Part shown: piece after piece, positions 1-64,000 of the stretch
Layout of the letters: every line of letters starts with the position of its first letter
How positions within the stretch are numbered: the first letter of the stretch is position 1
Assembly (NCBI GenBank): GCA_934167305.1
Contig: CAKPKQ010000002.1
Location: 26,791 to 90,790, forward strand
From: an uncultured Clostridia bacterium
Lineage (GTDB): Bacteria; Bacillota; Clostridia; TANB77; CAG-508
Length of the DNA stretch: 64,000 nt
Reading direction: 5' to 3'
The notes under the pieces: generated by a model
The model's input: the letters and a program-made list of their open reading frames with translations, nothing else
Told to the model about the DNA's origin: nothing
The model's database searches: none
Program-made: the position numbers and the translations under genes

Positions 1-309
1 AGTGATATATTAAGAAAAGTTATAAGAAAGTATGATTTACCTAAAATAACATTTCACGAATTAAGACATACTTGTGCTAGTATTTTGAATAGTAATGGAA
101 TAGATATAAAAACTATAAGTGAAACATTAGGACATTCAAATGTCGATATTACAATGAATATTTATACACATTCATTTACACAAAACAAAATCGAGTGCGC
201 AAATGTTTTTGATAGACTAGATGAAGAAATAAATAATAGTATAGAAAATAGTCAAAAAATTATGCTTATGGCACAAAATATCGGCACAAGCATAAAAAAA
301 GAGTGTTAA
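1..309 (+). CDS. Tyrosine recombinase / phage-type integrase, C-terminal fragment (5' end off-window)
   Basis: Frame 1 is open from base 1. The translation ...ITFHELRHTCASIL...LGHSNVDITMNIYTH carries the HxLRH and LGH...Y catalytic boxes of tyrosine recombinases. The gene ends 36 nt from the 3' end of a tRNA gene. Confidence 0.8.
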   Translation, partial: SDILRKVIRKYDLPKITFHELRHTCASILNSNGIDIKTISETLGHSNVDITMNIYTHSFTQNKIECANVFDRLDEEINNSIENSQKIMLMAQNIGTSIKKEC

Positions 310-344
310 AATCTACCACATTTTAACACTTTTTATTATCTAAT

Positions 345-421
345 TGGTAGCGAGAGGGGGATTCGAACCCTCGACACCGCGGGTATGAACCGCGTGCTCT
401 AGCCAACTGAGCTATCTCGCC
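345..421 (-). tRNA. tRNA with CAT anticodon (elongator Met, or Ile2 if lysidine-modified)
   Basis: The reverse complement GGCGAGA-TA-GCTC-AGTTGGCTA-GAGC-A-CGCGG-TTCATAC-CCGCG-GTGTC-GAGGG-TTCGAAT-CCCCC-TCTCGCT-A-CCA folds as a 77-nt cloverleaf with encoded CCA. There is one A-C mismatch in the T stem. It lacks the initiator GGG/CCC anticodon stem. Confidence 0.8.
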
Positions 422-461
422 GTAAAAAATATTTAATGGCTTGTTTCTCGACTAGACCGAA

Positions 462-503
462 CGGGTATGAACCGGTTGCTCTAGCCAACTGAGCTATCTC
501 GCC
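462..503 (-). pseudogene. Truncated tRNA copy (5' half only: acceptor 5' strand, D arm, anticodon arm)
   Basis: About 42 nt nearly identical to 379-421 (GGCGAGATAGCTCAGTTGGCTAGAGCAaCCGGTTCATACCCG). After the anticodon arm the sequence diverges, with no T arm and no acceptor 3' strand. Confidence 0.6.
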
Positions 504-570
504 ATATGTTATTTGTTAACGCGATTTATATTATAATATGCTTTTTTTATTTTGTCAATAAAAATACATT

Positions 571-597
571 AAAAAGTTGAGCCTAGCTCAACTTTTT
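571..597. terminator. Hairpin flanked by A/T runs, possible bidirectional terminator
   Basis: aaaaAGTTGAGCctaGCTCAACTtttt lies just downstream of the minus-strand ORF ending at 606. Confidence 0.55.
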
Positions 598-605
598 ATA
601 TTAAA

Positions 606-893
606 TTACTTTTCTTCAATTTCTTTAGATTGTTCTTTGCTTTCTCTCTTTGCTTCTGCAACTTTAGCAGCATTTTTTTCATCAACAGTTATGTTTTCTA
701 CAATACTACCCTTTCCGCCTTTTTTACCTGTTGAAGGTTTATTAAAGTTACTTTCCATTGCATTAACTCTTTCTAAAGATTCTTTTAGTTCTGCATATTT
801 AGGATCATTGCTTTCTTCTATATCTTCCATTTCTGGATAATCTTCACCTAAAGTTACATTCCAAAAATGACTTAATCTTTCTTTTAATTTCAT
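606..893 (-). CDS. Hypothetical small acidic/lysine-rich protein
   Basis: ORF with a GGAGGAG RBS 6 nt upstream of the ATG at 893 (MKLKERLSHFW...). The upstream ATG at 908 has no RBS. No family recognised. Confidence 0.5.
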   Translation of the reverse strand: MKLKERLSHFWNVTLGEDYPEMEDIEESNDPKYAELKESLERVNAMESNFNKPSTGKKGGKGSIVENITVDEKNAAKVAEAKRESKEQSKEIEEK

Positions 894-1047
894 ATATATC
901 TCCTCCATTTTTAATGGCTAAATTTCATAATACATATAAATTGTACCACATTATTTCATAAAAATCAAGCTTTCAATTCAAAAATACTGCTCGAAGCTGA
1001 GCAAATGCCCAGCTTCGGATTAATATCGTTACTATTTTTTTCCAATT

Positions 1048-2406
1048 TTAATTCATATAATCTCTTAATTTTTTGCTTCTGCTTGGATGTCTTAACTTTC
1101 TTAAAGCTTTAGCTTCAATTTGTCTAATTCTTTCACGGGTAACCATGAACTCTTTGCCAACTTCTTCAAGTGTTCTTGATTTTCCGTCTTCAAGTCCAAA
1201 TCTAAGTTTTAAAACCTTAGCTTCTCTTGGAGTTAATGTGCTCATAACTTCTTCAAGTTGCTCTCTTAATAATGTGTATGCTGCTGAATCTTGTGGAGCT
1301 GGTGTATCTTCATCTTGAATAAAGTCTTCTAGGTGGCTGTCATCTTCTTCTCCTATTGGTGTTTCAAGAGATACTGGATCTTGTGCAATTTTTTGAATCT
1401 CAGCAACTTTTTCAACTGGTATTTCCATTTCAGCTGCAATTTCTTCTGGTGTTGGTTCTCTACCATTTTGTTGTAATAAATGTCTTGAAGTCCTAATTAA
1501 TTTATTTATTGTTTCTACCATGTGAACTGGTATACGTATAGTTCTTGCTTGATCAGCTATAGCTCTTGTAATTGCTTGTCTTATCCACCATGTTGCATAA
1601 GTACTAAATTTGTAACCTTTTGTATAATCAAATTTTTCTACTGCTTTTATTAGTCCCATATTTCCTTCTTGTATTAAATCTAAAAGTAGCATTCCTCTTC
1701 CAACATATTTTTTTGCAATACTTACAACAAGTCTCAAGTTAGACTCTGTTAATTTTTGTTTTGCTCCTTCTTCTCCATTTAATATTCTTTGGGCTAAATC
1801 TAATTCTTGATCATATGTTAACAATGGAATTTTTCCTATTTCTCTTAAATACATTCTAACAGGATCATCTACACTTATGCCTTCCATATTAGTTAAGTCT
1901 ATATCTTCAAGTTTGATGTCCTCAACTTCTCTTAAATCATCCATGTCTGGCTCTGCATCTAAGTCTCCATCTTTTAAAACTTCTACTCCTAATCCTTCAA
2001 ATGTATCAAAAACTTCTTCGATTTGGTCAGGATTTGTGTTTTCTAGTTCATTAGCTAATTCTCCATAGGTGATTTTTCCATTTTCCTTTGCTTTTTTTAG
2101 TATACTTTCAACCTTTTCTTTACTAATTTCATCAAGTTCTTTTACTTTTTTTACTTTGTTTTCTTCATCTTTTTCTGGTTCTTCTTGTTTTTTAGTATCA
2201 ACTGTTTTTTCAGCCTTTTCACTTTCAACTTGACTGTTATTTTCAATTACTTTTTCTGATTTCACATTGTCTTTATTTTCTTTTTCTGGCTTTTCTTCTT
2301 TTACAACTTTGCTTTTCTTTGCTCTAGTCTTTTTTTCTTTTTTAGGTTCTTCTACTTTTTTTGCTTTATCTTCTATTATTGGTTCATCTTCTTGCTTCTT
2401 TTTCAT
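1048..2406 (-). CDS. sigA: Primary RNA polymerase sigma factor (sigma-70 / SigA)
   Basis: 452 aa with a K/E-rich N-terminus followed by regions 1.2-4: [88 protein letters not shown]. It lies directly downstream of dnaG, as in the conserved operon. Confidence 0.95.
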
Positions 2407-2420
2407 ATATATTAAACCTC

Positions 2421-4205
2421 CTATTTGATCTTAGCCAATTTCAAAATAATATTGTTTAATTCTTTTTCTAATTCTTTCATATTTTCTGTACTTGACTCAG
2501 TGTCTAATTTTTTTAAAATTTCATTTCTTCTATTTACTAATTTTTGTTTTTCATAAATTCCAATCAAATCATCTATTGCCTTATCTACATCTGTTATTTC
2601 AAAATCTTCAGCCATTATTTCGGTAATACGACTAATGATATTTTCATCTTGAAACCAATCCACAATTTGATTAGTATTAATATTTCCTTTTTCAAATTCT
2701 TCATACATTTTTTTCAAAATTTGCTTGTTTGCTTCATCCTGTATATCATTTAATGTAATTGTTCCTTTTAGTTTTTCATAAGCTTTAGCATATTCATTTA
2801 TAAGTAAATATATTACTAATTTTTCTCTTTTAAGTGTAGCTTCTGGAATATTAGTTTTTTCCTCTTCTTTTGGTTCCATTACAACTACTTTTCTTTCTAA
2901 TTTTTTGCTTCCTTGATTGTCTTTATAAATCAATTTATTTATTTCAGCATAAATTGCTTCTTTTGAAATTTTGTATTCTCGTGCTATTTTGTCAACATAT
3001 ATTTCTCTTTCGATTTGATTTGTTACTTTCGCTAAAATTTTTGCAATTTCATTTAAAAATTTTATTTTATCATTAGTATTTTCTATGTTTAATTCTCTTA
3101 ATAGAACTTTTACTTTAAATTCTACTAAAGAAATTGCATTGTCCACACATTTTTGAAATCTTTCTGGTCCATATTTTAAAACATATTCATCAGGATCTTT
3201 TGCACCTTCTATTTGCAATACTCTAATATCGCAACCTAAGTTTTGTAATATTTCCATTCCTCTTAATATTGCTGCTTGTCCAGCTCCATCTGCATCATAC
3301 CCTAAAATTACTTGTTCACTGTGTCGCCTTAATAACCTACCTTGTGCCTCTGTCATTGCAGTTCCAAGTGACGCTACAACATTTGTAATACCTCTTTGGT
3401 ATAACGAGATAGCATCCATATAGCCTTCAACAATAATAATTTTTTTCGTGTCATATTTTTTTGCCACATTAAGTCCAAATAAATTTCTGCCTTTACTATA
3501 CACAATATTTTCTGGTGAATTTATATACTTTGGTTTACTATCATCTAAAACTCTTCCACCAAATGCAATAACTCTTTCTCTAACATCTTGTATTGGAAAC
3601 ATTAGTCTCTTTCTAAAGCTATCCATGTAACCACCATTTTCGGTTTTCTTTATTAAACTTGATGCTAGCATTTCCTCTTCTGTGAATCCTTTTTGTTTTA
3701 ATAGCAAATATAATTCATTAAAGTTTCCAGCATATCCAATTAAAAATGCCTTCAAAGTTCTGTTGTCAAGTTTTCTTTTCTTTATATATTCTTGTGCTGC
3801 TTTAGATGTTGGTTTATATAAATTTTCATGATAAAATTCAGCAGCAATTTTGTTAATTTCATATACTTTTGCTTTTAACCTTGCTGTTCTATCATCTTCT
3901 GCATTTTCTAAAGTTGGTAATGTGATATTGGCTCTATTGGCTAATAGTTCTAAGGTGTCTTTAAAGTCTAATCCCTCTATTTTAGATATAAAATGAATTA
4001 CATTTCCACCTGCTCCACACCCAAAGCAATGAAAAATTTGCTTATCAGGTGAAACAGCAAAAGAAGGAGACTTTTCTTTATGAAATGGACATAAGCCAAA
4101 AAAGTTTCTCCCACTTCTTTTAAGAGTTACATATTTTGATATTACATCTACAATATCATTACTTGCTCTTATTTCTTCAATTAGCTCATCACTATATCTT
4201 ACCAA
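2421..4205 (-). CDS. dnaG: DNA primase
   Basis: CHC2 zinc finger ([34 protein letters not shown]), a TOPRIM region ([12 protein letters not shown] ... [11 protein letters not shown]), and the operon position upstream of sigA. Confidence 0.95.
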
Positions 4206-4330
4206 TTTCTACTTACCTTTCTATATACTATTTATATTATTCGACATAAAGTCTTTAAATCCTTCTATACATTATGACAAAAATTGAAAAAGAAGGCGCT
4301 TTTGGTCGCCTTCTTGATGTCTTATTTATT

Positions 4331-4903
4331 TTATAGCTCTGTTGTGCTGTCATCAAATGGTATAAATTTGTTTACAACACTGGCATTTAAATCTATTTCT
4401 GGTTGTGGAGCTCTATACTCATTAAATGATAAATTAATTTTATTATTTATTAGTTCTTCAACTTCATCTTGTGATGCATGTTCTGCTAAAACAAGTTCAC
4501 TAACTAATATTTGTTTTGCATTAGAAAGCATCTTTTTTTCACCAGTTGATAGCCCTTTTTCTTTTTGTTTAAAGCTTAAATTTCTAACAACATCAGCTAC
4601 TTCATATACACTTCCACTTTTCATTTTTTCCATATTATCTCTATATCTTTTATTCCAATTTTGAGACATTTCAGTTTCGTCTTCACCAAGAATTGAAATA
4701 ACTTTTTCAGCCTCTTCTTTGCCTATTACGTTTCTAACCCCTATTTGTTCCGCTCTATTAGTTGGAACCATTACTTTTACTTCACCTGGCATTTTTATAA
4801 CATAATAAGATTGGTTTTCTCCTAAAATATTTTTTTCTTCTATTGAATCAATTGTACCTGCTCCATGCATTGGATATACAATTTTATCACCTACATTAAA
4901 CAT
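4331..4903 (-). CDS. CarD/CdnL family transcriptional regulator
   Basis: N-terminal CarD_CdnL_TRCF-type motif MFNVGDKIVYPMHGAGTI...YYVIKMP. The C-terminal tail is longer than usual. Confidence 0.8.
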   Translation of the reverse strand: MFNVGDKIVYPMHGAGTIDSIEEKNILGENQSYYVIKMPGEVKVMVPTNRAEQIGVRNVIGKEEAEKVISILGEDETEMSQNWNKRYRDNMEKMKSGSVYEVADVVRNLSFKQKEKGLSTGEKKMLSNAKQILVSELVLAEHASQDEVEELINNKINLSFNEYRAPQPEIDLNASVVNKFIPFDDSTTEL

Positions 4904-5051
4904 GTAAGACGCTCCTTTCTATTGCAAAATATTTGGTTTTTAGTTAAGAAAGGTTTTTAGGCTCTTCTCTAAACCGCAAATATATTATACTACAAAAAAT
5001 GGTAAAAGTCAAAACTTTTACCATTTATTTTTAGTATTTTATATTAGATTT

Positions 5052-5513
5052 TTATTTACTTGTAGACCCAAAACCGCCCATTCTAGCGCCTTCAGCATTA
5101 TCATTATCTACTGTAAAAAACTTTTGAAAAATTGCTTGTCCTATGCAATCTCCTTTTTTTATTTCTATATCTTCGTCTTTTATATTAAAAAACGCAAACA
5201 TTATATGTCCGTCATTGTCTGGATTTCCATAATAATCTCCATCAACAATTCCAACACCATTTGATAATACTAATCCCTTTTTCTTTGGGTTAGAACTTCT
5301 ATTGCAAAGCATCAAATATTCATCTTCTGGCATATATGCTTTTATTCCTGTTTTTACTAAAGTTGGTGCTTGACCAGCTTTAAAAGCAGGAACTATACAA
5401 TCTTCAGCAGCTTCTACATCATATCCAGCAGAATATTTTGTTTTACGTACTGGCATATTAATTTCTGCATTTTCAAATCCTTTTGCTATTTCAAATCCTC
5501 TTAATTTTTCCAT
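5052..5513 (-). CDS. dut: dUTP diphosphatase (dUTPase superfamily)
   Basis: 153 aa with the dUTPase-like motifs SAGYDV, NGVGIVDGDYYG and GGFGSTS. Confidence 0.8.
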   Translation of the reverse strand: MEKLRGFEIAKGFENAEINMPVRKTKYSAGYDVEAAEDCIVPAFKAGQAPTLVKTGIKAYMPEDEYLMLCNRSSNPKKKGLVLSNGVGIVDGDYYGNPDNDGHIMFAFFNIKDEDIEIKKGDCIGQAIFQKFFTVDNDNAEGARMGGFGSTSK

Positions 5514-5636
5514 TTTTATTTCTCCTTTAACAAATTTTCTTGAGTTATTATATAATAACTTTTTAAACTTGTCATCTCTTTTTGTATTTTTGACCGAAAA
5601 AAAGAGCCATCAGTGACGGCTCCTTTTAGGATATTT

Positions 5637-5873
5637 CTAGTTAGTGTCAATTCTGACAATCTCTCCTGTCCTTATATAGGTTAAATCCTTCTGTGGCTGT
5701 CCATATATACTGTATTTTCTAATATCTGCTTCAAGTTTTTCTCCCACTCTGAGAGAACTTCTTAGCTTTACAAGCTCCGCCTCCAAAAAGGCTCCTTTGC
5801 TTATCAGGATCTTTTCCTTTTTCTCTTGAATCACATACCGTGATCCAGTTTCAGTTGTAATTGTGATTGCCAT
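5637..5873 (-). CDS. Hypothetical small protein (78 aa)
   Basis: An AGGAGG RBS precedes the ATG at 5873 (MAITITTETGSRYVIQEKK...). It is followed by a hairpin plus T-run terminator (GGAGCCGTCACTGATGGCTC, 5604-5625). By eye it is more G+C-rich than its neighbours. Confidence 0.5.
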   Translation of the reverse strand: MAITITTETGSRYVIQEKKEKILISKGAFLEAELVKLRSSLRVGEKLEADIRKYSIYGQPQKDLTYIRTGEIVRIDTN

Positions 5874-5994
5874 GGTATTCCTCCTAAATAATAATTTGAT
5901 ATATATATTATACCATTTTATCACTGATAAAGCAAACTAAGCTGGCTCTTTTCTGGTATTTACAGCCTTATTTATTGCAGTAATAATTTCACTT

Positions 5995-7305
5995 TCAAAT
6001 TATGGTTCCAATTAAATCATAGTCTTTAACATCAACCACATCTGCCTTTATCCATTCTCCTAGTTTTAGAGTTTTATTATTTTCTATAAATATTACTCCA
6101 TCAATTTCTGGAACATCCATATAGATTCTGCCGACATAGTATTTTTTATTTTTTGTAACCCCCTCAATTTTAACTAATTGAGTTGAGTCTATTTTTTCCT
6201 TTAATTTTTCTCTTGATATCTCTTGCTGTAATTTCATAATCTTATTATATCTACTTTTTTTGGTAGAAGGATGTATCTGATTTGGCATTTTTTCAGCTGC
6301 TGTTCCCTCTTCTTTTGAATATGTAAATGCACCTAATTTGTCAAATTTTGCTTCTTTTAAAAATTCATATAACTCTTCAAAATCTTCTTTGGTTTCCCCA
6401 GGAAAGCCCACCATTACAGTTGTTCTTAATATAACATCTGGTATTTCTTTTCTAAGTTTAATTATTAATTTTCTTATACTTTCTCCGTTACTTTTTCTAT
6501 TCATTCTTTTTAATACACTATCTGATATATGTTGAATAGGAATATCAAAATAATGGCATATTTTTGAACTCTCTTTTACTGTACTAATTAATTTATCTGT
6601 AATTGTTTCTGGATATGAATATAAAATTCTAATCCATTTTATTTTGTCTATTTTTTCAATTTCTTTTAACAATTGTGAAAGTTTTGGTTCTCCATATATA
6701 TCTTGTCCATACCTAGTAGTATCTTGAGCAGTTAAAATAATTTCATTATAACCATCTTCTGCTAATTTTTTTGCCTCTTTTATAATACTTTCCATTGTTC
6801 TACTTTTTTGTATTCCACGGATTTTAGGAATTGCGCAAAATGTACAGCAATTACTACAACCATCTGCAATTTTTATGTATGCATAATTGTTACCTGTTGT
6901 TATTACTCTGTCTGTATATTCATTAAAATCAATTTCTTTTATATTTTTATTACTACTATTTATTAGATTCTCTATTTGCTCCCATAAGGTATTATATTCA
7001 CTATATTTTATATATAAATCAACTTCAGGTATAGACTTTTGAAGCTCGTCTTTATACCTTTCTACTAAACACCCCATAGCAATTAAATACTTACACTTTT
7101 GCTTTTTATACTCTGCCATTTCAAGAATAGTATTTATTGCTTCTTCTTTAGCTGATTCAATAAATCCACAAGTATTTATTATAATAATTTCCGCTTCTTC
7201 TGGATTATTTACAATATCATAACCATGTTCCTTAAATAGCGCTATTGTTTTTTCTGTATCTACCAAATTCTTATTACATCCTAATGATATAAATCCTGCT
7301 TTCAT
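5995..7305 (-). CDS. rimO: Ribosomal protein S12 methylthiotransferase (radical SAM MTTase)
   Basis: N-terminal ISLGCNKNLVDTE (RimO-type rather than MiaB-type), radical-SAM CSNCCTFC, and a C-terminal TRAM-like domain. Confidence 0.8.
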   Translation of the reverse strand: MKAGFISLGCNKNLVDTEKTIALFKEHGYDIVNNPEEAEIIIINTCGFIESAKEEAINTILEMAEYKKQKCKYLIAMGCLVERYKDELQKSIPEVDLYIKYSEYNTLWEQIENLINSSNKNIKEIDFNEYTDRVITTGNNYAYIKIADGCSNCCTFCAIPKIRGIQKSRTMESIIKEAKKLAEDGYNEIILTAQDTTRYGQDIYGEPKLSQLLKEIEKIDKIKWIRILYSYPETITDKLISTVKESSKICHYFDIPIQHISDSVLKRMNRKSNGESIRKLIIKLRKEIPDVILRTTVMVGFPGETKEDFEELYEFLKEAKFDKLGAFTYSKEEGTAAEKMPNQIHPSTKKSRYNKIMKLQQEISREKLKEKIDSTQLVKIEGVTKNKKYYVGRIYMDVPEIDGVIFIENNKTLKLGEWIKADVVDVKDYDLIGTII

Positions 7306-7318
7306 TTTTCCTCCTAAA

Positions 7319-7349
7319 TGTCAGTTTAGGGACGTTTCTTTAACTGACA
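7319..7349. repeat. Solo unit of the nested-palindrome repeat family
   Basis: tgtcagtttagggacgtttctttaactgaca has 8-bp inverted ends (tgtcagtt/aactgaca). It lies between the stop of the CapA-like gene (7350) and the rimO RBS. Confidence 0.85.
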
Positions 7350-8597
7350 TTACTTAATTACTTTTTCTAACAATTTTAATCCTTCTAACAATTTATTATA
7401 AGTTTTTTTATTGACAATGCTTGTATTACCATTAGCATATGCTTTTGCTGTACCCTTCATATCTATTAACTCATATCTATTTTGAGCCTTTGTACCATTA
7501 TCTAATACATATATTGGTGTATATTCTACCTTTGCCAATTCTGTTTTTTGACTTTCTGCATCTGTTCTAAGCTCAATGTTTAAAATTAGTTCCACTTTTG
7601 ATACATCCATAGTTTCACCAGATATATAATTTCCTAATGAGTATGCAACTAATGCATTTTCTCCATCTCTATTTTGCATAATTTCCATATTTTGAACAGC
7701 AGATGCATGATTTCCTAAAATCATGTCTGCACCATTATCCACTAAAAACTTTGCTATCGCTTTTTGCTCATCACTTGGACTTGTTGAATATGCATTTCCC
7801 CAATGCATAATTATTATATTAAAATCTGCATTTTGATTTGCGTAATCTAAATCTTCTTTGGCAATTTTTTCATTATATACATTAACTGTATCTAGTTCTT
7901 CAGCAGTTTTAGTCTCTTGTTTTTCTACTCCATAAGTATATGATAAAAATGCTATTTTGACATTTTTAACATTTTTTATTACTACTCTGTTTTCTCCTAG
8001 ATTATCTCCAACGACATCATATCCTAACCCTTCAAGTGCCCTCTTAGTTTCTTGAACTCCTTCTATTCCATAGTCCAAAGTATGGTTAGTGCTTATTGTA
8101 ACTAAGTTTACACCACTTTTCTTTACGGCTTCTGCAAATGATATTGGACTATTTCTTAAGCCATATCCTGAATAGCTATTATCTGTAAAATTTGTTTCCA
8201 TTGTTCCTAAAGTTATGTCACTATCAGTTAGTAAGCTTGATACATTTTTAAACATTGGTTCAAAATCATATGTATCACCATTTTTTGCATCATCTAGCAT
8301 GGTATTTTCACACAAAATGTCACCTACTGCTGATATTCTAATAATGCTATTTCTTAATGTGTTGTTTGAATTAACTATGTTTTGATTTGTAGCTGTAAAA
8401 ATTGCTTCAATATTTTTTTCTAATTCTTCTCTTTGCTTTGCCAACAATTCTTTATCTTTTTTATTACGATAAGATATGTTTGCAACACATATACATATTA
8501 TCAAACCTAAAATTACCAATAAAGTTATAAAAGTTTTTAAACTCATTGTTTCAAATATTAAATTTAATTTTCTCTTATTTCTGCGATTTCTTGCCAT
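7350..8597 (-). CDS. CapA family (PGA_cap) metallophosphatase-like membrane-anchored protein
   Basis: N-terminal TM segment followed by CapA-type motifs (ISAVGDIL, TNHTLDYG, IAFLSYTYG, IIMHWGNAY, GADMILGNHAS, SLGNYISG). Confidence 0.8.
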   Translation of the reverse strand: MARNRRNKRKLNLIFETMSLKTFITLLVILGLIICICVANISYRNKKDKELLAKQREELEKNIEAIFTATNQNIVNSNNTLRNSIIRISAVGDILCENTMLDDAKNGDTYDFEPMFKNVSSLLTDSDITLGTMETNFTDNSYSGYGLRNSPISFAEAVKKSGVNLVTISTNHTLDYGIEGVQETKRALEGLGYDVVGDNLGENRVVIKNVKNVKIAFLSYTYGVEKQETKTAEELDTVNVYNEKIAKEDLDYANQNADFNIIIMHWGNAYSTSPSDEQKAIAKFLVDNGADMILGNHASAVQNMEIMQNRDGENALVAYSLGNYISGETMDVSKVELILNIELRTDAESQKTELAKVEYTPIYVLDNGTKAQNRYELIDMKGTAKAYANGNTSIVNKKTYNKLLEGLKLLEKVIK

Positions 8598-8666
8598 TTA
8601 TATCACCCGTTTATAATTTATCATATTTTTTTAAATAAGTAAAGGTGGAAATTTTTTTCCACCTTT

Positions 8667-9680
8667 TTAGTTTTTACTCACACAAGGAGCATTATGAACT
8701 ACTATCCCATTTGCAAAAAAGTTATCATTTTCATCATTATCTATTTCTTCATTAAAATCTACTATATCTAAGTTATATGTTACTATTGGTTCTGTTGTGT
8801 ATCTTTCTATTTTACTTATTTTAGTATATCCTTCTTTTGTTTTTACATAATCTTGCTCTGTCAAAGTTTCAAATCCCATATAATTTGTTAATGATTTAAA
8901 TCCTTCTTTTGTGTATAGTGGATGATAATCCGTCATATCTAGTACTGTTCCATCTTCTAGATACACCTTTGCCATGTTTGTTGCTTTTGGATTTATTATT
9001 AAAGAATTTACTTTTGCTAAATATTTTTCTCCTGTTTTAACATTATATGATACTACTGTATCTCCTTTTCTATAATCTTCTATATTTTTTGTGTTTCCTT
9101 CTAAATCAGATAATACCTGCGTTCCAGCAACAAAACAACAGTTATTAACATATACTTCAAATGTATCTGTTTTATTGCCATTCTCTGTCATTGCAGTTAT
9201 AACAAGAGTTTCTCCTCCTCTCACATACTTGCTTATTTTCACAGTATTTTCATTAACAGTAGTGATTGTTGCAGACTCATCACTACAACTCCATGTAACC
9301 TTTTTATTGGTTGCATTTTCTGGCTCTATTATTGCGGAAAGTTCTAAGTTTAAATTTCCTTCTATCACAGTTGTATTTTCCGAATCAACCCCATTATATA
9401 ATATTTTAATACCAGTTACAGGGATATTAGTATCTGTTATACTATCTATTTTATTTGATAAATCATTCATCGCATCTAAGTCACTATCTTTTGCTTCATT
9501 CATTTCTTTTTGCGATTCCCTAGCTATTTTTATTATTCCTTTATCACTAAACACTGAATTTATTGTTACTCCCGCTAAAATTAATAGTATTATTATAGTA
9601 ATTACTAAAGCTATTAAAGTAATACCTTTTTGATTGGTATAAACCTTTTTGCTCTTTGTAAATTTTATATTTACTTTCAT
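8667..9680 (-). CDS. Modular surface protein: prepilin-like N-terminal module + Big_2 Ig-like domain + C-terminal Hint (bacterial intein-like) domain
   Basis: NQKGITLIALVITIIILLILAGV leader. Big_2-like segment (EPENATNKKVTWSCSDESATITTV...LVITAMTENGNKTDTFEVYV). Hint blocks CFVAGTQV..., TDYHPLYT, and NFFANGIVVHN followed by only 7 residues. Confidence 0.8.
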   Translation of the reverse strand: MKVNIKFTKSKKVYTNQKGITLIALVITIIILLILAGVTINSVFSDKGIIKIARESQKEMNEAKDSDLDAMNDLSNKIDSITDTNIPVTGIKILYNGVDSENTTVIEGNLNLELSAIIEPENATNKKVTWSCSDESATITTVNENTVKISKYVRGGETLVITAMTENGNKTDTFEVYVNNCCFVAGTQVLSDLEGNTKNIEDYRKGDTVVSYNVKTGEKYLAKVNSLIINPKATNMAKVYLEDGTVLDMTDYHPLYTKEGFKSLTNYMGFETLTEQDYVKTKEGYTKISKIERYTTEPIVTYNLDIVDFNEEIDNDENDNFFANGIVVHNAPCVSKN

Positions 9681-9845
9681 ATTTTGTTTTCCTTCCTATT
9701 TTTCTTGTAATTCTATCCTGTGATTATAATACTATATTGAATTTTATTTTTCAATAATTTTCTACAATTCCATAAACATTTATCTTTTTTATCTAGTAAA
9801 AATTCTATAATGAAAAAAGGTGGAAATTTTTTTCCACCTTCAAAA

Positions 9846-10922
9846 TTATTTTACATATTCATTTAATGGTTTTGTTCTGTAGTTTAGCTCTCCAAATTTA
9901 TCCGTAGTTACATAACCTGGTACACTATTTATAACATCTGGTATACGATTTACAATTGATGCACAAGTTAATTCAACTGTTGCTGGTCTTGCAACAACTA
10001 TTGTTGTATCTGGTTCTCCATAAATTGTCCATTCATTTTTGTCATAGTCTTCTTTTGAATATACTTTGCCAATACATTCTGATTCAATAGTAATTCCTTC
10101 TTTAGTTGTTGTTGTAACAACTGCACTCATTCCTGTAGCATCTCCAGCTTTTACTGTCATTCCTAATGTTGAAGAATATATATCTTCTTTATATGTTTGT
10201 GGTACTGTTTTTTGTGTTTGTCTTTCTACTGTTAATCCAAGTTTAGAGCATAACCAACCATTTACATTCCACATATATGATGGTAAATATTTTCCTGATT
10301 CAATAACTTTTTGTCTTTCTTCATCAGTAATTTTATCAACTGAAGCTACTTGATCTTCAAATTCTTGCATTGTTAATCCAGAGCCATGTGCTTTTGCTAA
10401 AGCAATTCCGTAATCTTCTACATTGTAGCTTGAACTACCTTTTATTTTTGTAATTTTATGTGTTGATCCAGCAATTGAGCTGATTAATTGTCCCCAATAA
10501 ATATCTTGATATCCACTTCCTGTGATTGTACATCCTGTTTGTTTTGCCATTTCATCTAATTCTTTAGTAATTGCTGGGTTTGAATTTTCTGGGTAAAAAG
10601 CTTCTTCACATGTTGTAATTGCATTTATTCCAAGTTTAGCACAAAGCATTAAAGCATCTCTAACGTCTGCAATTAAGCTCATTGTAGTAACTATAGCTAT
10701 ATCAGGTTTTACTTGTTTTAACATTTCTTCTGCATTTTCTAAAGCTGTTACTGTTACACCTTTATTTCCTCCTCCAATGATTTCTCCTATATCCTTTCCA
10801 ACAACAGCTGGGTTTACATCAATAGCTCCAACTATTTCTGCTCCTTTTTCATAAACATAACGCATAGTATAAAATGCCATTTTTCCTGTACCAAATTGTA
10901 CAACTTTTACTTTTCTATCCAT
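9846..10922 (-). CDS. DapB-like NAD(P)-binding oxidoreductase (amine dehydrogenase / 2,4-diaminopentanoate dehydrogenase-like family)
   Basis: N-terminal Rossmann motif KVVQFGTGKMAFYTMRY...GAEIVGAIDVNP. Size and layout resemble Ord/AmDH-type proteins. This is a family-level call from memory only. Confidence 0.55.
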   Translation of the reverse strand: MDRKVKVVQFGTGKMAFYTMRYVYEKGAEIVGAIDVNPAVVGKDIGEIIGGGNKGVTVTALENAEEMLKQVKPDIAIVTTMSLIADVRDALMLCAKLGINAITTCEEAFYPENSNPAITKELDEMAKQTGCTITGSGYQDIYWGQLISSIAGSTHKITKIKGSSSYNVEDYGIALAKAHGSGLTMQEFEDQVASVDKITDEERQKVIESGKYLPSYMWNVNGWLCSKLGLTVERQTQKTVPQTYKEDIYSSTLGMTVKAGDATGMSAVVTTTTKEGITIESECIGKVYSKEDYDKNEWTIYGEPDTTIVVARPATVELTCASIVNRIPDVINSVPGYVTTDKFGELNYRTKPLNEYVK

Positions 10923-11064
10923 AAATTTTCCTCCTTTGAAATTTTATACATTGATTATATACCAAACATAAAAAAATATACAAGTGTTATTTTGTGAATT
11001 TTAATTGATTTTTTTATGTACTTTCTTATATAATAAAAATATATAAAATAAGGAGGATTTTAAA

Positions 11065-11784
11065 ATGTCAATTCATTGTAATGCTAAAAAAGAAGATATA
11101 ACTAAAACTGTTCTTATGCCTGGTGACCCTCTTCGTGCAAAATATATTGCCGAAAATTTTTTAGAAAATGCTAGGCTAGTAAATACAGTTAGAAATATGC
11201 TTGCATATACAGGAACATATAAAGGAAAAGAAATTTCTGTTTTTTCTCATGGTATGGGAATGGCAAGTATGGGAATCTATTGTTATGAATTATATAAATT
11301 CTATGATGTAGAAAATATTATTCGTATTGGTTCATGTGGAGCTTATTCTGAAGATTTAAATATTTTTGATACTATATTAGTTGATAATAGCTACACAGAA
11401 GGTAACTTTGCTTATGAATGGAATAATAAAGATTGTCATTTAATAGAATCTAGTAGTTTATTAAATGAAATTATAGAAAAAACTTCACAAAACTGTAATA
11501 TTCCTTATGTTAAAGGAAATATTTTATGTAGTGATTGCTTTGATGGATATTTGGAAGATGTAAATGGTTTAATTAATAGATTTCCAAAAGACTTAAATAT
11601 TATTGGAGCAGAAATGGAATCTTTTGCACTATTTTACTTAGCAAAATATTTAGGAAAACAAGCCTCTTGCTTATTAACAGTTGTTGATTCAATTTGCAAA
11701 AAACAAGAAATAAGTTCTGAAGATCGCGAAAAATCTTTAAACAATATGATAACATTAGCTTTAGAGAGTGCTTTGTCAGTTTAG
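11065..11784 (+). CDS. deoD: Purine nucleoside phosphorylase, DeoD type (PNP_UDP_1 family)
   Basis: Motifs VLMPGDPLRAKYIAENFL, YTGTYKGKEISVFSHGMGMASMGIY and GAEMESFALF. The last four codons, including the stop, lie inside the repeat element. Confidence 0.85.
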   Translation: MSIHCNAKKEDITKTVLMPGDPLRAKYIAENFLENARLVNTVRNMLAYTGTYKGKEISVFSHGMGMASMGIYCYELYKFYDVENIIRIGSCGAYSEDLNIFDTILVDNSYTEGNFAYEWNNKDCHLIESSSLLNEIIEKTSQNCNIPYVKGNILCSDCFDGYLEDVNGLINRFPKDLNIIGAEMESFALFYLAKYLGKQASCLLTVVDSICKKQEISSEDREKSLNNMITLALESALSV

Positions 11785-11911
11785 GGACGTTTCTTTAACT
11801 GACATAAATGTCAGTTTTTGGGGACACATCTTTAATTTAAATTAGCAATAATTAAAGATGTGTCCCCTGACTGACAAAAATGTCAGTTGAAGAAACGTCC
11901 CCAAACTGACA
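11774..11911. repeat. Full-length nested-palindrome repeat element (138 bp)
   Basis: Unit (11774-11804), taaa, central long hairpin tgtcagtttttggggacacatcttta...taaagatgtgtcccctgactgaca (11809-11876), aaaa, inverted unit (11881-11911). It fills the convergent deoD/greA intergenic gap. Confidence 0.9.
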
Positions 11912-11918
11912 CTTTTAT

Positions 11919-12395
11919 TTATTTTGTTATTGATAATACTTTATATTGGATAATTCCTGCTGGTGCTTGAACTTCTACTATTTGGTTTTTCTTAGCTCCT
12001 AAGATTGCACTTCCTATTGGAGATTCGTTTGATATTTTGTTTTGTGCTAAGTCAACTTCTGTAGAACCTACTAATGTATAGCTTACTTCTTCATTGAATT
12101 CCATGTCTAATAATTTTACTGTATTTCCAACTTGAACTGTTTTAGTATCTATTTCTGATTCATCTATAATTTTTGCATTTCTAAGCTTGTTTTCTAATTC
12201 TACAATTTTGGTTTCGTTTTCAGCTTGAGCATTTTTTGCTTCATCATATTCTGAGTTTTCTGATAAATCACCAAATCCTAAAGCAATTTTTATTCTTTCA
12301 GCTATTTCAGCTCTTTTAGTTGTTTTTAAATTATCTAATTCTTGTTCTAATTTGTCATAACCTTCTTGTGTTAGTAATACCTCTTTTTCTTCCAT
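11919..12395 (-). CDS. greA: Transcription elongation factor GreA
   Basis: 158 aa with a coiled-coil N-domain ([17 protein letters not shown]...[12 protein letters not shown]) and a GreA/B C-terminal domain ([12 protein letters not shown]). Confidence 0.95.
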
Positions 12396-12515
12396 TTGTC
12401 TTACCTCCTTTGCACGAATAAAAAAAATGACTGCAACAAATTAGCTTTATAATTTATTGCGACTTCTTTAATATACTAAAATTTTTATTTTTTGTCAAGA
12501 ATATTCATGTAAATT

Positions 12516-13499
12516 TCACAATACTCCATTTTTTCCATATAATGTTATTATTTTTACTTCATCCTTTTTCATTTTTTCTTTGACATATTCTAAGTTTTGT
12601 TTCTTGTTTATTAGACTCTCATATAATGTAGCCATTGAACAGTCATCTGTCAAATTATATTCTTCAAAAAAGTCTTTAACTTTTTCTGATGTACTTATTC
12701 CTACTTTTCTGATTTGTATTCCAGAATATGTACAGCTTTCATAGAATCCGTTTTTATTTATTGTAATAATTGTTGCATCTCTGTATATTGTATATTTTTT
12801 TATTTCTTGTTCGCTAAAGTCAAAATTTACTATTATTTTTGATTTTTTTAGACTTTTCTTTTTATTGTTTGTTACAGTAATTACTGTACTTACTTGATTT
12901 TCTACTTGATCTGCTATATTTTGAAATTGTCTTATATTTGGAGTAATAATATTTACAGTTTTAAAATAGTGTATTAAGTAATATATGTTTTCTACGCAAA
13001 TATTATTCACTTCTTTTGCACAAATATATAAATCTTCAGTTTCTGTTTTTAGATTTTGCTTTTTTAATGTAAATTCTATTATTTCTTTTATTAAGTATGG
13101 CATTATTCCTCTACCATCTAGTATATGAATTTTTTTAATTTCATCTTCTATTATTTTATTAAACATATGATATTTTTGCAATTTTTCTTCCGCAACCAAA
13201 GTTTGTATGTTATATTTTTGCATTAATTTTTTAACTTTTTTTAAACATATTTTTATTTTTTGTGTCTTTTCTAATTCTCTAAATGGCATTATAAATAAAT
13301 ATGCATTATATATTTCTTTGACTGTTATTATATTAAAAATATACTTTATTTTTGCTATTATTTTATAGAAAAATGAACATATATAATATGCTACTTTATA
13401 AATTATTCCTTGCTTTTCCTTCAGTGTTTTTAAGTAATCACTCTCATATAATTCTTCTTCATTTGTTTCTAGTTTTAAATATCCAAGCAAAAAAATCAC
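12516..13499 (-). CDS. Hypothetical protein (327 aa), no family recognised
   Basis: Long uninterrupted ORF, extremely AT-rich. No motif recognised and the start codon is uncertain. Confidence 0.45.
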   Translation of the reverse strand: MIFLLGYLKLETNEEELYESDYLKTLKEKQGIIYKVAYYICSFFYKIIAKIKYIFNIITVKEIYNAYLFIMPFRELEKTQKIKICLKKVKKLMQKYNIQTLVAEEKLQKYHMFNKIIEDEIKKIHILDGRGIMPYLIKEIIEFTLKKQNLKTETEDLYICAKEVNNICVENIYYLIHYFKTVNIITPNIRQFQNIADQVENQVSTVITVTNNKKKSLKKSKIIVNFDFSEQEIKKYTIYRDATIITINKNGFYESCTYSGIQIRKVGISTSEKVKDFFEEYNLTDDCSMATLYESLINKKQNLEYVKEKMKKDEVKIITLYGKNGVL

Positions 13500-13557
13500 C
13501 TCAATATATATAAGCTTGTTTTATATTATATTGAAGTGATTTTTGATTTATGACCTT

Positions 13558-15246
13558 TTAGATTCCTATTTTATTTGATATTAAATTCCAAATAGATGAT
13601 GTTGATCTATCATATTCCCAAAATGCTGCTCCCCCTAAATTATATTTAGATACTAAGTCCAATTTTGCTTCAATAGATTTTTCATCTTCAACCCATATTT
13701 TATATGTTGCTCCATTTTTCTGGTATTCAACATAATATTGCTGTAAACTCTCATCCCAATTTTTTTGTGCATTACTTGGTATTACTTTATCTATGTTTCC
13801 CATGTTTACTACATCTGATGTTACATTTCCATTTGATTCTTTCCAAACTCTTGTATAAAATGGTACTCCTAAGATCAATTTACTTGCTTCTACTCCTTCT
13901 TGACCTAGGAATTTTTTTACATTAGTTTCTACCCAATCACAACCAGCAGTAGTTCCTGCTTTTGTTGATGTAGCTCCATATTGATCATATGCCATAAACA
14001 TTATATAATCTGCTATTTTGCCAATTATATTTCTATCATAACATAAAGACCATTCTGGTGCGCCGTCTGGTGCTGTAACATCTACTGATAATACTACTCC
14101 TATTTCATTTAATCTTGGTCTTAGTTCAATTAAAAATCTAGAAAAATTGTCTTTGTCTGTTTCATACATTCCCTCAAAGTCAATGTTTATTCCGTCTATA
14201 TTATATTCTGTTATGTAGTCTACAAGTTGATTTATTACATTTTCTCTTAGTTTATAATCTGCTAACATTTTTGATGTTTCACTCATATTAGAATTTGTAA
14301 ACATTGGCCAAACTTTATAGTTGTTTTCATGTGCCCAATTTACATATTGTTTTCCCTCTTCACCTACATTTGCATATACTTTCGTTGTGCTATATTTACT
14401 CATATAGAAGAAACTTGGAGAAACAACATTTATTCCTTTTATGTTTTCGTTTCTTGTTGGAGCAGATACATATTCAGAATAATAATCCCATGCTACACTT
14501 ATTTTTCCTTCCATTTTAGGTGTTTCTTGTATTGCTTGTCTAATTACATTTTCTTTACCCATTTTATTTATTTTTATATAGCCTATTATTCCTTCTTGTG
14601 TTCTAACTCTTGTCCAACCATTTGGAACAGGGAAGTCCGATCTATTAGCAATTACAAGAGTATCTCCTTCTTTTGCTTTTGCTAATGTTGCTGAAATATT
14701 AGTTGGTTTATATTTTATATTAACATTTTTGGCAAGTGTTGCTATTTTTTGCTCTCTGTCTAATGAGTCAATATATACTAAATCTGTACTTTCAACATAT
14801 GTTGTTTTAGTATTATATACATCTTCTAGCTCAGATATTGGAACATATGCTACATTGTCAATTATTATGGCTCCTAATTTAATTGTAACATTTGAACTAT
14901 TAATTTGAATTTGCTTACTATCTATTGGTAAACTTGCTATTTTTTTGCTAGATCCAGTAATTACTTGATTATATTTTTCATCATAAGTAATTGTATTATC
15001 AAAAAAATTATATATGTCTGGCTTTGATAAATATACAACTCCATCTTTTATATATACATCGTTTTTTAAACTTGTAGTAACATTTGAATTATTTATAATT
15101 AAATTAGTTTGATTTATGGTTTTTACAATGTAATTTTTCTTTATTACATATGAGGCTCCAATTATTCCTGCTATTAGAATAAGCATTATAATAATTAAAA
15201 CTATTACTTTTCCTGTTTTTGATTTTTTTTCTTTAAATCTGCTCAT
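13558..15246 (-). CDS. Glycoside hydrolase family 18 protein (YaaH/YdhD-like, membrane-anchored)
   Basis: N-terminal TM segment, a copper-amine-oxidase-N-like/SH3-like region, and a GH18 catalytic motif DGINIDFE with a MAYDQYG segment. Confidence 0.8.
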   Translation of the reverse strand: MSRFKEKKSKTGKVIVLIIIMLILIAGIIGASYVIKKNYIVKTINQTNLIINNSNVTTSLKNDVYIKDGVVYLSKPDIYNFFDNTITYDEKYNQVITGSSKKIASLPIDSKQIQINSSNVTIKLGAIIIDNVAYVPISELEDVYNTKTTYVESTDLVYIDSLDREQKIATLAKNVNIKYKPTNISATLAKAKEGDTLVIANRSDFPVPNGWTRVRTQEGIIGYIKINKMGKENVIRQAIQETPKMEGKISVAWDYYSEYVSAPTRNENIKGINVVSPSFFYMSKYSTTKVYANVGEEGKQYVNWAHENNYKVWPMFTNSNMSETSKMLADYKLRENVINQLVDYITEYNIDGINIDFEGMYETDKDNFSRFLIELRPRLNEIGVVLSVDVTAPDGAPEWSLCYDRNIIGKIADYIMFMAYDQYGATSTKAGTTAGCDWVETNVKKFLGQEGVEASKLILGVPFYTRVWKESNGNVTSDVVNMGNIDKVIPSNAQKNWDESLQQYYVEYQKNGATYKIWVEDEKSIEAKLDLVSKYNLGGAAFWEYDRSTSSIWNLISNKIGI

Positions 15247-15412
15247 AATTCTCTCCTATTTTTTATATTGTCTTCAATATATCACAATTTATAATTTTAG
15301 TGAATACTATTTTTACATTTTAATAAATTTTTAATTTTTTTACTATATTTGTATATTTTTTACTTTTTGGGAAAATATATAAATAGCAAAAATTATTTGG
15401 AGGTTTATAAAA

Positions 15413-15625
15413 ATGGGAATTGAAAAACATTTAAGAATTACTGGTACATCTACAGTATCATGGAAAGATGCAATCGTTCAAGCTGTTGCTGAAGCATCAA
15501 AAACCATTGACTTTTTGTCTAATGTAAAGATTATAGAACAAAGGGCACGAATTGATGGTAAAAAATTAGTAGAATATTTTGTTGATTTAGATTTATCTTT
15601 TGTTATTGACAGAGATAGAGATTAA
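15413..15625 (+). CDS. Dodecin family protein
   Basis: 70 aa. The pattern LRITGTSTVSWKDAIVQAVAEASKTI...DGKKLVEYFVDLDLSF matches the dodecin (DUF1458) layout. A GGAGG RBS is present. Confidence 0.65.
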   Translation: MGIEKHLRITGTSTVSWKDAIVQAVAEASKTIDFLSNVKIIEQRARIDGKKLVEYFVDLDLSFVIDRDRD

Positions 15626-15640
15626 AAAGGAGGCTAAATT

Positions 15641-16087
15641 TTGAAACCAATTGAAACTAAACAAGAATATAGTGATTATGTTGATAAGAAATCTCCTAAT
15701 TCTCCTATACTAAAAAATTGTTTTAACGCATTTTGGGTTGGAGGTTTAATATGTAGTATAGGACAAATTATTATGGATTTTTGCAAATATCAAGGTATGG
15801 ATGAAGTTTCATCATCTACTATTGTGTCAATTATTTTAATTGCTATATCGGCAATATTAACAGGATTAAATATATTTAATAAAATAGGAAAATTTGCAGG
15901 TGCAGGTTCTTTAATACCAATTACAGGTTTTGCAAATTCAATTGTTTCACCTGCTATAGAATACAAATCTGAAGGATATGTTATGGGTGTTGGAGGAAAA
16001 ATGTTTACTGTTGCAGGTCCAGTATTGGTATTTGGTATTTCCTCTTCTGTAATAATTGGAATTATTGCAACATTATTTATAAAATAA
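15641..16087 (+). CDS. spoVAC: Stage V sporulation protein AC
   Basis: 148-aa multi-TM protein (FWVGGLICSIGQ..., GAGSLIPITGFANS) in the conserved order spoVAC-spoVAD-spoVAE. Confidence 0.9.
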   Translation: MKPIETKQEYSDYVDKKSPNSPILKNCFNAFWVGGLICSIGQIIMDFCKYQGMDEVSSSTIVSIILIAISAILTGLNIFNKIGKFAGAGSLIPITGFANSIVSPAIEYKSEGYVMGVGGKMFTVAGPVLVFGISSSVIIGIIATLFIK

Positions 16088-16105
16088 ATTAATAAGGAGA
16101 TTTAT

Positions 16106-17110
16106 ATGACTCGATTAGGTAATCAAACTTTAAAATTAGATAATCCACCAACAATAACCGAAGTTGCTAGTATTGTTGGTCCAAAAGAAGGTCAAGGGCC
16201 ACTAGCTAAATATTTTGATCAATGTTTAAAGGATGAGTTTTGGGGAGAAAAAACTTGGGAAAAGGCTGAAAGTAAAATTATAAAAGAAACTGTGAATATT
16301 GCTATTAACAAGTCAGGTATTCCCTCAAGTCAAATAGATTATTGTTTTGCTGGAGATTTATTAAATCAATGTATTTCTTCAAGCTTTGGACTTAGAGAAT
16401 TAAACATTCCTTTTTTTGGCATTTTTGGAGCATGTTCTACTTTTGTTGAAGGTTTATGTTTGGCAAGTGTATTTTTAGACGCTGGTGCTGCAAATAATAT
16501 TTTATGTGCTACATCTAGCCATTTTTGTAGTGCCGAAAAACAATTTCGTTTTCCTTTGGAATTAGGAAATCAAAGACCTCCTACTTCTCAATGGACTGTA
16601 ACTGGTTCTGGTGCTGCTGTTTTATCAAAATCTGGTAAAGGACCTTTTATTACTCATGTTACACCTGGTAAAATTGTAGATATGGGAATAAAAGATGCAA
16701 ATAATATGGGTGCCGCAATGGCTCCAGCAGCTTTAGATACATTAATTACTCATTTAAAAGATACTGACAGAAAGCCAAGTTATTATGATGCTATTATTAC
16801 TGGAGATTTAGGTCATATTGGTAAAGATATTGTTCTGGAATTAGCAGAAACCAAAGGATACAATATAAAAAATAATTATAATGATTGTGGAGTTTTAATA
16901 TTTGATAAAAATACTCAAGATACTCATTCTGGTGGTAGTGGATGTGCTTGTATAGGTACTGTTTTTTCAGGATACTTTTTTAAGCAATTAAAAGATAGAA
17001 AACTAAATAAAATTTTACTTATTGCAACTGGTGCTTTAACAAATGCTACTACTTCGCAGCAAGGTGAAAGTATACCTGGAATAGCTCATGCAGTTGCCAT
17101 TGAAAACTAA
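16106..17110 (+). CDS. spoVAD: Stage V sporulation protein AD
   Basis: 334 aa with a thiolase-like fold signature typical of SpoVAD (GDLLNQ, FGACST, SGGSGCAC), lying between spoVAC and spoVAE. Confidence 0.9.
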   Translation: MTRLGNQTLKLDNPPTITEVASIVGPKEGQGPLAKYFDQCLKDEFWGEKTWEKAESKIIKETVNIAINKSGIPSSQIDYCFAGDLLNQCISSSFGLRELNIPFFGIFGACSTFVEGLCLASVFLDAGAANNILCATSSHFCSAEKQFRFPLELGNQRPPTSQWTVTGSGAAVLSKSGKGPFITHVTPGKIVDMGIKDANNMGAAMAPAALDTLITHLKDTDRKPSYYDAIITGDLGHIGKDIVLELAETKGYNIKNNYNDCGVLIFDKNTQDTHSGGSGCACIGTVFSGYFFKQLKDRKLNKILLIATGALTNATTSQQGESIPGIAHAVAIEN

Positions 17111-17127
17111 TTTTGGAGGTAAATTAT

Positions 17128-17514
17128 ATGGATTTTATACAAAGTATTGACTGGTTAGGAATATTAAAATGTTTTGTTGTTGGAGGAATTATATGTATTA
17201 TTGGACAAATTCTTATAGACAAAACCAAATTAACTCCTGCTAGAATTTTGGTTATATATGTTACTGTTGGTGCTATTTTAGGTGGACTTGGAATTTACAA
17301 ATATTTAATAGATTTTGCTGGTGCTGGCGCTACTGTTCCATTAACTGGATTTGGTGCAAATTTGGCCAAAGGTGCTATACAAGAAGTTAAATCTTCTGGA
17401 TTATTAGGTGCTTTTGTTGGTGGTGTAAAGGCTTCTGCTGGCGGAATTGCTGCTGCTGTTTTCTTTGGATATTTAGCATCTTTGATTGCAAAACCTAAAA
17501 TAAAGAAACAATAA
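17128..17514 (+). CDS. spoVAE: Stage V sporulation protein AE (SpoVAEb-type)
   Basis: GGAGG RBS upstream of the ATG at 17128. Multi-TM protein with GAGATVPLTGFGANLAKG, paralogous to SpoVAC. Confidence 0.85.
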   Translation: MDFIQSIDWLGILKCFVVGGIICIIGQILIDKTKLTPARILVIYVTVGAILGGLGIYKYLIDFAGAGATVPLTGFGANLAKGAIQEVKSSGLLGAFVGGVKASAGGIAAAVFFGYLASLIAKPKIKKQ

Positions 17515-17557
17515 AAAATACAGCTCAATTTTTGAGTTGTATTTTTTATTATTTTCC

Positions 17558-19330
17558 TTATAAATAAAGTATTACTCTAAAACCAACAAAATCATGTGGA
17601 AATCTTATACTATCTGACAATCTAAAACTTGCATAATAGTATGTATCATTATAATATCCACCCCTGCATACACAAGGTGAAGATGACTTTGTTGAATACT
17701 CTGTTGTCCATTCACATACATTGCTTGCCAAGTCAAAAATTTTACATACTTCATCACCTGTTGCACCAGTAGTTTTTAAAGTTGTATTTGTTCCTCTGCC
17801 TGCATTTGGATAATTACTTTGTTGCATAGTTCTTATATATAATAATGTTGTATCCCATGCATAGCTATTTATTAAATCAGCTTCTAAAGAATTATTATCT
17901 GTATATGCACTTCTTGCAATTCTTGCAGCAGCTACTTGTGTTACATAATTCCATACTCCCAAACCTTTTTTAGATTGTGGTTTAACACTTCCGTCTGTTA
18001 ATGTTTTTTTAGCTAATTGATTATTATCAACTGTGCCTGTTATTCCAGCTTCATAACGAGCTATATAAAATCCACCATTATTTTTAACTTTTGTTATAAA
18101 ATCTTTTAAGTTCTTAGCAGTAGTATTAGTTGATGTTGAATCATATAAACCATTCGAAATTCTTGAATCACTTAGTTCGTAGAAGAAACTACCAGATCTA
18201 TACTTTGTATCTACTGTTCCGTCTGCCACGTTCTCTGCTGTTGTTTTTAAATAATCAGCTCCACTTTGTATCAAACTCGGAGTTCCATCCTCATATTCAT
18301 TTGTTGTTGAATTTTTTACCCTTTTAAATCCATATCTTCCCAGAGTTATTACTACTTCTGTACCATCACTTTTTTTAATAGGATTTGTATTACTTCCATC
18401 AATATTGCTTACTGGTACCCATACATATTGATTTCCTTCACTGTCTTCTATTACTATGCCTTCTTCAACTGTATCTCCAGAATCATCTGCTAAATCAAAT
18501 CCATCTGGAATCACTATTGTATTACCATTTGAATCTTCTATTTTTCCACTAATTGGACCCTTTAAAATTGGACCTTCAATCGTTTCTCTTTTGTTTCCAA
18601 CATTATCAACTGATAAAACATGCAAATAATATCTTTCTTTTGTTATATCAAGCGTAATTGTCTCTTCAGTATTTGTAAAAGAATTTGTATAAGAGCTTTC
18701 ATTTGTTCCAATCATTGAATTTGTTGTATTATATACCCATTTACATTTACTGATATCAATTCCTGTTTCATTATCATTTAGAACAATTTTAGCATTTATA
18801 CTTTTTCTACCATTAGAACTAATTGATATTGACGCATCTTCCGGTGCCATTCCATCTATTATTTTTATACTACTTAATGTATTTTTTACTATTTCATCAT
18901 TTTTTAGTAATCTAGCCCAAACTGTATCATTATGTTTTAAGTTAATTATTGGTTCAGTATATTCGATCCAATCTCCAGTATTAGAATTTTTTTGATATTG
19001 TATTGTATAACCTTTTATAGTATAGTTTCCTTTTGTTGCCTTTAATTTTAAGGTTACTTTTCCATCTTTCCATTTTTCTTTTCCATCTTTTTCAACTTTT
19101 AATACTGTTGATTCTGCTGGATTCATAATACTATTTAAATTATTTAGCATATTATTCAATTCTTCATTAGCTAAGTCAGATCTTTCTTCTACATTTTGTG
19201 CATAATTTTCAGATCTATTTACAACACCATTATCACTTACAATCATAACTACAGACGTAATAGCTAAAATTAATGTAATTATTATTGTTACAGCTAAAGC
19301 AATTAGAGTTATACCCTTTTGATCTCTCAT
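17558..19330 (-). CDS. Modular surface protein: prepilin-like N-terminal module + Ig-like middle region + C-terminal FGE-sulfatase (SUMF1 / C-type-lectin-fold) domain
   Basis: Start chosen at MRDQKGITLIALAVTIIITLIL (GAGG RBS), not the upstream ATG at 19360. The C-terminus has SUMF1-type motifs (YVWVP, GFYIARYE, NSYAWDT, GDEVCKIFDLASNVCEWTTE, CRGG..., GFRVILYL). Confidence 0.8.
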   Translation of the reverse strand: MRDQKGITLIALAVTIIITLILAITSVVMIVSDNGVVNRSENYAQNVEERSDLANEELNNMLNNLNSIMNPAESTVLKVEKDGKEKWKDGKVTLKLKATKGNYTIKGYTIQYQKNSNTGDWIEYTEPIINLKHNDTVWARLLKNDEIVKNTLSSIKIIDGMAPEDASISISSNGRKSINAKIVLNDNETGIDISKCKWVYNTTNSMIGTNESSYTNSFTNTEETITLDITKERYYLHVLSVDNVGNKRETIEGPILKGPISGKIEDSNGNTIVIPDGFDLADDSGDTVEEGIVIEDSEGNQYVWVPVSNIDGSNTNPIKKSDGTEVVITLGRYGFKRVKNSTTNEYEDGTPSLIQSGADYLKTTAENVADGTVDTKYRSGSFFYELSDSRISNGLYDSTSTNTTAKNLKDFITKVKNNGGFYIARYEAGITGTVDNNQLAKKTLTDGSVKPQSKKGLGVWNYVTQVAAARIARSAYTDNNSLEADLINSYAWDTTLLYIRTMQQSNYPNAGRGTNTTLKTTGATGDEVCKIFDLASNVCEWTTEYSTKSSSPCVCRGGYYNDTYYYASFRLSDSIRFPHDFVGFRVILYL

Positions 19331-19346
19331 ATTTAATACCTCTTTT

Positions 19347-19556
19347 TTATATATCTTCATTCAGCTCATTAATCAAGTTTTTTAACTCCCTATTATTGGA
19401 ATCTTGACCATCTTGAATTCCTTCCACTAAATTTTGCGATTTATCTATTATTCCATCTTCTTTAAACACTATGTCAATTGACACCGTTACTAAAATCAAC
19501 AAAATAATTATTGTTATTACTAAAACAATTAGTGTTATTCCCTCTTGTTTTTTCAT
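19347..19556 (-). CDS. Stand-alone prepilin-like N-terminal module (69 aa)
   Basis: MKKQEGITLIVLVITIIILLILV... followed by the same acidic helical stalk as its neighbours (...RELKNLINELNEDI). A GAAGG RBS is present. It has no C-terminal domain. Confidence 0.6.
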   Translation of the reverse strand: MKKQEGITLIVLVITIIILLILVTVSIDIVFKEDGIIDKSQNLVEGIQDGQDSNNRELKNLINELNEDI

Positions 19557-19583
19557 TTCAAACCTTCTTTCTTGTTGCTATTT

Positions 19584-21332
19584 TCATTTAACATATAGTA
19601 TTGGTCTAAATCCATAAATTATGTCATTATAGCTTACTTCCCATTTCATTCTTGAGTTAATTGTAAGTGAACTATCATAGAAAATTCCACCTCTTGTTAC
19701 ACATGGTGTATATTCTTCTTCATCAGCAAAAAACTCTGTTGTCCATTCAAACAAATTGCCGCTCATATCAAATATCTTGCACACTTCGTCTCCTGTTTCT
19801 CCTGTATTTCTTATTGTTCCGTTTCCATCTGATTTAATGGCATAACTATTGCCTTTCATTTTTTTCATATATACTATAGTTGTGTCCCATGCATAACTAT
19901 TTATCAAATCACATGCCACTGTTTCATTAGCTTTATACATGTTTTTACATACTTTAGCAGCATTTGATTGATTAATGCAATTCCATAATGTTCCTTTGTT
20001 ATAATTCATTTGACTCATACTCATTGCTGTAGATTTTTTTGACATTGGTTTTGCATTTTTATATCTTTCAGAATCATTTTCTCCTTGCTCATTATACCCT
20101 TCATTATAACTTGCTTCATATCTTGCTATATAAAATCCTTTATTTACCTTTACATTGTTTATAAATTCTTTCAAATTTTCCGCAGATGTGTTTATTTCAA
20201 CAAAGTCATCTTCTCCATTTGATTCTCTATATTCTTTTAATTCTTTATATTGGCCTATTGGAGTTTCATTTTCATAGTTATCACCACTTTGAACCATTGT
20301 TTCTTCTCCACTTGAATTAAAAGTATATCTACCTAATGTTATTACAACTTTGCTTCCATCATCTTTTATTATTGGATTACTATTACTTCCATCAGTATTA
20401 CTTACAGGTACCCACACGAACTGATTTCCATCAGCATCTTCTACAACAATTCCTTGTTCAACTGTACTACCTGAATCGCTTGCTAATTTAAAGCCTCCTG
20501 GTATTACTATATTGTTCCCTTTTGAATCTTGCATGATTCTTGTTATATATTGAACCTCAATTGGCCCCTTTATTGTTTCTTTTGCATTACTTGCTTTATC
20601 AACTGATAATATATGTATATACCATGGTTTTGAGCTTGCCAGATTTAAGCTTATAGTTTGGTTATCACTAGTAAAAGTATTAGTATAATTTGAGCTATCT
20701 AGTCCAAGTGCAGTATTGGAATTATTTAATATCCATTTACACTTGGAAATATCAATTCCAGTTTCATTATCAATATGTTCTACTGTTACTGAATTAACTT
20801 TATTATTTGCAATATCAACATCAAATGTAGTTAATGCCTCTTCTGGCACTATATTATCCATAATTCTTACTGTAGTTGTAGTATTCTCCACAACTGCTTT
20901 GTCTTTCACAGCTCTATAAACCAATGTACTATTATGTGGCAGGTCTGTTATTGGACCAGTATAAGTTGTCCACACACCACTTGAAACACCCTTTTTGTAT
21001 TCAATTTTATATTCATCTGCAACCTTTTGATTTGCAATTACCATTAATTCTATAGTTGCATATCCATTTTTCCATTTTTTAATTCCCAATTGCTCAATTC
21101 TTACTTCTTTTGTATTTGCCTCTTTAAGTATAACATCAAGTTGATCTATTAACTCTTTTACCTTTCGATCATTTTTTTGTTGTTTTTCTTCCATTCTATC
21201 TGATAAGTCCGTAGCCTGATCTGTCATTCCATCTTCATCAATTAATGTATTAACTGTTGCTCCAACTAATATTAATATTACAATTATTGTTACTGCTAAA
21301 ACAATTAATGTAACACCTCTTTGATTTTTCAT
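19584..21332 (-). CDS. Modular surface protein, paralog: prepilin-like module + Ig-like region + FGE-sulfatase/CLec-fold domain
   Basis: MKNQRGVTLIVLAVTIIVILIL leader with a GAGG RBS. Shared middle block DNETGIDISKCKW...HILSVDKASNAKETIKGPI. C-terminal motifs FVWVP, GFYIARYE, NSYAWDT, GDEVCKIFDMSGNLFEWTTE, TRGG..., GFRPILYV. Confidence 0.8.
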   Translation of the reverse strand: MKNQRGVTLIVLAVTIIVILILVGATVNTLIDEDGMTDQATDLSDRMEEKQQKNDRKVKELIDQLDVILKEANTKEVRIEQLGIKKWKNGYATIELMVIANQKVADEYKIEYKKGVSSGVWTTYTGPITDLPHNSTLVYRAVKDKAVVENTTTTVRIMDNIVPEEALTTFDVDIANNKVNSVTVEHIDNETGIDISKCKWILNNSNTALGLDSSNYTNTFTSDNQTISLNLASSKPWYIHILSVDKASNAKETIKGPIEVQYITRIMQDSKGNNIVIPGGFKLASDSGSTVEQGIVVEDADGNQFVWVPVSNTDGSNSNPIIKDDGSKVVITLGRYTFNSSGEETMVQSGDNYENETPIGQYKELKEYRESNGEDDFVEINTSAENLKEFINNVKVNKGFYIARYEASYNEGYNEQGENDSERYKNAKPMSKKSTAMSMSQMNYNKGTLWNCINQSNAAKVCKNMYKANETVACDLINSYAWDTTIVYMKKMKGNSYAIKSDGNGTIRNTGETGDEVCKIFDMSGNLFEWTTEFFADEEEYTPCVTRGGIFYDSSLTINSRMKWEVSYNDIIYGFRPILYVK

Positions 21333-21387
21333 TTTAAATACCTCTTATTTTGAATTTTAGTCTTTTAATTCCAGTTTTACTGAAGGT

Positions 21388-22287
21388 TTAAGTGAAACTA
21401 TTGGCATTAGTTACAATTTTCCCAATATAATATTTAAAATTATTTTCTGTTAATGTTACTGTTTCTCCGTTTATTACTACTTTTGGAGATTTTGATACAT
21501 CTGCTCTGCATTTTTTTACAGTTTCTCTAGCATTTCCTGCATTATCTACAGATAATACATGTAAATACCATGCTCCTGCTGTGTCACCAGATATTTCAAT
21601 TTTTTCACCATCATTTGTAAAAGAATTACTATATTTGCTTGCTTCTGTTCCTATTAGTGAACTTATTTGATTAATCTCCCATTTACATGCTGTAATTTTT
21701 ATTCCACTTTCATTATCAGTATGGCTGATTGTTGCAGAGCCACTATACCCTGTAGCCATATCTGTATCTAATATTATAGTTGCTTCTTTAGGAGCTATTT
21801 TATCTAATATAGTTATGCTTGTTGTGTCACTTACAGCAACACTATTACTATCAATTGCATAACATAATATAGTATCCCCATTATCACCTGTAATTGAGTC
21901 TTTGTATGTATTCCACACTCTATTAATTCCTCTTGTTGATGCTGTTTTTTTATACAATATGTCATATTCATCTGTAGGATATCCACCATCTAAAACTTTT
22001 AATTTTATTGTAGCTTTTCCATCTTTCCACACAGTTTTTCCATCTTGTACAACCTCAATTTGAGGAGACTCCTCTGGATTCATTATTGAATCTAATTCAT
22101 CAGCCATATCTTTAATTTTTTTATCATTTTCTTTACTACTTTTTTCAACATTTTTTGATAAGTCTACAGCTTGATTACTAAGTCCTTCATCATCTAACAA
22201 AGCTGCCAAAGTCGTACTTGCTAAAATAAGTAATATTATTATTGTTACTACTAAAGCGATTAATGTTATACCTTTTTGATTTTTCAT
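21388..22287 (-). CDS. Modular surface protein, paralog lacking the FGE domain: prepilin-like module + Ig-like region
   Basis: Start at MKNQKGITLIALVVTIIILLIL (GTGAGGA RBS). Shares DNESGIKITACKW...YLHVLSVDNAGNARETV with the two larger paralogs and ends shortly after that block. Confidence 0.75.
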   Translation of the reverse strand: MKNQKGITLIALVVTIIILLILASTTLAALLDDEGLSNQAVDLSKNVEKSSKENDKKIKDMADELDSIMNPEESPQIEVVQDGKTVWKDGKATIKLKVLDGGYPTDEYDILYKKTASTRGINRVWNTYKDSITGDNGDTILCYAIDSNSVAVSDTTSITILDKIAPKEATIILDTDMATGYSGSATISHTDNESGIKITACKWEINQISSLIGTEASKYSNSFTNDGEKIEISGDTAGAWYLHVLSVDNAGNARETVKKCRADVSKSPKVVINGETVTLTENNFKYYIGKIVTNANSFT

Positions 22288-22493
22288 TTTAATCCTCACT
22301 TTTTCTAATCTATTCCCTTTTAATTTTACATCATTTATTACTATAAAGTAAATATACATAGAGTATATGTAATATAATTTTAATATAATTGTAACGATTT
22401 TGTAACACTCTGTTTTTAGCTTAAATATTGACTTTAAAAAATCGTTATGGTAGTATAAATTAATAATTATGTTTCTTGAAAGGAAGGTAACAA

Positions 22494-22985
22494 ATGAAAG
22501 AATCCAGAAATAAAATTCTTTTATGTATTTTAATTATTTTAATAGTATTACTAATTATAGTGTGTATTTTAGTAAATGTAGGTAAATTTATAAAAAATAA
22601 AGAAAACCCCGAAAATTCTGAATCAAACAATATAGAAAAGTATCTTACTGTTATACCAGAAGATCTTGATTCTGATGATACAGAAAGTGCCAATATAAAA
22701 TCTTTAAAAATTACGAAAAAATATAATAAAATAGAAATTTACAATATACAATTTTTCTTGCAAAATAAAAAAACAATTTTATCTATAACTCAAAAAAATA
22801 CAGACAGCAAAGAACATAAGCAAGAAATAGTTTCAATGTCTGCTTTAGATGATAAAGGTTCTGTTATAAGCACCTTCAATATACCTCTACTTAACCTTAA
22901 TCCAGGTGAATCTCTATCATTTAACATGTCAATCGAAACAGATTTATCAAATATGAAAGACTTTAGCATTAAAGCTAAAGAGTAA
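22494..22985 (+). CDS. Hypothetical membrane-anchored protein
   Basis: GGAAGG RBS, one N-terminal TM helix (ILLCILIILIVLLIIVCILV), transcribed divergently from the pilin-like cluster. No family recognised. Confidence 0.55.
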   Translation: MKESRNKILLCILIILIVLLIIVCILVNVGKFIKNKENPENSESNNIEKYLTVIPEDLDSDDTESANIKSLKITKKYNKIEIYNIQFFLQNKKTILSITQKNTDSKEHKQEIVSMSALDDKGSVISTFNIPLLNLNPGESLSFNMSIETDLSNMKDFSIKAKE

Positions 22986-23030
22986 TATTATTTAAAAAAA
23001 TGAGTAAACTTTGAAGTTTACTCATTTTTG

Positions 23031-23384
23031 TTATTTTGCATTTTCAGCTACTTTTACTATTTCAGTAAATGCTTTAGGATCAGATACTGCAAGTTCAGCT
23101 AACATTTTTCTATTAACAACTACATTTGCTTTTTTTAGTCCTGCAACTAATTTGCTATATGTTGTTCCATTCATTCTAGCTGCTGCATTAATTCTTGCTA
23201 TCCATAATTTTCTAAAATTACTCTTTTTGTCTTTTCTTCCTGTATAAGCATAGTTTCCAGATTTCATAACAGCTTGTTTAGCCATTCTAAATCTATAGTG
23301 TTTTGCACCATAATAACCTTTTGCTCTTTTTAATATTTTTTTATGTTTTTTACGAGTAATTATTGCTGTTTTTACTCTTGCCAT
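23031..23384 (-). CDS. rplT: 50S ribosomal protein L20
   Basis: [28 protein letters not shown]... is a canonical L20, the last gene of infC-rpmI-rplT. Confidence 0.97.
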
Positions 23385-23414
23385 TTTTATTCACCTTCCT
23401 CTATTCTTCTATTT

Positions 23415-23618
23415 TTAGTTTCCATATGGTAGCATTTTTTTGATTCCTGCTTCACATGTTTTATCTGCATAAGCATCTTGTACTTTTCCTCTAGATTTTG
23501 CTCTGCTTGTTTTTCTTGCTAAAATATGTCTTTTATTAGCCTTTGTTCTTTTAACTTTTCCAGTAGCTGTGTAAGAATATCTCTTTTTAGCTGCTTTATT
23601 TGTTTTTAGTTTTGGCAT
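23415..23618 (-). CDS. rpmI: 50S ribosomal protein L35
   Basis: MPKLKTNKAAKKRYSYTATGKVKR... is a canonical L35. Confidence 0.95.
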   Translation of the reverse strand: MPKLKTNKAAKKRYSYTATGKVKRTKANKRHILARKTSRAKSRGKVQDAYADKTCEAGIKKMLPYGN

Positions 23619-23655
23619 GATTTTATTCCTCCTTTAAATTTATTGCTTATATATA

Positions 23656-24174
23656 TTACTTATCAGCTTTTTTAGCTAATATAATAAACATGTTTTTTCC
23701 CTCTAAAAGTGGTTTTTTCTCTGGAACAGAAATATCTGACAAATCATCTATAAATTTTTGAAGAACTTCTTCTCCTAATTTAATATAGTTCATTTCTCTT
23801 CCTCTAAATTTTAATGTGATTTTAACCTTATTACCATCTTCTAAAAATTTTCTTGCATTTTTTGCTTTGAATTCAAAATCATGAGTGTCAATATTAGGTG
23901 TAATACGAATTTCTTTTACTTCAAAAACCTTTTGTTTTTTACGAGCTTCTTTTTCTCTTTTAGCTTGTTCAAATTTGTATTTTCCATAATTCATAATTTT
24001 GCATACTGGCATTTCTGGGTTTGGTGATACCATAACCAAATCTAATTTTTTGTCAAATGCCATATTCAATGCATCTTCAATATTTACTGTGCCTTGTTTT
24101 TCTCCATTTTCGTCAATTAATTGTACTTTACTTGCTCTAATTTGTTCATTAATTGGTAAATCTTGTTTTATAAT
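23656..24174 (-). CDS. infC: Translation initiation factor IF-3 (non-ATG start)
   Basis: The ORF-track ATG truncates the N-domain. In frame upstream is ATT-ATA-AAA... giving (M)IKQDLPINEQIRASKVQLIDENGEKQG, preceded by GGAGGTG. An ATT/ATA start is the known autoregulated feature of infC. Confidence 0.85.
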   Translation of the reverse strand: MIKQDLPINEQIRASKVQLIDENGEKQGTVNIEDALNMAFDKKLDLVMVSPNPEMPVCKIMNYGKYKFEQAKREKEARKKQKVFEVKEIRITPNIDTHDFEFKAKNARKFLEDGNKVKITLKFRGREMNYIKLGEEVLQKFIDDLSDISVPEKKPLLEGKNMFIILAKKADK

Positions 24175-24184
24175 AAAACACCTC

Positions 24185-24339
24185 CATAAAAAAAGATTGA
24201 TTTAAAAATCAATCCACACATAAAAATACTTAATAAATTAAGTAAAATATTTACCTTTTTGCTAGTAGCTTAAGGTGAGCATGGATTGCTTCTTTTATTT
24301 ACGTTTATAAGTATAGCATATATTTTATTTGTTTGTCAA
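24185..24339 (-). promoter_or_regulatory. infC operon promoter and attenuator-type leader (L20-leader-like)
   Basis: On the minus strand: TTGACA (24339-24334), 18 nt, TATACT (24315-24310). The leader ends in the hairpin GGATTGATTTTTAAATCAATC plus a T7 run (24195-24214) just before the RBS. This matches the known L20-dependent attenuation architecture. The L20 binding fold was not verified. Confidence 0.45.
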
Positions 24340-24491
24340 CTATTTTTTACAATTTACTTGACTTTTTTATGTTTTTGTATTAAAATAATTAAGCATGTGT
24401 ATGATTGTAATTATTTTTAAAGCTTCTCCCCGGTAGCTGAAAAATAATTTCATATAGATTATTTGAATTTGAAATGGAGGATATGATTACC

Positions 24492-24929
24492 ATGAATAAT
24501 ACAACATATAGTATTAAAAAAAGTGAAATTGAAAGCAAATGGTATATTATTGATGCAGCTGATAAGCCATTAGGTAGAGTTGCTGCTGAAGCTGCTAAAT
24601 TATTAAGAGGAAAACATAAACCAACTTATACACCTCATATGGATGTTGGTGATCACGTTATTATAATTAACTGTGATAAAGTTGTTTTAACAGGTAGAAA
24701 ATTAGATCAAAAAATTTACAGAAGTCATTCAGGATATATTGGTGGAATGAAAGAAACTACAGCTAGAGATTTATTAGCTAAAAATCCTGAAAAAATGATG
24801 ACTCATGCCGTTGAAGGTATGCTTCCTCATACAAGACTTGGTAGACAAATGGCTAAAAAATTAAGAGTATATGCTGGTAGCGAGCATGAAAATATCGCTC
24901 AAAAACCTGAAGTTTGGGAGGTAAAATAA
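24492..24929 (+). CDS. rplM: 50S ribosomal protein L13
   Basis: Start chosen at ATG 24492 (GGAGG 11 nt upstream). Motifs [29 protein letters not shown] and NCDKVVLTG. Confidence 0.95.
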
Positions 24930-24930
24930 A

Positions 24931-25335
24931 ATGGCTAAGAAATCTGATAATATTGTTTTTTTAGGAACAGGAAGAAGAAAAAAATCAATTGCTAGAGTAA
25001 GATTAGTAGAAGGAAAAGGAAACATTACTGTTAACGGTAAAGCTTTAGATGAATACTTTGGAACAGAAGTATTAAAAGTTATAGTAAAACAACCATTAGT
25101 TGCAACAAATACATTAGATAAATATGATGTTATTTGTAAAGTTGTTGGTGGTGGATTTACAGGTCAAGCAGGAGCTATTCGTCATGGTATAGCAAGAGCA
25201 TTAAATGAAGCTAATAGCGAATACAGACCAGCTTTAAAATCTGCAGGATTCTTAACAAGAGATCCTCGTATGAAAGAAAGAAAAAAATACGGTCTTAAAA
25301 AAGCTAGAAAAGCTCCACAATTTAGTAAACGTTAA
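24931..25335 (+). CDS. rpsI: 30S ribosomal protein S9
   Basis: [14 protein letters not shown]...[19 protein letters not shown]...[12 protein letters not shown] is a canonical S9. Confidence 0.97.
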
Positions 25336-25342
25336 AATTCAA

Positions 25343-25374
25343 AAGAAGTTGCAGTATATGCAACTTCTTTTTTT
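25343..25374 (+). terminator. Intrinsic terminator of rplM-rpsI
   Basis: AAGAAGTTGCAgtatatGCAACTTCTT followed by a T-run. Confidence 0.8.
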
Positions 25375-25384
25375 ATGCCATCTT

Positions 25385-25461
25385 GGACGGAGAATATTGG
25401 CACATTTGACTAGCAATGAAGAATGAAATTAAATTTTAAAATGTGCCAATATTCTCCGTCC
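25385..25461. repeat. Long inverted repeat (22-23 bp arms, about 32-nt loop)
   Basis: ggacggagaatattggcacatt ... aatgtgccaatattctccgtcc, lying in the convergent rpsI/yunB gap. Confidence 0.8.
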
Positions 25462-25477
25462 CAGATAGCACAAATAA

Positions 25478-26194
25478 CTATTCTATTATATCTATTGCAT
25501 TATCTTTTGTAATTCCATTTAAGTTATAATAAGCATTTGGAATATCTCCTACTATTACTCCTTCTGCTATAAGTACTTGATTTGCAATTACTTCTTCCAT
25601 TGTTTCTAATGGCGTTAGTATTATCACCCTACATTTTATTTCTAAATATATTCTATGCAATGTTTGGTTTATTCCAGCTGATGTAAATTCTGATCTTAAA
25701 TCAGTCTCCATGTCTCCTACCATTTGTACTTTTACATTCACCTTTGGTCCCATACCAGAAAACAATTTACTTCCCAAAAAACTTCCTAATGGAATTTTAA
25801 AACTACTATTTTCCTCTCTTTCCAATTCTTCTTGTATATATACAGGAATATCAGATATTATCTTATTAATTGTAAAAATATTAGTTCCAACTCTATTTAT
25901 ATTTCCATTCTGATCTTTACTTATTTCAAGTATGTCATCATATTCATATTTTGCCATTACTTCGGTAGCTTTAATGTTTGATACTTTAGTTGCAACAGAT
26001 TTTGCCATACTTTTACAGTTTTTCTCAATTATTGGTTGAATTCCCTTTATGCCAAAACTTGCTGTGCTAATTGCTATTGCAAGTATAATCGCTATTTTAA
26101 ATAATTTAGACAAATCTTTTTGGTTCATATCTCTGTTTTTGAACGTTATTTTAGGTAACCTTAATCGTGATCGTGAATAAATTTTATCACTCAT
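25478..26194 (-). CDS. yunB: Sporulation protein YunB
   Basis: N-terminal TM segment and the YunB-type C-terminus (FTSAGINQTLHRIYLEIKCRVIILTPL...IAEGVIVGDIPNAY). Confidence 0.75.
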   Translation of the reverse strand: MSDKIYSRSRLRLPKITFKNRDMNQKDLSKLFKIAIILAIAISTASFGIKGIQPIIEKNCKSMAKSVATKVSNIKATEVMAKYEYDDILEISKDQNGNINRVGTNIFTINKIISDIPVYIQEELEREENSSFKIPLGSFLGSKLFSGMGPKVNVKVQMVGDMETDLRSEFTSAGINQTLHRIYLEIKCRVIILTPLETMEEVIANQVLIAEGVIVGDIPNAYYNLNGITKDNAIDIIE

Positions 26195-27713
26195 GATATC
26201 TAGGAATATATAATTGTTTTCCTATTTGCAAATTTTCTGAATTTTCTATTCCATTTACCCTACTAATATCTTCCACTGTACTTCCAAATTTCTTTGCAAT
26301 ACTCCATAAAGTATCTCCTGGTTTTACAAAATATATAATCATACTATATTGACAAGTGCTTCTATCTTCCGCTTCTGTAATCTCATCTATAATAGAAACA
26401 TTACCATCTTTTCCACTAATTGCTGTAAACCCTAAGTCCACCCTTATTTCTATACTTTCATCTGGCATTACAACAAAATTTTGTGCCTCTATTTCAATTA
26501 CCGTATCCACATTGTTGTTTGAATTTATTCCTTCAAAATCCATAGTATAACTAAATGGCAGACTTATTTCTTTTGTTTCTATTCCCACATTTCCTGCATA
26601 CAAAAAGTTTAATTTTAAATCTCCATCATATATTATTCTGTCATTTAAAATCGTCTGTTCTTCAATTATAGGTTGAACTTCTACATCATATATTTTTCTA
26701 CTTCCTATTTCTGGAATCACTTGTTTTTCCTTTATATTATATGTTTGTTTTCTTGTATTTTGATTTTGCGTTACCTTTATATTTTTCTTACTGAACTTTA
26801 ATTCATGAGTTGGACTATATAAATCTTGTATCATTTCTAAATTTTTATTTTCATATGCTTCACAATACACTTCTATTTCTGCTTCAACGTATATAGAATG
26901 TTCTTCAACATTATTAGGTTTTATAATAATATTTTTTATTTCATACTTTACATTGCAAGTATGTTCTTCACTAATATTCGGTAAATCTATAAATCCAACT
27001 ACTGGAATAGTTGCCTCTTTTATATTTATGCGATTATCCTCTGTTAAATATATAATTTTTACTTGTAAATCAGATTTTATAAGTATTTTATTATAACTCG
27101 TTTTAACGTCACGATTTGTTATTCTTACATCTGCTCTCATCACTTCTACTAAATTATCTGCTTCGTCAATATTAATTGTATCTTTTGCATATATTTTTGT
27201 GTTTCCTGTTCCAATTAACGAATTAATTTGTATTTCCTTATTTAAACATTGTACATCTCTTAAGTTATTTATTTCTTTTGCATATTCAATATTTTCATTT
27301 GATGAAACTTTAGCATCAATTTCTAATATAGCTTTTACGTGTAGTTTCCTACCATTTAACACATGTGCTTCAATTCCCTTTAACACCACATTAGCATCCA
27401 AATTCATTTCACTTTTTATTTTTTCAACATCAATCATTTGAGTAAAATCTATATTAGTATTCAAACTTCTAACCTGATTTTCTTCTGTATCAGCTAAATA
27501 CATAATGTATGTGTTTACACATCCATCCAGTCTAATTTTCTCATCCATAATTTCTTTTTTATAAATGCAAACAATCCCACTAGCACTGATAATATTTAAA
27601 ATGTCTGGTTTCACATCAGGAACAATGCAATCTTCTTCTACTACAAAGCTTTCTCTTTTTTGTCCAATAATTTGATTCAAAGTTAGACTATCCTTTATTG
27701 TTTCAATTGCCAT
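26187..27713 (-). CDS. DUF3794 repeat protein with C-terminal LysM domain (spore-associated, SafA/SpoVID-like architecture)
   Basis: C-terminal LysM (YFVKPGDTLWSIAKKFGSTVEDISRVNGI...LQIGKQLYIP) preceded by long beta-rich repeats typical of DUF3794 proteins. Confidence 0.7.
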   Translation of the reverse strand: MAIETIKDSLTLNQIIGQKRESFVVEEDCIVPDVKPDILNIISASGIVCIYKKEIMDEKIRLDGCVNTYIMYLADTEENQVRSLNTNIDFTQMIDVEKIKSEMNLDANVVLKGIEAHVLNGRKLHVKAILEIDAKVSSNENIEYAKEINNLRDVQCLNKEIQINSLIGTGNTKIYAKDTINIDEADNLVEVMRADVRITNRDVKTSYNKILIKSDLQVKIIYLTEDNRINIKEATIPVVGFIDLPNISEEHTCNVKYEIKNIIIKPNNVEEHSIYVEAEIEVYCEAYENKNLEMIQDLYSPTHELKFSKKNIKVTQNQNTRKQTYNIKEKQVIPEIGSRKIYDVEVQPIIEEQTILNDRIIYDGDLKLNFLYAGNVGIETKEISLPFSYTMDFEGINSNNNVDTVIEIEAQNFVVMPDESIEIRVDLGFTAISGKDGNVSIIDEITEAEDRSTCQYSMIIYFVKPGDTLWSIAKKFGSTVEDISRVNGIENSENLQIGKQLYIPRYHE

Positions 27714-27803
27714 TTTTTTACCCTCCTATTTGTTTTTATTAATATATATTGACAAGGCATAAAAAAAATTCCTAAAATTAGGAATTTTTTTATTTTTGTA
27801 TTA

Positions 27804-28100
27804 TCATGCTAAGTTTTTTTGTTTTTTTACTTCTGCTACAGGTGGAATTAATGGACTATAGCCATCACCATCAAATACATCAACTTCAACAGTTCTTGTT
27901 AAAACATCAGTGTAACTATAAGTAACATTTCTATTCTCTTCCTCATATTTTATAACAAAAATATTTGGATAAGCTTTTTCTATTGTAGCTTCTTTTTCAA
28001 AGGTCTTGCATCTTCCAAGTGAACCTTTAACAATTATCTTTTGTCCTATCATTTCATTAATGTCAGTTTTTAAATTAGTAATATCATTTGGACAAATCAT
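27804..28100 (-). CDS. veg: Veg family protein
   Basis: The segment LKTDINEMIGQKIIVKGSLGRCKTFEKEATIEKAYPNIFVIKY...VTYSYTDVLTRTVEV matches Veg (DUF1021). Start at ATG 28100 is preferred over 28139. It is adjacent to yabG, as in Bacillus. Confidence 0.8.
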   Translation of the reverse strand: MICPNDITNLKTDINEMIGQKIIVKGSLGRCKTFEKEATIEKAYPNIFVIKYEEENRNVTYSYTDVLTRTVEVDVFDGDGYSPLIPPVAEVKKQKNLA

Positions 28101-28279
28101 ATCATCACCTACTTCATTAAGATAGGCAAATAATATCATTTTTAGTCGATTTTGTCAAAGAAGGTTTGTTCGTATTTACATTGTTTGATTCAGTGTTCAA
28201 AATACTTGCCAGTCTTATATTACATTTATATTACGATTATATTACAATATTTTTACTAAATCTTCTTCATATATACTTT

Positions 28280-29114
28280 TTATATTGTCAATAATTTCTT
28301 TTTTCCATTTCCCCCTATTCCACTCACACCTCTTTGACCATCTCTAAGTTCACCCTCAATATCCTTTATTGTCACAAACTTTTTTTCATCTGTAATTGCA
28401 ACTTTTTCAGCAACAATTATAGGATCCATAAAATCAATTAAAATACGTGCTGGTGATGATGCAAAGTTTGCACCTGCCATCATTATTCCTTCATAATAAC
28501 TTTGACAAGCTCCAGCAAAAATTACTAAATCAGCTCTTGTATTATTCTTTCTAGCCTCTTCTACAGTCTTTATAAAATATTCAGAATTCCTATAGTTATA
28601 TATATCTGTAAAATTTTTTCCTTTTTTTATCATTCCATCATGACCTGTTATAACTAATATTTCAGGTCTATACTTTCTTACTAATGAGCCAACAAAAGCT
28701 GGTTGTTTTCTTTCTGGAATATTTTTTACAATAGCATTTAAACCAACTTTTTTGTAATATATATTAGATTTTTCACTATACTTTTTATCTCCATCTATAT
28801 GCAAAATTCTCCCAGTATGAACTATCGTCTTTTCTCTTACATCTTTATTACTTTTTAATAAATTTTCTCTTACCTTTATCCTTTTTTCAACAGTCTCTTC
28901 CATTGCTCTTAAATGTTGCTCAACCTGATTAGTCTCTATAATTTCTAGGTCATTCACATCACTATCAGCTTGAATTCTAACTGTTAATCCGTTTAAGTAT
29001 TGCTATATCACTATTTCTGGTTTTTATTATTCTTTCTACTATAAAATAAATATCTTTTCCATAAGATAATCTTCCTACTATATCTCCTTTTTTTATTTTT
29101 TTCATATCACTCAT
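28280..29114 (-). pseudogene. yabG: Sporulation peptidase YabG, interrupted by a +1 frameshift
   Basis: The N-terminal 41 codons (MSDMKKIKKGDIVGRLSYGKDIYFIVERIIKTRNSDIAILK, ATG at 29114) are in one frame. The remainder (GLTVRIQADSDVNDLEII...ITGHDGM...) is in another. Removing the single base 28991 joins them as ...AILKGLTVRIQAD... Confidence 0.7.
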
Positions 29115-29228
29115 CCCTTCGTATTTATGGAGCGCACTGTGCTCCGCTACAATTTTTCATAGACTACTTAACACTGTCTATGCATATAGGGTTATTATAT
29201 TTTATGTCGAATCCTGTAAAATTGTGAA

Positions 29229-29284
29229 TGTCAGTTTGGGGACGTTTCTTTAACTGACATTTTGTCAGTTTGGGGACACATCTT
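29229..29284. repeat. Left-half copy of the nested-palindrome repeat element
   Basis: Unit tgtcagtttggggacgtttctttaactgaca (29229-29259), ttt, then tgtcagtttggggacacatctt (29263-29284). The similarity ends at the centre of the palindrome. Confidence 0.85.
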
Positions 29285-29402
29285 GAAGTTTCAGATATAC
29301 TTTTAGTTATTTATTCATTAAGTGGTTTTCATTTCACTTTTTGCTTGTACAATTTATTTTATAGTGATATAATCTTTTTACAAATCAAAAGGAGGATTAA
29401 TT

Positions 29403-30665
29403 ATGAGTGTACCATTTAAAAAGGCAAATATATTATTGCCAAAAAACGCAGAAATGGAAAAGTGGGCAGTTGTAGCTTGTGACCAATATACATCAGAGCC
29501 TGAGTATTGGAAAGAAGTTGAAAATATTGTTGGAGATGCTCCTTCAACACTAAAAATCACTTTACCAGAAATTTATTTAGAGCAAGATAATGTTGCAGAA
29601 AGAATCGCAAATATCAATAAAGAAATGGATCATTTGCTTTCTACTGACTTTTTTAAAACTTTAGACAATTCTTTAATTTACTTAGAAAGAACTGGAGCTG
29701 ATGGAAAAGTTAGAAAAGGTCTTATCGGTATGGTAGATCTAGAAGATTATTCTTATGAAAAAGGTTCTCAATCTTTAATTAGAGCAACTGAAGGAACTGT
29801 TTTAGAAAGAATTCCACCTAGAGTAAGAGTTAGAGAAAATGCTAGTCTAGAATTACCTCATGTTATGCTTTTAATTGATGATGAGAAAAAAGAAATTATT
29901 GAAGGTTTAACAGATAAAGTAACTAGCGAAGATGTTGTTTATGATTTTGATTTAATGCAAAATGGTGGACATGTTAAAGGTTATAAAGTTCCTGAAAACT
30001 TAATGGACGGAATATTTAACGGATTAGAAGAACTTGCTGATAAAGATAATTTTGAAGCTAAATATGATGTTAAAGATAAAGGTGTTTTATTATTCTCTGT
30101 TGGAGATGGTAACCACTCTTTAGCAACTGCAAAAGCTTGCTATGAAAACTTAAAGAAAACTATGTCTGAGGAAGAAGCTAAAAATAGCCCTGCAAGATAT
30201 GCTTTAGTAGAAGTTGTTAACTTACATAGTGATGCTTTAGAGTTTGAACCAATTCACAGAGTTGTATTCGGTATTGAACCTGCAAAAATGATTGAAGAAT
30301 TTGAAAAATATTATGATGTTTCAAGAACTGCTGGTGAAGGACAAAAAGTTGAATATGTTTATGAAGGAAAAAATGAAACTTTATATATTAAAAATCCAAA
30401 GTCTAATTTAGCTGTTGGTTCTTTACAAATGTTTATTGATGCATATATTAAAGAACATGGTGGAAAAGTTGACTATATTCATGGTGATGATGTTACTAAA
30501 GAACTTGGTAGCAAACCAGGAAATATTGGTTTCTTACTACCTCCTATGGCTAAAACAGAGCTTTTCAAAACTGTAATTCTTGATGGTGCTTTACCTCGTA
30601 AAACATTTTCAATGGGACACAGCTATGATAAAAGATATTACCTAGAGGCTAGAAAGATTAAATAA
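29403..30665 (+). CDS. DUF1015 family protein
   Basis: 420 aa. The N-terminus PFKKANILLPKN...WAVVACDQYTS and overall length fit DUF1015. GGAGG RBS present. Confidence 0.7.
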   Translation: MSVPFKKANILLPKNAEMEKWAVVACDQYTSEPEYWKEVENIVGDAPSTLKITLPEIYLEQDNVAERIANINKEMDHLLSTDFFKTLDNSLIYLERTGADGKVRKGLIGMVDLEDYSYEKGSQSLIRATEGTVLERIPPRVRVRENASLELPHVMLLIDDEKKEIIEGLTDKVTSEDVVYDFDLMQNGGHVKGYKVPENLMDGIFNGLEELADKDNFEAKYDVKDKGVLLFSVGDGNHSLATAKACYENLKKTMSEEEAKNSPARYALVEVVNLHSDALEFEPIHRVVFGIEPAKMIEEFEKYYDVSRTAGEGQKVEYVYEGKNETLYIKNPKSNLAVGSLQMFIDAYIKEHGGKVDYIHGDDVTKELGSKPGNIGFLLPPMAKTELFKTVILDGALPRKTFSMGHSYDKRYYLEARKIK

Positions 30666-30703
30666 TTTAAAAAGGATGTAGCATTTTACTACATCCTTTT
30701 ATT

Positions 30704-32149
30704 TTATATATTTTTTATGTTCTTCTTTTGGAATATTATAAATGTTGGTACTAACATTATTACCATATATATTACTATTATTGCAATTGAAAATGGCAAT
30801 GTTATTCCTTCAAATGTTGGTATTCCTCCCCAGAAATATTCTGTTAAATTCCAGTTTGGTGTAACAAAATATTTAATCCAATTTAGTTTCAAGTTCAATG
30901 CTAATGTGTTTATAACTGAGCTTCCCATATAACCTAACAATGAAATAGTTATTGCTAATGCTGAGTTTGTGAATATTGTACTAAATGCAAATGCAAGTGT
31001 CATAAGTAAAATATACATTGGTGCTTTTCCTAGTGCTTGCATAGCTAAATATTGTATTGTATTTATTTGTTTTACATTATTTATTGTGTGGTCATAGATT
31101 ATAGTTGGACTTTTAAAGCTATCAAATCCTTGTATTAATCCACCTACTACAAATTGCATTAGTGCAACTAATATTATAACTATAATAGCAACAATTATAC
31201 TGGTTATAAATTTAGATGCCAAAATTGTACTTCTTTTATATGGCTTTATTAAAAGTAATTTTATTGTTCCTTTGCTAAATTCTTCGCTCACTATTACTCC
31301 TGATGTCATGACAAACATTACTATTAAAAATATTTCGTATTGTCCAAATAAATCTATTAATAATCCTTTTGCACTTTCCGTATTCCCTACAGTAGTTCCA
31401 TTCTCAATGTCATATTTGTTTATTGCTGCCATTTCTTTAGCTTCATAATATTGTTTTTTAGAATTATAATTTTTCTCTGTTTCATCAAAATCATAACTTC
31501 TAATTCCCTCCATTGCTACCATATAGCTGTTTAAGCAATTGTTTTTATAATCATTTCCATAAGGAATGTCTTTTTCTAATCTCCATGTTGCTATTTGTCT
31601 GCTTATTTCATAGCCTCTTATCTGGTTTTGAAGTTCCTTTATTTCTAATTTGTCAGTTGTTTTTTCTTGTAGTTCTTTTAATGCTTTTATTTTAGCTTCT
31701 TTTTCTTTTAGCTCTTTCTCTGCAAAATATCTCCAGTCATCTGTGTCTAGCCTTTTTATATATTCATCATATTGTGCTTTTACCACTTTTAATTCTTCTT
31801 CATTTTTTTCCTGATATATATAATAATTTATGTCATATATACAGCTTCTCATTTCTGATTGTATTATTTGAGCTTGCCAACTTTTTTGTCCATATTTTTG
31901 CATTAATTTAAAAATATCTAATTCTGATCTATAATTTGAATATAATTCTTTATCTGTGTTTGGATCAATATTTTTTAGTTGTTCCTCATAAAAGCTTATT
32001 TCTTCTCCTATATAATCATAGGAATTATCAAAGTCTATTTTGTATATAACATTTGTAAGAATAATAAAGGCAAGTGTAACTAATAGTGTGATTATCAAAC
32101 TTTTCTTTTTAAATATTTTCTTTAACTCATTTTGGATTAAACTAATCAA
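30704..32149 (-). CDS. ABC-2 type transporter permease with a large extracytoplasmic/coiled insert
   Basis: N-terminal TM segment, a coiled region of about 230 aa, then five TM helices. The start overlaps the stop of the upstream ATPase gene. Confidence 0.7.
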   Translation of the reverse strand: MISLIQNELKKIFKKKSLIITLLVTLAFIILTNVIYKIDFDNSYDYIGEEISFYEEQLKNIDPNTDKELYSNYRSELDIFKLMQKYGQKSWQAQIIQSEMRSCIYDINYYIYQEKNEEELKVVKAQYDEYIKRLDTDDWRYFAEKELKEKEAKIKALKELQEKTTDKLEIKELQNQIRGYEISRQIATWRLEKDIPYGNDYKNNCLNSYMVAMEGIRSYDFDETEKNYNSKKQYYEAKEMAAINKYDIENGTTVGNTESAKGLLIDLFGQYEIFLIVMFVMTSGVIVSEEFSKGTIKLLLIKPYKRSTILASKFITSIIVAIIVIILVALMQFVVGGLIQGFDSFKSPTIIYDHTINNVKQINTIQYLAMQALGKAPMYILLMTLAFAFSTIFTNSALAITISLLGYMGSSVINTLALNLKLNWIKYFVTPNWNLTEYFWGGIPTFEGITLPFSIAIIVIYMVIMLVPTFIIFQKKNIKNI

Positions 32150-33047
32150 TTGTATTACCTCCTGTCTTTTTTAAGAATGCATCTTCTAATGATAATTTTT
32201 CTTCATTAACTTCATACACCTTAATATTATTTTCTACTAATGTTTTTACTATGTTTGGAACTTGCTCTCTTTCAGCTATTATAGTAAATTCTTCTTTTCC
32301 TTTTATTTCAGTTGGTACTGATATTATTTCTGCTATTTTTTCTGTATTATCTACTACTATTTTGTAGTGTGCTTCATTAGTAGTTCTTATTGCTGAAATA
32401 TCGTTAGTTTCAATAATTTCTCCATTTTGAATAATACAAACTTTGTTACATAGAGTTTCCATTTCTGCTAAGTTATGGCTTGAAATAAATATTGCCATTC
32501 CTTGTTTTGCTAAAACCTTTAAAAGGTCTCTCATTTCTTTTATACCTTCTGGATCTAATCCATTTGTTGGTTCGTCTAAAACTAATAAATTTGGATTATG
32601 TAATATAGCTTGTGCTACACCTAATCTTTGCCTCATTCCTAGTGAATATTTAGATACTTTATCATTTATACGATTTTCTAATTTTACTAGCCTTACAATC
32701 TCCATTATTCTTTCTTTTGTAATGCCTTTATACATATTTGCAACTAGTTTTAGGTTTTCATATCCTGTTAAATACATATACAAGTCTGGATTTTCAATAA
32801 TTGCTCCTACTCTTCTTATAGCTTTAGTAAAGTCCTTTTTTATGTCATATCCATTTATATTAACCTCTCCACTTGTAATTCCTTGAAGGCCTAATATTAG
32901 TTTAATTGTTGTAGTTTTTCCTGCTCCGTTTGGTCCTATAAAGCCTAAAATATCACCTTCATTTACCTCTAAAGAAACCCCTTTTAAGATTTCTTTTTTA
33001 CCTATTTTTTTATGTAGGTCTTTACATTTTAATATTGTTTCTGTCAT
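32142..33047 (-). CDS. ABC transporter ATP-binding protein
   Basis: Walker A GPNGAGKTT, signature YSLGMRQRL, Walker B LLVLDEPTNGLD. Start chosen at MTETILKCKDL. Confidence 0.9.
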   Translation of the reverse strand: MTETILKCKDLHKKIGKKEILKGVSLEVNEGDILGFIGPNGAGKTTTIKLILGLQGITSGEVNINGYDIKKDFTKAIRRVGAIIENPDLYMYLTGYENLKLVANMYKGITKERIMEIVRLVKLENRINDKVSKYSLGMRQRLGVAQAILHNPNLLVLDEPTNGLDPEGIKEMRDLLKVLAKQGMAIFISSHNLAEMETLCNKVCIIQNGEIIETNDISAIRTTNEAHYKIVVDNTEKIAEIISVPTEIKGKEEFTIIAEREQVPNIVKTLVENNIKVYEVNEEKLSLEDAFLKKTGGNTID

Positions 33048-33209
33048 ATTAAAAAATCTCCCTTTCACTATTTTACAAGAACATTTTACCATTAGATTCT
33101 TAAGAAAACTAGTGGTATTTTATTAAAATTTTATTAAGACTTTTTTATTCATAATACAAACCTTATGCGAATACAATTAAACAAAAGTATTCTTATGGGG
33201 GTTTTCTTT

Positions 33210-33470
33210 ATGATTGATGTTTCAATTGAGGAAAGAGCTATTACTTTAGCTCGTTATATTATAGATTCAAAAGATACAGTTAGAGGTGCAGCAAAGAAAT
33301 TCGGTGTTAGTAAAAGCACAGTTCATAAAGACGTTAGTGAAAGATTACTTAAGATAAACCCTAATTTAGCTCATCAAGTACGAGAAATATTAGACGAAAA
33401 TAAAGCCGAAAGACATATTCGTGGTGGCATGGCAACTAAATTAAAATATAGTCATGAAAAAATCTCCTAG
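33210..33470 (+). CDS. spoIIID: Sporulation transcriptional regulator SpoIIID
   Basis: MIDVSIEERAITLARYIIDSKDTVRGAAKKFGVSKSTVHKDVSERL...ERHIRGGMATK is a near-canonical SpoIIID. Start at ATG 33210, after GGGGG. Confidence 0.9.
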   Translation: MIDVSIEERAITLARYIIDSKDTVRGAAKKFGVSKSTVHKDVSERLLKINPNLAHQVREILDENKAERHIRGGMATKLKYSHEKIS

Positions 33471-33490
33471 CATTCTAGGAGATTTTTTTA

Positions 33491-33658
33491 TTAGTTATTA
33501 AAGTTGTTGTTTCTTCTTTGTGCTTTTCTTGCTTTTCTGCACTCTGGGCATCTTTGAGGTTCATTTGTAAAACCTTTTTCAGCATAAAATTGTTGTTCAC
33601 CTTCTGTGAAAACAAATTCAGCACCACAATCTTTACATGTTAAAGTTTTATCTGCCAT
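33491..33658 (-). CDS. Small zinc-ribbon protein (55 aa), not in the ORF track
   Basis: MADKTLTCKDCGAEFVFTEGEQQFYAEKGFTNEPQRCPECRKARKAQRRNNNFNN. It has two CxxC pairs and a GGAGG RBS (aaggaggaaattaaaATG). Confidence 0.7.
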   Translation of the reverse strand: MADKTLTCKDCGAEFVFTEGEQQFYAEKGFTNEPQRCPECRKARKAQRRNNNFNN

Positions 33659-33965
33659 TTTAATTTCCTCCTTGTTAATTTTTGATATTTAATATTTTGA
33701 CATATAAAACCTTTCTAATATCAATATCAAGAAGGAATAGTATTTACAAAATAATTAAATTCATTTAGACTTTTGCAAGCCATTTGTATTTTAGCATATA
33801 AGTAAAAATAAAACAAGTCAAAAATAATTTAATGTATATTTTTTTTATATTTTTTTATACTAATATTATTTATATTTCAAGTTAACATTTACTTTTAAGT
33901 GTCTGTTAAGTTCTAAAATAAAATGCTATATATTACTATAAATAAGGTTATGGAGGAGATTTACA

Positions 33966-34292
33966 ATGGCACTAGATTATAATATTATTGGTGAAAGATT
34001 AAAGAAAGCTAGAGTTGAAAAGAATATGACACAAGAAAAATTAGCTGAGCAATTAGATGTTTCTGTTGCATTTTTAAGTAGAATTGAAAGAGGTAATTCA
34101 CATATTAATTTAAAAAGATTAACTCAAATTTGTGAAATTTTAGGTGTTTCTGAAGGTTCTATATTAAATGGTGTTTCTAGTAATTCTGACAATTACTTAA
34201 CTTCTGAATTTAATAATATTTTAAATTCAGTGTCTAGTGATAAACAAAAATTGATTTACAAAATTGCCAAAGTTATTAGTCAAGAAGAATAA
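33966..34292 (+). CDS. XRE-family helix-turn-helix transcriptional regulator
   Basis: IGERLKKARVEKNMTQEKLAEQLDVSVAFLSRIERG is a classic HTH_3 motif. GGAGG RBS present. Confidence 0.8.
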   Translation: MALDYNIIGERLKKARVEKNMTQEKLAEQLDVSVAFLSRIERGNSHINLKRLTQICEILGVSEGSILNGVSSNSDNYLTSEFNNILNSVSSDKQKLIYKIAKVISQEE

Positions 34293-34535
34293 TTTTAAAT
34301 TACTTTGCAAATACTAAACAGTGTATAACTACACTGTTTTTTTTTTGCAATGCAACAATGTTAAGTTACCTTTGACTGTGCATATTCTTATTACATTAAT
34401 TTTTGCGATTTATGTAAAAAAATGTTGATAAAAACATTATTTTGTAATATAATAGATTGACTTCTATCTTGAAGTAAGATCAATAGTTTTGTTGTGTATA
34501 AATAAAAATTTTTATTTATTATAAGGAGGTATTTT

Positions 34536-36779
34536 ATGGAATTTAAACAATGGGAAGGATTTAATAAACAAGGTGAATGGACTAAGGAAATAGATGTTAG
34601 AGGTTTCATTCAAGCAAACTACACACCTTATGAAGGAAATGATGATTTCTTGGTAGGTGCAACAGAAAAAACTCAAAAATTATGGAATAACGTTACAGAC
34701 TTATACAAACAAGAAAGAGAAAATGGAGATGTTTTAGATGTTGATGTTAAAACTCCATCTGGAATAAATGCTTATGCCCCTGGCTATATAAATAAAGAAC
34801 TAGAAGAAATTGTTGGTCTTCAAACAGATGCACCTTTAAAAAGAGCAATTATGCCAAATGGTGGTATTAGAATAGTTGAAAAATCTTGTGAGAGCTACGG
34901 TTACAAAGTTGATGAAAATATCGAATATATTTACCATAATTTAAGAAGAACTCACAATGATGGTGTTTTCGCAGTATATACACCAGAAATTAGAGCAGCT
35001 AGAAGTTCACACTTAATTACAGGTCTTCCTGATGGATATGGTCGTGGAAGAATTATAGGTGATTACAGAAGAGTTGCTTTATATGGTGTTGATGCATTAA
35101 TTAAAGAAAAACAAGAAGAGTTTTCTTTATTAGATTCTGATGAAATGACTGATGAATTAATTCGTCAAAGAGAAGAAATGCATGATCAAATTTTTGCATT
35201 AAATGAATTAAAAGCAATGGCTGCAAGTTATGGATATGATATTTCTGAGCCTGCAACAACTGCAAAGGAAGCTATTCAATGGTTATACTTTGGATATTTA
35301 GCTGCTGTTAAAGATCAAAATGGTGCAGCTATGAGCTTAGGTAGAACATCTACATTCTTAGATATATATATTGAAAGAGATATGAAAAATGGTACTTTAA
35401 CAGAAGAACAAGCTCAAGAATTAATTGACCAATTTGTTATAAAATTAAGATTAGTTCGTTTCTTAAGAGCTCCTGAGTACAATGCTTTATTTACAGGTGA
35501 TCCTGTTTGGGTAACTGAAAGCATTGGTGGTATGGGTATTGATGGAAGAACATTAGTAACAAAGAACTCTTTTAGAATACTACACACACTTGAAAACTTA
35601 GGACCTGCTCCAGAGCCAAACTTAACTGTATTATGGTCTAAGAATCTACCAGAAGGATTTAAAAAATTCTGTGCTGATATCTCTATAAAAACATCATCTA
35701 TTCAATATGAAAATGATGACTTAATGAGAGTTACTTTAGGTGATGATTATGGCATTGCATGCTGTGTATCTGCTATGAAAATAGGTAAACAAATGCAATT
35801 CTTTGGTGCAAGAGCAAACTTAGCTAAAGCACTTCTATATGCTATCAACGGCGGTAGAGATGAAAAATCTGGAAAACAAGTTACTCCAGAATTTGCACCT
35901 ATTACTTCAGAATATTTAGATTATGATGAAGTTATGAGAAAATTTGATAATATGATGGAATATTTAGCTAAAACATATATTAAAGCATTAAATATGATTC
36001 ACTATATGCATGATAAATATTCTTATGAAGCATTAGAAATGGCTTTACATGATAAAGAAAGAGACATTTTAAGAACAATGGCTTGTGGTATAGCTGGTTT
36101 ATCAGTTGTTGCTGATTCTTTATCTGCAATAAAATATGCAAAAGTTAAAGTAATTAGAGATGAAACTGGATTAGCTGTTGATTATCAAGTTGAAGGCGAT
36201 TTTCCTAAATACGGAAATGACGACGACAGAGTTGATGAAATTGCAGTTAATATAGTAAAATCATTTATGAAAAAATTAGAAAAACATCATACTTACAAAA
36301 ATTCAAGAGCAACATTATCAATTTTAACTATTACTTCAAATGTGGTATATGGTAAAAATACTGGTAATACTCCTGATGGAAGAAGAGACGGCGAACCATT
36401 TGGACCTGGTGCCAACCCATTACATGGTAGAGATGTAAATGGAGCTTTAGCTGTTATGAATACAATTGCTAAACTTCCTTATGAATATTCTGAAGATGGT
36501 ATTTCATATACATTTTCAATTACACCAGCAACTCTTGGAAAAGATGAAGATTCAAAAATAAATAACTTAGTAAGTATGTTAGATGGCTTCTTTGTTCAAA
36601 CAGGACATCATATAAATGTTAACGTATTTGATAGAGATTTATTGCTTGATGCAATGGATCACCCTGAAAAATATCCACAATTAACAATTCGTGTTTCTGG
36701 ATATGCTGTTAACTTTATAAAATTAACTAGAGAACAACAATTAGAAGTAATTCACAGAACAATACACGAGAAAATTTAG
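34536..36779 (+). CDS. pflB: Formate C-acetyltransferase (pyruvate formate-lyase)
   Basis: 747 aa with the catalytic Cys pair (GIACCVSAM) and glycyl-radical motif ([11 protein letters not shown]). Confidence 0.97.
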
Positions 36780-36788
36780 GAGGAAATA

Positions 36789-37499
36789 ATGAAAGCAAGA
36801 ATACACTCTTTTGAATCTTTTGGAACAGTTGATGGACCTGGTATCAGGTTTGTAATCTTCATGCAAGGATGTAATTTGAGGTGTAAATTCTGCCAAAATA
36901 GAGATACTTGGGACGTATGCGGTGGTATGGAATATACCGTTCCAGAATTGTTAGCCAAAATCGAAAGGTACAAAAGCTATTTTGTACCTTCTGGTGGAGG
37001 TGTTACAATTAGTGGTGGTGAGCCATTAGTTCAGCAAGATTTTTTAATAGAATTATTAACTGCTTTAAAAGCTGACGGAATTCATACTGCTATTGATACT
37101 GCTGGAAATTTTGATATAACAGATAAGGTAAAGCAAATAATTGACTTATCAAATTTATTTTTATTAGATATAAAGTGTATAAATGATGATATCTGCAAAT
37201 ATTTGACAAGTGTTTCTAACAAAAAAGAATTGGCCTTTGCGAAATATTTAAGTAGCATAAATAAACCAATGTGGATTAGACAAGTATTAGTTCCTGGAAT
37301 TACAGATAAAGAAGAAGATTTACTTAAGTTAAAAGACTTTATACATAGCTTAAGTTCTGTTCAAAAAGTTGAAATTCTTCCTTATCATGATTTAGGACGT
37401 TTTAAATGGGAAGAATTAGGATTAAAATATGAGCTTGATGGGGTTCCTCCTGCTACTCCAGAGGACGTATCAAGAGCCAAAGATATATTAGGTTTGTAA
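36789..37499 (+). CDS. pflA: Pyruvate formate-lyase activating enzyme
   Basis: Radical-SAM CNLRCKFCQN, the motif GGGVTISGGEPL, and a position immediately downstream of pflB. Confidence 0.95.
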   Translation: MKARIHSFESFGTVDGPGIRFVIFMQGCNLRCKFCQNRDTWDVCGGMEYTVPELLAKIERYKSYFVPSGGGVTISGGEPLVQQDFLIELLTALKADGIHTAIDTAGNFDITDKVKQIIDLSNLFLLDIKCINDDICKYLTSVSNKKELAFAKYLSSINKPMWIRQVLVPGITDKEEDLLKLKDFIHSLSSVQKVEILPYHDLGRFKWEELGLKYELDGVPPATPEDVSRAKDILGL

Positions 37500-37504
37500 A
37501 GAAT

Positions 37505-37536
37505 AAAACTGAAGTGGCAAAGCCACTTCAGTTTTA
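37505..37536. terminator. Bidirectional intrinsic terminator
   Basis: AAAACTGAAGTGGCaaaGCCACTTCAGTTTT between the convergent pflA and the metal ABC permease gene. Confidence 0.8.
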
Positions 37537-38376
37537 TTCTTTTATTTTCTTTTTTAGTCCAAAAGTTATGAAATATATCAAACCTGATATTAGTACAATC
37601 ATTGGGCCTGTTGGTATGTTCCAATAATATGAAATAATTAACCCTGTAACTCCTGAGAATAATGAAAATATTACAGCGAATAAATGGTATGTTCTCATAT
37701 TTTTAGCTACATTTCTACTAGATGCCGCTGGTAATATAAGTAATGAATTTATTAATAAAATACCAATAAATCTAATTGAAATCATTACAATTATAGCAAT
37801 TAAAACTGCAAACACATTGTCAATTGTTTTTGTATTTACTCCTCTACTTCTTGCTAATGTTGTGTTTATACTTGTTACATTTAATTTATTAAATGTAAAG
37901 TACCAAAATGCAATTACAGCAATAAACGCTAAAAATAGGTATAATATTTCTGTATTACTAATGCTTAATATATCTCCAACTAAATAGCTTGAATATTTAT
38001 TAAAGTTTCCACTTTGTGCTAACATTGCAAGTCCCAGTGCTATTGCTATTGATGAAAATACACTTATTATTGTATCTGCTCCATAGTTTGTTTTATTTTT
38101 TACATAATTTAATAGCAATGCAAATATTACTGCAAATAATATCATTGATATATTCATATTTGATATTCCTAAAACCATTCCTAGTGCTATTCCTGTTAAC
38201 GCTGAATGTCCTAGTGCATCTGAGAAAAATGCCATTTTGTTGTTTACTATCATAGTACCCAAAATAGCAAATACTGGTGTTACTAAAATAATTGCAATTA
38301 GTGCATTTTTCATAAATGCATAATCTATAAATTCAAATGGTATTAGTGCTTCTAATATACTATATATTACTCCCAT
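37534..38376 (-). CDS. Metal (Zn/Mn) ABC transporter permease, ZnuB/TroCD family
   Basis: Multi-TM ABC-3 family pattern (FSDALGHSALTG...). Operon with ZnuC- and ZnuA-like genes. Start chosen at MGVIYSILEAL. Confidence 0.8.
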   Translation of the reverse strand: MGVIYSILEALIPFEFIDYAFMKNALIAIILVTPVFAILGTMIVNNKMAFFSDALGHSALTGIALGMVLGISNMNISMILFAVIFALLLNYVKNKTNYGADTIISVFSSIAIALGLAMLAQSGNFNKYSSYLVGDILSISNTEILYLFLAFIAVIAFWYFTFNKLNVTSINTTLARSRGVNTKTIDNVFAVLIAIIVMISIRFIGILLINSLLILPAASSRNVAKNMRTYHLFAVIFSLFSGVTGLIISYYWNIPTGPMIVLISGLIYFITFGLKKKIKE

Positions 38377-38389
38377 TATATATCTCCTC

Positions 38390-39121
38390 TTATATTTCTC
38401 CAAAATAGCTTTTAAATTCTAAGCTTTCAAATACTTCTTCTGGTGTTCCCTCTTTTACAACCTGTTTGTCTAATAAAATTACTCTATCTGCATATTTTTT
38501 AACTAAATCTAAATCATGTGATACAAGTAAAATTGACATATCATATTTTGTTTTTAATTCATTTACTAATTCATAAAAATCTCTTGTTCCATTTTTATCA
38601 ATTCCTGATACTGGCTCATCTAGTATCAATAAATTTGGTGTTGGTTTTGTTGCTATTGCAAGTAATACTCTTTGTAATTCCCCACCAGATAAATCTCCTA
38701 TACTTTTATCTATTAATTTTTCTGCTCCAAATATTTTTAACTGTTCTTTTATTTCGCTATATATTTTCTTATCCTTTTTCAAAAATACTGGTACATGACA
38801 AATACATGATGCAAATAAATCATACACTGTTGTTGGCATATGTTTTTCTATATTTATAGTTTGTGGCACATACCCTATTTTTATTCTCTTTGCAATATTA
38901 TCTTTCATATCTACAAAGCTTATATTTCCCGTATGTTCTACTTCCCCTAAAATAGCTTTTAATAATGTAGATTTTCCTGCACCATTTCTTCCTATTATTA
39001 CAGTTAACTCTCCACAATGTACATGAATATTTACATTTTTTAATACTTGCTCTTTTCCAAATTTTACACTTATGTTATTTATTTTTGTGCAGTGTAAACC
39101 ACATGCTCCTTTTCCACTCAT
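38390..39121 (-). CDS. Metal ABC transporter ATP-binding protein, ZnuC-like
   Basis: Walker A GRNGAGKST, signature LSGGELQRVLLA, Walker B LLILDEPVSGID. Confidence 0.85.
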   Translation of the reverse strand: MSGKGACGLHCTKINNISVKFGKEQVLKNVNIHVHCGELTVIIGRNGAGKSTLLKAILGEVEHTGNISFVDMKDNIAKRIKIGYVPQTINIEKHMPTTVYDLFASCICHVPVFLKKDKKIYSEIKEQLKIFGAEKLIDKSIGDLSGGELQRVLLAIATKPTPNLLILDEPVSGIDKNGTRDFYELVNELKTKYDMSILLVSHDLDLVKKYADRVILLDKQVVKEGTPEEVFESLEFKSYFGEI

Positions 39122-39135
39122 TTTCTACTCCTATT

Positions 39136-40026
39136 CTACATCATAGATTCTAAAACTCCAAAATTTGCTTCTAACTTATCTATATATGCGTTATTATTTG
39201 TTTCACCTGTTAAGCCTGAATCTAGTTTATATATTTTTGCTCCCGTTTCATTTGCTAATGTTTCAGCATTTTTTATATTGTCATCTTTATCTACTACAAT
39301 AATTTTTATATTTTCATCTTTCATTTTCGTAATTAGATTTTTTAATGTTTCTGCTGACATTGTACTTTCTTCGTGATTTGTTTCAACTTGTGTTACTTGC
39401 ATTTTAAGTTCTTTTAATAAATATTCTAGTCCTTCATTTAAGCAAATAGCCTTTGCTCCATTTAATTTTTGAAGTTCAGTTTCATATTTTTGTTTTTCTT
39501 GATTTATTTTCTGTAAATAAGTTTCACAATTTGCTTTATATATTTCAGCATTTTTATTGTCATATTCACATAACTTTTGGCATATTATTTCAACTTGCTT
39601 AATATAGTTTTCCAAACTTGTCCATATATGTGGATTTATTTCATTTTCATCTTGTATTCTATTTGAAATATTCATACTACTATCTATTACATTTAATTTT
39701 GGATATGCCGAAATTATTTTATTCATAAAGCTTTCTAAACCCAATCCGCTTTGAATGTATATATCAGCTTTTTCAACTTTTTTCATATCTGTTGTAGATA
39801 TTGTATAGTCATGTAAGCAACCAACATTAGATTCTGTCATGTTCACAACTTCCACACCTGGTACATTTTGTGTTATATTTGCTGTCATAATATAAATAGG
39901 ATAAAATGATGTCACAATTTTTAGGTTTTCATCTTCTACTACCTCTTTTTTATTAGATAATACCCAAACAGCTAGTCCTATTGCAAATATAATTATTAAA
40001 ATAGCTATTAGAATTTTTTTATTCAA
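39136..40026 (-). CDS. Metal ABC transporter substrate-binding protein, ZnuA/TroA family
   Basis: N-terminal anchor, then SFYPIY..., DPHIW-like NPHIWTS, and a central helical linker. First gene of the three-gene operon. Confidence 0.8.
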   Translation of the reverse strand: MNKKILIAILIIIFAIGLAVWVLSNKKEVVEDENLKIVTSFYPIYIMTANITQNVPGVEVVNMTESNVGCLHDYTISTTDMKKVEKADIYIQSGLGLESFMNKIISAYPKLNVIDSSMNISNRIQDENEINPHIWTSLENYIKQVEIICQKLCEYDNKNAEIYKANCETYLQKINQEKQKYETELQKLNGAKAICLNEGLEYLLKELKMQVTQVETNHEESTMSAETLKNLITKMKDENIKIIVVDKDDNIKNAETLANETGAKIYKLDSGLTGETNNNAYIDKLEANFGVLESMM

Positions 40027-40126
40027 ATTTTTACCTCTCTGTCTATTGATAATATGATATTATATTAACATATTATTACTTGTTTTTCAACACTCATTCA
40101 ACAAAAGAAAAAGGCATGACCGCCTT

Positions 40127-40786
40127 TTATTCTTTTAATTTATTTACAACTTCTTTATAATCTGTGGCCTTAATAATTGCACTTCCTGATACTAGTATAT
40201 TAGCTCCTGCTTGTTTTACTATTTCAGCATTTTCTGTATTTATTCCTCCATCAACCTCAATATCAACTTCTAAATTGTTTTCATTAATATATTTTTTTAA
40301 TTCTTTTATCTTTTCTATCGTATCTGGTAAAAGTTTTTGTCCACCTTCTCCAGGCTCAACTGTCATTACTAATACTAAATGTACAAATGGTAAATAATCA
40401 TAAATATCTTCCACTTTTGTATTTGGCTTAATTGAAATTCCAACTCTTATATTATTTTCATTTAATAATTTAATCCACTTAAATATTTCTTCTTTGTTTT
40501 TTGCTGCTTCTAAATGAAATGTCATAATATTTGGTTCAAATATAGCAAAGCTTTTTATATAGCTTTCTACATCTTCCACCATTAAATGAACATCTAATGG
40601 TAAATTTGAAATTTGATTTAAGTATTCGCTAAATTCCAGCATTTTGTTAGTTGTGTCATTTTTTACAAACTTTCCATCCATTACATCTATATGAAAATAA
40701 TTTACGCCAGCTGTTTCTAGATTGTATAATGTTTGAATTGCTTTATCATCTTTTACATTTAATATTGAAACTGATACTTCTACCAT
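40127..40786 (-). CDS. rpe: Ribulose-phosphate 3-epimerase
   Basis: Motifs VSILN, HIDVMDGKFV, MTVEPGEGGQK and VDGGIN. It lies downstream of rsgA, as in Firmicutes. Confidence 0.92.
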   Translation of the reverse strand: MVEVSVSILNVKDDKAIQTLYNLETAGVNYFHIDVMDGKFVKNDTTNKMLEFSEYLNQISNLPLDVHLMVEDVESYIKSFAIFEPNIMTFHLEAAKNKEEIFKWIKLLNENNIRVGISIKPNTKVEDIYDYLPFVHLVLVMTVEPGEGGQKLLPDTIEKIKELKKYINENNLEVDIEVDGGINTENAEIVKQAGANILVSGSAIIKATDYKEVVNKLKE

Positions 40787-40826
40787 TTTTCTTTACCTCT
40801 TATCTTATTATTAATTTTACATTTAT

Positions 40827-41036
40827 GATAGCAATATAATACTTTTCGTAGTGAATGCTGTGGGGACCGACAAGCTAGAAGATGTTGCTAAATTTTTTCA
40901 AATCATTATTAATGTTTGCAAAAAATTGTTGTTACATCTTCTTGCGTAGTTCAAATGGTTGTGTTAGAGCTTTAGCTCTTACAAACCATTATATGCAGAG
41001 CTGGGGATGAACGTAGAAAAGTATTATATTGCTATC
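40827..41036. other. Structured intergenic element (candidate ncRNA or miniature inverted-repeat element)
   Basis: A 21-bp perfect closing stem (40827-40847 gatagcaatataatacttttc with 41016-41036) encloses two internal hairpins (40877-40885/40934-40942 and 40954-40990) and two unpaired strands that share YTGGGGA. By eye it is more G+C-rich than the surroundings. Confidence 0.4.
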
Positions 41037-41071
41037 AATTACTTATACAATAATTTAATACTTTTTTGCCA

Positions 41072-41935
41072 TTATAATAAATTATTATAAATTTTCACAT
41101 AGTTCTCATATCTTTGTGAAGAAATATTGCCAGATTTTAAAGCTTCTTTTATTCCGCATTTTTCCTCTTTTATATGACTGCATCCTTGAAATTCGCATTT
41201 ATCTAAATAAGGTACAAACTCCACAAAATAATGGCATAAATCTTCTTTTGGAATTTCATTTATTTCAAATGTTGAAAAACCTGGAGTATCTGCTATATAT
41301 GAATTTTTCTTATATTGATATAGCCTAGTGCTTGTAGTAGTGTTTTTTCCTCTTTGATTTTTATCACTAATATTCCCTTCCTGTGTTAGTTCTTGTGCAA
41401 ATATAGAATTTATCAAAGTAGATTTTCCTACTCCTGAATTTCCTGCAAACGCTGTAGTTTCATCTTCAAGTAAATCTTTTATTTCTTCTACTCTTATTCC
41501 TTGCTTTGCATTTGTTTGTATTACTTTATATCCTATTTTTTCATACAATTTAGCAAGTTTTTCAATTTCATCTTTATTTTCCAAATCCACCTTATTTAAA
41601 ACAATAGTTGTCTTTATGCCCATAAATTGAGCAAAAATTAATTGCTTATCTAATAATAATAAATCTGGATTTGGCATTTTCATAGATACTACTAAAATAA
41701 GTTGCGTTAAATTTGCCATTTTGGGCCTTTTTAATTCATTTTTGCGAGGAAAAATTTGCTCTATTACACCTTCTTGTTTTTCTAAATTTGTAATAGTAAA
41801 CTCAACTTCATCTCCCACTAGTGGATTAATTTTTTCTTTTTTAAATTTTCCTCTTGCTAAGCACTTATATATTTTTTCATTTTCTGCTACTTGATATACA
41901 TTTGAACTGCTACAAATAATTATTCCTTTTTGCAT
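41072..41935 (-). CDS. rsgA: Ribosome small-subunit-dependent GTPase A
   Basis: OB N-domain, circularly permuted GTPase motifs (NKVDL..., GNSGVGKSTLIN), and a C-terminal zinc knuckle CEFQGCSHIKEEKC. Confidence 0.9.
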   Translation of the reverse strand: MQKGIIICSSSNVYQVAENEKIYKCLARGKFKKEKINPLVGDEVEFTITNLEKQEGVIEQIFPRKNELKRPKMANLTQLILVVSMKMPNPDLLLLDKQLIFAQFMGIKTTIVLNKVDLENKDEIEKLAKLYEKIGYKVIQTNAKQGIRVEEIKDLLEDETTAFAGNSGVGKSTLINSIFAQELTQEGNISDKNQRGKNTTTSTRLYQYKKNSYIADTPGFSTFEINEIPKEDLCHYFVEFVPYLDKCEFQGCSHIKEEKCGIKEALKSGNISSQRYENYVKIYNNLL

Positions 41936-41977
41936 TTATTCTCCTTGCTTTATTTCGGATTATATTTTTTAGTGTAA

Positions 41978-42063
41978 GAGACACATCTTTTGAGATTTAA
42001 ACTTTTAAGATGTGTCCCCTGACTGACATTTTTGTCAGTTAAAGAAACGTCCCCAAACTGACA
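41978..42063. repeat. Right-half copy of the nested-palindrome repeat element
   Basis: Central hairpin gagacacatctt...aagatgtgtcccctgactgaca (41978-42028), spacer, then the inverted unit tgtcagttaaagaaacgtccccaaactgaca (42033-42063). It abuts the prkC stop codon (42064). Confidence 0.85.
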
Positions 42064-44031
42064 TTAGTCGATTGTTAATACTGGATTCTCGGTTGATAGG
42101 TTAAATTGTTTTGTTGTTTTCTTTATGTCGTTTATCCATACTTTTACTGTTACTGTTCCTTTGCCTGAAACTTCTGCTTCTATGTTTGTTTCATCTTTTC
42201 TATTTGTATCATTATATATAGGTTCGTCATTTACAGTGATTTTTACATTTACAGTTGGATTTATTTCCTGTCCATTTTCATCCAATTTTATTTCAGATTC
42301 TGAACCAAGGAATGATTTTAAATTTAATTTAACAACACCTATTTTTATTTCTTCTATTTTATTTACAGTAATTGTTACTTTTGTTTTTTCTTCAATTGTT
42401 GTTCCTGCTTCAATACTTTGTTTTAAAACTCTTCCATCAGTTTTTGACATGTCTTCTTCATATACAACAGTTACTGTTAATCCTTCAAGTTTCTTTTTAG
42501 CTTCTTCTTCTGTATCTCCTATTACATAAGGCATAGCAATTTCTTTTAATCCTGTTCCTATGCTTACATATAGTTTTACTGTTTCACCTACTTTTATGTC
42601 TTTTCCTTCTTCAATTTCTTGTTTTATAACATATTCTTTTTCTACAGTTTTGCTTGTTTCTTCTATTTTTTCAACATTTAAATGTAATTCATCTTTTAGT
42701 TGTCTTTCTGCATCTTCATATTTCATTCCAACAACTTTAATCATTTTTACTGTTTCAGGGCCTTTACTTATTTTCACTTTTACAATAGTGTTCTCTTTTA
42801 CTGTTGCCCCTTCAGAAAATGGAGGATCTTGTGATATAATTTTTCCTATTTCAATTTCATCATTATATACTTCTTCTGTTTCTAATGTTAATTTTTCTTT
42901 TCCTAATGTTGCTTTTGCTTCTTCAATTGTTTGACCAACAAAATTAGGTAGTTTAACATCCTTTGGTAGACCCGCTTTTAATACTGCTTGAACACCAAAA
43001 AATCCTGCAATTGGAATTAAAATTACTAATAATATTGCTATTACTGTTATCCAAACTTTTTTAGCTGTTGGATGTTCTTCAAAATATTTAGCTAATTTTC
43101 CTTTTTTACCATCTTTTTCTACTTCTACTTGTGGTTCTTCTCCTAGTACAGGAACTCTTTGTGTATATTGTAATTTTTCTGCATTACTTTTTACAAATTC
43201 TCCTTCTGGATCTTTTAATGCCATGCTTAAATCTTTTAGCATTTCTGTAGCACTTTGATATCTTAAACTAGGCTCTTTTTCCATTGCTTTCATTATTATT
43301 TTATTTATTGCTAAAGGAATAGATGGATTTAGTTTTATTGGCTCAACTGGCTTTTCTTGCATATGTTTTAATGCAATAGATACAGGTGTATCTGCATCAA
43401 AAGGAACTCTACCAGTTAACATTTCATACATAACTACACCTAGTGAATATATATCAGACTTTGCATCTGTATATCCACCTCTAGCATGTTCTGGTGAAAA
43501 ATAATGTACTGATCCAATTGTTGTTCCAAAAGCTGTTATTGTTGAGTTTGAAACAGCTTTTGCAATTCCAAAATCAGTTACTTTGGCAATTCCATCTTCT
43601 GTTATTATAATATTATGAGGTTTAATATCTCTATGGACTATATTATTTTTATGTGCTGTTTCTAGAGCAGATGCAACTTGAATTGCAATGTTTATAGACC
43701 ATTTCCATGGTAATACGCCGTCTTCATTTATAATTTCTTTTAACGTTTTTCCTTGTACAAGTTCCATTACAATATAATAAACATTGTCTTCATGTCCTAC
43801 ATCAAATATTGATACAATATTTGGATGTGTAAGGCTTGCTGCAGCTTGTGCTTCTGTGTTAAATCTTTTTATAAATTCTTCATCTGTAGTATACTCTTCT
43901 CTTAAAACCTTGACTGCAACATACCTTTTTAGAATATTACATCTTGCCTTATATACGGTAGCCATGCCACCTTCTCCAATTTTTTCAAGTATTTCATATC
44001 TATTTCCTATTACTTTACCCACTAAATTCAT
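42064..44031 (-). CDS. prkC: Ser/Thr protein kinase with PASTA repeats
   Basis: Hanks kinase motifs (GEGGMATVYKA, HRDIKPHNI, DFGIAK, SPEHARG), a TM helix, repeated PASTA-like modules, and a C-terminal beta-rich extension. Confidence 0.92.
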   Translation of the reverse strand: MNLVGKVIGNRYEILEKIGEGGMATVYKARCNILKRYVAVKVLREEYTTDEEFIKRFNTEAQAAASLTHPNIVSIFDVGHEDNVYYIVMELVQGKTLKEIINEDGVLPWKWSINIAIQVASALETAHKNNIVHRDIKPHNIIITEDGIAKVTDFGIAKAVSNSTITAFGTTIGSVHYFSPEHARGGYTDAKSDIYSLGVVMYEMLTGRVPFDADTPVSIALKHMQEKPVEPIKLNPSIPLAINKIIMKAMEKEPSLRYQSATEMLKDLSMALKDPEGEFVKSNAEKLQYTQRVPVLGEEPQVEVEKDGKKGKLAKYFEEHPTAKKVWITVIAILLVILIPIAGFFGVQAVLKAGLPKDVKLPNFVGQTIEEAKATLGKEKLTLETEEVYNDEIEIGKIISQDPPFSEGATVKENTIVKVKISKGPETVKMIKVVGMKYEDAERQLKDELHLNVEKIEETSKTVEKEYVIKQEIEEGKDIKVGETVKLYVSIGTGLKEIAMPYVIGDTEEEAKKKLEGLTVTVVYEEDMSKTDGRVLKQSIEAGTTIEEKTKVTITVNKIEEIKIGVVKLNLKSFLGSESEIKLDENGQEINPTVNVKITVNDEPIYNDTNRKDETNIEAEVSGKGTVTVKVWINDIKKTTKQFNLSTENPVLTID

Positions 44032-44045
44032 ATTTTTTCTCTCCC

Positions 44046-44771
44046 CTATATTATAGTTATAACAGTTATGTTGTCATAACCACCAGCATCATTTGCTAAA
44101 TTTACTAAAATTTCTGGTGCTTTTTCTTTATATTGTTCTACTACTTCATACATTTTGCTTTCTTCAACCATATTGGTTAATCCATCTGAGCACATTAAAA
44201 ATATGTCATCTTTTTCTATATTTCGTGCTCTTATATCTGGTTCTACATATGAAGTACATCCTAGAGCCTTCAACAACATATTCTTTTTAGGATGATGTTC
44301 TGCCTCTTCTCTAGTAATTTTTTTATCTTCAACTAATTGTTGTACATAACTATGATCCTTGGTTATTTTTCTTGCAATTTCTTTTCTAATCAAATATACT
44401 CTACTATCTCCTACATGTCCTATATATATCTTATTATTATATATGAAGCATACATCTAAAGTAGTACCCATTCCCTGCAAGTTGTCATGTTTTTTTGATT
44501 CTTCATATACTACAGAATTTGCATTTTCCATAGATTTTTTTATCATATTTAAAATTTCTTCTTTTGTGTGTTCTATTTTATCAAAATTATTTTCTATATA
44601 ATCTCTTACTGTTTGTACTGCTAGTTTACTAGCTATCTCTCCTCCATTATATCCGCCCATTCCATCTGCCAAAATATATATTTGTAGGTCATTTTCTGAA
44701 GAAGGAATATAATAGTAGTCTTGGTTCATGTCCCTTGCTTTGCCAATGTCAGTTCTAGCAAAACCTTTCAT
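44046..44771 (-). CDS. prpC: PP2C-family Ser/Thr phosphatase (Stp/PrpC)
   Basis: Motifs RDMNQDYY, LADGMGG, CSDGLTN and GGYDNITV. Its end overlaps the start region of prkC. Confidence 0.9.
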   Translation of the reverse strand: MKGFARTDIGKARDMNQDYYYIPSSENDLQIYILADGMGGYNGGEIASKLAVQTVRDYIENNFDKIEHTKEEILNMIKKSMENANSVVYEESKKHDNLQGMGTTLDVCFIYNNKIYIGHVGDSRVYLIRKEIARKITKDHSYVQQLVEDKKITREEAEHHPKKNMLLKALGCTSYVEPDIRARNIEKDDIFLMCSDGLTNMVEESKMYEVVEQYKEKAPEILVNLANDAGGYDNITVITII

Positions 44772-45808
44772 CTGTTTTCCTCCTGTTTATTTAAATTTTT
44801 TCTTCTAAGCTGTCCGCATGCTGCATCAATGTCACTTCCTAATTCTCTTCTAATTGTTGCAACAATTCCATGATCATTTAAGTAATCCCTAAATTTTATA
44901 ATATTATCATTACTGCTTTTAGTAAACTTTCCATTCTCAATTTTATTTATTGGTATTAAGTTTACATGGCAAAGCATTCCTTTTAATAAATTTACTAGTT
45001 CTTTCGCATCTTCTAAATTGTCATTATTATCTTTTGCTAATGCATATTCAAATGATATTCTTTTATTGGTTTTTGCAATATAGTATTTGCAAGCCTCCAT
45101 AAGTTCTTCAATTGAGTACATGTTATTTACTGGCATCATCGCACTTCTTTTTGCATTATCTGTAGCATGAAGTGAAATAGATAATGTACATTGCAAATCT
45201 TCATTTGCAAAATCATAAATTCTTGGAACGAGTCCAGAGGTTGAAACACTAATATGTCTTGCTCCTATATTTAATCCTTTTTGATTGTTTATAATTCTAA
45301 TTGCATGCATTACATTATCATAGTTATCAAAGGGTTCGCCTATTCCCATAAAAACTATATTTGAAATATGTTCTCCTATGTCTTGTTCTACTGCTAATAT
45401 TTGTTCTACTATTTCACCTGCTGTAAGACTACGAACAAATGCAATTCCTGTTGAAGCACAAAATTTGCAACCCATTTTACATCCAATTTGTGATGATACA
45501 CAAATTGTTTTACCATGATGATATTCCATTAATACTGTTTCAATTGCGTTTCCATCTAATACATCAAATAAGTATTTCTTTGTTCCGTCTGATGATTCCT
45601 GTTTTCTAAGTATTTCAAAATTACACATTGTATAATTTTGTTTTAATTTTTCTCTTAGCTCTAATGATATATTTGTCATATCATCAAAACTTTTTACTTT
45701 TTCTACATAGATCCAATTAAAAATCTGCTCTGCTCTATACCCCTTTTCTCCTAGGGAAATAAGCTCTTGTTTTAATTCATCTAAATTATATTCTTTTATA
45801 TTTTTCAT
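44768..45808 (-). CDS. rlmN: 23S rRNA (adenine2503-C2)-methyltransferase
   Basis: RlmN/Cfr radical-SAM protein with CKMGCKFCAS, IVFMGIGEP and CGQL near the C-terminus. Confidence 0.9.
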   Translation of the reverse strand: MKNIKEYNLDELKQELISLGEKGYRAEQIFNWIYVEKVKSFDDMTNISLELREKLKQNYTMCNFEILRKQESSDGTKKYLFDVLDGNAIETVLMEYHHGKTICVSSQIGCKMGCKFCASTGIAFVRSLTAGEIVEQILAVEQDIGEHISNIVFMGIGEPFDNYDNVMHAIRIINNQKGLNIGARHISVSTSGLVPRIYDFANEDLQCTLSISLHATDNAKRSAMMPVNNMYSIEELMEACKYYIAKTNKRISFEYALAKDNNDNLEDAKELVNLLKGMLCHVNLIPINKIENGKFTKSSNDNIIKFRDYLNDHGIVATIRRELGSDIDAACGQLRRKNLNKQEENR

Positions 45809-45913
45809 TATTATTCCTTTTATATCTATTATTACATACTATTTATACCATAAGATACATATTTTTTCAATACATAAGGTCAAAAAAAGCAATCAGCCTA
45901 CGGCTGATTGTTT

Positions 45914-46624
45914 TTAAGCTTTTACTTCAATTTCTTTAAATTTCTTTAATCTAATATTATATGCTTCAATCATTTCTTTTTCATATGCAAGTTTTGGCTC
46001 CTCAACTTTCATAAGTTTTAATAATTCTAATGTAAAGTATGGATTTAAAACTAAAAATGGTCCTATTACATATGTTGCAAAAAAGTTATTTTGGTGAATA
46101 CCTTCTAATTTTGTTTTTTCGTTTATTCCTATACCCATTCTAGTTTTAATAAAGTAATTATCTTCATTATTTCCATATAACATAGTAAATTGGCTTTTAA
46201 ACCCAAGTATTTCTATATTTTCATATTCTCCTAAGAAAAAACTATTATGTCTGTGCATCATATTTCTTTTTGCATATACATCAAATATTCCAAGTGCCTC
46301 TATTTTGCTTCCATCTTCATTTTCAATATATTTTCCTAAAAGTTCTACACTATTTCCAGTAAATAAAAACAATTGATTTTGTTCTATTTTATCTTTAATT
46401 TGTTGTGTGTATGGTTTTAATTTTTGAATTGATATTTCTTGAGCTCTTTCCGATAAAGTTCCCATATATACTAATGCAATATCATTTTCTTCAATGAATC
46501 TAGGTTTTTCATTTATTGATGTTTCTATTATTTCCGCTTCTGGTAAACACTTTTTTAAGTACATCATATTACCCATATCACCATTTAAGTTGCAAAACTC
46601 CGAGTATAAAATTTCAATCTTCAT
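45914..46624 (-). CDS. gatD: GatD-like (CobB/CobQ-type glutamine amidotransferase-like) partner of MurT, catalytic residues apparently substituted
   Basis: Collinear with GatD (CNLNGDMGNMMYL, EALGIFDVY, EGIHQNNFFATY) and directly downstream of murT. It has LFTGNSVELLG where GatD has the Cys motif, and YVIGP where GatD has YLHGP. Confidence 0.7.
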   Translation of the reverse strand: MKIEILYSEFCNLNGDMGNMMYLKKCLPEAEIIETSINEKPRFIEENDIALVYMGTLSERAQEISIQKLKPYTQQIKDKIEQNQLFLFTGNSVELLGKYIENEDGSKIEALGIFDVYAKRNMMHRHNSFFLGEYENIEILGFKSQFTMLYGNNEDNYFIKTRMGIGINEKTKLEGIHQNNFFATYVIGPFLVLNPYFTLELLKLMKVEEPKLAYEKEMIEAYNIRLKKFKEIEVKA

Positions 46625-46639
46625 TAAAAATTTTCTCCT

Positions 46640-48016
46640 TTATTTCTTATCTATAATCTCTTTTACCTTTTGTTTTATTTGTTTTGTTTCTTCAATTGAA
46701 TATAAATCGTGTAGTATAAATATCTTATCTATTCCATCAAGTTTTAATTCACTGGTAGCTTCTATTAAATCTTTTTTATGTACTAATACTTCTGGTTTTA
46801 TATTTGCAATTAAACAACGAATATATGAATCCATATATCTTGGTCCAGCAATTATTACCTGTTTAATGCTTTCATCATTTAAAAATTCATAGTCTGTGTC
46901 ATATTGCCATGCTGTATCTTCTGAACCTTTTGCTTCCTCATGCAAATCATCTAATATTATTATTACAGCCTTATTACCTGGTTGTTGTTTTGTATATCTA
47001 AAAGCCAAAGAACACGCAATTGGGTTCATGCCTTTAGCTAGTTGAGTTACTATCTCATAATTTTTGTATTCTTCTTTGCTATATCTTGTTTCAACTATTT
47101 TCAAACCTTTAAATGATGAATTTATTTGGTCATGTGTTAATCCTAATTGTTTTAGCACTATAGTTACAGCCAACATATTATATATATTTATAATATTATC
47201 ACTAATCAAGTCATATGTTTCTTCTTTTTCACCTGATTTTACTGTCATTTTTTTATTTTCTAAATCTAAATCTGTTAAAACATAATCTGCATCAGGTGTT
47301 TTATAATCACATTTTGTGCAATGTGCTTTTCCAATATGATGATATCTTACATATTCATATTCAATTTTATTATTACATTTCGGGCACACTCTTATATCTC
47401 TGGTTATATTTTCACAATGATCTAAATCTGTTGGCAATTTAGCTATACTAAAATAGATTTTCTTATTTTGTTCTGCAATATGACTACAAATAAGATCATC
47501 AGCATTTTCTATCATTATAGTCTCTTTTGGAATATATTTATTTAATATATCAGAAATAAATTCTGTATGTGCATTTCTCATTAAAGAATCTCTAAATAAA
47601 TTAGTGCAAACTAAATAAGTTGGTGTTATATATGGATATATTTTATTTGCACTTCTTTCATCTATTTCAAGTACCGCTAAATCTTTTTTAGCATTTCCCA
47701 ATCCATTAGAACCCTGTATAAGTGTAGTAGCAATTCCACCATCTATATTTGATCCATATTTATTATTTATAAAATCAAATTTATTTGCAGTTAAAATATC
47801 ATTAATCATATTACATACGGTTGTTTTTCCATTTGTACCTGTCACACCAACAATCGTTTTTGGTTTTTCCAACATTCCTAGAAAATTCGGACATATGGTT
47901 AATGCAATTTTACCAGGCATATATGTTGCATTTCTTTTTAAAACTTTCAATATAAATGACGTACACTTAGCTACCCAAAGTGCAATATAAAATCTAAATG
48001 TTTTCTTATTGTTCAT
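46640..48016 (-). CDS. murT: Lipid II isoglutaminyl synthase, Mur-ligase-like subunit MurT
   Basis: P-loop GVTGTNGKTT, Cys4 ribbon (CPKCNNK...CTKCDYK), and a C-terminal DUF1727-like region. Confidence 0.85.
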   Translation of the reverse strand: MNNKKTFRFYIALWVAKCTSFILKVLKRNATYMPGKIALTICPNFLGMLEKPKTIVGVTGTNGKTTVCNMINDILTANKFDFINNKYGSNIDGGIATTLIQGSNGLGNAKKDLAVLEIDERSANKIYPYITPTYLVCTNLFRDSLMRNAHTEFISDILNKYIPKETIMIENADDLICSHIAEQNKKIYFSIAKLPTDLDHCENITRDIRVCPKCNNKIEYEYVRYHHIGKAHCTKCDYKTPDADYVLTDLDLENKKMTVKSGEKEETYDLISDNIINIYNMLAVTIVLKQLGLTHDQINSSFKGLKIVETRYSKEEYKNYEIVTQLAKGMNPIACSLAFRYTKQQPGNKAVIIILDDLHEEAKGSEDTAWQYDTDYEFLNDESIKQVIIAGPRYMDSYIRCLIANIKPEVLVHKKDLIEATSELKLDGIDKIFILHDLYSIEETKQIKQKVKEIIDKK

Positions 48017-48166
48017 AATATATATCTCCTAATTTTTTATACCCCTATTTTATATTTATTTTACACATTTAGCAAGTAGTTTACTAAATAATTTTATACC
48101 AATAAGGACGGAGAGAAATATGGAAATAATACCACACTCAATCCGTCCCATTGACATGAAATTATT

Positions 48167-48415
48167 TTAATATGTGTTTTTTCTTTCTTTTAAAACTTGT
48201 TCAATATTTGATAATCGTTTCTCAAATATCTGATTTGTCATATCCGCAATTTCGTTAAAATCTTTAATTTTTTGTAACTTATGCATTGTAACTTTATGAT
48301 GTTTTTTTAACTCATTTTGCATCATTATTTGGTCATTTTTTAGTTCATATAAAAGTCCTTGTATTTCTGTGATTAATGCTTCTAATTTTTGATTTTCATT
48401 AATTTTTTTCTGCAT
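48167..48415 (-). CDS. Hypothetical coiled-coil protein (82 aa)
   Basis: ORF with an AGAGGTG RBS and a heptad-like K/E/Q-rich sequence. No family recognised. Confidence 0.45.
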   Translation of the reverse strand: MQKKINENQKLEALITEIQGLLYELKNDQIMMQNELKKHHKVTMHKLQKIKDFNEIADMTNQIFEKRLSNIEQVLKERKNTY

Positions 48416-48486
48416 ATTATCACCTCTTTCTAATTTATGTGCCTATTATACTATATAATAAATACATAGTCAATATTTTTTACGAA

Positions 48487-48623
48487 TGTCAGTTCGGGGA
48501 CGTTTCTTTAACTGACACTTTTGTCAGTTGAGGGACACATCTCTCAAGCTTTTTTATCATGCTTTTAAGATGTGTCCCCCGAGTGACATTTGTGTCAGTT
48601 AAAGAAACGTCCCCGAACTGACA
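48487..48623. repeat. Full-length nested-palindrome repeat element (137 bp)
   Basis: Unit (48487-48517), cttt, central hairpin tgtcagttgagggacacatct...agatgtgtcccccgagtgaca (48522-48588), tttg, inverted unit (48593-48623). It ends 2 nt from the aspS stop codon. Confidence 0.9.
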
Positions 48624-48625
48624 AT

Positions 48626-50380
48626 TTATTTTTCTACTATTTTGATGTGAACATCTTTTAGTTGTTGCTCATGTACTTTGCTTGGTGCTCTCATTAGTAG
48701 GTCTCTTGCTTTTTTATTTTTTGGAAATGCTATTACTTCGCGTATGTTTTTGCTGTCTGCTACAAGCATTACCATTCTATCTAATCCAGGTGCTGCTCCT
48801 GCATGTGGTGGTGTTCCATATTGGAATGCATTATATAATGCTCCAAATCTAGTTTTTACTTCTTCTTCACTATATCCTGCAATCTCAAATGCTTTTACCA
48901 TTAGCTCTGGGTTGTGATTTCTAACAGCTCCAGATGCCACCTCATATCCATTACATACAACATCATATTGATATGCTAAAATTTCAAGTGGATCTTTTGT
49001 CATTAATGCCTCCATTCCACCTTGTGGCATTGAGAATGGGTTATGGTTGAAGTCTATTTTTCCTTCATCTGATAACTCGTACATTGGGAAATCAACTATA
49101 TAACATAAACGATATACATTTTTTTCTAATAGTTCTAATCTATTTCCTAATTCAATACGAATAGCTCCTGCTATTTTTTGAACTGCTTTAAATTCATCTG
49201 CCATAAAGAATACAGCTGAATTTGGTTTCATTCCAATTTTTTCTTCTAAATCTTTTTGTATTTCTGGTGTTATATATTTTGCAATTCCACCATTCAATAC
49301 ATTTTCACTATCTACTTTTACCCATCCTAAGATTTTTGCTCCAACTTCTTTGGTTGCAAATTCAGTCATACTGTCAAAGAATTTTCTGCTTTGTTCTGCA
49401 GCATTTTCTACTACAATTGCTTTAATTGTTTTATCTTTAAATGGTGTAAATTCAACATTTTTAAAGATTTCTGTTACATCTTGAATTATAAGTGGATTTC
49501 TTAAATCTGGTTTATCACTACCATATTTCTCCATAGCTTCTAGGTATGGTATTTTTATAAATGGTGCTTCATCTACTTTCCAGTTAGTGTGTGTTGTAAA
49601 TACTGTTCTAAATACATCTGCTAAAACCTTTAATACATCTTCTTGTTCTGCAAAACTCATTTCAAAATCAAGTTGATAAAATTCACCTGGTGCTCTATCT
49701 GCTCTTGGATCCTCATCTCTAAAGCATGGTGCTATTTGATAATATTTATCAAACCCCGAAACCATTAATAATTGTTTAAATTGTTGTGGTGCTTGAGGAA
49801 GCGCATAAAATTCTCCTGGGTGTAGTCTACTTGGTACTAAGTAATCTCTTGCTCCTTCTGGTGATGAATTTGCTAGAATTGGTGTTTGAATTTCTGTAAA
49901 ACCAAGTTCATCCATTTTTTTACGGATAGTTTTCATTATTTCACTACGAAGTATTATTGTTTTATGAATTTTGTCATTTCTTAAGTCTAAAAAACGATAT
50001 TCTAGTCTTAAATCTTCTTTTACTTCTCCTACTTTTTCTGAGTTAACTTCAAATGGCAATACATTTTTGCATTTTCCTAAAACTTCAATTTCTTGTGCTT
50101 CAATTTCAATTTCACCTGTTGGAATTTTAGTGTTTTTATTACTTCTTTCTAATACTGTTCCAACTACTTGAATTACGCTTTCTGAAACCACATTTTCCAA
50201 TTTTTCTTTTTTCTCTGCTGATATAACTATTTGAGTAATTCCAAATTGATCTCTTAAATCTATAAATATCATTGATCCAAGATTTCTAATCCTTTGTACC
50301 CATCCAGCTATTGTAACTTTTTCTCCAACATTTTTTATTGTTAATTCTCCACAGTTATGGTCTCTATACATTTTCAACAT
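48626..50380 (-). CDS. aspS: Aspartate--tRNA ligase
   Basis: 584 aa bacterial-type AspRS with an OB N-domain, FYALPQAPQQFKQLLM, the insertion domain, and GGIAKY...PHAGAAPGLDR. Confidence 0.97.
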   Translation of the reverse strand: MLKMYRDHNCGELTIKNVGEKVTIAGWVQRIRNLGSMIFIDLRDQFGITQIVISAEKKEKLENVVSESVIQVVGTVLERSNKNTKIPTGEIEIEAQEIEVLGKCKNVLPFEVNSEKVGEVKEDLRLEYRFLDLRNDKIHKTIILRSEIMKTIRKKMDELGFTEIQTPILANSSPEGARDYLVPSRLHPGEFYALPQAPQQFKQLLMVSGFDKYYQIAPCFRDEDPRADRAPGEFYQLDFEMSFAEQEDVLKVLADVFRTVFTTHTNWKVDEAPFIKIPYLEAMEKYGSDKPDLRNPLIIQDVTEIFKNVEFTPFKDKTIKAIVVENAAEQSRKFFDSMTEFATKEVGAKILGWVKVDSENVLNGGIAKYITPEIQKDLEEKIGMKPNSAVFFMADEFKAVQKIAGAIRIELGNRLELLEKNVYRLCYIVDFPMYELSDEGKIDFNHNPFSMPQGGMEALMTKDPLEILAYQYDVVCNGYEVASGAVRNHNPELMVKAFEIAGYSEEEVKTRFGALYNAFQYGTPPHAGAAPGLDRMVMLVADSKNIREVIAFPKNKKARDLLMRAPSKVHEQQLKDVHIKIVEK

Positions 50381-50448
50381 CTCCTTTTAGTCTTGCTGTT
50401 TAAATTTATTTGGTTATTATACAACTTTTTTCGCTTTATTTCAATATT

Positions 50449-51111
50449 TTATGTCTTAAAAATTGAACAAATTGCTCTCCATGCTCCAACAAATATACTA
50501 TATATTATATCTACAGCTGTTTTTACTATAGTATTTGATTCATATATTTCTATTAATAATTTATGTGTTGGCGGGAAAAACCATATAACTGCTAGGATCA
50601 CTGCAATTATGATGATTGTTTTTATTAATTCTTTTATTCTTTTCCATGTCCATCTATACTTTATTCTATAACCTAAATTTCTCAAATAATTTTCATATGC
50701 TTTTTGATATTGTTCTTCATATTGTCTTTGTATATTTCTTTTTATTTCTTCTTGTTTTTCTCTATAGTCTTCTGTATCTTCTCTCGCTCTATTATTTGTA
50801 TTTGGCTGTGTATAACTTGCATATGTTTGGTTTGTTCTACTAGTATTATATGATTCTTGCTTTGGTTGATTATATGTTTTTTCACTATCTCTTTTTATTT
50901 TAAGTTCCTCATCATATTTTCTTCTTTTTTCTTTATTACTTAAAACATCATATGCTTCATTTATTTTTTTCATAGTTTCTTCTGCACTTTTTTTATCACC
51001 ATTTTGTTGTAAATCAGGATGATATTTTTTTGCTAATACTTTATATGCTTTTTCAATTATTTCGTCTGATGCAGTTTCACTAACTTCTAATATCTCATAT
51101 AGAGTTTTCAT
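50449..51111 (-). CDS. J-domain (DnaJ-like) membrane protein
   Basis: N-terminal J domain ([30 protein letters not shown]) and C-terminal TM helices. Confidence 0.8.
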
Positions 51112-51254
51112 CTTATCCCCCTTATTTTTTATGTTTATATTTTAATGCATATTTATTTGTTTGTAAAGTTTTCAAATATAAATCTTTTTTAAACAAATGT
51201 GGTATTTTTTTTAATTATGTGTTATAATTTCAATGTTACTTATCATGATAGGAG

Positions 51255-51794
51255 TTGAAAACGGTGAAATTAACACAAAATGGCGAAGTTTTAGCAGAAA
51301 ATAAAGTTCTAATATTATATATTTTAAATAAAGTAGAAACCCCAATTACTAATGATGACTTACTACGCTTAGTGCTTGCAGTTATAGATATGAATTATTT
51401 TTATTTCCAACAGTTTTTGCTTGATTTACTTGAAAGGCAATATATAACACGTTTTACCAAGGATGGCAAAACCGTATATAAAATAACTGACTTTGGCAAA
51501 AGTACTTTAGAGCTTACTAATGATATTATACCTGGAATAATAAAGTTAAAGGTAGACACATCATTTTCTGGTGAGCTTAAAGAAAGTGCTCAAAAAGAGT
51601 CTGTTACTGCAGAATATACTCCAAAGAGTGAATCAGAGTATACTGTTACATGTAAGATAAATGAAAATAGTACATGTGTGTTTGAAATTAGTGTTTTTGC
51701 TGGTTCTCGTGATGAGGCAAAAAGAATAGTTGATAATTGGAAAGAAAATGCATATAGAATATATCCTGAAATTTTAAATTCATTAAACAACTAA
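51255..51794 (+). CDS. DUF4364 family protein
   Basis: LAENKVLILYILNKVETPITNDDLLRLVLAVIDMNYFYFQQFLLDLLERQYI matches the DUF4364 N-terminal pattern. Non-ATG start (TTG 51255 or GTG 51264, after AGGAG). Confidence 0.6.
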   Translation: MKTVKLTQNGEVLAENKVLILYILNKVETPITNDDLLRLVLAVIDMNYFYFQQFLLDLLERQYITRFTKDGKTVYKITDFGKSTLELTNDIIPGIIKLKVDTSFSGELKESAQKESVTAEYTPKSESEYTVTCKINENSTCVFEISVFAGSRDEAKRIVDNWKENAYRIYPEILNSLNN

Positions 51795-51879
51795 TGTTAA
51801 TTTATTTTTATATACAAAATGAACCAAACTGTTTTTTATAACATTTTGGTTCATTTCATTTTATATTATTGTGTTTTTA

Positions 51880-53580
51880 TTAATGTTGAATTGCATTTTT
51901 TATTATTTCCACTATTTCATCAGTATTTACATCTTTGCTTTCACTTTCTGTTCTTTTCTTCAATTCAACTTTTCCCTCATTAACTTTTTTACCAACTGTA
52001 ATTCTAAGTGGAATTCCAATTAAATCCATATCATTAAATTTAACTCCTGGTCTTTCTTTTCTGTCATCTAATATTGTTTCAATTCCAATAGAATTTAACG
52101 TGTTATATAAATCATTTGCAACTTTTGATTGTTCTTCATTTTTAGGATCTATTAAAACTATTGCAACCTTGTATGGTGCAATGCTCATTGGCCAAATTAT
52201 TCCCTTTTCATCATTGTTTTGTTCAACTATAGCTGCAATCATTCTTTCTACGCCAATGCCATAACTTCCCATAACTACTGGTTTTAATTCATTATTTTCA
52301 TCTAAATAATTTAGTCCTAAACTTTCAGAATATTTTGTTCCAAGTTTAAATGTATTACCAACTTCTATTCCTTTTTTAAAAAACAAATGACCTTCGTGGC
52401 AATTAGGACATACATCTCCTTCTTGTACATTTACTATATCTCCAACAACATCATATTTAAAATCTTTGATATTAGCATTTATATAATGATATCCTTCTTT
52501 GTTTGCTCCACAGCAGAAGTTTTTCATTTTTAGCACTTCATTGTCTATTACTATTTTTGCGTTTAATCCAACTGGTCCTGTACAGCCAGGTACTGCATTT
52601 GATGTAGCAATTAATTCATCATCTGCAAATCCAATTTCCATTTCCTTAAGTAATTTTAGTGCTTTTACTTCATTTAAATCTCTATCTCCTCTTACAAAAA
52701 ATACCACCAATTTACCATCAACATTCATAAGCAATGCTTTTACAGTTTTCTTTATGTCTAATTTTAAAAGTTCACATACTTCTTCAATTGTGTGACATTC
52801 TCCAGTTTCTACTAACTCTAGTGGTTTTTCTGCTTCATTATCTATTTCATTGCATATATAAGGAGTTATTTCAATATTTGAAGCATAGTCACAATGATCA
52901 CATAATACTAATATATCTTCTCCAACATCTGTAACAGCTTGGAATTCTTCTGATAATAATCCTCCCATAACACCTGTATCAGCTCTAACAACTACATAAT
53001 TTAAACCTATTCTTTTACAAATTTTATTATATGCATCAAATTGTTTTTTATATGACTTATCCAAATTTTCTAAGTTAGTATCAAAACTATACGCATCCTT
53101 CATTGTAAATTCTCTAGTTCTAATTAAACCTAATCTTGGTCTTACCTCATCTCTGTATTTATTTCCAATTTGATATAAAGTATATGGCAAATCTTTGTAT
53201 GAATGTGATTTCATTGATGCTGCTAAAGCAAAAAATTCTTCATGTGTTGGTCCTAATACATAAGGTCTGTTATATCTATCATTTAGTTTAAAAATTGATG
53301 GACCAAATGCTGCGTATCTGCCTGATTTTTCAAACAAATCTACTGGCAATAACATTGGCATTGTAACTTCTTTTGCTCCCGCATTATTCATTTCTTCTCT
53401 TATAATTTTTTCAACATTTTGAGCTACTTTTTTTCCTAATGGCATTTTCATGTAAATACCATTTCCTACCTTTTTAAACATTCCGCTCTTAACAAGTAAA
53501 TTTCCACTAACTGATTCTTCATCTTTTAGGTCTTCTCTTAAAGTATAAAAAAAGCTTTCACTTAATTTCATTTTTTTCAA
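51880..53580 (-). CDS. proS: Proline--tRNA ligase (bacterial type with editing insertion)
   Basis: 566 aa with class II motifs (FRDEVRPRLGLIRTREFTMKDAYSF, GSYGIGVERMIA), an INS domain, and a C-terminal anticodon-binding domain. Confidence 0.97.
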   Translation of the reverse strand: MKKMKLSESFFYTLREDLKDEESVSGNLLVKSGMFKKVGNGIYMKMPLGKKVAQNVEKIIREEMNNAGAKEVTMPMLLPVDLFEKSGRYAAFGPSIFKLNDRYNRPYVLGPTHEEFFALAASMKSHSYKDLPYTLYQIGNKYRDEVRPRLGLIRTREFTMKDAYSFDTNLENLDKSYKKQFDAYNKICKRIGLNYVVVRADTGVMGGLLSEEFQAVTDVGEDILVLCDHCDYASNIEITPYICNEIDNEAEKPLELVETGECHTIEEVCELLKLDIKKTVKALLMNVDGKLVVFFVRGDRDLNEVKALKLLKEMEIGFADDELIATSNAVPGCTGPVGLNAKIVIDNEVLKMKNFCCGANKEGYHYINANIKDFKYDVVGDIVNVQEGDVCPNCHEGHLFFKKGIEVGNTFKLGTKYSESLGLNYLDENNELKPVVMGSYGIGVERMIAAIVEQNNDEKGIIWPMSIAPYKVAIVLIDPKNEEQSKVANDLYNTLNSIGIETILDDRKERPGVKFNDMDLIGIPLRITVGKKVNEGKVELKKRTESESKDVNTDEIVEIIKNAIQH

Positions 53581-53600
53581 TCCTTTCTATTTTTTATGTT

Positions 53601-54215
53601 TTAATTATCTTTACTTGTCTCCCTTTCGGGCATTGGAGCCTCATTTAATTCATTTTTTTCTTCAATAATATCATCTATTACTATTTGTTGATTTTCATCT
53701 AATTTATATCGTGGTAGCTCTGGAAGTTCATTTAAATTATTGAATCCAAATATTCTTAAAAATTCTGACGTAACTCCATATGTACCTGGCTTACCTGGTG
53801 CATCCAGTTTTCCCGTCTCTTCTATAAGATTATAATCTAATAGTTTATAAATTGTTCCATCTGAATTTACTCCACGTATAGACTCAATTTCAGCTCTTGT
53901 AATTTTAGGGTTATATGCAATAATTGCAAGTGTTTCTAGTGCTGCTTGTGATAAATTAGGTTTATTTCTTTTATCAAAAATTTGATATAAATACTCATAA
54001 TTTTCTTGTTTAGTGCATAATTGATATGCTTCCCCAACATTTATAATTTGAAGTCCTCTATCTTCGTTTTTGTAATCTTCTTTCATGCTTTCTACAATTG
54101 TAATTATTTCTTCTGAGCTTGCTTCTAATGCTGACATAAGCTCAGTTATTTTAACTTCTCTTCCTGCTGAAAAAAGTATTGATTCAATTACTCCTTTTGA
54201 TTTACTTATTTCCAT
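53601..54215 (-). CDS. scpB: Segregation and condensation protein B
   Basis: IESILFSAGREV..., LSQAALETLAIIAYNPKITRAEIESIRGV and PGKPGTYGVTSEFL are canonical ScpB winged-helix pairs. Confidence 0.9.
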   Translation of the reverse strand: MEISKSKGVIESILFSAGREVKITELMSALEASSEEIITIVESMKEDYKNEDRGLQIINVGEAYQLCTKQENYEYLYQIFDKRNKPNLSQAALETLAIIAYNPKITRAEIESIRGVNSDGTIYKLLDYNLIEETGKLDAPGKPGTYGVTSEFLRIFGFNNLNELPELPRYKLDENQQIVIDDIIEEKNELNEAPMPERETSKDN

Positions 54216-54356
54216 TTATTTTCACGATTCCTTTAAAATTTTTACCTATATATTATCACACGAATTCCGCTCTATGTCAAGATTTTTTCTATTTAATTGA
54301 CATTACATATTTGTTGTGATAATATAAGTTCAGTTATAAGTTTTGAGGTGATTTTA

Positions 54357-54560
54357 ATGGAAGAAAATGAAAATATTGAAGAAAACAATCAAACTGATGA
54401 AATAAAAGAACACAAAAAAATAGAAGTAATTACAGGGGATGGAAATTTAAATATTTCACCTGTATACGACCACATTGAAGTCGAAAAGCCAAGGCCAAAG
54501 GATTCACGAGAAGTGGTTGTTCCTGAAGTTAAAGATAATGTTGTAAAAAAAGAAGATTAA
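54357..54560 (+). CDS. Hypothetical small acidic protein (67 aa)
   Basis: GAGGTG RBS 7 nt upstream of the ATG at 54357 (MEENENIEENNQ...). No family recognised. Confidence 0.4.
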   Translation: MEENENIEENNQTDEIKEHKKIEVITGDGNLNISPVYDHIEVEKPRPKDSREVVVPEVKDNVVKKED

Positions 54561-54597
54561 AAAAATGGTTTTCATTAACTGAAAACCATTTTTTAAT

Positions 54598-55278
54598 CTA
54601 TATAGCCTCTTTATTTTCTTCTTCATTTCCTTCTTGATTTGCTATTTCTAAACTAGAAACAGTTACTTCATATGCTATTTTTTTCTCAACTGTTCCATCT
54701 TCATATTTCTTTTCATATTCTCTTGATTGAACTCTTCCTGTTATTTTTACTTCTGTTCCTACTGCAATATTTTCACAAAATCTAGCGTTTCTTCCCCATG
54801 CAATACATGGAATATAATCTGATTTATTATATGCTCTATTAACTGCTAATAAAATATCTGAAATTTCTCTTCCAAATGGTGTTTTTCTGTAAATTGGTTT
54901 TTTACATATATAACCATCTAAAATAACTTCATTTGAAACATTTTCTTTTCTTGTTTCTTCATTTTCTTCGCTTTCTTCTAAGAATTGAATATCTTTTACA
55001 AATACAGTTAATATTAATCTATTTTTTTCATTGTCATAACTATTATATGATCTAAATTGTCCATCAATTTGTAAGTTAGCACCTATTGTAACATCTTGAA
55101 TTGTTAATAGTCTTTCTGATATTGTTACTGGAATAATATCTGCATTTCCGCTTAAACGTGGAACACTTAAGTCAAATATGTAAAATTTTTCTCCATAAAT
55201 TTCATGACTAAATCTTTTTTCACTTGTTACCTTTCCAACCAATCTTAAATGGTTATTATCTTCATAATTTGTATTCAA
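54598..55278 (-). CDS. OB-fold, SSB-like protein (two OB-like halves)
   Basis: NHLRLVGKVTSEKRFSHEIYGEKFYIFDLSVPRLSGNADIIPVTISERLL, with a second similar half (IPCIAWGRNARF...TGRVQSREYEKK). This resembles Clostridial proteins annotated as single-stranded DNA-binding; the comparison is from memory. Confidence 0.45.
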   Translation of the reverse strand: MNTNYEDNNHLRLVGKVTSEKRFSHEIYGEKFYIFDLSVPRLSGNADIIPVTISERLLTIQDVTIGANLQIDGQFRSYNSYDNEKNRLILTVFVKDIQFLEESEENEETRKENVSNEVILDGYICKKPIYRKTPFGREISDILLAVNRAYNKSDYIPCIAWGRNARFCENIAVGTEVKITGRVQSREYEKKYEDGTVEKKIAYEVTVSSLEIANQEGNEEENKEAI

Positions 55279-55457
55279 TTTAATTTCCTCCCTACATTTG
55301 TTTCTTAATTTAGTTTATTCATAATTCGTAAAATTTAGACTATATTCTAGTCACATTATCTATTATACTACACTTTTTTGCCTTTGTCTACATAAAATGT
55401 TATTTTTTTCATTTTTGCAATAAATTAATAATTTTTAAAAGCTTGCATTTCAAGTAT

Positions 55458-56246
55458 TTATACGTCTTTTTTTAATATTTGTGTGCCATTATTATCAATA
55501 GTATAACTATCTTTATATATCAAATTAGACACTGTAACTATATCAAATCCTTTTTGCTTTATATTATTTATAATCATAGCTAAACTATCTGCAGTGTGTG
55601 CTGTTCCATTATGCATTAAAATTATATCTCCATTTTTCATTTTTGGCTCTATTTTCTTCCACATTTCATCCCCTGTAATTCCTGTATAATCCAATGTATC
55701 TAAACTCCATTGAATCGGTACATGACTAGTCGTCTTTGCGGATCTTATAACTGTATTATTATATTCTCCATATGGTGCTCTATACAAGAATGTTTTGCTA
55801 TTTGTTATTTTTTGTATTTTTCTAGATGTCTCTTCAATTTCTTTTATATTGGCATCACTGCTTAAATTATTAACATGTGGATGTGTATTAGAGTGATTTC
55901 CTATTTCATGTCCTTCATCTGCAATCTTTTTTACCGCTTCTGGATATTTATCTACCCAATTTCCTACCATAAAAAAGGTAATTTTAATATTATTTTCCTT
56001 TAATGTTTTTAATATACTGTCTATGTCATTTGCATTCCAAGCACAATTCATTGTAAGTGCAACTTTTTTATCTGTTGTTTCAACATTATAAATTGGCAAT
56101 TCTTTAACTGTACTTGAAGTTATTATTGTTCCACCATTTGTTGTTGAAAAAGCTATTGCAAATAAAATTACAACAGTTGAAAATGCAACCAAATATGAAC
56201 ATATCTTTCTTTTATTAAAAACAATAAACATTGTTATTACCTCCAA
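55458..56246 (-). CDS. pdaB: Polysaccharide deacetylase family sporulation protein (PdaB-like)
   Basis: NodB motifs (VALTMNCAW..., FFMVGNW, GHEIGNHSNTHPH, LYRAPYGEY, ILMHNG) after an N-terminal TM segment. Confidence 0.8.
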   Translation of the reverse strand: MEVITMFIVFNKRKICSYLVAFSTVVILFAIAFSTTNGGTIITSSTVKELPIYNVETTDKKVALTMNCAWNANDIDSILKTLKENNIKITFFMVGNWVDKYPEAVKKIADEGHEIGNHSNTHPHVNNLSSDANIKEIEETSRKIQKITNSKTFLYRAPYGEYNNTVIRSAKTTSHVPIQWSLDTLDYTGITGDEMWKKIEPKMKNGDIILMHNGTAHTADSLAMIINNIKQKGFDIVTVSNLIYKDSYTIDNNGTQILKKDV

Positions 56247-56330
56247 AATTTACTAATAACAATATATTCCACCTATATTTTATTTATGCAAAAAAATAAA
56301 AGGTACTGCAAATTGCAGTGCCTTTTGTTT

Positions 56331-57113
56331 TTATGCGTTTTTAGTTTCTAAGTCCCTGTATTGCGACTCTTCGATTCGAATAATTTCGTAATCATACTCT
56401 GGGTTTTGATTAATCATTGCATAAACATCTTTTTTAATTTTATTTCTGATTTCATCTTCAAAATCAATATCAGAAACGTCTTCATTGATGTTTACAGTAT
56501 AAAGTCCATGGTTAGGACAATAAAAAGTAATATGATTACTGCTGTACTTATTGTTCACTCCTTTACAGTCTATAAGTCCACAAATTCTGCAAGGTTTGCT
56601 AACTGTCAAGCTTTTAACACCAAGCCCATCCCAATAGCTTTTTCTCCTTGCTAAAATTCCTTTTGTAATCTCAATAGCTTCCTTTTGCCTTTTAAATTCT
56701 CTCTGATACCTTACCTCATATTCAACTCCTGTGAGTTTTTTATACAGGTCCAAAATGGTTGTATACTGCTGAAGGCATGTATAAAAATCAACAGTATTTT
56801 GAACATTTTTGCAATATTCAATTTTTCCTATCCAATAACTACTTCCATGTGCTGTTTCAATAACCTCACATAAAATACTTACCTCTTTTGTCTGATCAGC
56901 TTCCTTAATTTGTTTTGCTAATGTGAATGCAAAAAGTATAGTTTCCAATGCTGCAAAGTCTGGTTCTGTATTTGGCATTATTTCAATGCTAATCTTCAAC
57001 CGTTGTTTTTTTAAGTCTGTTAACATGCCTGTTATAACGTCTTTTTCAAGTATGCTATAACCGTTTTTCAGTACCTTACACGAAAGTCCATCGCAAAAAA
57101 TGCGCATAAACAC
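56331..57113 (-). CDS. Hypothetical protein with a putative zinc ribbon (CRICG...CPNHG)
   Basis: 260-aa ORF (the start may be the MRIF ATG at 57107). No family recognised. By eye it is more G+C-rich than its neighbours. It lies between pdaB and murI. Confidence 0.5.
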   Translation of the reverse strand: MFMRIFCDGLSCKVLKNGYSILEKDVITGMLTDLKKQRLKISIEIMPNTEPDFAALETILFAFTLAKQIKEADQTKEVSILCEVIETAHGSSYWIGKIEYCKNVQNTVDFYTCLQQYTTILDLYKKLTGVEYEVRYQREFKRQKEAIEITKGILARRKSYWDGLGVKSLTVSKPCRICGLIDCKGVNNKYSSNHITFYCPNHGLYTVNINEDVSDIDFEDEIRNKIKKDVYAMINQNPEYDYEIIRIEESQYRDLETKNA

Positions 57114-57226
57114 TTCTCCTTTCTTAATCTAAGTTAGGCTTTTTACGTTGGCTATTTAAGTCAATCTCTTATATTATAGCACTTTTAAAAGATATTGTCA
57201 ATATATGGAAATATTATTTCCATTAT

Positions 57227-58036
57227 TTAACTTAAAAATTCTATTTCTTCCTTTACTGGTCTAGCTTTTATTTCCATTCCTAAAAGTTTTCCTGCAACAT
57301 CATTAAATTTACATTCTGTTTCTGTAAGGTATATATCTAAATTTTGATCGTTATCTGCCATTTCATTTTTTGCTTCTAACATTCTTTTAGTCTCTTTAGC
57401 TACATGTTCTCCTATGTTTATTACTTCAACATTTTTTCCCACTTTCTTTTCTATTAATCTTGTAAGCAATGGAAAATGAGTACATCCTAGAATTATTGCA
57501 TCTATATTTTTTAGTGGTTTTAAATATTCATTTATCGCTAATTCTGCAATCTTGTTATCATTCCATCCTTCTTCTACCATTGGTGCTAAAAGTGGACATG
57601 CAATACTTTGTACATCTGCATCTTCAATTTCATCTAATATTGCATTTTCCCATCCTTTACTTCTGATTGTTCCTGCAGTAGCTATTACTCCTATTTTCTT
57701 TTTTTGAATTTGTTTTATGTAATTTACAGTTGGTGTTATAACACCAATTATTGGAATATCATATAAATTTTTTACTTCATCTAAAGCTTGGCTAGTTGCT
57801 GTACCACATGCAATTACAACCAGTTTTACACCTTTACTTATTAAAAATTCTATTCCACTTTTAGTTAGTTCAATTATACTCTCTTTTGATTTACTTCCAT
57901 ATGGAAATCTTTTTGTATCTCCTAAATATACAAAGTCTTCATTTGGCATTGCTTTCATTAATTCTTTTAATACTGTCATTCCTCCTACACCTGAGTCAAA
58001 TACTCCTATTGGTTTATTGTTCATTTTTTGTTTCAT
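57227..58036 (-). CDS. murI: Glutamate racemase
   Basis: Motifs IGVFDSGVGGMTV, YLGDTKRFPYG, VIACGTAT and LGCTHFPLL. Confidence 0.92.
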   Translation of the reverse strand: MKQKMNNKPIGVFDSGVGGMTVLKELMKAMPNEDFVYLGDTKRFPYGSKSKESIIELTKSGIEFLISKGVKLVVIACGTATSQALDEVKNLYDIPIIGVITPTVNYIKQIQKKKIGVIATAGTIRSKGWENAILDEIEDADVQSIACPLLAPMVEEGWNDNKIAELAINEYLKPLKNIDAIILGCTHFPLLTRLIEKKVGKNVEVINIGEHVAKETKRMLEAKNEMADNDQNLDIYLTETECKFNDVAGKLLGMEIKARPVKEEIEFLS

Positions 58037-58228
58037 TCCTTCCTTAAAGCATATATTTTATTTAAATTTCTTCTTTTTTATCTTATACATTATACTTCAT
58101 TGATGTGAATTTTACCATATTTTTTTATTTATTTTTTCATGTAGCCCACTGTAACGTACTTGTTTTTTATCACATTTTGTCGATTTTCTTCATATAATAT
58201 AAAAAAAGGAAAGGAAGGAATTAAAGTT

Positions 58229-58681
58229 ATGGATTTTGATAAAAATATATGCCCAGTTTTAAATGTAGATGGAGTTATGGCTACTGGAAAACAATATGAC
58301 TTAGAAATCAACTTACCAGAAGACAATAGAACTGTTATTTACGGAATTATTAAAGACTGCTATCAAGAACCTGTTTGTGATGCAGTTGTTAAATTAGTAG
58401 AAGTTGTTTGTGAGCACGGTATGGATGAAAGAAGACCAGTTTCTCATACTTTTACAGATAAAAATGGTGAATTCGTTTTTGGACCTCTATGTGCTAACCG
58501 TGTATATGAAATTGAAGTATGGGTTGACAGAGTAAAACATTGTAAAGTATGTACTTCATGCAAACATGAAGGAAAGTGCTTAAAAGGTGTTGAATTAAAA
58601 TGCAACCCTTGTCAAGAAAAGCCATGTGAGAGACCATGTGAAAAACCTTGTGAAGGACCTTGTAATAAAAATTGTAGATAA
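58229..58681 (+). CDS. Cysteine-rich protein with a carboxypeptidase-regulatory-like beta-sandwich core (possible spore coat component)
   Basis: GGAAGGA RBS before the ATG at 58229. The core is IYGIIKD...VVKLVEV...TDKNGEFVFGPL...YEIEVW. The C-terminal tail is CKVCTSCKHEGKC...CNPCQEKPCERPCEKPCEGPCNKNC. Confidence 0.55.
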   Translation: MDFDKNICPVLNVDGVMATGKQYDLEINLPEDNRTVIYGIIKDCYQEPVCDAVVKLVEVVCEHGMDERRPVSHTFTDKNGEFVFGPLCANRVYEIEVWVDRVKHCKVCTSCKHEGKCLKGVELKCNPCQEKPCERPCEKPCEGPCNKNCR

Positions 58682-58691
58682 TTATTAAAAT

Positions 58692-58715
58692 GGAGCTTAG
58701 AAAATTCTAAGCTCC
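58692..58715. terminator. Bidirectional terminator hairpin
   Basis: GGAGCTTAGAaaatTCTAAGCTCC between convergent genes. Confidence 0.7.
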
Positions 58716-58721
58716 TTAATT

Positions 58722-58862
58722 TTACCAAATTCCCATTCTTCTTGCTAATTTTTTACCCTTTTTCATCATTTTTCTTTTGTTATCTCCCATAGCCTCTGAA
58801 TACATCATTGCAACACCGGCAGTTACTATTCCACCTATTAACATTCCTTTTACAAATTTCAT
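58722..58862 (-). CDS. Small membrane protein (46 aa), not in the ORF track
   Basis: MKFVKGMLIGGIVTAGVAMMYSEAMGDNKRKMMKKGKKLARRMGIW has one TM helix and a basic tail. An AAAGGA RBS lies about 10 nt upstream. Confidence 0.5.
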   Translation of the reverse strand: MKFVKGMLIGGIVTAGVAMMYSEAMGDNKRKMMKKGKKLARRMGIW

Positions 58863-58891
58863 CTTGCTTCATCCTTTCATAAACTATTTTC

Positions 58892-59288
58892 TTAATTGTT
58901 TTTATTATGTCCTTTTTTGCTTTTTATATACGTCTTATACCAAGAATATAATTCATATACTGCAATAACTAATAAAAAGATTCCAAATAGCTTTCTTAAT
59001 AGCTTTACATTCATTGTACTACTCAAACTTGCACTTAATATTGTTCCTACAATTCCCGATATTACAACAATCCATGATTCTTTTAAATTTATATTTTTAT
59101 TTTTTATTCCTATTGTAATTGATGCAATTGCTGTCGGAACAAAAAAAACTAAATTAGTGGATTGTGAAATATGTTGATTCAAATTCATAAAATTGGAAAG
59201 GAGAAGAATTAAAACAGTTCCTCCTCCCATACCTATACCGACTAAAAATTCCAGAAACAAAACCTATTAGTATTTCAAACACATTCAC
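58892..59288 (-). pseudogene. TauE/SafE-family 4-TM half protein (second half), apparent frameshift in a homopolymer near the 5' end
   Basis: A GTG at 59288 (AAGGA RBS) opens MNVFEILIGFVSGIF, then the frame changes at the A5/T5 run at 59244-59248 into ...VGIGMGGGTVLILLL. Removing one base gives the family motif GFVSGILVGIGMGGG. Confidence 0.6.
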
Positions 59289-59299
59289 ATATCCTTACC

Positions 59300-59653
59300 T
59301 TAAAACAATATATTATAACTAGCATATAATAGAAAAATTACAAAAATTAATTTCAAATATTTATCTGATACTTTATTTAAAAGTTTAGCACCAGTAAATC
59401 CTCCTATTATTCCTCCAATTGCACAATATATTCCAATTTTCCAATTTATTAAATTATTTTTTGAATAAAAAATCGCAGTTGTTATTACCATTGGCAATAC
59501 ACAAAAAATTGATGTTGCCCTAGCCTTTTTGGGCTCCATCTTTAGTATATACATAAATGCTGGAACTAGTATTAAGCCACCTCCTGCAGTAAAAAGCCCA
59601 CTAATTATTCCTGCCATAAAACCTGTTAATATTTTTTTCATATTCTTTTTCAT
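59300..59653 (-). CDS. TauE/SafE-family 4-TM half protein (first half)
   Basis: ILTGFMAGIISGLFTAGGGLILVPAF... At 117 aa it is half the usual family length. Confidence 0.7.
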   Translation of the reverse strand: MKKNMKKILTGFMAGIISGLFTAGGGLILVPAFMYILKMEPKKARATSIFCVLPMVITTAIFYSKNNLINWKIGIYCAIGGIIGGFTGAKLLNKVSDKYLKLIFVIFLLYASYNILF

Positions 59654-59695
59654 TTATACTAGTATGTATTTTTTTATGTATAATTATTCATTTTA

Positions 59696-59926
59696 TTAAA
59701 TCAATTCTTGTTTTGACTTTTGAATTTCTTTTTCTGCAATTTCTGTTAATGCTAAATCACATTTCAACATTTGAACTATAATATGTTTTTTTAAACCTTC
59801 ATCTTTTATTCTATCTGTTGCATCTAAAAATTCTTGTAAACTATTTAAATATCTTTTATTTTTTTCTTTCCATTCTCTATTATTTTCTGTTTGTTTATTT
59901 TTAGTAAAAATATCTTTAAAATTCAT
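59696..59926 (-). CDS. Hypothetical small protein (76 aa)
   Basis: GAGGTG RBS before the ATG at 59926 (MNFKDIFTKNKQ...). The longer ORF-track start lacks an RBS. Confidence 0.45.
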   Translation of the reverse strand: MNFKDIFTKNKQTENNREWKEKNKRYLNSLQEFLDATDRIKDEGLKKHIIVQMLKCDLALTEIAEKEIQKSKQELI

Positions 59927-60093
59927 ACAGTACACCTCTTTCGCATTTGTTACTTTAAGATAAGTTTTAATTACTTTTATCGTTATGTTGCTTGTATAAT
60001 ATGTAATTTTAGTATATCTCATGGTAAAATACAAGTGATCGACAAAATGTGACAAAGTTTGTTATTAAACTACAATAGAAAGGTTTGAATTAC

Positions 60094-60309
60094 ATGATTA
60101 AAATTAAACTATCTGATTTACTTGGAAAACATAAAATGACTCAGAAATCATTAGCAGACGCTGCCCATATCAGACCTGCTACAATTTCAAAGATGTATTA
60201 TGAAGAAACTAAAAGAATTGATATCCAACAATTAAATAATATTTGTAAAGTATTTAATTGTGAGATTTCTGATCTATTAGAATATATACCAGATTCCAAA
60301 GACAAATAG
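60094..60309 (+). CDS. Small Cro/C1-type HTH transcriptional regulator
   Basis: MIKIKLSDLLGKHKMTQKSLADAAHIRPATISKMY...ISDLLEY is a YozG/HTH_26-like pattern. Confidence 0.8.
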   Translation: MIKIKLSDLLGKHKMTQKSLADAAHIRPATISKMYYEETKRIDIQQLNNICKVFNCEISDLLEYIPDSKDK

Positions 60310-60368
60310 TTATTAATTTATTTTTACTAATAGGTTTAATTTATTATAACAAAAAATACTAGCTTTTA

Positions 60369-61502
60369 CTAGTATTTTTTTATTGTTTCAACTATGCTCT
60401 CTACCAAATATTCTACATCCTGTTCAGTATTATTTTTTCCAAAAGTTATTCTTAATGTTCCCTCAGCCTGTTCTCTAGGTAAACCTATGGCTGTTAATAC
60501 ATGTGATGGGGCCACACTACCTGTACTACATGCAGAACCGGCTGATGCACATATTCCTTTTTCATCTAAATCTAGTAAAAGGTGTTGTGCATTTACATTA
60601 TTAAATGAAAAATTTGCATTTCCAGGAAGCCTTTTATATCTATCACCATTTAATTTTGCCGTTGGGATTTTTTCTTGTATTTTCTGTATATATAAATCTC
60701 TTAGATTTTGTAAATGTCTATTATATTCATCATAATTAAAATAAATATCTTCTATTGCTTTACCTAAGCCAACTATTTCAGCAACATTTTCAGTCCCCGC
60801 TCTTTTATCATGTTCTTGATGTCCTCCATCTTGAATCTTTTCAAATTGTATTCCATCTCTTACATATAATGCCCCTAGCCCTTTTGGAGCATAAAATTTA
60901 TGTCCAGACATTGATAAACTATCAATGTTTAATGCTTTTACATCTATCCTTATATTTCCAATAGCTTGAACTGCATCTGTATGAAATATTATATTATTTT
61001 CTTTAGCTATTTTTCCTATTTTTTCAATTGGCTCAATAGTTCCAATTTCATTATTTGCAGTCATAATTGAAATTAAAATTGTATCTTTACTTATTGCATT
61101 TACTAGCTGACTTAAATCTATAAATCCATTTTCATCTACATTCAAATATGTTACTCTAAATCCCTGATTTTCTAGTGTCTTGCACGAATTAATTACTGCA
61201 TGATGTTCTATTTTACTTGTAATTATATGATTTCCTTTACTTTTATTTGCATATGCTATTCCTTTTATAGCTAAATTATCACTTTCACTTCCACATGAAG
61301 TAAAATAAATTTCATTTTGATTGGCATTAATAGCATTTGCGACTCTTTTTCTTGCATTTTCTATTGCTCTTTTTGACTCTCTTCCAATTGCATACATTGC
61401 TGATGCATTTCCATATTTAAGCTCAAAATATGGAAACATTTCTTGTAATACTTCTTTGCTAACAGGTGTTGTAGCTGCATGGTCAAAATATAGAGTTCTC
61501 AT
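60369..61502 (-). CDS. nifS: Cysteine desulfurase (NifS/IscS type)
   Basis: Class V aminotransferase with the PLP lysine in SMSGHKFYAPKG and the catalytic Cys in ASAGSACSTG. Confidence 0.9.
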   Translation of the reverse strand: MRTLYFDHAATTPVSKEVLQEMFPYFELKYGNASAMYAIGRESKRAIENARKRVANAINANQNEIYFTSCGSESDNLAIKGIAYANKSKGNHIITSKIEHHAVINSCKTLENQGFRVTYLNVDENGFIDLSQLVNAISKDTILISIMTANNEIGTIEPIEKIGKIAKENNIIFHTDAVQAIGNIRIDVKALNIDSLSMSGHKFYAPKGLGALYVRDGIQFEKIQDGGHQEHDKRAGTENVAEIVGLGKAIEDIYFNYDEYNRHLQNLRDLYIQKIQEKIPTAKLNGDRYKRLPGNANFSFNNVNAQHLLLDLDEKGICASAGSACSTGSVAPSHVLTAIGLPREQAEGTLRITFGKNNTEQDVEYLVESIVETIKKY

Positions 61503-61559
61503 ATTTTTCCTCTTTTCTTTAATATGAATTCTATATTATTATATGCATAATTTACTATT

Positions 61560-61913
61560 TTATTTACTATTTTTTATAGTATTTTGTTCACTCCACCTTG
61601 TAACTCTTACATTTTGATATGCTTGTAATACTTCTGAGTATTTTCTATATTCATCCTCCCATACTATTGATGGAATTTTATCATATGCTTCAAAAACTTT
61701 TTCCGCTTCTGCCAAAAAAATCACTTGCTCCTGTGGGCTCATAAGCTTATATCTTTTAGAAAATTTATATAACTGATCCAACATTTGGTTTGCCTGAATA
61801 AAACCCCAAAAGTCTTTTACTTTTATACCAGCCATTCTAATTTGCAAAACAGCTGTTGCAATTAATGCAAATACTATAAATATTAGTAAGTATATTAATG
61901 TCATTATTTCCAT
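61560..61913 (-). CDS. Hypothetical membrane-anchored protein
   Basis: One N-terminal TM helix (LIYLLIFIVFALIATAVL). No family recognised. Confidence 0.45.
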   Translation of the reverse strand: MEIMTLIYLLIFIVFALIATAVLQIRMAGIKVKDFWGFIQANQMLDQLYKFSKRYKLMSPQEQVIFLAEAEKVFEAYDKIPSIVWEDEYRKYSEVLQAYQNVRVTRWSEQNTIKNSK

Positions 61914-62073
61914 TTTCGTTTTCCTTTTTTTATGATTTTTTTTATTGTATCATTATTTATTTTTTTGTGCAATATTATTAATATAATTACTTTTTTAAGA
62001 TTTTTTTGTTTAATTAATAATTTGTATGATATAATAAATTTCAAATACTCAAAATTTGAAGGATGATATAATT

Positions 62074-62931
62074 ATGGATCGTTTTAAAGAAACCAAAAAA
62101 GCTGGATTATTTGGAATAATCGGCAATATATTTTTATTAATAATTAAAGGTACTGTTGGTTTTGTTTTTAAAAGCCAAGCTATGATTGCAGATGCTGCCA
62201 ATAGTGCAGGTGATATTTTTGCCTCACTTATGACTTTTATTGGTAACAAAATTGCAAGTGCTCCTGAAGATTCTGACCATAACTTTGGTCATGGAAAAGC
62301 AGAATATTTATTCTCTATGTTTATTGCAATTTCTATGATTGTAATTGCATTTAAACTTTTATATGATTCTGTTTACACTTTAATTAATGGTAGCAATTTA
62401 GTATTTTCTTGGCTTTTAGTTACTGTTTGTTTAGCTACAATTATTGTAAAACTTTCACTTTATTTATATACTTCAAGATTAGCTAAAAAGTACAATAATA
62501 TTTTACTAGAAGCAAATAAAAAAGACCATTTTAATGACTGTATTGTAACAAGCCTTACTCTTGCCTCTATTTTATTTACTCTTATAAATATTTATTGGTT
62601 TGATAGTGTTGTAGGTATTATTATATCAATTTGGATTTGTATTACAGGATTTAAAATTTTTATGGAAAGCTATAATATTTTGATGGACAAATCAATAGAT
62701 CCAAAAACTGAAGAAATAATCATAGATATAGCTCACAATTATAAAGAAATACAAAAATTAGATACAATATCTTCCACACCTGTCGGTTATAAATATATTG
62801 TAGTTTTGACTATATGTGTTGACGGAAATATGTCTACCTTTGACAGTCACAAATTAGCTGATAGATTTGAAAAAGATGTAAATGAATTAGATGATGTTTA
62901 TAAAGCAATTGTACATGTAAATCCAGTTTAA
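62074..62931 (+). CDS. Cation diffusion facilitator family transporter
   Basis: Six-TM cation_efflux pattern (GLFGIIGNIFLLIIK, ADAANSAGD, FGHGKAEY) plus the C-terminal cytoplasmic domain. ATG at 62074 after GAAGGA. Confidence 0.85.
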   Translation: MDRFKETKKAGLFGIIGNIFLLIIKGTVGFVFKSQAMIADAANSAGDIFASLMTFIGNKIASAPEDSDHNFGHGKAEYLFSMFIAISMIVIAFKLLYDSVYTLINGSNLVFSWLLVTVCLATIIVKLSLYLYTSRLAKKYNNILLEANKKDHFNDCIVTSLTLASILFTLINIYWFDSVVGIIISIWICITGFKIFMESYNILMDKSIDPKTEEIIIDIAHNYKEIQKLDTISSTPVGYKYIVVLTICVDGNMSTFDSHKLADRFEKDVNELDDVYKAIVHVNPV

Positions 62932-62946
62932 ATTATTTTAACTAAA

Positions 62947-62977
62947 GAAGCCGAGCAAATTGCTCGGCTCCTTTTTT
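62947..62977. terminator. Bidirectional intrinsic terminator
   Basis: GAAGCCGAGCaaattGCTCGGCTCC followed by T6 on the plus strand and an A/T run on the other side. Confidence 0.8.
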
Positions 62978-63289
62978 ATGGAGGTGGGGTAAGGAGGGTA
63001 AAATCTGGAATATTAACATGCCATTATGATTTTGTGTGGAATTGTAAAATTGCTACGTGAATCCACTAAAATATTTTTTCCGGTTCATTTTTAGATCTCC
63101 TTTGGGCGATAAACCGCCCTAAATATTTTTAGTTTTTTGGAAGCAAATTTTATACACTAGTAGTACCCTGATGGATACCGATAACGCATAATCCTCTTTT
63201 TCCTTTCTCTGACGGTATACATTGTCAGACCTCAAACTTTTCCTACTCTTCCATATATATAAGCATCCCTATTGGGAAACTACACTAAG

Positions 63290-63318
63290 ATTATAGCACT
63301 AATTATTATTGTTGTCAA
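63290..63318 (-). promoter_or_regulatory. Consensus sigma-A promoter with no annotated gene downstream
   Basis: Minus strand: TTGACA (63318-63313), 17 nt, TATAAT (63295-63290). Downstream there are about 330 nt to the terminator at 62947-62977 with no long ORF. Confidence 0.5.
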
Positions 63319-63435
63319 TTATTTACGTAAACTATTTTTATTATGTACTTTATATATGGAGCATACTGTACTCCGCTACGAATAATGATTAACATAAAAG
63401 TAAACTCCAACTAGCGCTGGAATTTACTTTTATTT

Positions 63436-64000
63436 TTAGCTTATTACAATTTTGTCATCATCTGTTTTAATAACTGCCTTTTTATTTGGTTTAATATTTC
63501 CGTCTAAAATTTCTTCTGCAATTTTATCTTCTAATATATTTTGTATTGCTCTTTTTAGTGGTCTTGCACCATAGTTAGTATCAACACCTTTTTTAGCAAT
63601 TAACTCTTTTACACTATTATCAATTTCCAATTCATAGCCTTTTTCTGCCATTCTTTTTGTTACTTGATTTAGCATAATATCAATTATTTGTTTAATATCT
63701 TCATCATTTAATTTATGGAATACAATTATTTCATCTATACGGTTAATAAATTCTGGTCTAAATTGTTTTTTTAATTCTCCCATAACATCTTTTTTAATTG
63801 TTTCATATTCTTTTTGGCTTTCATCTTTTTTGTCTTTTGCTGAAAATCCTAAAGTAGTTTTATCTGTAATTAGTCTTGCACCAATGTTAGATGTCATTAT
63901 TATAACTGTATTTTTAAAGTTAACTGTCCTTCCTTGAGCATCAGTTAATCTACCATCATCAAGAATTTGAAGTAACATATTCATTACATCTGGGTGAGCT
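63436..64000 (-). CDS. clpC: Clp/Hsp100 AAA+ ATPase, C-terminal part (ClpC-like; 5' end off-window)
   Basis: LLQILDDGRLTDAQGRTVNFKNTVIIMTSNIGA, RPEFINRIDEIIVFHKL and GARPLKRAIQ are the D2 small-domain signature. The reading frame is open to the window edge. Confidence 0.85.
   Translation of the reverse strand, partial: AHPDVMNMLLQILDDGRLTDAQGRTVNFKNTVIIMTSNIGARLITDKTTLGFSAKDKKDESQKEYETIKKDVMGELKKQFRPEFINRIDEIIVFHKLNDEDIKQIIDIMLNQVTKRMAEKGYELEIDNSVKELIAKKGVDTNYGARPLKRAIQNILEDKIAEEILDGNIKPNKKAVIKTDDDKIVIS

Follow-up and report, generated by a model that had tools for sequence, protein, structure and literature searches.

The window, by which we mean the whole 64-kb stretch of DNA analysed here, carries a dispersed repeat whose building block is a 31-nt unit, TGTCAGTT-N15-AACTGACA. 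A pattern search finds seven exact matches to it at five loci (starting at 7319, 11774, 11881, 29229, 42033, 48487 and 48593), against 0.02 expected from shuffles. This unit, A, starts with TGTCAG and folds into a hairpin whose 8-bp stem carries a conserved loop, GGGGACGTTTCT, in which the conserved block GGGGACGT sits, while a second unit, B, has the form TGTCAGTT-NN-GGGGACACATCT. The 15-nt core TGTCAGTTNNGGGAC occurs 12 times in the window (0.32 expected), always at these five loci, and the central motif GGGGACACATCT six times (0.05 expected); searches with the two revealed no further repeat locus in the window. The inventory thus consists of two palindromes of 137–138 nt, two halves and one solo unit, with coordinates and sequences as the initial annotation had described them.

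The first full copy (11774-11911) is tripartite. Its unit A (11774-11804, + strand; stem TGTCAGTT/AACTGACA, loop TAGGGACGTTTCTTT) encodes the final three codons and the TAG stop (11782-11784) of a PNP_UDP_1 (deoD-like) gene; it is followed by a central B hairpin at 11809-11876 (TGTCAGTTTTTGGGGACACATCT ... AGATGTGTCCCCTGACTGACA, holding GGGGACAC) and by an inverted unit A' (11881-11911, - strand), with 7 nt between it and the greA stop codon (11919-11921). The second full copy (48487-48623) is built likewise, with A at 48487-48517, the B hairpin at 48522-48588 and A' at 48593-48623, its arms of 63 nt being 86% complementary; it is found 2 nt from the aspS stop codon (48626-48628), on the 3' side of that gene, and upstream of a TTGACT-17-TATAAT promoter-like site of the next ORF. 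Both are near-perfect palindromes, as had been proposed. The left half (29229-29284, + strand) comprises unit A (29229-29259) and the left arm of B (29263-29284) and is located in the intergenic region from which yabG and a DUF1015 gene diverge. The right half (41978-42063, - strand) combines a B hairpin at 41978-42028, degenerate in its outer arm, with A' (42033-42063); it abuts the prkC stop codon (42064-42066) upstream of rsgA. Finally, the solo unit (7319-7349; A' orientation on the coding, minus strand) lies between the abutting stop codon of a PGA_cap gene (7350-7352) and the ribosome-binding site and start (7305) of a MiaB-like gene. As noted from the outset, no transposase gene is encoded within the window.

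One could ask whether the similarity of the five loci reflects convergent palindromic terminators or an assembly artefact. Apart from the AT-rich background and the fact that the copies are palindromic, nothing favours this idea, and we give it virtually no credence: non-palindromic loop and spacer sequences are common to separate copies, and the same elements recur in independent assemblies from different human cohorts and in 10 related metagenome-assembled genomes (MAGs). Together with the unit count against shuffles and the independent strains, these observations refute it. Conspecific human-gut contigs were identified via a match of the window's GreA, the window's AspS protein having no exact match on record. 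Examples of contigs from this species are ERZ4560289 NODE_35 and ERZ28563531 scaffold_26. Among four strains that are 99–99.96% identical over 20 kb we saw no insertion or excision event, and the solo unit at 7319-7349 occupies the same place, with identical sequence, in four conspecific strains.

As single strands, the full copies fold into one long hairpin, with computed energies of -54 and -56.6 kcal/mol as DNA and -89 and -95 kcal/mol as RNA, and with folding z-scores of about -16 to -18. The suggestion that the repeat acts as a terminator gained no support. A U-rich tail (CUUUUAUUU) is present only after the + strand of 11774-11911, three window copies lie between genes of the same direction, and a terminator scan flags no whole element, only a small internal hairpin at 48528-48547; an intrinsic (rho-independent) terminator role for the window copies is therefore unsupported. 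Nor does the repeat correspond to a described RNA family in Rfam: at gathering score the single match in the window is a tRNA, and an E-value search returned only generic plant-miRNA long-hairpin models, scoring at most 47 bits against cut-offs of 80–211.

Beyond the window, the family comprises 89 loci, spread over at least 10 MAGs from related uncultured Clostridia of low GC content. Inverted '+-' doublets are the leading arrangement (47 of 116 clusters). Where clusters have genes on both sides (n=107), these genes are mostly in tandem (81), less often convergent (19) or divergent (7), and none of the 107 clusters lies inside an ORF. The nearness to stop codons that had been pointed out for the window (PGA_cap, PNP_UDP_1/greA, prkC and aspS) turns out to be general, with 71 of 117 stop-facing ends overlapping a stop codon or lying within 2 nt of one; moreover, units often sit 0–5 nt 5' of a Shine-Dalgarno sequence. 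Copies have survived where they are tolerated, either in the gap separating a stop codon from the following ribosome-binding site or between convergent genes. Two further candidate classes were set aside along the way: integron attC sites, whose core sites the unit's GTTTAAC/GTTAAAC resembles, were dropped on the housekeeping-operon context alone, and DNA uptake sequences because the copies are strictly intergenic.

The family also differs between lineages and between species at a given site. The loop 8-mer GTTTCTTT, present in six of seven window units, is absent from all 10 related MAGs, in which GTTAGTTT prevails, and the solo unit at 7319-7349, orthologous to 80–101-nt copies in three relatives (L077, L081, L084), nonetheless carries the window-specific loop. 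One orthologous site may hold a 31-, 49- or 101-nt form, or A versus A', depending on the species; likewise, doublet and solo forms occur at one orthologous site (L021 versus L002 and L065). At three filled-versus-empty or variant orthologous sites we found no target-site duplication, though a very short one could be missed because the flanks are only about 80% identical. At orthologous sites the units are conserved far above the spacers, which could reflect host selection or gene conversion instead of transposition. In relatives, all 22 copies of the 101-nt form are oriented alike with respect to transcription. The same form contains an internal match to a promoter consensus (-35 CTGACA, 16 nt, TGnTAAAAT), which we mention as a side note because it is poorly conserved among orthologous copies.

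Several of these features would suit a reading in which the repeats are host-selected RNA elements, be they terminators, 3'-end stabilisers or intercistronic processing or translation signals, and in which the Y1 transposase gene found near such units in relatives (see below) is incidental. The placement of the elements at stop codons and just before Shine-Dalgarno sequences, the constant orientation of the 101-nt form, the very stable RNA hairpins, the fixation of copies in four strains and the better conservation of units than of spacers all point this way, as does the statement, cited in PMC12306157, that E. coli REPs by stop codons have been reported to stall ribosomes. We consider this possible but clearly the less probable explanation. 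The confinement of the U-rich tail to one window copy and the outcome of the terminator scan speak against it, and so does the fact that the same units bracket a transposase gene at loci that were retrieved by protein and not by repeat. It is, however, compatible with the mobile-element reading that we favour, within which it could describe a secondary, co-opted role.

The transposase loci in question come from relatives, in which a Y1 gene linked to radA is framed by inverted units in the layout [A][B]...gene...[B'][A']. In L176, A (1585-1615) and B (1620-1641) precede the gene (1825-2607), and B' (2613-2634) and A' (2639-2669) follow it; L178 and L093, which like L176 were found through the protein, share this layout, and flanking units are also present in L190 and L192. 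The unit order and spacing in L176 match those of window copy 11774-11911, whose B hairpin is arranged like the B and B' units around the radA-linked gene in L176, L178 and L093, and B/B' units read GGGGACAC, fitting GGGGWSAS, both in the window and in L176. The 138-nt window copy has the same ends joined, with the gene absent. The advice to look for a RAYT or IS200-type gene elsewhere thus proved fruitful in related genomes, and the REP/MITE-like reading made from the window gains support from it. Every species looked up, down to 47% identity, has the transposase gene at one syntenic place upstream of radA; it appears to be vertically inherited and no multicopy insertion sequence (IS). A second paralog is located upstream of dnaE, where the 5' flanking element is about 750 bp off with two genes between, an arrangement that counts against the favoured reading.

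More distant homologues tell us what the flanking hairpins have in common. In a set of 77 metagenomic loci encoding homologues 30–49% identical, 48 have hairpins with a GGGACG(G/T) loop within 450 nt of the gene, 25 of them on both sides. These hairpins are consistently oriented, with 43 upstream in '+' and 38 downstream in '-' orientation and seven in the opposite one, and a stem of at least 5 bp is present at 59% of motif sites versus 7.6% of control positions. Around the conserved loop GGGACG(G/T)TTC we counted 43 different stems in the distant loci, and radA-linked homologues at 47% identity retain the window loop GGGGACGTTTCT with differing stems. A loop that is conserved while stems are free to vary points to recognition by a protein and not to a generic hairpin, and thus counts against a purely host-RNA explanation as well.

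The protein encoded by the relatives is an HUH/Y1 transposase of 260 aa whose C-terminal domain is helical and HTH-like. It scores 47 bits against Pfam Y1_Tnp (cut-off 23), and its best NCBIfam model is the REP-associated tyrosine transposase NF047646, at 55.2 bits and below the curated cut-off of 80; the IS200 model gives 20.8 bits (cut-off 55). Across 17 homologues, the HUH histidines and the catalytic tyrosine never vary. Because a sequence profile search of the PDB yielded nothing at E <= 0.01 (the sole match being 4er8, E = 0.045), we turned to structure prediction and a fold search. The AlphaFold model (pLDDT 85) has as its best fold match 4ER8, E. coli TnpA-REP bound to a REP hairpin, with a target-normalised TM-score of 0.71, followed by the TnpA proteins of IS608 and ISDra2. 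The C-terminal domain is confidently modelled as helical, and HTH_17, HTH_23 and HTH_28 match residues 229-260, all under the Pfam cut-offs. Judging by sequence profiles and the predicted fold, the protein is likely a mobilising enzyme of RAYT/TIRYT type. The window's own genome presumably encodes such a gene as well; a metagenome scan for the species' transposase gave only homologues at most 49% identical, and the four candidates looked up (P0047, P0034, P0065 and P0064) all came from other species.

These data also bear on whether the repeats might be MITEs of a DDE-type IS, or deletion derivatives of IS200/IS605 (PATE-like) moved by a multicopy IS. Terminal inverted repeats, a length of about 140 bp and placement between genes would fit, and one relative carries an IS200/IS605 TnpA fragment (L051, 2779-3123). 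That fragment, however, is separated from the nearest element by 550 nt that include a gene, and the flanked 260-aa RAYT-like gene occupies its one syntenic locus upstream of radA instead of behaving as a multicopy IS. Furthermore, filled and empty sites differ without target-site duplication, no DDE transposase was noticed beside the copies in locus ORFs scanned for the Y1 motif only, and the ends of the elements are symmetrical whereas the left and right ends of IS200/IS605 are distinct. We therefore regard such an origin as highly improbable. What the repeats do appear to share with IS200/IS605 and PATEs, according to the structural model, is HUH/Y1 chemistry on single-stranded DNA hairpins, the model also matching IS608 and ISDra2 TnpA; symmetrical ends, a gene at one syntenic locus instead of multiple copies, and a protein scoring 21 bits on the IS200 versus 55 on the RAYT model set them apart.

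Modular or hairpin intergenic repeats of 50–170 bp that are co-transcribed with their neighbours occur elsewhere in Bacillota, namely BOX, RUP, bcr1 and EFAR. We know of no sequence similarity between these and the present family, and to our knowledge none of them is linked to a Y1 transposase. All four are listed in PMC3733652.

A closer parallel is offered by the Proteobacterial REP/REPIN-RAYT systems, such as E. coli BIMEs and Pseudomonas REPINs (PMC3116915, PMC3333891, PMC5581495). Like these, the family consists of dense short intergenic hairpin units, with inverted doublets as the main form, singlets as remnants and a BIME-like mosaic, and its Y1 gene is flanked by units at one syntenic locus across related species; lineage-specific variants, the lack of target-site duplications and nearness to stop codons are further likenesses. 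On the other hand, the units are devoid of the GTAG or CGTC tag that classical REP superfamilies carry at the hairpin foot, their loop is long (15 nt) and conserved instead of short, the protein carries an additional C-terminal domain and stays under the NCBIfam RAYT cut-off, and the host belongs to the phylum Bacillota. The Group 1 RAYTs that Bertels et al. (2017) mentioned for Clostridia came only with low repeat abundance.

The family likewise resembles TIRYTs and TIRtrons, in which GGGG(A/T)(C/G)A(C/G) inverted repeats flank Y1 genes and additionally occur as dispersed families (Di Nocera et al. 2013, PMC3733652). In both cases a RAYT-like gene is accompanied by inverted repeats with GGGGWSAS (unit B here, GGGGACAC), the repeats are dispersed too, as dimers or clusters, and the protein is longer than classical RAYTs with a helical, apparently HTH-like C-terminus. 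TIRYTs belong mostly to TnpA-REP subclass 2.1, whose members end in an HTH of the Bac_DnaA_C, HTH_23 or HTH_28 kind (Quentin et al. 2018, PMC6006769), and our protein, judged by its features, may be a member of this subclass. The differences are that the terminal repeat here is a composite of two units, that the outer hairpin A has a conserved GGGGACGT in its loop, departing from GGGGWSAS at position 7, and that the host lineage belongs to uncultured Clostridia of low GC content. Whereas Quentin et al. found no REP-like sequences near subclass 2.1 genes (PMC6006769), hairpins are present here at 48 of 77 homologue loci. The initial impression that the repeat matches no named family holds only for the DNA sequence itself, which is unnamed: besides the Rfam result, neither the unit pattern nor the 138-nt copy matched viral contigs, plasmids or phages, and a literature search with the loop string GGGGACGGTTC gave irrelevant matches only. 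It does not extend to the class (RAYT/REP, TIRYT/TIRtron), which is already published (PMC3733652, PMC6006769).

Weighing all of this, we consider it very probable that REP/REPIN-like (BIME-like, modular) non-autonomous DNA elements tied to a RAYT/TIRYT-type Y1 enzyme gave rise to the five loci, as copies or as decay products. The 138-nt copies correspond to the two ends of the transposase locus set head to head without the gene, related to it as a MITE or REPIN is to its parent. Given its homology to TnpA-REP and to the TnpA of IS200/IS605, the enzyme would be expected to bind single-stranded DNA at the folded hairpin, reading both the conserved loop and the stem, and to cut and rejoin beside it, so that the repeats could be spread or maintained with no target-site duplication. 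Halves, 49-nt forms and solo units may then arise in place, through recombination between internal direct repeats, for which the core TGTCAGTTNNGGGAC and the stem arms would serve. Once transcribed, copies would form very stable RNA hairpins that may alter how stable mRNA 3' ends are, or how the upstream gene is translated, effects that are plausible by analogy to E. coli REPs, for which they have been reported.

A bolder and rather doubtful extension of this scenario is a domesticated partnership, in which the Y1-HTH enzyme, fixed upstream of radA throughout a deep Clostridia clade, maintains hairpin modules of fixed orientation precisely in the gap from a stop codon to the following Shine-Dalgarno sequence, as operon punctuation and not simply as tolerated parasites. 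Such modules could tune upstream translation or mRNA decay, and the 101-nt form might provide an internal promoter followed by a 5' stabilising stem-loop. If this were true, the HTH-bearing TnpA-REP subclass would constitute a second large REP-forming lineage, read by its loop and devoid of the GTAG tag.

The repeats have practical consequences for the study of gut genomes. They account for unannotated palindromes beside stop codons in gut MAGs, and they can break assemblies and shift predicted gene ends, as exemplified by the deoD-like gene whose last three codons and stop lie within a unit; the loop variant, in turn, marks lineages. More broadly, work on REP/REPIN-RAYT systems has been almost entirely Proteobacterial, and the family described here adds a dense, well-defined case in a common uncultured Clostridia species of the human gut. 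It also offers a substrate model for HTH-bearing Y1 transposases of the TIRYT class, a conserved GGGGACG(G/T)TTC loop on a freely varying stem, which could be tested in vitro.

The units of the window repeats lie at the positions, and have the sequences, that the initial annotation described: the pattern TGTCAGTT-N15-AACTGACA, which captures the 31-nt hairpin unit (A, or A' when inverted), matches seven times (at 7319, 11774, 11881, 29229, 42033, 48487 and 48593) against a chance expectation of 0.02 in dinucleotide-preserving shuffles. Unit A consists of a 15-nt core, TGTCAGTTNNGGGAC, then G-N7 and AACTGACA; the core is shared with the central hairpin, in which motif B reads core-ACATCT. The core appears 12 times, always at the five repeat loci (0.32 expected), and GGGGACACATCT six times (0.05 expected), and searches of the 64 kb with both found no sixth repeat locus. 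The two full copies (11774-11911 and 48487-48623), built as A - B hairpin - A', are near-perfect palindromes, as had been proposed, and when single-stranded each folds as one long hairpin (folding energies of -54 and -56.6 kcal/mol for the DNA and -89 and -95 kcal/mol for the RNA; z roughly -16 to -18). Other features of the window include a separate inverted repeat at 25369-25477 (39-nt arms, 90% complementary, 31 nt apart), unrelated in sequence to the TGTCAGTT family and lying between convergent ORFs at 24931-25335 (+) and 25478-26194 (-), and three tandem paralogous ORFs of 600, 582 and 323 aa (17558-22359) that have in common several 60-220-nt repeats of 65-85% identity and whose L180 orthologues have no Pfam match on record. 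The sole Rfam match in the window at gathering score is a tRNA gene (348-421, - strand).

The REP-like character first read from the sequence proved essentially right, and a transposase of the kind that was to be looked for elsewhere exists in related Clostridia MAGs, in the predicted arrangement. When every ORF of the fetched loci was scanned for motifs, four MAGs proved to encode a 260-aa HUH...Y protein, which matches Pfam Y1_Tnp at 47 bits (cut-off 23). Its best NCBIfam model is the REP-associated tyrosine transposase, its 55 bits falling short of the curated cut-off of 80 but well exceeding the 21 bits of the IS200 model; the C-terminus gives weak HTH matches. The HUH histidines and the tyrosine are invariant among 17 homologues. 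The AlphaFold model (mean pLDDT 85) most closely matches 4ER8, a complex of E. coli TnpA-REP with a REP hairpin (rmsd 2.8 Å, target TM-score 0.71), followed by the IS608 and ISDra2 TnpA proteins, and 4er8 was also the sole match in a sequence-profile search of the PDB (E = 0.045). At least one genome carries two paralogs, 65-67% identical. The first lies between an S4-domain gene and dnaE, with a 49-nt element starting 27 nt past its stop codon; in L058 (6690-7516 and 7472-7575) the dnaE-linked transposase ORF runs 45 nt into the adjoining A unit, so that the repeat codes for the final ~15 residues of the protein. The second lies upstream of radA-disA. Separately, an N-terminally truncated IS200/IS605 TnpA fragment (L051:2779-3123, NCBIfam 96 bits), which lies about 550 nt away from the element, beyond a SpoVAE-like gene, is probably unrelated to the repeat family.

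The radA-linked loci (L090, L093, L176-L178, L184, L190 and L192; gene at about 6001 or as listed per look-up) were fetched by protein identity and are therefore free of the ascertainment bias of a pattern scan. In L176 the transposase gene (1825-2607) is enclosed by unit A (1585-1615, TGTCATATTGGGGACGTTCCTTTTTTTGACA) and unit B (1620-1641, TGTCAGGTTGGGGACACACCTT) on one side and by B' (2613-2634) and A' (2639-2669) on the other; L178 and L093 share this layout, and L090 keeps the downstream pair alone. Order, orientation and 3-4-nt spacing are those of the window full copies, which have a loop of ~20-25 nt where the gene-bearing unit has roughly 1 kb including the gene, and the right half (41978-42063) has B' then A', as does the downstream flank of the gene. 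By this correspondence of units, the full copies stand to the gene-bearing unit as a MITE or REPIN stands to its parent. The RAYT-like gene is placed immediately 5' of radA, together with disA and a PPIase gene; this synteny is kept in species whose proteins are as little as 47% identical, which suggests long vertical inheritance at one locus. Homologues at 47% identity are still flanked by inverted hairpins with the window loop GGGGACGTTTCT, on stems that differ from those of the window (TGTCC.../...GGACA).

An exact-pattern scan of one genome per species, in which the window itself does not figure, returned 89 loci in at least 10 MAGs, all labelled as uncultured Clostridia and originating from mouse gut, among other sources; orthologous stretches there are 74-88% identical to the window in nucleotides. 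Many human-gut assemblies (207 blocks of the collection) encode a protein identical to the window GreA. Four conspecific contigs (99-99.96% identity) keep the solo unit and the first full copy in place, which rules out an assembly artefact as the origin of the element and indicates that it is fixed in the species; no insertion polymorphism was seen among these four strains over 20 kb. A different repeat borders a variable segment: an identical 24-nt terminator-like hairpin, AAGGTGGAAATTTTTTTCCACCTT, occurs at 8642-8665 and 9817-9840 with an ORF (8667-9680) between, and the conspecific strains L181 and L183 lack 8666-9815, exactly between the two copies, so the Big_2-like gene is a strain-variable indel bounded by the hairpin repeat.

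The family is modular, with A, A', core, spacer and B units in differing combinations. In relatives, the forms seen most often are [core-AGA-A'] of 49 nt and [A - 21-nt spacer - core - AGA - A'] of 101 nt, and solo A units and A-spacer-A' doublets are also present. At one orthologous site the 31-, 49- and 101-nt forms replace each other between species, and A and A' are flipped at an orthologous site where a third species has a doublet; L077, L081 and L084 have 80-101-nt copies at the site orthologous to the window solo unit (7319). The loop 8-mer is near-uniform inside one genome and different from genome to genome: GTTTCTTT is found in 6 of 7 window units and in none of 10 related MAGs, where GTTAGTTT dominates. 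Together, the form swaps and genome-specific loops point to turnover or homogenisation in place, and recombination between direct repeats inside the elements, combined with re-seeding or gene conversion, readily accounts for it.

Pfam confirmed the flanking genes first named in the window (PGA_cap, PNP_UDP_1 (deoD-like), GreA, PrkC with kinase plus PASTA domains, and AspS) and added a MiaB-like enzyme, RsgA, YabG and a DUF1015 protein; the stop-codon distances also held, at 0 nt for PGA_cap and prkC, 2 nt for aspS and 7 nt for greA. The TAG stop of the deoD-like gene lies inside the element, which supplies its last three codons and stop when compared with the L078 orthologue. Across the family, none of the 107 clusters with genes on both sides lies inside an ORF (81 tandem, 19 convergent, 7 divergent). 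Where an element end faces the 3' end of a gene (117 cases), it overlaps the stop codon in 21, is 0-2 nt away in 50 and 3-15 nt away in 18; where it faces a gene start (68 cases), a Shine-Dalgarno-like motif is 0-5 nt away in 35. Orthologous copies are part of these tallies, so not all of the cases are independent. The 101-nt form (e.g., L088:3080-3180, L059:2828-2928, L041:6041-6141) has the upstream stop codon at its A end in 22/22 copies and the next ribosome-binding site and start codon just past A' in at least 20 of 22. Comparisons of filled and empty sites (window 17111-17128 with L059 and L051; 36779-36789 with L041 and L007) place the element exactly between stop codon and ribosome-binding site, with no target-site duplication evident at either. 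Given the homology and the gene-flanking arrangement, we infer mobilisation by a Y1 enzyme acting on single-stranded hairpins.

The terminator role first suggested for the repeats is not supported as a general one, because a U-rich tail (CUUUUAUUU) follows only the + strand of 11774-11911, and the copies after aspS, prkC and PGA_cap, all upstream of same-strand genes, have no U tract. By analogy, hairpins abutting stop codons could stabilise upstream mRNA or impede terminating ribosomes, effects reported for about half of E. coli REPs in work cited in PMC12306157. The 101-nt form has a strict orientation and, in its spacer, a match to a sigma-A-like promoter (-35 CTGACA, 16 nt, TGnTAAAAT). Both hint at selection on effects related to transcription, although the promoter-like hexamers show poor conservation between orthologous copies.

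Searching metagenomes with the protein alignment yielded distant homologues alone (at most 49% identity), from many habitats. Inverted repeats of at least 14 nt enclose the gene in 28 of 52 loci with enough flank, nearly all containing GGGGACG. Hairpins with a GGGACG(G/T) loop lie within 450 nt of the gene in 48 of 77 loci, on both sides in 25; 43 are upstream forward, 38 downstream inverted and 7 opposite. Stems of at least 5 bp surround 59% of motif occurrences versus 7.6% of control positions, with 43 different inner stems and GGGACGGTTCT as the commonest loop. Units of other species have stems TGTCCGAC and TGTCGCAC around the window's loop, and those at L184:4668-4698 and L187:4570-4595 keep the loop AAACTAACGTCCCC on stems TGTCCGAC/...TCGGACA or ...GTGCGACA, so that within the clade, too, the loop is constant and the stem changes. 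A protein-recognised hairpin would be expected to show such a pattern.

Di Nocera et al. (PMC3733652) described RAYT-like genes that lie between terminal inverted repeats, many of which have GGGGWSAS in common, and called the enzymes TIRYTs and the units TIRtrons; some of these repeats, they noted, are dispersed as moderately abundant families, in dimers or clusters. Quentin et al. (PMC6006769) assigned 20 of the 26 TIRYTs to TnpA-REP subclass 2.1, which carries C-terminal HTH-type domains (Bac_DnaA_C, HTH_23, HTH_28) and near whose genes REP-like sequences were reported as not found; Group 1 RAYTs with flanking 16-mers low in abundance also occur in Clostridia (Bertels et al., PMC5581495). 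Here the B unit, GGGGACAC, fits GGGGWSAS, whereas the A unit, GGGGACGT, does not, and neither the GTAG nor the CGTC tag of classical REP superfamilies is present. On this comparison we file the window repeats within the RAYT/TIRYT-associated repeat class, as a member that is new and unnamed. The claim that they match no named family holds for the DNA family, which, like its host lineage, is not described in the literature searched, but not for the class of element, which was already known. The composite A+B ends and the loop-centred conserved motif may extend the published picture, as may the high density of the family in a Bacillota host and the presence of hairpins around homologues that bear an HTH.

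Follow-up and report, generated by a model that had tools for sequence, protein, structure and literature searches.

A stable array of candidate cell-surface proteins with a pilin-like leader and static FGE/C-type-lectin-fold heads related to DGR targets

The 64-kb stretch of DNA analyzed here (the window) carries, between the core genes spoVA and rplT-infC, an array of genes whose products start with a leader of prepilin shape and of which the two longest finish in an FGE-type domain. What are such proteins for, and is their C-terminal head being diversified? The answer that we favor, with a probability of roughly 0.65, is that the array encodes paralogous proteins of the cell surface and is stable and conserved within the species, with heads that have fixed specificities and whose link to a DGR was lost or never existed.

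Four tandem, co-oriented genes had been reported in the preliminary description, and they were found among the ORFs of the 64-kb window on the minus strand (Table 1). Genes called independently on six further metagenome contigs have the same lengths (299, 582, 69, and 590 aa for A, B, C, and D), and the organization of the array is identical among contigs of Hadza, Nepalese, and other gut samples; gene A measures 314 aa in one strain and 299 aa on the other contigs. The Ig-like block that three of the genes were said to share is real in A, B, and D: A aligns with B and with D over about 259 aa at 41 to 42% identity, and this middle block, which has no match in Pfam or among PDB sequences, is spanned by the DNA repeat families D3 to D5. 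Gene A carries the block without a lectin head. The smallest gene, C, has kept its length in seven of seven strain contigs and has only four homologues among 5.8 billion proteins, one of them 73 aa long and 46% identical. It is either a stalk-only protein or the leftover of a duplicated 5' end; that it belongs to a broad family of short, helix-only pilins was rejected, given so few homologues. The preliminary description had the heads diverged and the leader conserved. This stands for the leader, which is 53% identical between B and D, but the lectin scaffold is itself 41 to 55% identical, and low identity is confined to the stalk (13%) and to the final ~50 residues (29%).

Table 1. Features of the array and of its surroundings, in positions of the 64-kb window
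Feature	Positions	Strand	Description
Gene A, 299 aa	21388..22287	-	Leader and transmembrane helix, acidic helical stalk, beta-rich (Ig-like) block, short C-terminal tail
Gene B, 582 aa	19584..21332	-	Leader and transmembrane helix (1-30), stalk (31-75), two beta-rich blocks (76-260), FGE/C-type-lectin-fold head (262-582)
Gene C, 69 aa	19347..19556	-	Leader, transmembrane helix, and acidic helix only
Gene D, 590 aa	17558..19330	-	Architecture as B; 40% identical to B over the full length
Variable-region equivalent of B, residues ~534-582 (...PCVTRGG...GFRPILYVK)	19587..19733	-	Placed by alignment with the DGR variable region of relatives
Variable-region equivalent of D (...PCVCRGGYYNDTYYYASFRLSDSIRFPHDFVGFRVILYL)	17561..17704	-	Static
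163-aa gene	22494..22985	+	Divergent; N-terminal transmembrane helix and small beta domain
Fifth protein with the same leader (NQKGITLIALVITIIILLILAG...)	8667..9680	-	Leader joined to Big_2 and, at the C terminus, a pretoxin-HINT domain (PT-HINT)
Terminator-like hairpin	17510..17550		Separates the 3' end of D from that of the convergent spoVA operon

The surroundings of the array are plain. The hairpin next to D consists of a 19-pair stem followed by a T run, and the other scanned ORFs of the window of at least 120 aa are all housekeeping or sporulation genes. The 163-aa gene is possibly linked to the array: it matches no Pfam family at threshold, but at a locus in another MAG (L035), where two B/D-type genes stand in tandem, homologues with 39% identity are located immediately upstream of both.

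The heads of B and D had been assigned to the SUMF1/FGE type, and both profile and structure bear this out. With Pfam FGE-sulfatase (PF03781; cut-off, 23.3), the isolated C-terminal domain of B reaches 23.4 bits and D 13.7 bits, below threshold; the same profile matches 12 of 22 family members and gives 40.1 bits for the relative P0239. An AlphaFold2 model of B residues 262 to 582, built on a diverse alignment, reached a pLDDT of 96.7 and a pTM of 0.95. The full-length model of B, built with 123 near-redundant homologues, had a pLDDT of 41, and the stalk and beta-rich blocks are structurally undefined in it. Searched against the PDB with Foldseek, the head matched chains of the FGE superfamily only, among them FGE, pFGE, OvoA, EgtB, PvdO, and ToxD as well as the DGR variable proteins Mtd (1yu1), TvpA (2y3c), and TaqVP (5vf4). 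The Foldseek probability was up to 1.00, although the similarity is weak in absolute terms (TM, 0.26 to 0.47; E, about 1e-3). Nothing was detectable when the head was compared with PDB sequences.

An enzyme of the FGE, EgtB/OvoA, or PvdO type would be in keeping with these fold matches, and the PDB titles of the FGE matches name C336S and C341S mutants. We nevertheless consider a catalytic function highly improbable. B has Cys residues at positions 474, 518, and 544 and its RGG at 547, and D has Cys residues at 529, 539, 553, and 555 and its RGG at 556; neither has a Cys downstream of the RGG, in the segment that we take to hold the catalytic Cys pair of FGE. The preliminary description, which had proposed a binding scaffold rather than an enzyme, had named retained FGE cysteines as evidence to the contrary, and these are not found in B or D. 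Moreover, a conserved active site could not lie in this segment, as it is DGR-hypervariable in homologues, and no sulfatase or related pathway genes were found near the array in the window. Since the catalytic cysteines of FGE are missing, B and D are most likely ligand-binding proteins of fixed specificity.

Against a viral structure library, the head matched tail collar fibre and SUMF1-like proteins, and lectin-fold DGR proteins are frequent in gut phages (PMC8144416). Both observations would suit a prophage remnant that encodes tail-fibre receptor-binding proteins, but such an origin is barely conceivable for an array that lies between core genes in a window with no phage genes and has the GC content of its surroundings. 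Neither B nor D matches a PHROG family, and tail fibres do not carry an N-terminal membrane anchor.

The head belongs to a very large family, which at 50% identity falls into at least 3,575 clusters (E ≤ 1e-3). Its hosts are uncultured gut Clostridia with small genomes of 1.3 to 1.6 Mb, related to Clostridium sp. CAG:508, and hold many paralogues per MAG. These relatives appear to belong to the TANB77 order. Among 185,579 representative genomes, from which the species of the window is absent, the best match is 54% identical; overall, the heads of B and D are 44 to 54% identical over ~320 aa to family genes, including the variable protein of the L078 locus discussed below. A second homologue search, with a head profile, returned the same abundant group of 460-aa proteins and added no diversity.

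In many of these relatives the head is a DGR target. About 45 of 69 family genes combine a jump in GC of at least 0.10 in the variable region with a high fraction of NNC codons; in other words, about two-thirds of the members examined show the DNA marks of DGR variable regions. Reverse transcriptases (GNYTSQ...Y(L/M)DD) adjoin family genes at three loci (L060, L067, and L078), and L078 is a complete cassette, comprising the variable protein, a MutS-like (MutS_I) ORF, bAvd, the reverse transcriptase, and the template repeat. Here, 17 of the 19 core mismatches between template and variable region fall on template adenines (P = 9e-6), and the template repeat also matches further paralogues in their variable regions, on different contigs of this MAG. 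Likewise, the hypervariable sites of the 460-aa group are distributed 21/21/3 over codon positions 1/2/3, and its protein entropy peaks only within the last ~60 aa. The diversifier in the relatives is DGR mutagenic retrohoming, and alignment makes the head of B and D homologous to proven DGR targets. Most cellular DGR targets are binding proteins anchored at the N terminus, and DGRs are enriched in Firmicutes and in the human gut (PMC8144416). The remark in the preliminary description that no function is described for this architecture was therefore overstated, as no class of cellular DGR targets is more common than C-type-lectin-fold binders anchored in the membrane at the N terminus (PMC8144416).

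A diversifying family of ligand-binding proteins, as had been proposed, is thus an apt description of the relatives, through their DGRs, but not of the copies in the window. B and D are not hypervariable here, and their variation is ordinary. Among 15 protein variants of B, 3 of 30 strain-variable positions fall in the variable-region equivalent, and among 15 cluster members of D, 4 of 23 do so; all of these are single substitutions, and in both genes the variation as a whole is low and scattered. Over seven strains, B has 44 synonymous versus 15 nonsynonymous variable codons; the corresponding numbers for D are 16 and 7. The composition of the segment is equally unremarkable. Its GC is 0.29 in B, versus 0.28 in the gene body, and 0.29 in D, versus 0.32, and the NNC fractions of 0.08 and 0.04 place B and D at the static end of a distribution in which DGR-type members reach 0.3 to 0.5. 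There is no GC-rich, IMH-like 3' end, and the segment is AT-rich.

One might still suppose that B and D are active targets diversified in trans from outside the 64-kb window, the more so as the L078 template shows that the DGRs of related MAGs hit several dispersed paralogues and as the 460-aa relatives are hypervariable even though no reverse transcriptase lies within 10 kb. However, focused variation is missing from the 15 variants of each protein and from seven DNA loci, and the genome-like GC and low NNC fractions argue against it as well. The window contains no reverse transcriptase or Avd, a window-wide repeat search showed no copy of the 3' ends of B and D, and the identity of these ends to two template repeats of the family (47 to 49%) equals background. 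A degenerate pattern scan of metagenome contigs, of low power because few contigs of the species are available, returned the gene copies themselves, one more family member, and chance matches. All in all, active diversification of B and D seems very unlikely, and we maintain that they are static members of the family.

The N terminus poses a different problem. As the preliminary description had it, the leader is of prepilin shape: the motif M-(K/R)-x-Q-(K/R/E)-G-(I/V)-TLI-(A/V)-L, with Gly at -1, is followed by a hydrophobic helix in all four proteins, and Pfam N_methyl is passed by A (22.7 bits; cut-off, 21.2), while D (16.2) and C (13.9) score lower and B has no hit. The B/D-type relative P0152 scores at the cut-off. 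The same description rightly noted that the canonical Glu at +5 is missing and that no PilB, PilC, PilD, or ComG genes lie in the 64-kb window. The five window proteins that carry the leader have Ala or Val at +5, and Glu5 occurs in none of 89 leaders of related loci and none of 87 family representatives (about 170 leaders in all). The four leader genes originally listed are joined by a fifth, which had been overlooked (Table 1; Pfam Big_2, 8e-6; PT-HINT, 5.6e-5; N_methyl, 4.6e-4). Its leader lies in the DNA repeat family D2, and the protein likely starts there, near position 9638.

Tip minor pseudopilins such as GspK have no Glu5 either, and the missing Glu5 would be compatible with a tip subunit of this type. 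Accordingly, the proteins might be genuine type IV pilins of the modular kind: a prepilin peptidase encoded elsewhere in the genome would cut behind the Gly, and the head would be shown, probably at the tip, on a type IV or Tad-like filament. Besides the N_methyl scores of A and P0152, it speaks for pilins that the family profile finds weak matches among PDB sequences only to the pilin N termini of MshA and geopilin and that relatives carry the IMG name "pseudopilin PulG". Furthermore, the 20-residue leader (G-ITLIALV-TI-VLLILAG plus GxNGI) is near-invariant between clusters that are less than 50% identical overall and recurs on proteins with unrelated C-terminal domains, as a carrier module should. 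That pilins can be modular and bear grafted adhesive domains is well established (PMC8179133), and a Tad-like pilus cluster is reported to be conserved in the TANB77 order, including the family CAG-508 (PMC11680825).

Several observations are difficult to reconcile with pilins, however. Glu5 is lacking throughout, and no Glu5-bearing major subunit was found nearby. No globular pilin module is evident, the helix of the 460-aa relatives passing directly into a low-complexity linker, and the Tad prepilin motif G/xxxxEY is not present. Motif scans for ATPases of the GspE/PilB/CpaF type and for the prepilin-peptidase motif GGGD(V/I)K in ~1.2 to 1.33 Mb of related loci returned only ABC transporters. 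Moreover, some family members have unrelated transmembrane leaders with no pilin or Tad signal in Pfam; a second leader class (…RGSMAVYV…) was considered as TadG- or TadE-like and found no Pfam support. We therefore regard membership of a pilus as possible but doubtful. Of the pilin display first proposed, the near-invariant leader is what stands, whereas Glu5 is absent from it, no globular module is evident, and neither the window nor ~1.3 Mb of related loci showed any assembly genes. The conservation of the leader nonetheless exceeds what a plain signal-anchor would need and hints at a dedicated partner.

Possibly, then, the Glu5-less module KGITLIALVxTIxVLLILAG...GxNGI is the carrier of an undescribed display system that is lineage-wide in TANB77-like gut Clostridia. 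We put this forward tentatively, as an unlikely extension of the data. Such a system may take the form of a divergent type IV filament or of a dedicated anchor-recognition machinery, and its heads may be interchangeable: a DGR-hypermutated lectin, a static lectin as in B and D, or Ig or HINT modules. If this were true, it would provide the first DGR-diversified type-IV-pilin-like proteins in Gram-positives, in a clade tied to host immune responses. A link between the TANB77 order and the response to immunotherapy has been reported, and a Tad-like pilin-like protein was proposed to mediate it (PMC11680825).

Returning to the stable array of surface proteins that we favor, its members could work as follows. 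The short basic leader and highly conserved hydrophobic helix, which resemble a class III (prepilin) signal except for the missing Glu5, would insert the protein in the cytoplasmic membrane, N-in and C-out, and the acidic alpha-helical stalk, followed in A, B, and D by the beta-rich spacer, would keep the C-terminal part off the membrane. The FGE-type head of B and D, which has no catalytic Cys, would bind a ligand through the surface formed by the last ~50 residues. In most members examined, precisely these residues make up the variable region of a DGR, rewritten from a template repeat rich in Asn codons by an error-prone reverse transcriptase with bAvd. B and D would have lost or never had the link to the retroelement and retain fixed specificities under purifying selection. 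We infer the membrane topology, surface exposure, and ligand binding, as well as a loss rather than a gain of DGR control, whereas the architecture, the fold, the homology to DGR targets, the complete DGR in relatives, and the lack of hypervariation in the window are direct observations.

For the window's own genes the finding is a moderate one, namely, a stable array with ordinary variation and a ligand binding that we infer. It does explain an orphan-looking architecture: the FGE-like head is a scaffold used by DGRs that is present here in fixed form. Given that the family mixes DGR-diversified and static copies, it offers a natural system for asking when a specificity is kept and when it is randomized. 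Likewise, a Glu5-less leader on many unrelated heads is a testable lead to surface display in gut Clostridia.

Among known systems, TvpA of Treponema denticola (2Y3C), Mtd of Bordetella phage BPP-1 (1YU0-2), and TaqVP (5VF4) resemble B and D in their noncatalytic C-terminal domain of FGE/C-type-lectin fold. In these proteins the domain is displayed at the surface, and its last ~50 residues (RGG...GFR) form the variable ligand-binding face; surface display and a binding face in the same place are predicted for B and D, close homologues of which are bona fide DGR targets. They differ in that B and D are not hypervariable and that the 64-kb window offers neither a cognate template repeat nor a reverse transcriptase for them. 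Moreover, their structural resemblance to the head of B is low (TM, 0.26 to 0.34), with no detectable sequence similarity, and B and D have an extra N-terminal beta subdomain, Ig-like spacers, and a pilin-like anchor instead of a lipoprotein signal or a phage fibre shaft. The DGR targets surveyed by Roux et al. (2021, PMC8144416) share an N-terminal transmembrane or signal segment, domains of adhesion or carbohydrate-binding type, and the C-terminal lectin-fold variable region, but that survey describes no pilin-like Glu5-less leader and covers DGR-linked copies only, not arrays of static paralogues. With SUMF1/FGE (PF03781), B and D have in common the fold as well as RGG and GFR as conserved motifs, but they lack its catalytic Cys pair in a segment that is variable in relatives.

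With respect to the carrier, the modular type IV pilins of Streptococcus sanguinis, in which PilB bears a vWA and PilC a lectin module (Raynaud et al., 2021, PMC8179133), are comparable in that an N_methyl-type motif precedes a grafted binding module and the carrier is reused with many heads. Modular pilins possess Glu5 as well as a pilin module that is folded, and their genes sit in pil operons with PilD, PilB, and PilC; the analysis of the window and of related loci found none of these features. Finally, the tip adhesins of the Bacteroides type V pilus (bioRxiv 10.1101/2024.11.15.621889) are made as lipoprotein precursors in a diderm and belong to another pilus type, whereas pilus membership of the Clostridia proteins is putative. 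Like the Clostridia family, these adhesins of gut bacteria have a lectin-fold head that occurs in DGR-diversified and static versions (BunT versus BovFim1C), in their case on a pilus-type carrier.

The array of four prepilin-like genes with FGE-type heads put forward in the preliminary description (A to D) is borne out, with small corrections, at the level of ORFs, leaders, middle block and head profile. It is flanked by the convergent spoVAC/AD/AEB genes and by a divergent ORF for a 163-aa membrane protein, with rplT-rpmI-infC beyond the latter, and it resembles its surroundings in GC content (~0.27 to 0.32) and strand skews. A strong terminator-like hairpin lies 3' of D, and contigs from gut samples, Hadza and Nepalese among them, keep the 299/582/69/590-aa layout. 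For this species, ENA and Logan contain contigs of 200 to 400 kb. The remaining genes of the window have housekeeping and sporulation functions (rpoD, dnaG, spoVA, sipL, yabG, pflB, prkC, aspS, proS, and others), and an ORF scan of the 64 kb revealed neither a reverse transcriptase nor any type IV pilus, Com, or Tad gene, in line with the earlier statement that PilB, PilC, PilD, and ComG are missing from it. Elsewhere in the window, a 31-nt palindromic element (TGTCAGTT-N15-AACTGACA, core GGGACGTTTCTT) is present in intergenic DNA in seven copies, against a chance expectation of none, and some of these are paired head to head beside gene 3' ends. It is without an Rfam family match and resembles a repeat of the REP or terminator kind. 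Near the start of the window, 45 nt beside the tRNA-Met gene share 93% identity with positions 380-424, which take in part of that gene, and may be a partial tRNA duplication, for example, an old integration scar.

Coordinates of the features discussed (window unless a locus is named)
Feature	Position	Strand	Remarks
Gene A	21388-22287	-	ORF, 299 aa from MKNQKG
Gene B	19584-21332	-	ORF, 582 aa
Gene C	19347-19556	-	ORF, 69 aa
Gene D	17558-19330	-	ORF, 590 aa from MRDQKG
163-aa membrane protein gene	22494-22985	+	diverges from A; homologues in L035
Fifth same-leader gene	8667-9680	-	fused to Big_2 + pretoxin-HINT domain
31-nt palindrome copies	7319-7349, 11774-11804, 11881-11911(-), 29229-29259, 42033-42063(-), 48487-48517, 48593-48623(-)		
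tRNA-Met gene	345-421		
Partial tRNA-Met copy	462-506		
L035, homologues of 163-aa protein	6235-6714, 9469-9948		39% identical
L067, template repeat	3561-3717		
L078, variable protein	9983-11302		same leader as A-D
L078, 165-aa ORF	11496-11993		MutS_I (MutS domain I), E=2e-7; between variable protein and bAvd
L078, bAvd			PF22296, E=2.7e-18
L078, reverse transcriptase	12348-13367		
L078, template repeat	13451-13602		152 nt

B and D each end in a C-terminal domain of ~320 aa. Its proposed FGE/SUMF1 type was supported by Pfam: taken by itself, the head of B just passes the FGE-sulfatase threshold (23.4 bits; cut-off, 23.3), and the model matches 12 of 22 family members, one relative reaching 40 bits; we consider this profile signal marginal but real. 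The full-length structure model of B is poor (pLDDT, 41); its head (residues 262-582), modelled by AlphaFold from 106 diverse sequences, reached a pLDDT of 96.7 and a pTM of 0.95. When compared with the PDB by Foldseek, this model matched members of the FGE/C-type-lectin superfamily exclusively (PorK, pFGE, PvdO, CarF, ToxD, OvoA, EgtB, and FGE), including all three solved variable proteins of diversity-generating retroelements (DGRs), Mtd (1yu1, E=8e-4), TvpA (2y3c), and TaqVP (5vf4), with probabilities of up to 1.00 but TM-scores of just 0.26 to 0.47. Tail collar fibre and SUMF1-like proteins were matched in a viral structure library. On account of this head, B and D are homologues of DGR variable proteins. 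An enzymatic role is very unlikely, because neither protein has a cysteine after the RGG motif, in the segment that carries the catalytic cysteine pair of FGE, and because this segment aligns with a hypervariable segment of homologues.

The family to which B belongs is large, with more than 3,650 proteins at E<=1e-3 among 8,000 candidates scored, and an exhaustive scan returned 3,575 clusters at 50% identity, 302 of them at E<=1e-30. Its commonest form, of ~460 aa, joins the same leader to the same head through a helix and a low-complexity linker, and some of these proteins are labelled "pseudopilin PulG" by IMG. All genome matches are uncultured gut Clostridia MAGs, including Clostridium sp. 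CAG:508 and a circular 1.57-Mb MAG; CAG-508 is a family within the uncultured order TANB77 (PMC11680825). The genomes retrieved did not include the window's own species, whose placement would follow from that of these relatives. Paralogues number at least eight in CAKOVX01, five in CABUKD01, and four in OZ007016.1. One identical 464-aa member (P0053) is found in two upstream contexts, after rplU-rpmA (L001/L002/L004) and after hisS-spoIIP (L003), which suggests that its gene is rearranged or mobile. Three giant proteins of 6477 aa (P0151), 3424 aa (P0220), and 1998 aa (P0149) match B repeatedly, with 21 matched stretches in the first and 12 in the second; hence, very large surface proteins also use head or spacer modules, repeated in tandem.

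In relatives, the head is a substrate of diversification. An alignment of 118 of the ~460-aa proteins is near-invariant; what varies is a set of positions interspersed among the last ~60 residues (...EYSTxTxSSxAYPCTxRGGxYxxSxxYTSxR....SFRPLLYVK). Among seven distinct DNA alleles of this group, 21 sites with at least three bases fall at each of the first two codon positions and 3 at the third. The third positions are mostly C or T, and the pattern is the one that AAY template codons leave. Reverse transcriptase ORFs (GNYTSQ...Y(L/M)DD), confirmed as RVT_1 by Pfam, lie 1 to 1.3 kb downstream of family genes in three related loci, L060, L067 (CAG:508), and L078. The last is a complete DGR cassette: across a 142-nt core, 17 of the 19 mismatches between template and variable region fall at template adenines (binomial p=9e-6), and the template codes for an Asn-rich peptide (STNTNSSNANPCTNRGGNYNNSNNYTANRNNNN...). 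This template repeat also matches variable regions of paralogues elsewhere in its MAG, on other contigs, and in a sister MAG, again with mismatches mostly at A, from which one retroelement appears to serve several dispersed targets. At L067, the template repeat by the reverse transcriptase does not match the neighbouring family gene in its variable region but a longer variable-region subtype present in L012 and L007; presumably, its cognate target lies elsewhere in that genome.

B and D themselves fail as active DGR targets by the defining features, with no template repeat or reverse transcriptase in view and no hypervariation. Their 3' ends are not repeated in the window and resemble the two recovered family template repeats only at background level (47 to 49%), and a template-like pattern was sought in metagenome contigs, a test of low power that returned just the genes themselves, one more family member, and chance matches. 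Among 15 strain variants per protein from public assemblies, the variable positions (30 in B, 23 in D) are spread over the full length; three and four of them, respectively, fall in the variable-region equivalent, the last ~50 residues, and all of these are single substitutions. Across seven DNA loci, variable codons with synonymous changes only outnumber nonsynonymous ones by 44 to 15 in B and by 16 to 7 in D. The variable-region-equivalent DNA of both genes is AT-rich and lacks a GC-rich 3' element. We classified 69 distinct family genes by two measures, the excess in GC content of the variable region over the gene body and the share of NNC codons. In roughly 45, GC content jumps by +0.10 to +0.22 and the NNC share is about 0.3 to 0.5, as in the proven L078 target (+0.14 and 0.51), and some 20 show no jump. 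B (+0.008 and 0.08) and D (-0.026 and 0.04) lie at the static end, as do both B/D-type genes of L035, a locus in another MAG. We infer that B and D are static copies.

The preliminary description had contrasted diverged heads with a conserved leader. The leaders of B and D are indeed comparatively well conserved (53% identity, against 13% in the stalk and 34 to 43% in the beta-rich blocks), but the heads are not globally diverged: the lectin scaffold is 41 to 55% identical, and divergence within the head concentrates in the predicted binding face, the variable-region equivalent (29%). This fits different fixed specificities, and the two faces are possibly frozen products of past diversification.

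The beta-rich middle block reported for three of the four proteins is common to A, B, and D (A against B or D, 41 to 42% identity over ~259 aa); it is spanned by DNA repeat families D3 to D5 and has no match in Pfam or among PDB sequences. A is without a head, and similar ~260-aa proteins exist in other species (P0214 and P0236). C consists of leader and helix only, has equal length in 7/7 strains, and has just four homologues among 5.8 billion proteins searched, one of 73 aa at 46% identity; it may serve as a stalk-only partner, or a duplicated 5' end may have left it behind. The homologues of the 163-aa membrane protein at L035 each lie directly upstream of a tandem B/D-type gene, which hints at a functional link. 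The N-terminal two thirds of these tandem genes are identical and their heads differ, a hint that duplication and recombination may swap heads. In the fifth same-leader protein of the window, the HINT domain (...VVHNA) ends ~8 residues from the stop, with no downstream toxin domain.

All four N termini consist of a short basic leader, Gly, (I/V)TLI(A/V)L, and ~20 hydrophobic residues, followed by an acidic helix. By default, A to D would be membrane anchored N-in/C-out through this leader and helix. The live rival, that they are tip-type pilins devoid of Glu5, seems to us improbable on balance, although it draws on several observations. Pfam N_methyl matches A at 22.7 bits (curated cut-off, 21.2), with D (16.2) and C (13.9) under the cut-off and B unmatched, and pilin N termini are the sole matches in a PDB sequence search. 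Residue +5, however, is Ala or Val in each of the four, as first described, and Glu occupies it in 0/89 leaders of related loci and 0/87 family representatives. The G-ITLIALV-TI-VLLILAG stretch and the GxNGI motif that follows are strikingly conserved among 78 representatives less than 50% identical overall, and the leader recurs on 27 proteins without a lectin head in related loci, as well as on the Big_2-HINT protein, much as modular pilins reuse a carrier module with different modules (PMC8179133). Against this, some family members carry unrelated transmembrane leaders without a pilin or Tad signal, no globular pilin module is evident in the low-confidence full-length model of B or the ~460-aa relatives, and a motif scan of the window and 1.33 Mb of related loci found no PilB/GspE/CpaF-type ATPase or prepilin peptidase. 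A Tad-like pilus cluster is reported to be conserved in TANB77 (PMC11680825), yet the leaders of the lectin family lack the Flp G/xxxxEY motif. Should the leader prove to define a dedicated display machinery, the interest of the finding would rise sharply.

We found no literature description of a Glu5-less pilin-like leader common to a whole lectin family, of the scale of this family in reduced-genome gut Clostridia, or of static arrays like A to D. B and D, with an anchor at the N terminus, spacers, and a head of lectin fold, follow the overall design most common among cellular DGR targets (PMC8144416). That one family contains both diversified and static versions likewise has a parallel in the tip adhesins of Bacteroides type V pili (bioRxiv 10.1101/2024.11.15.621889).
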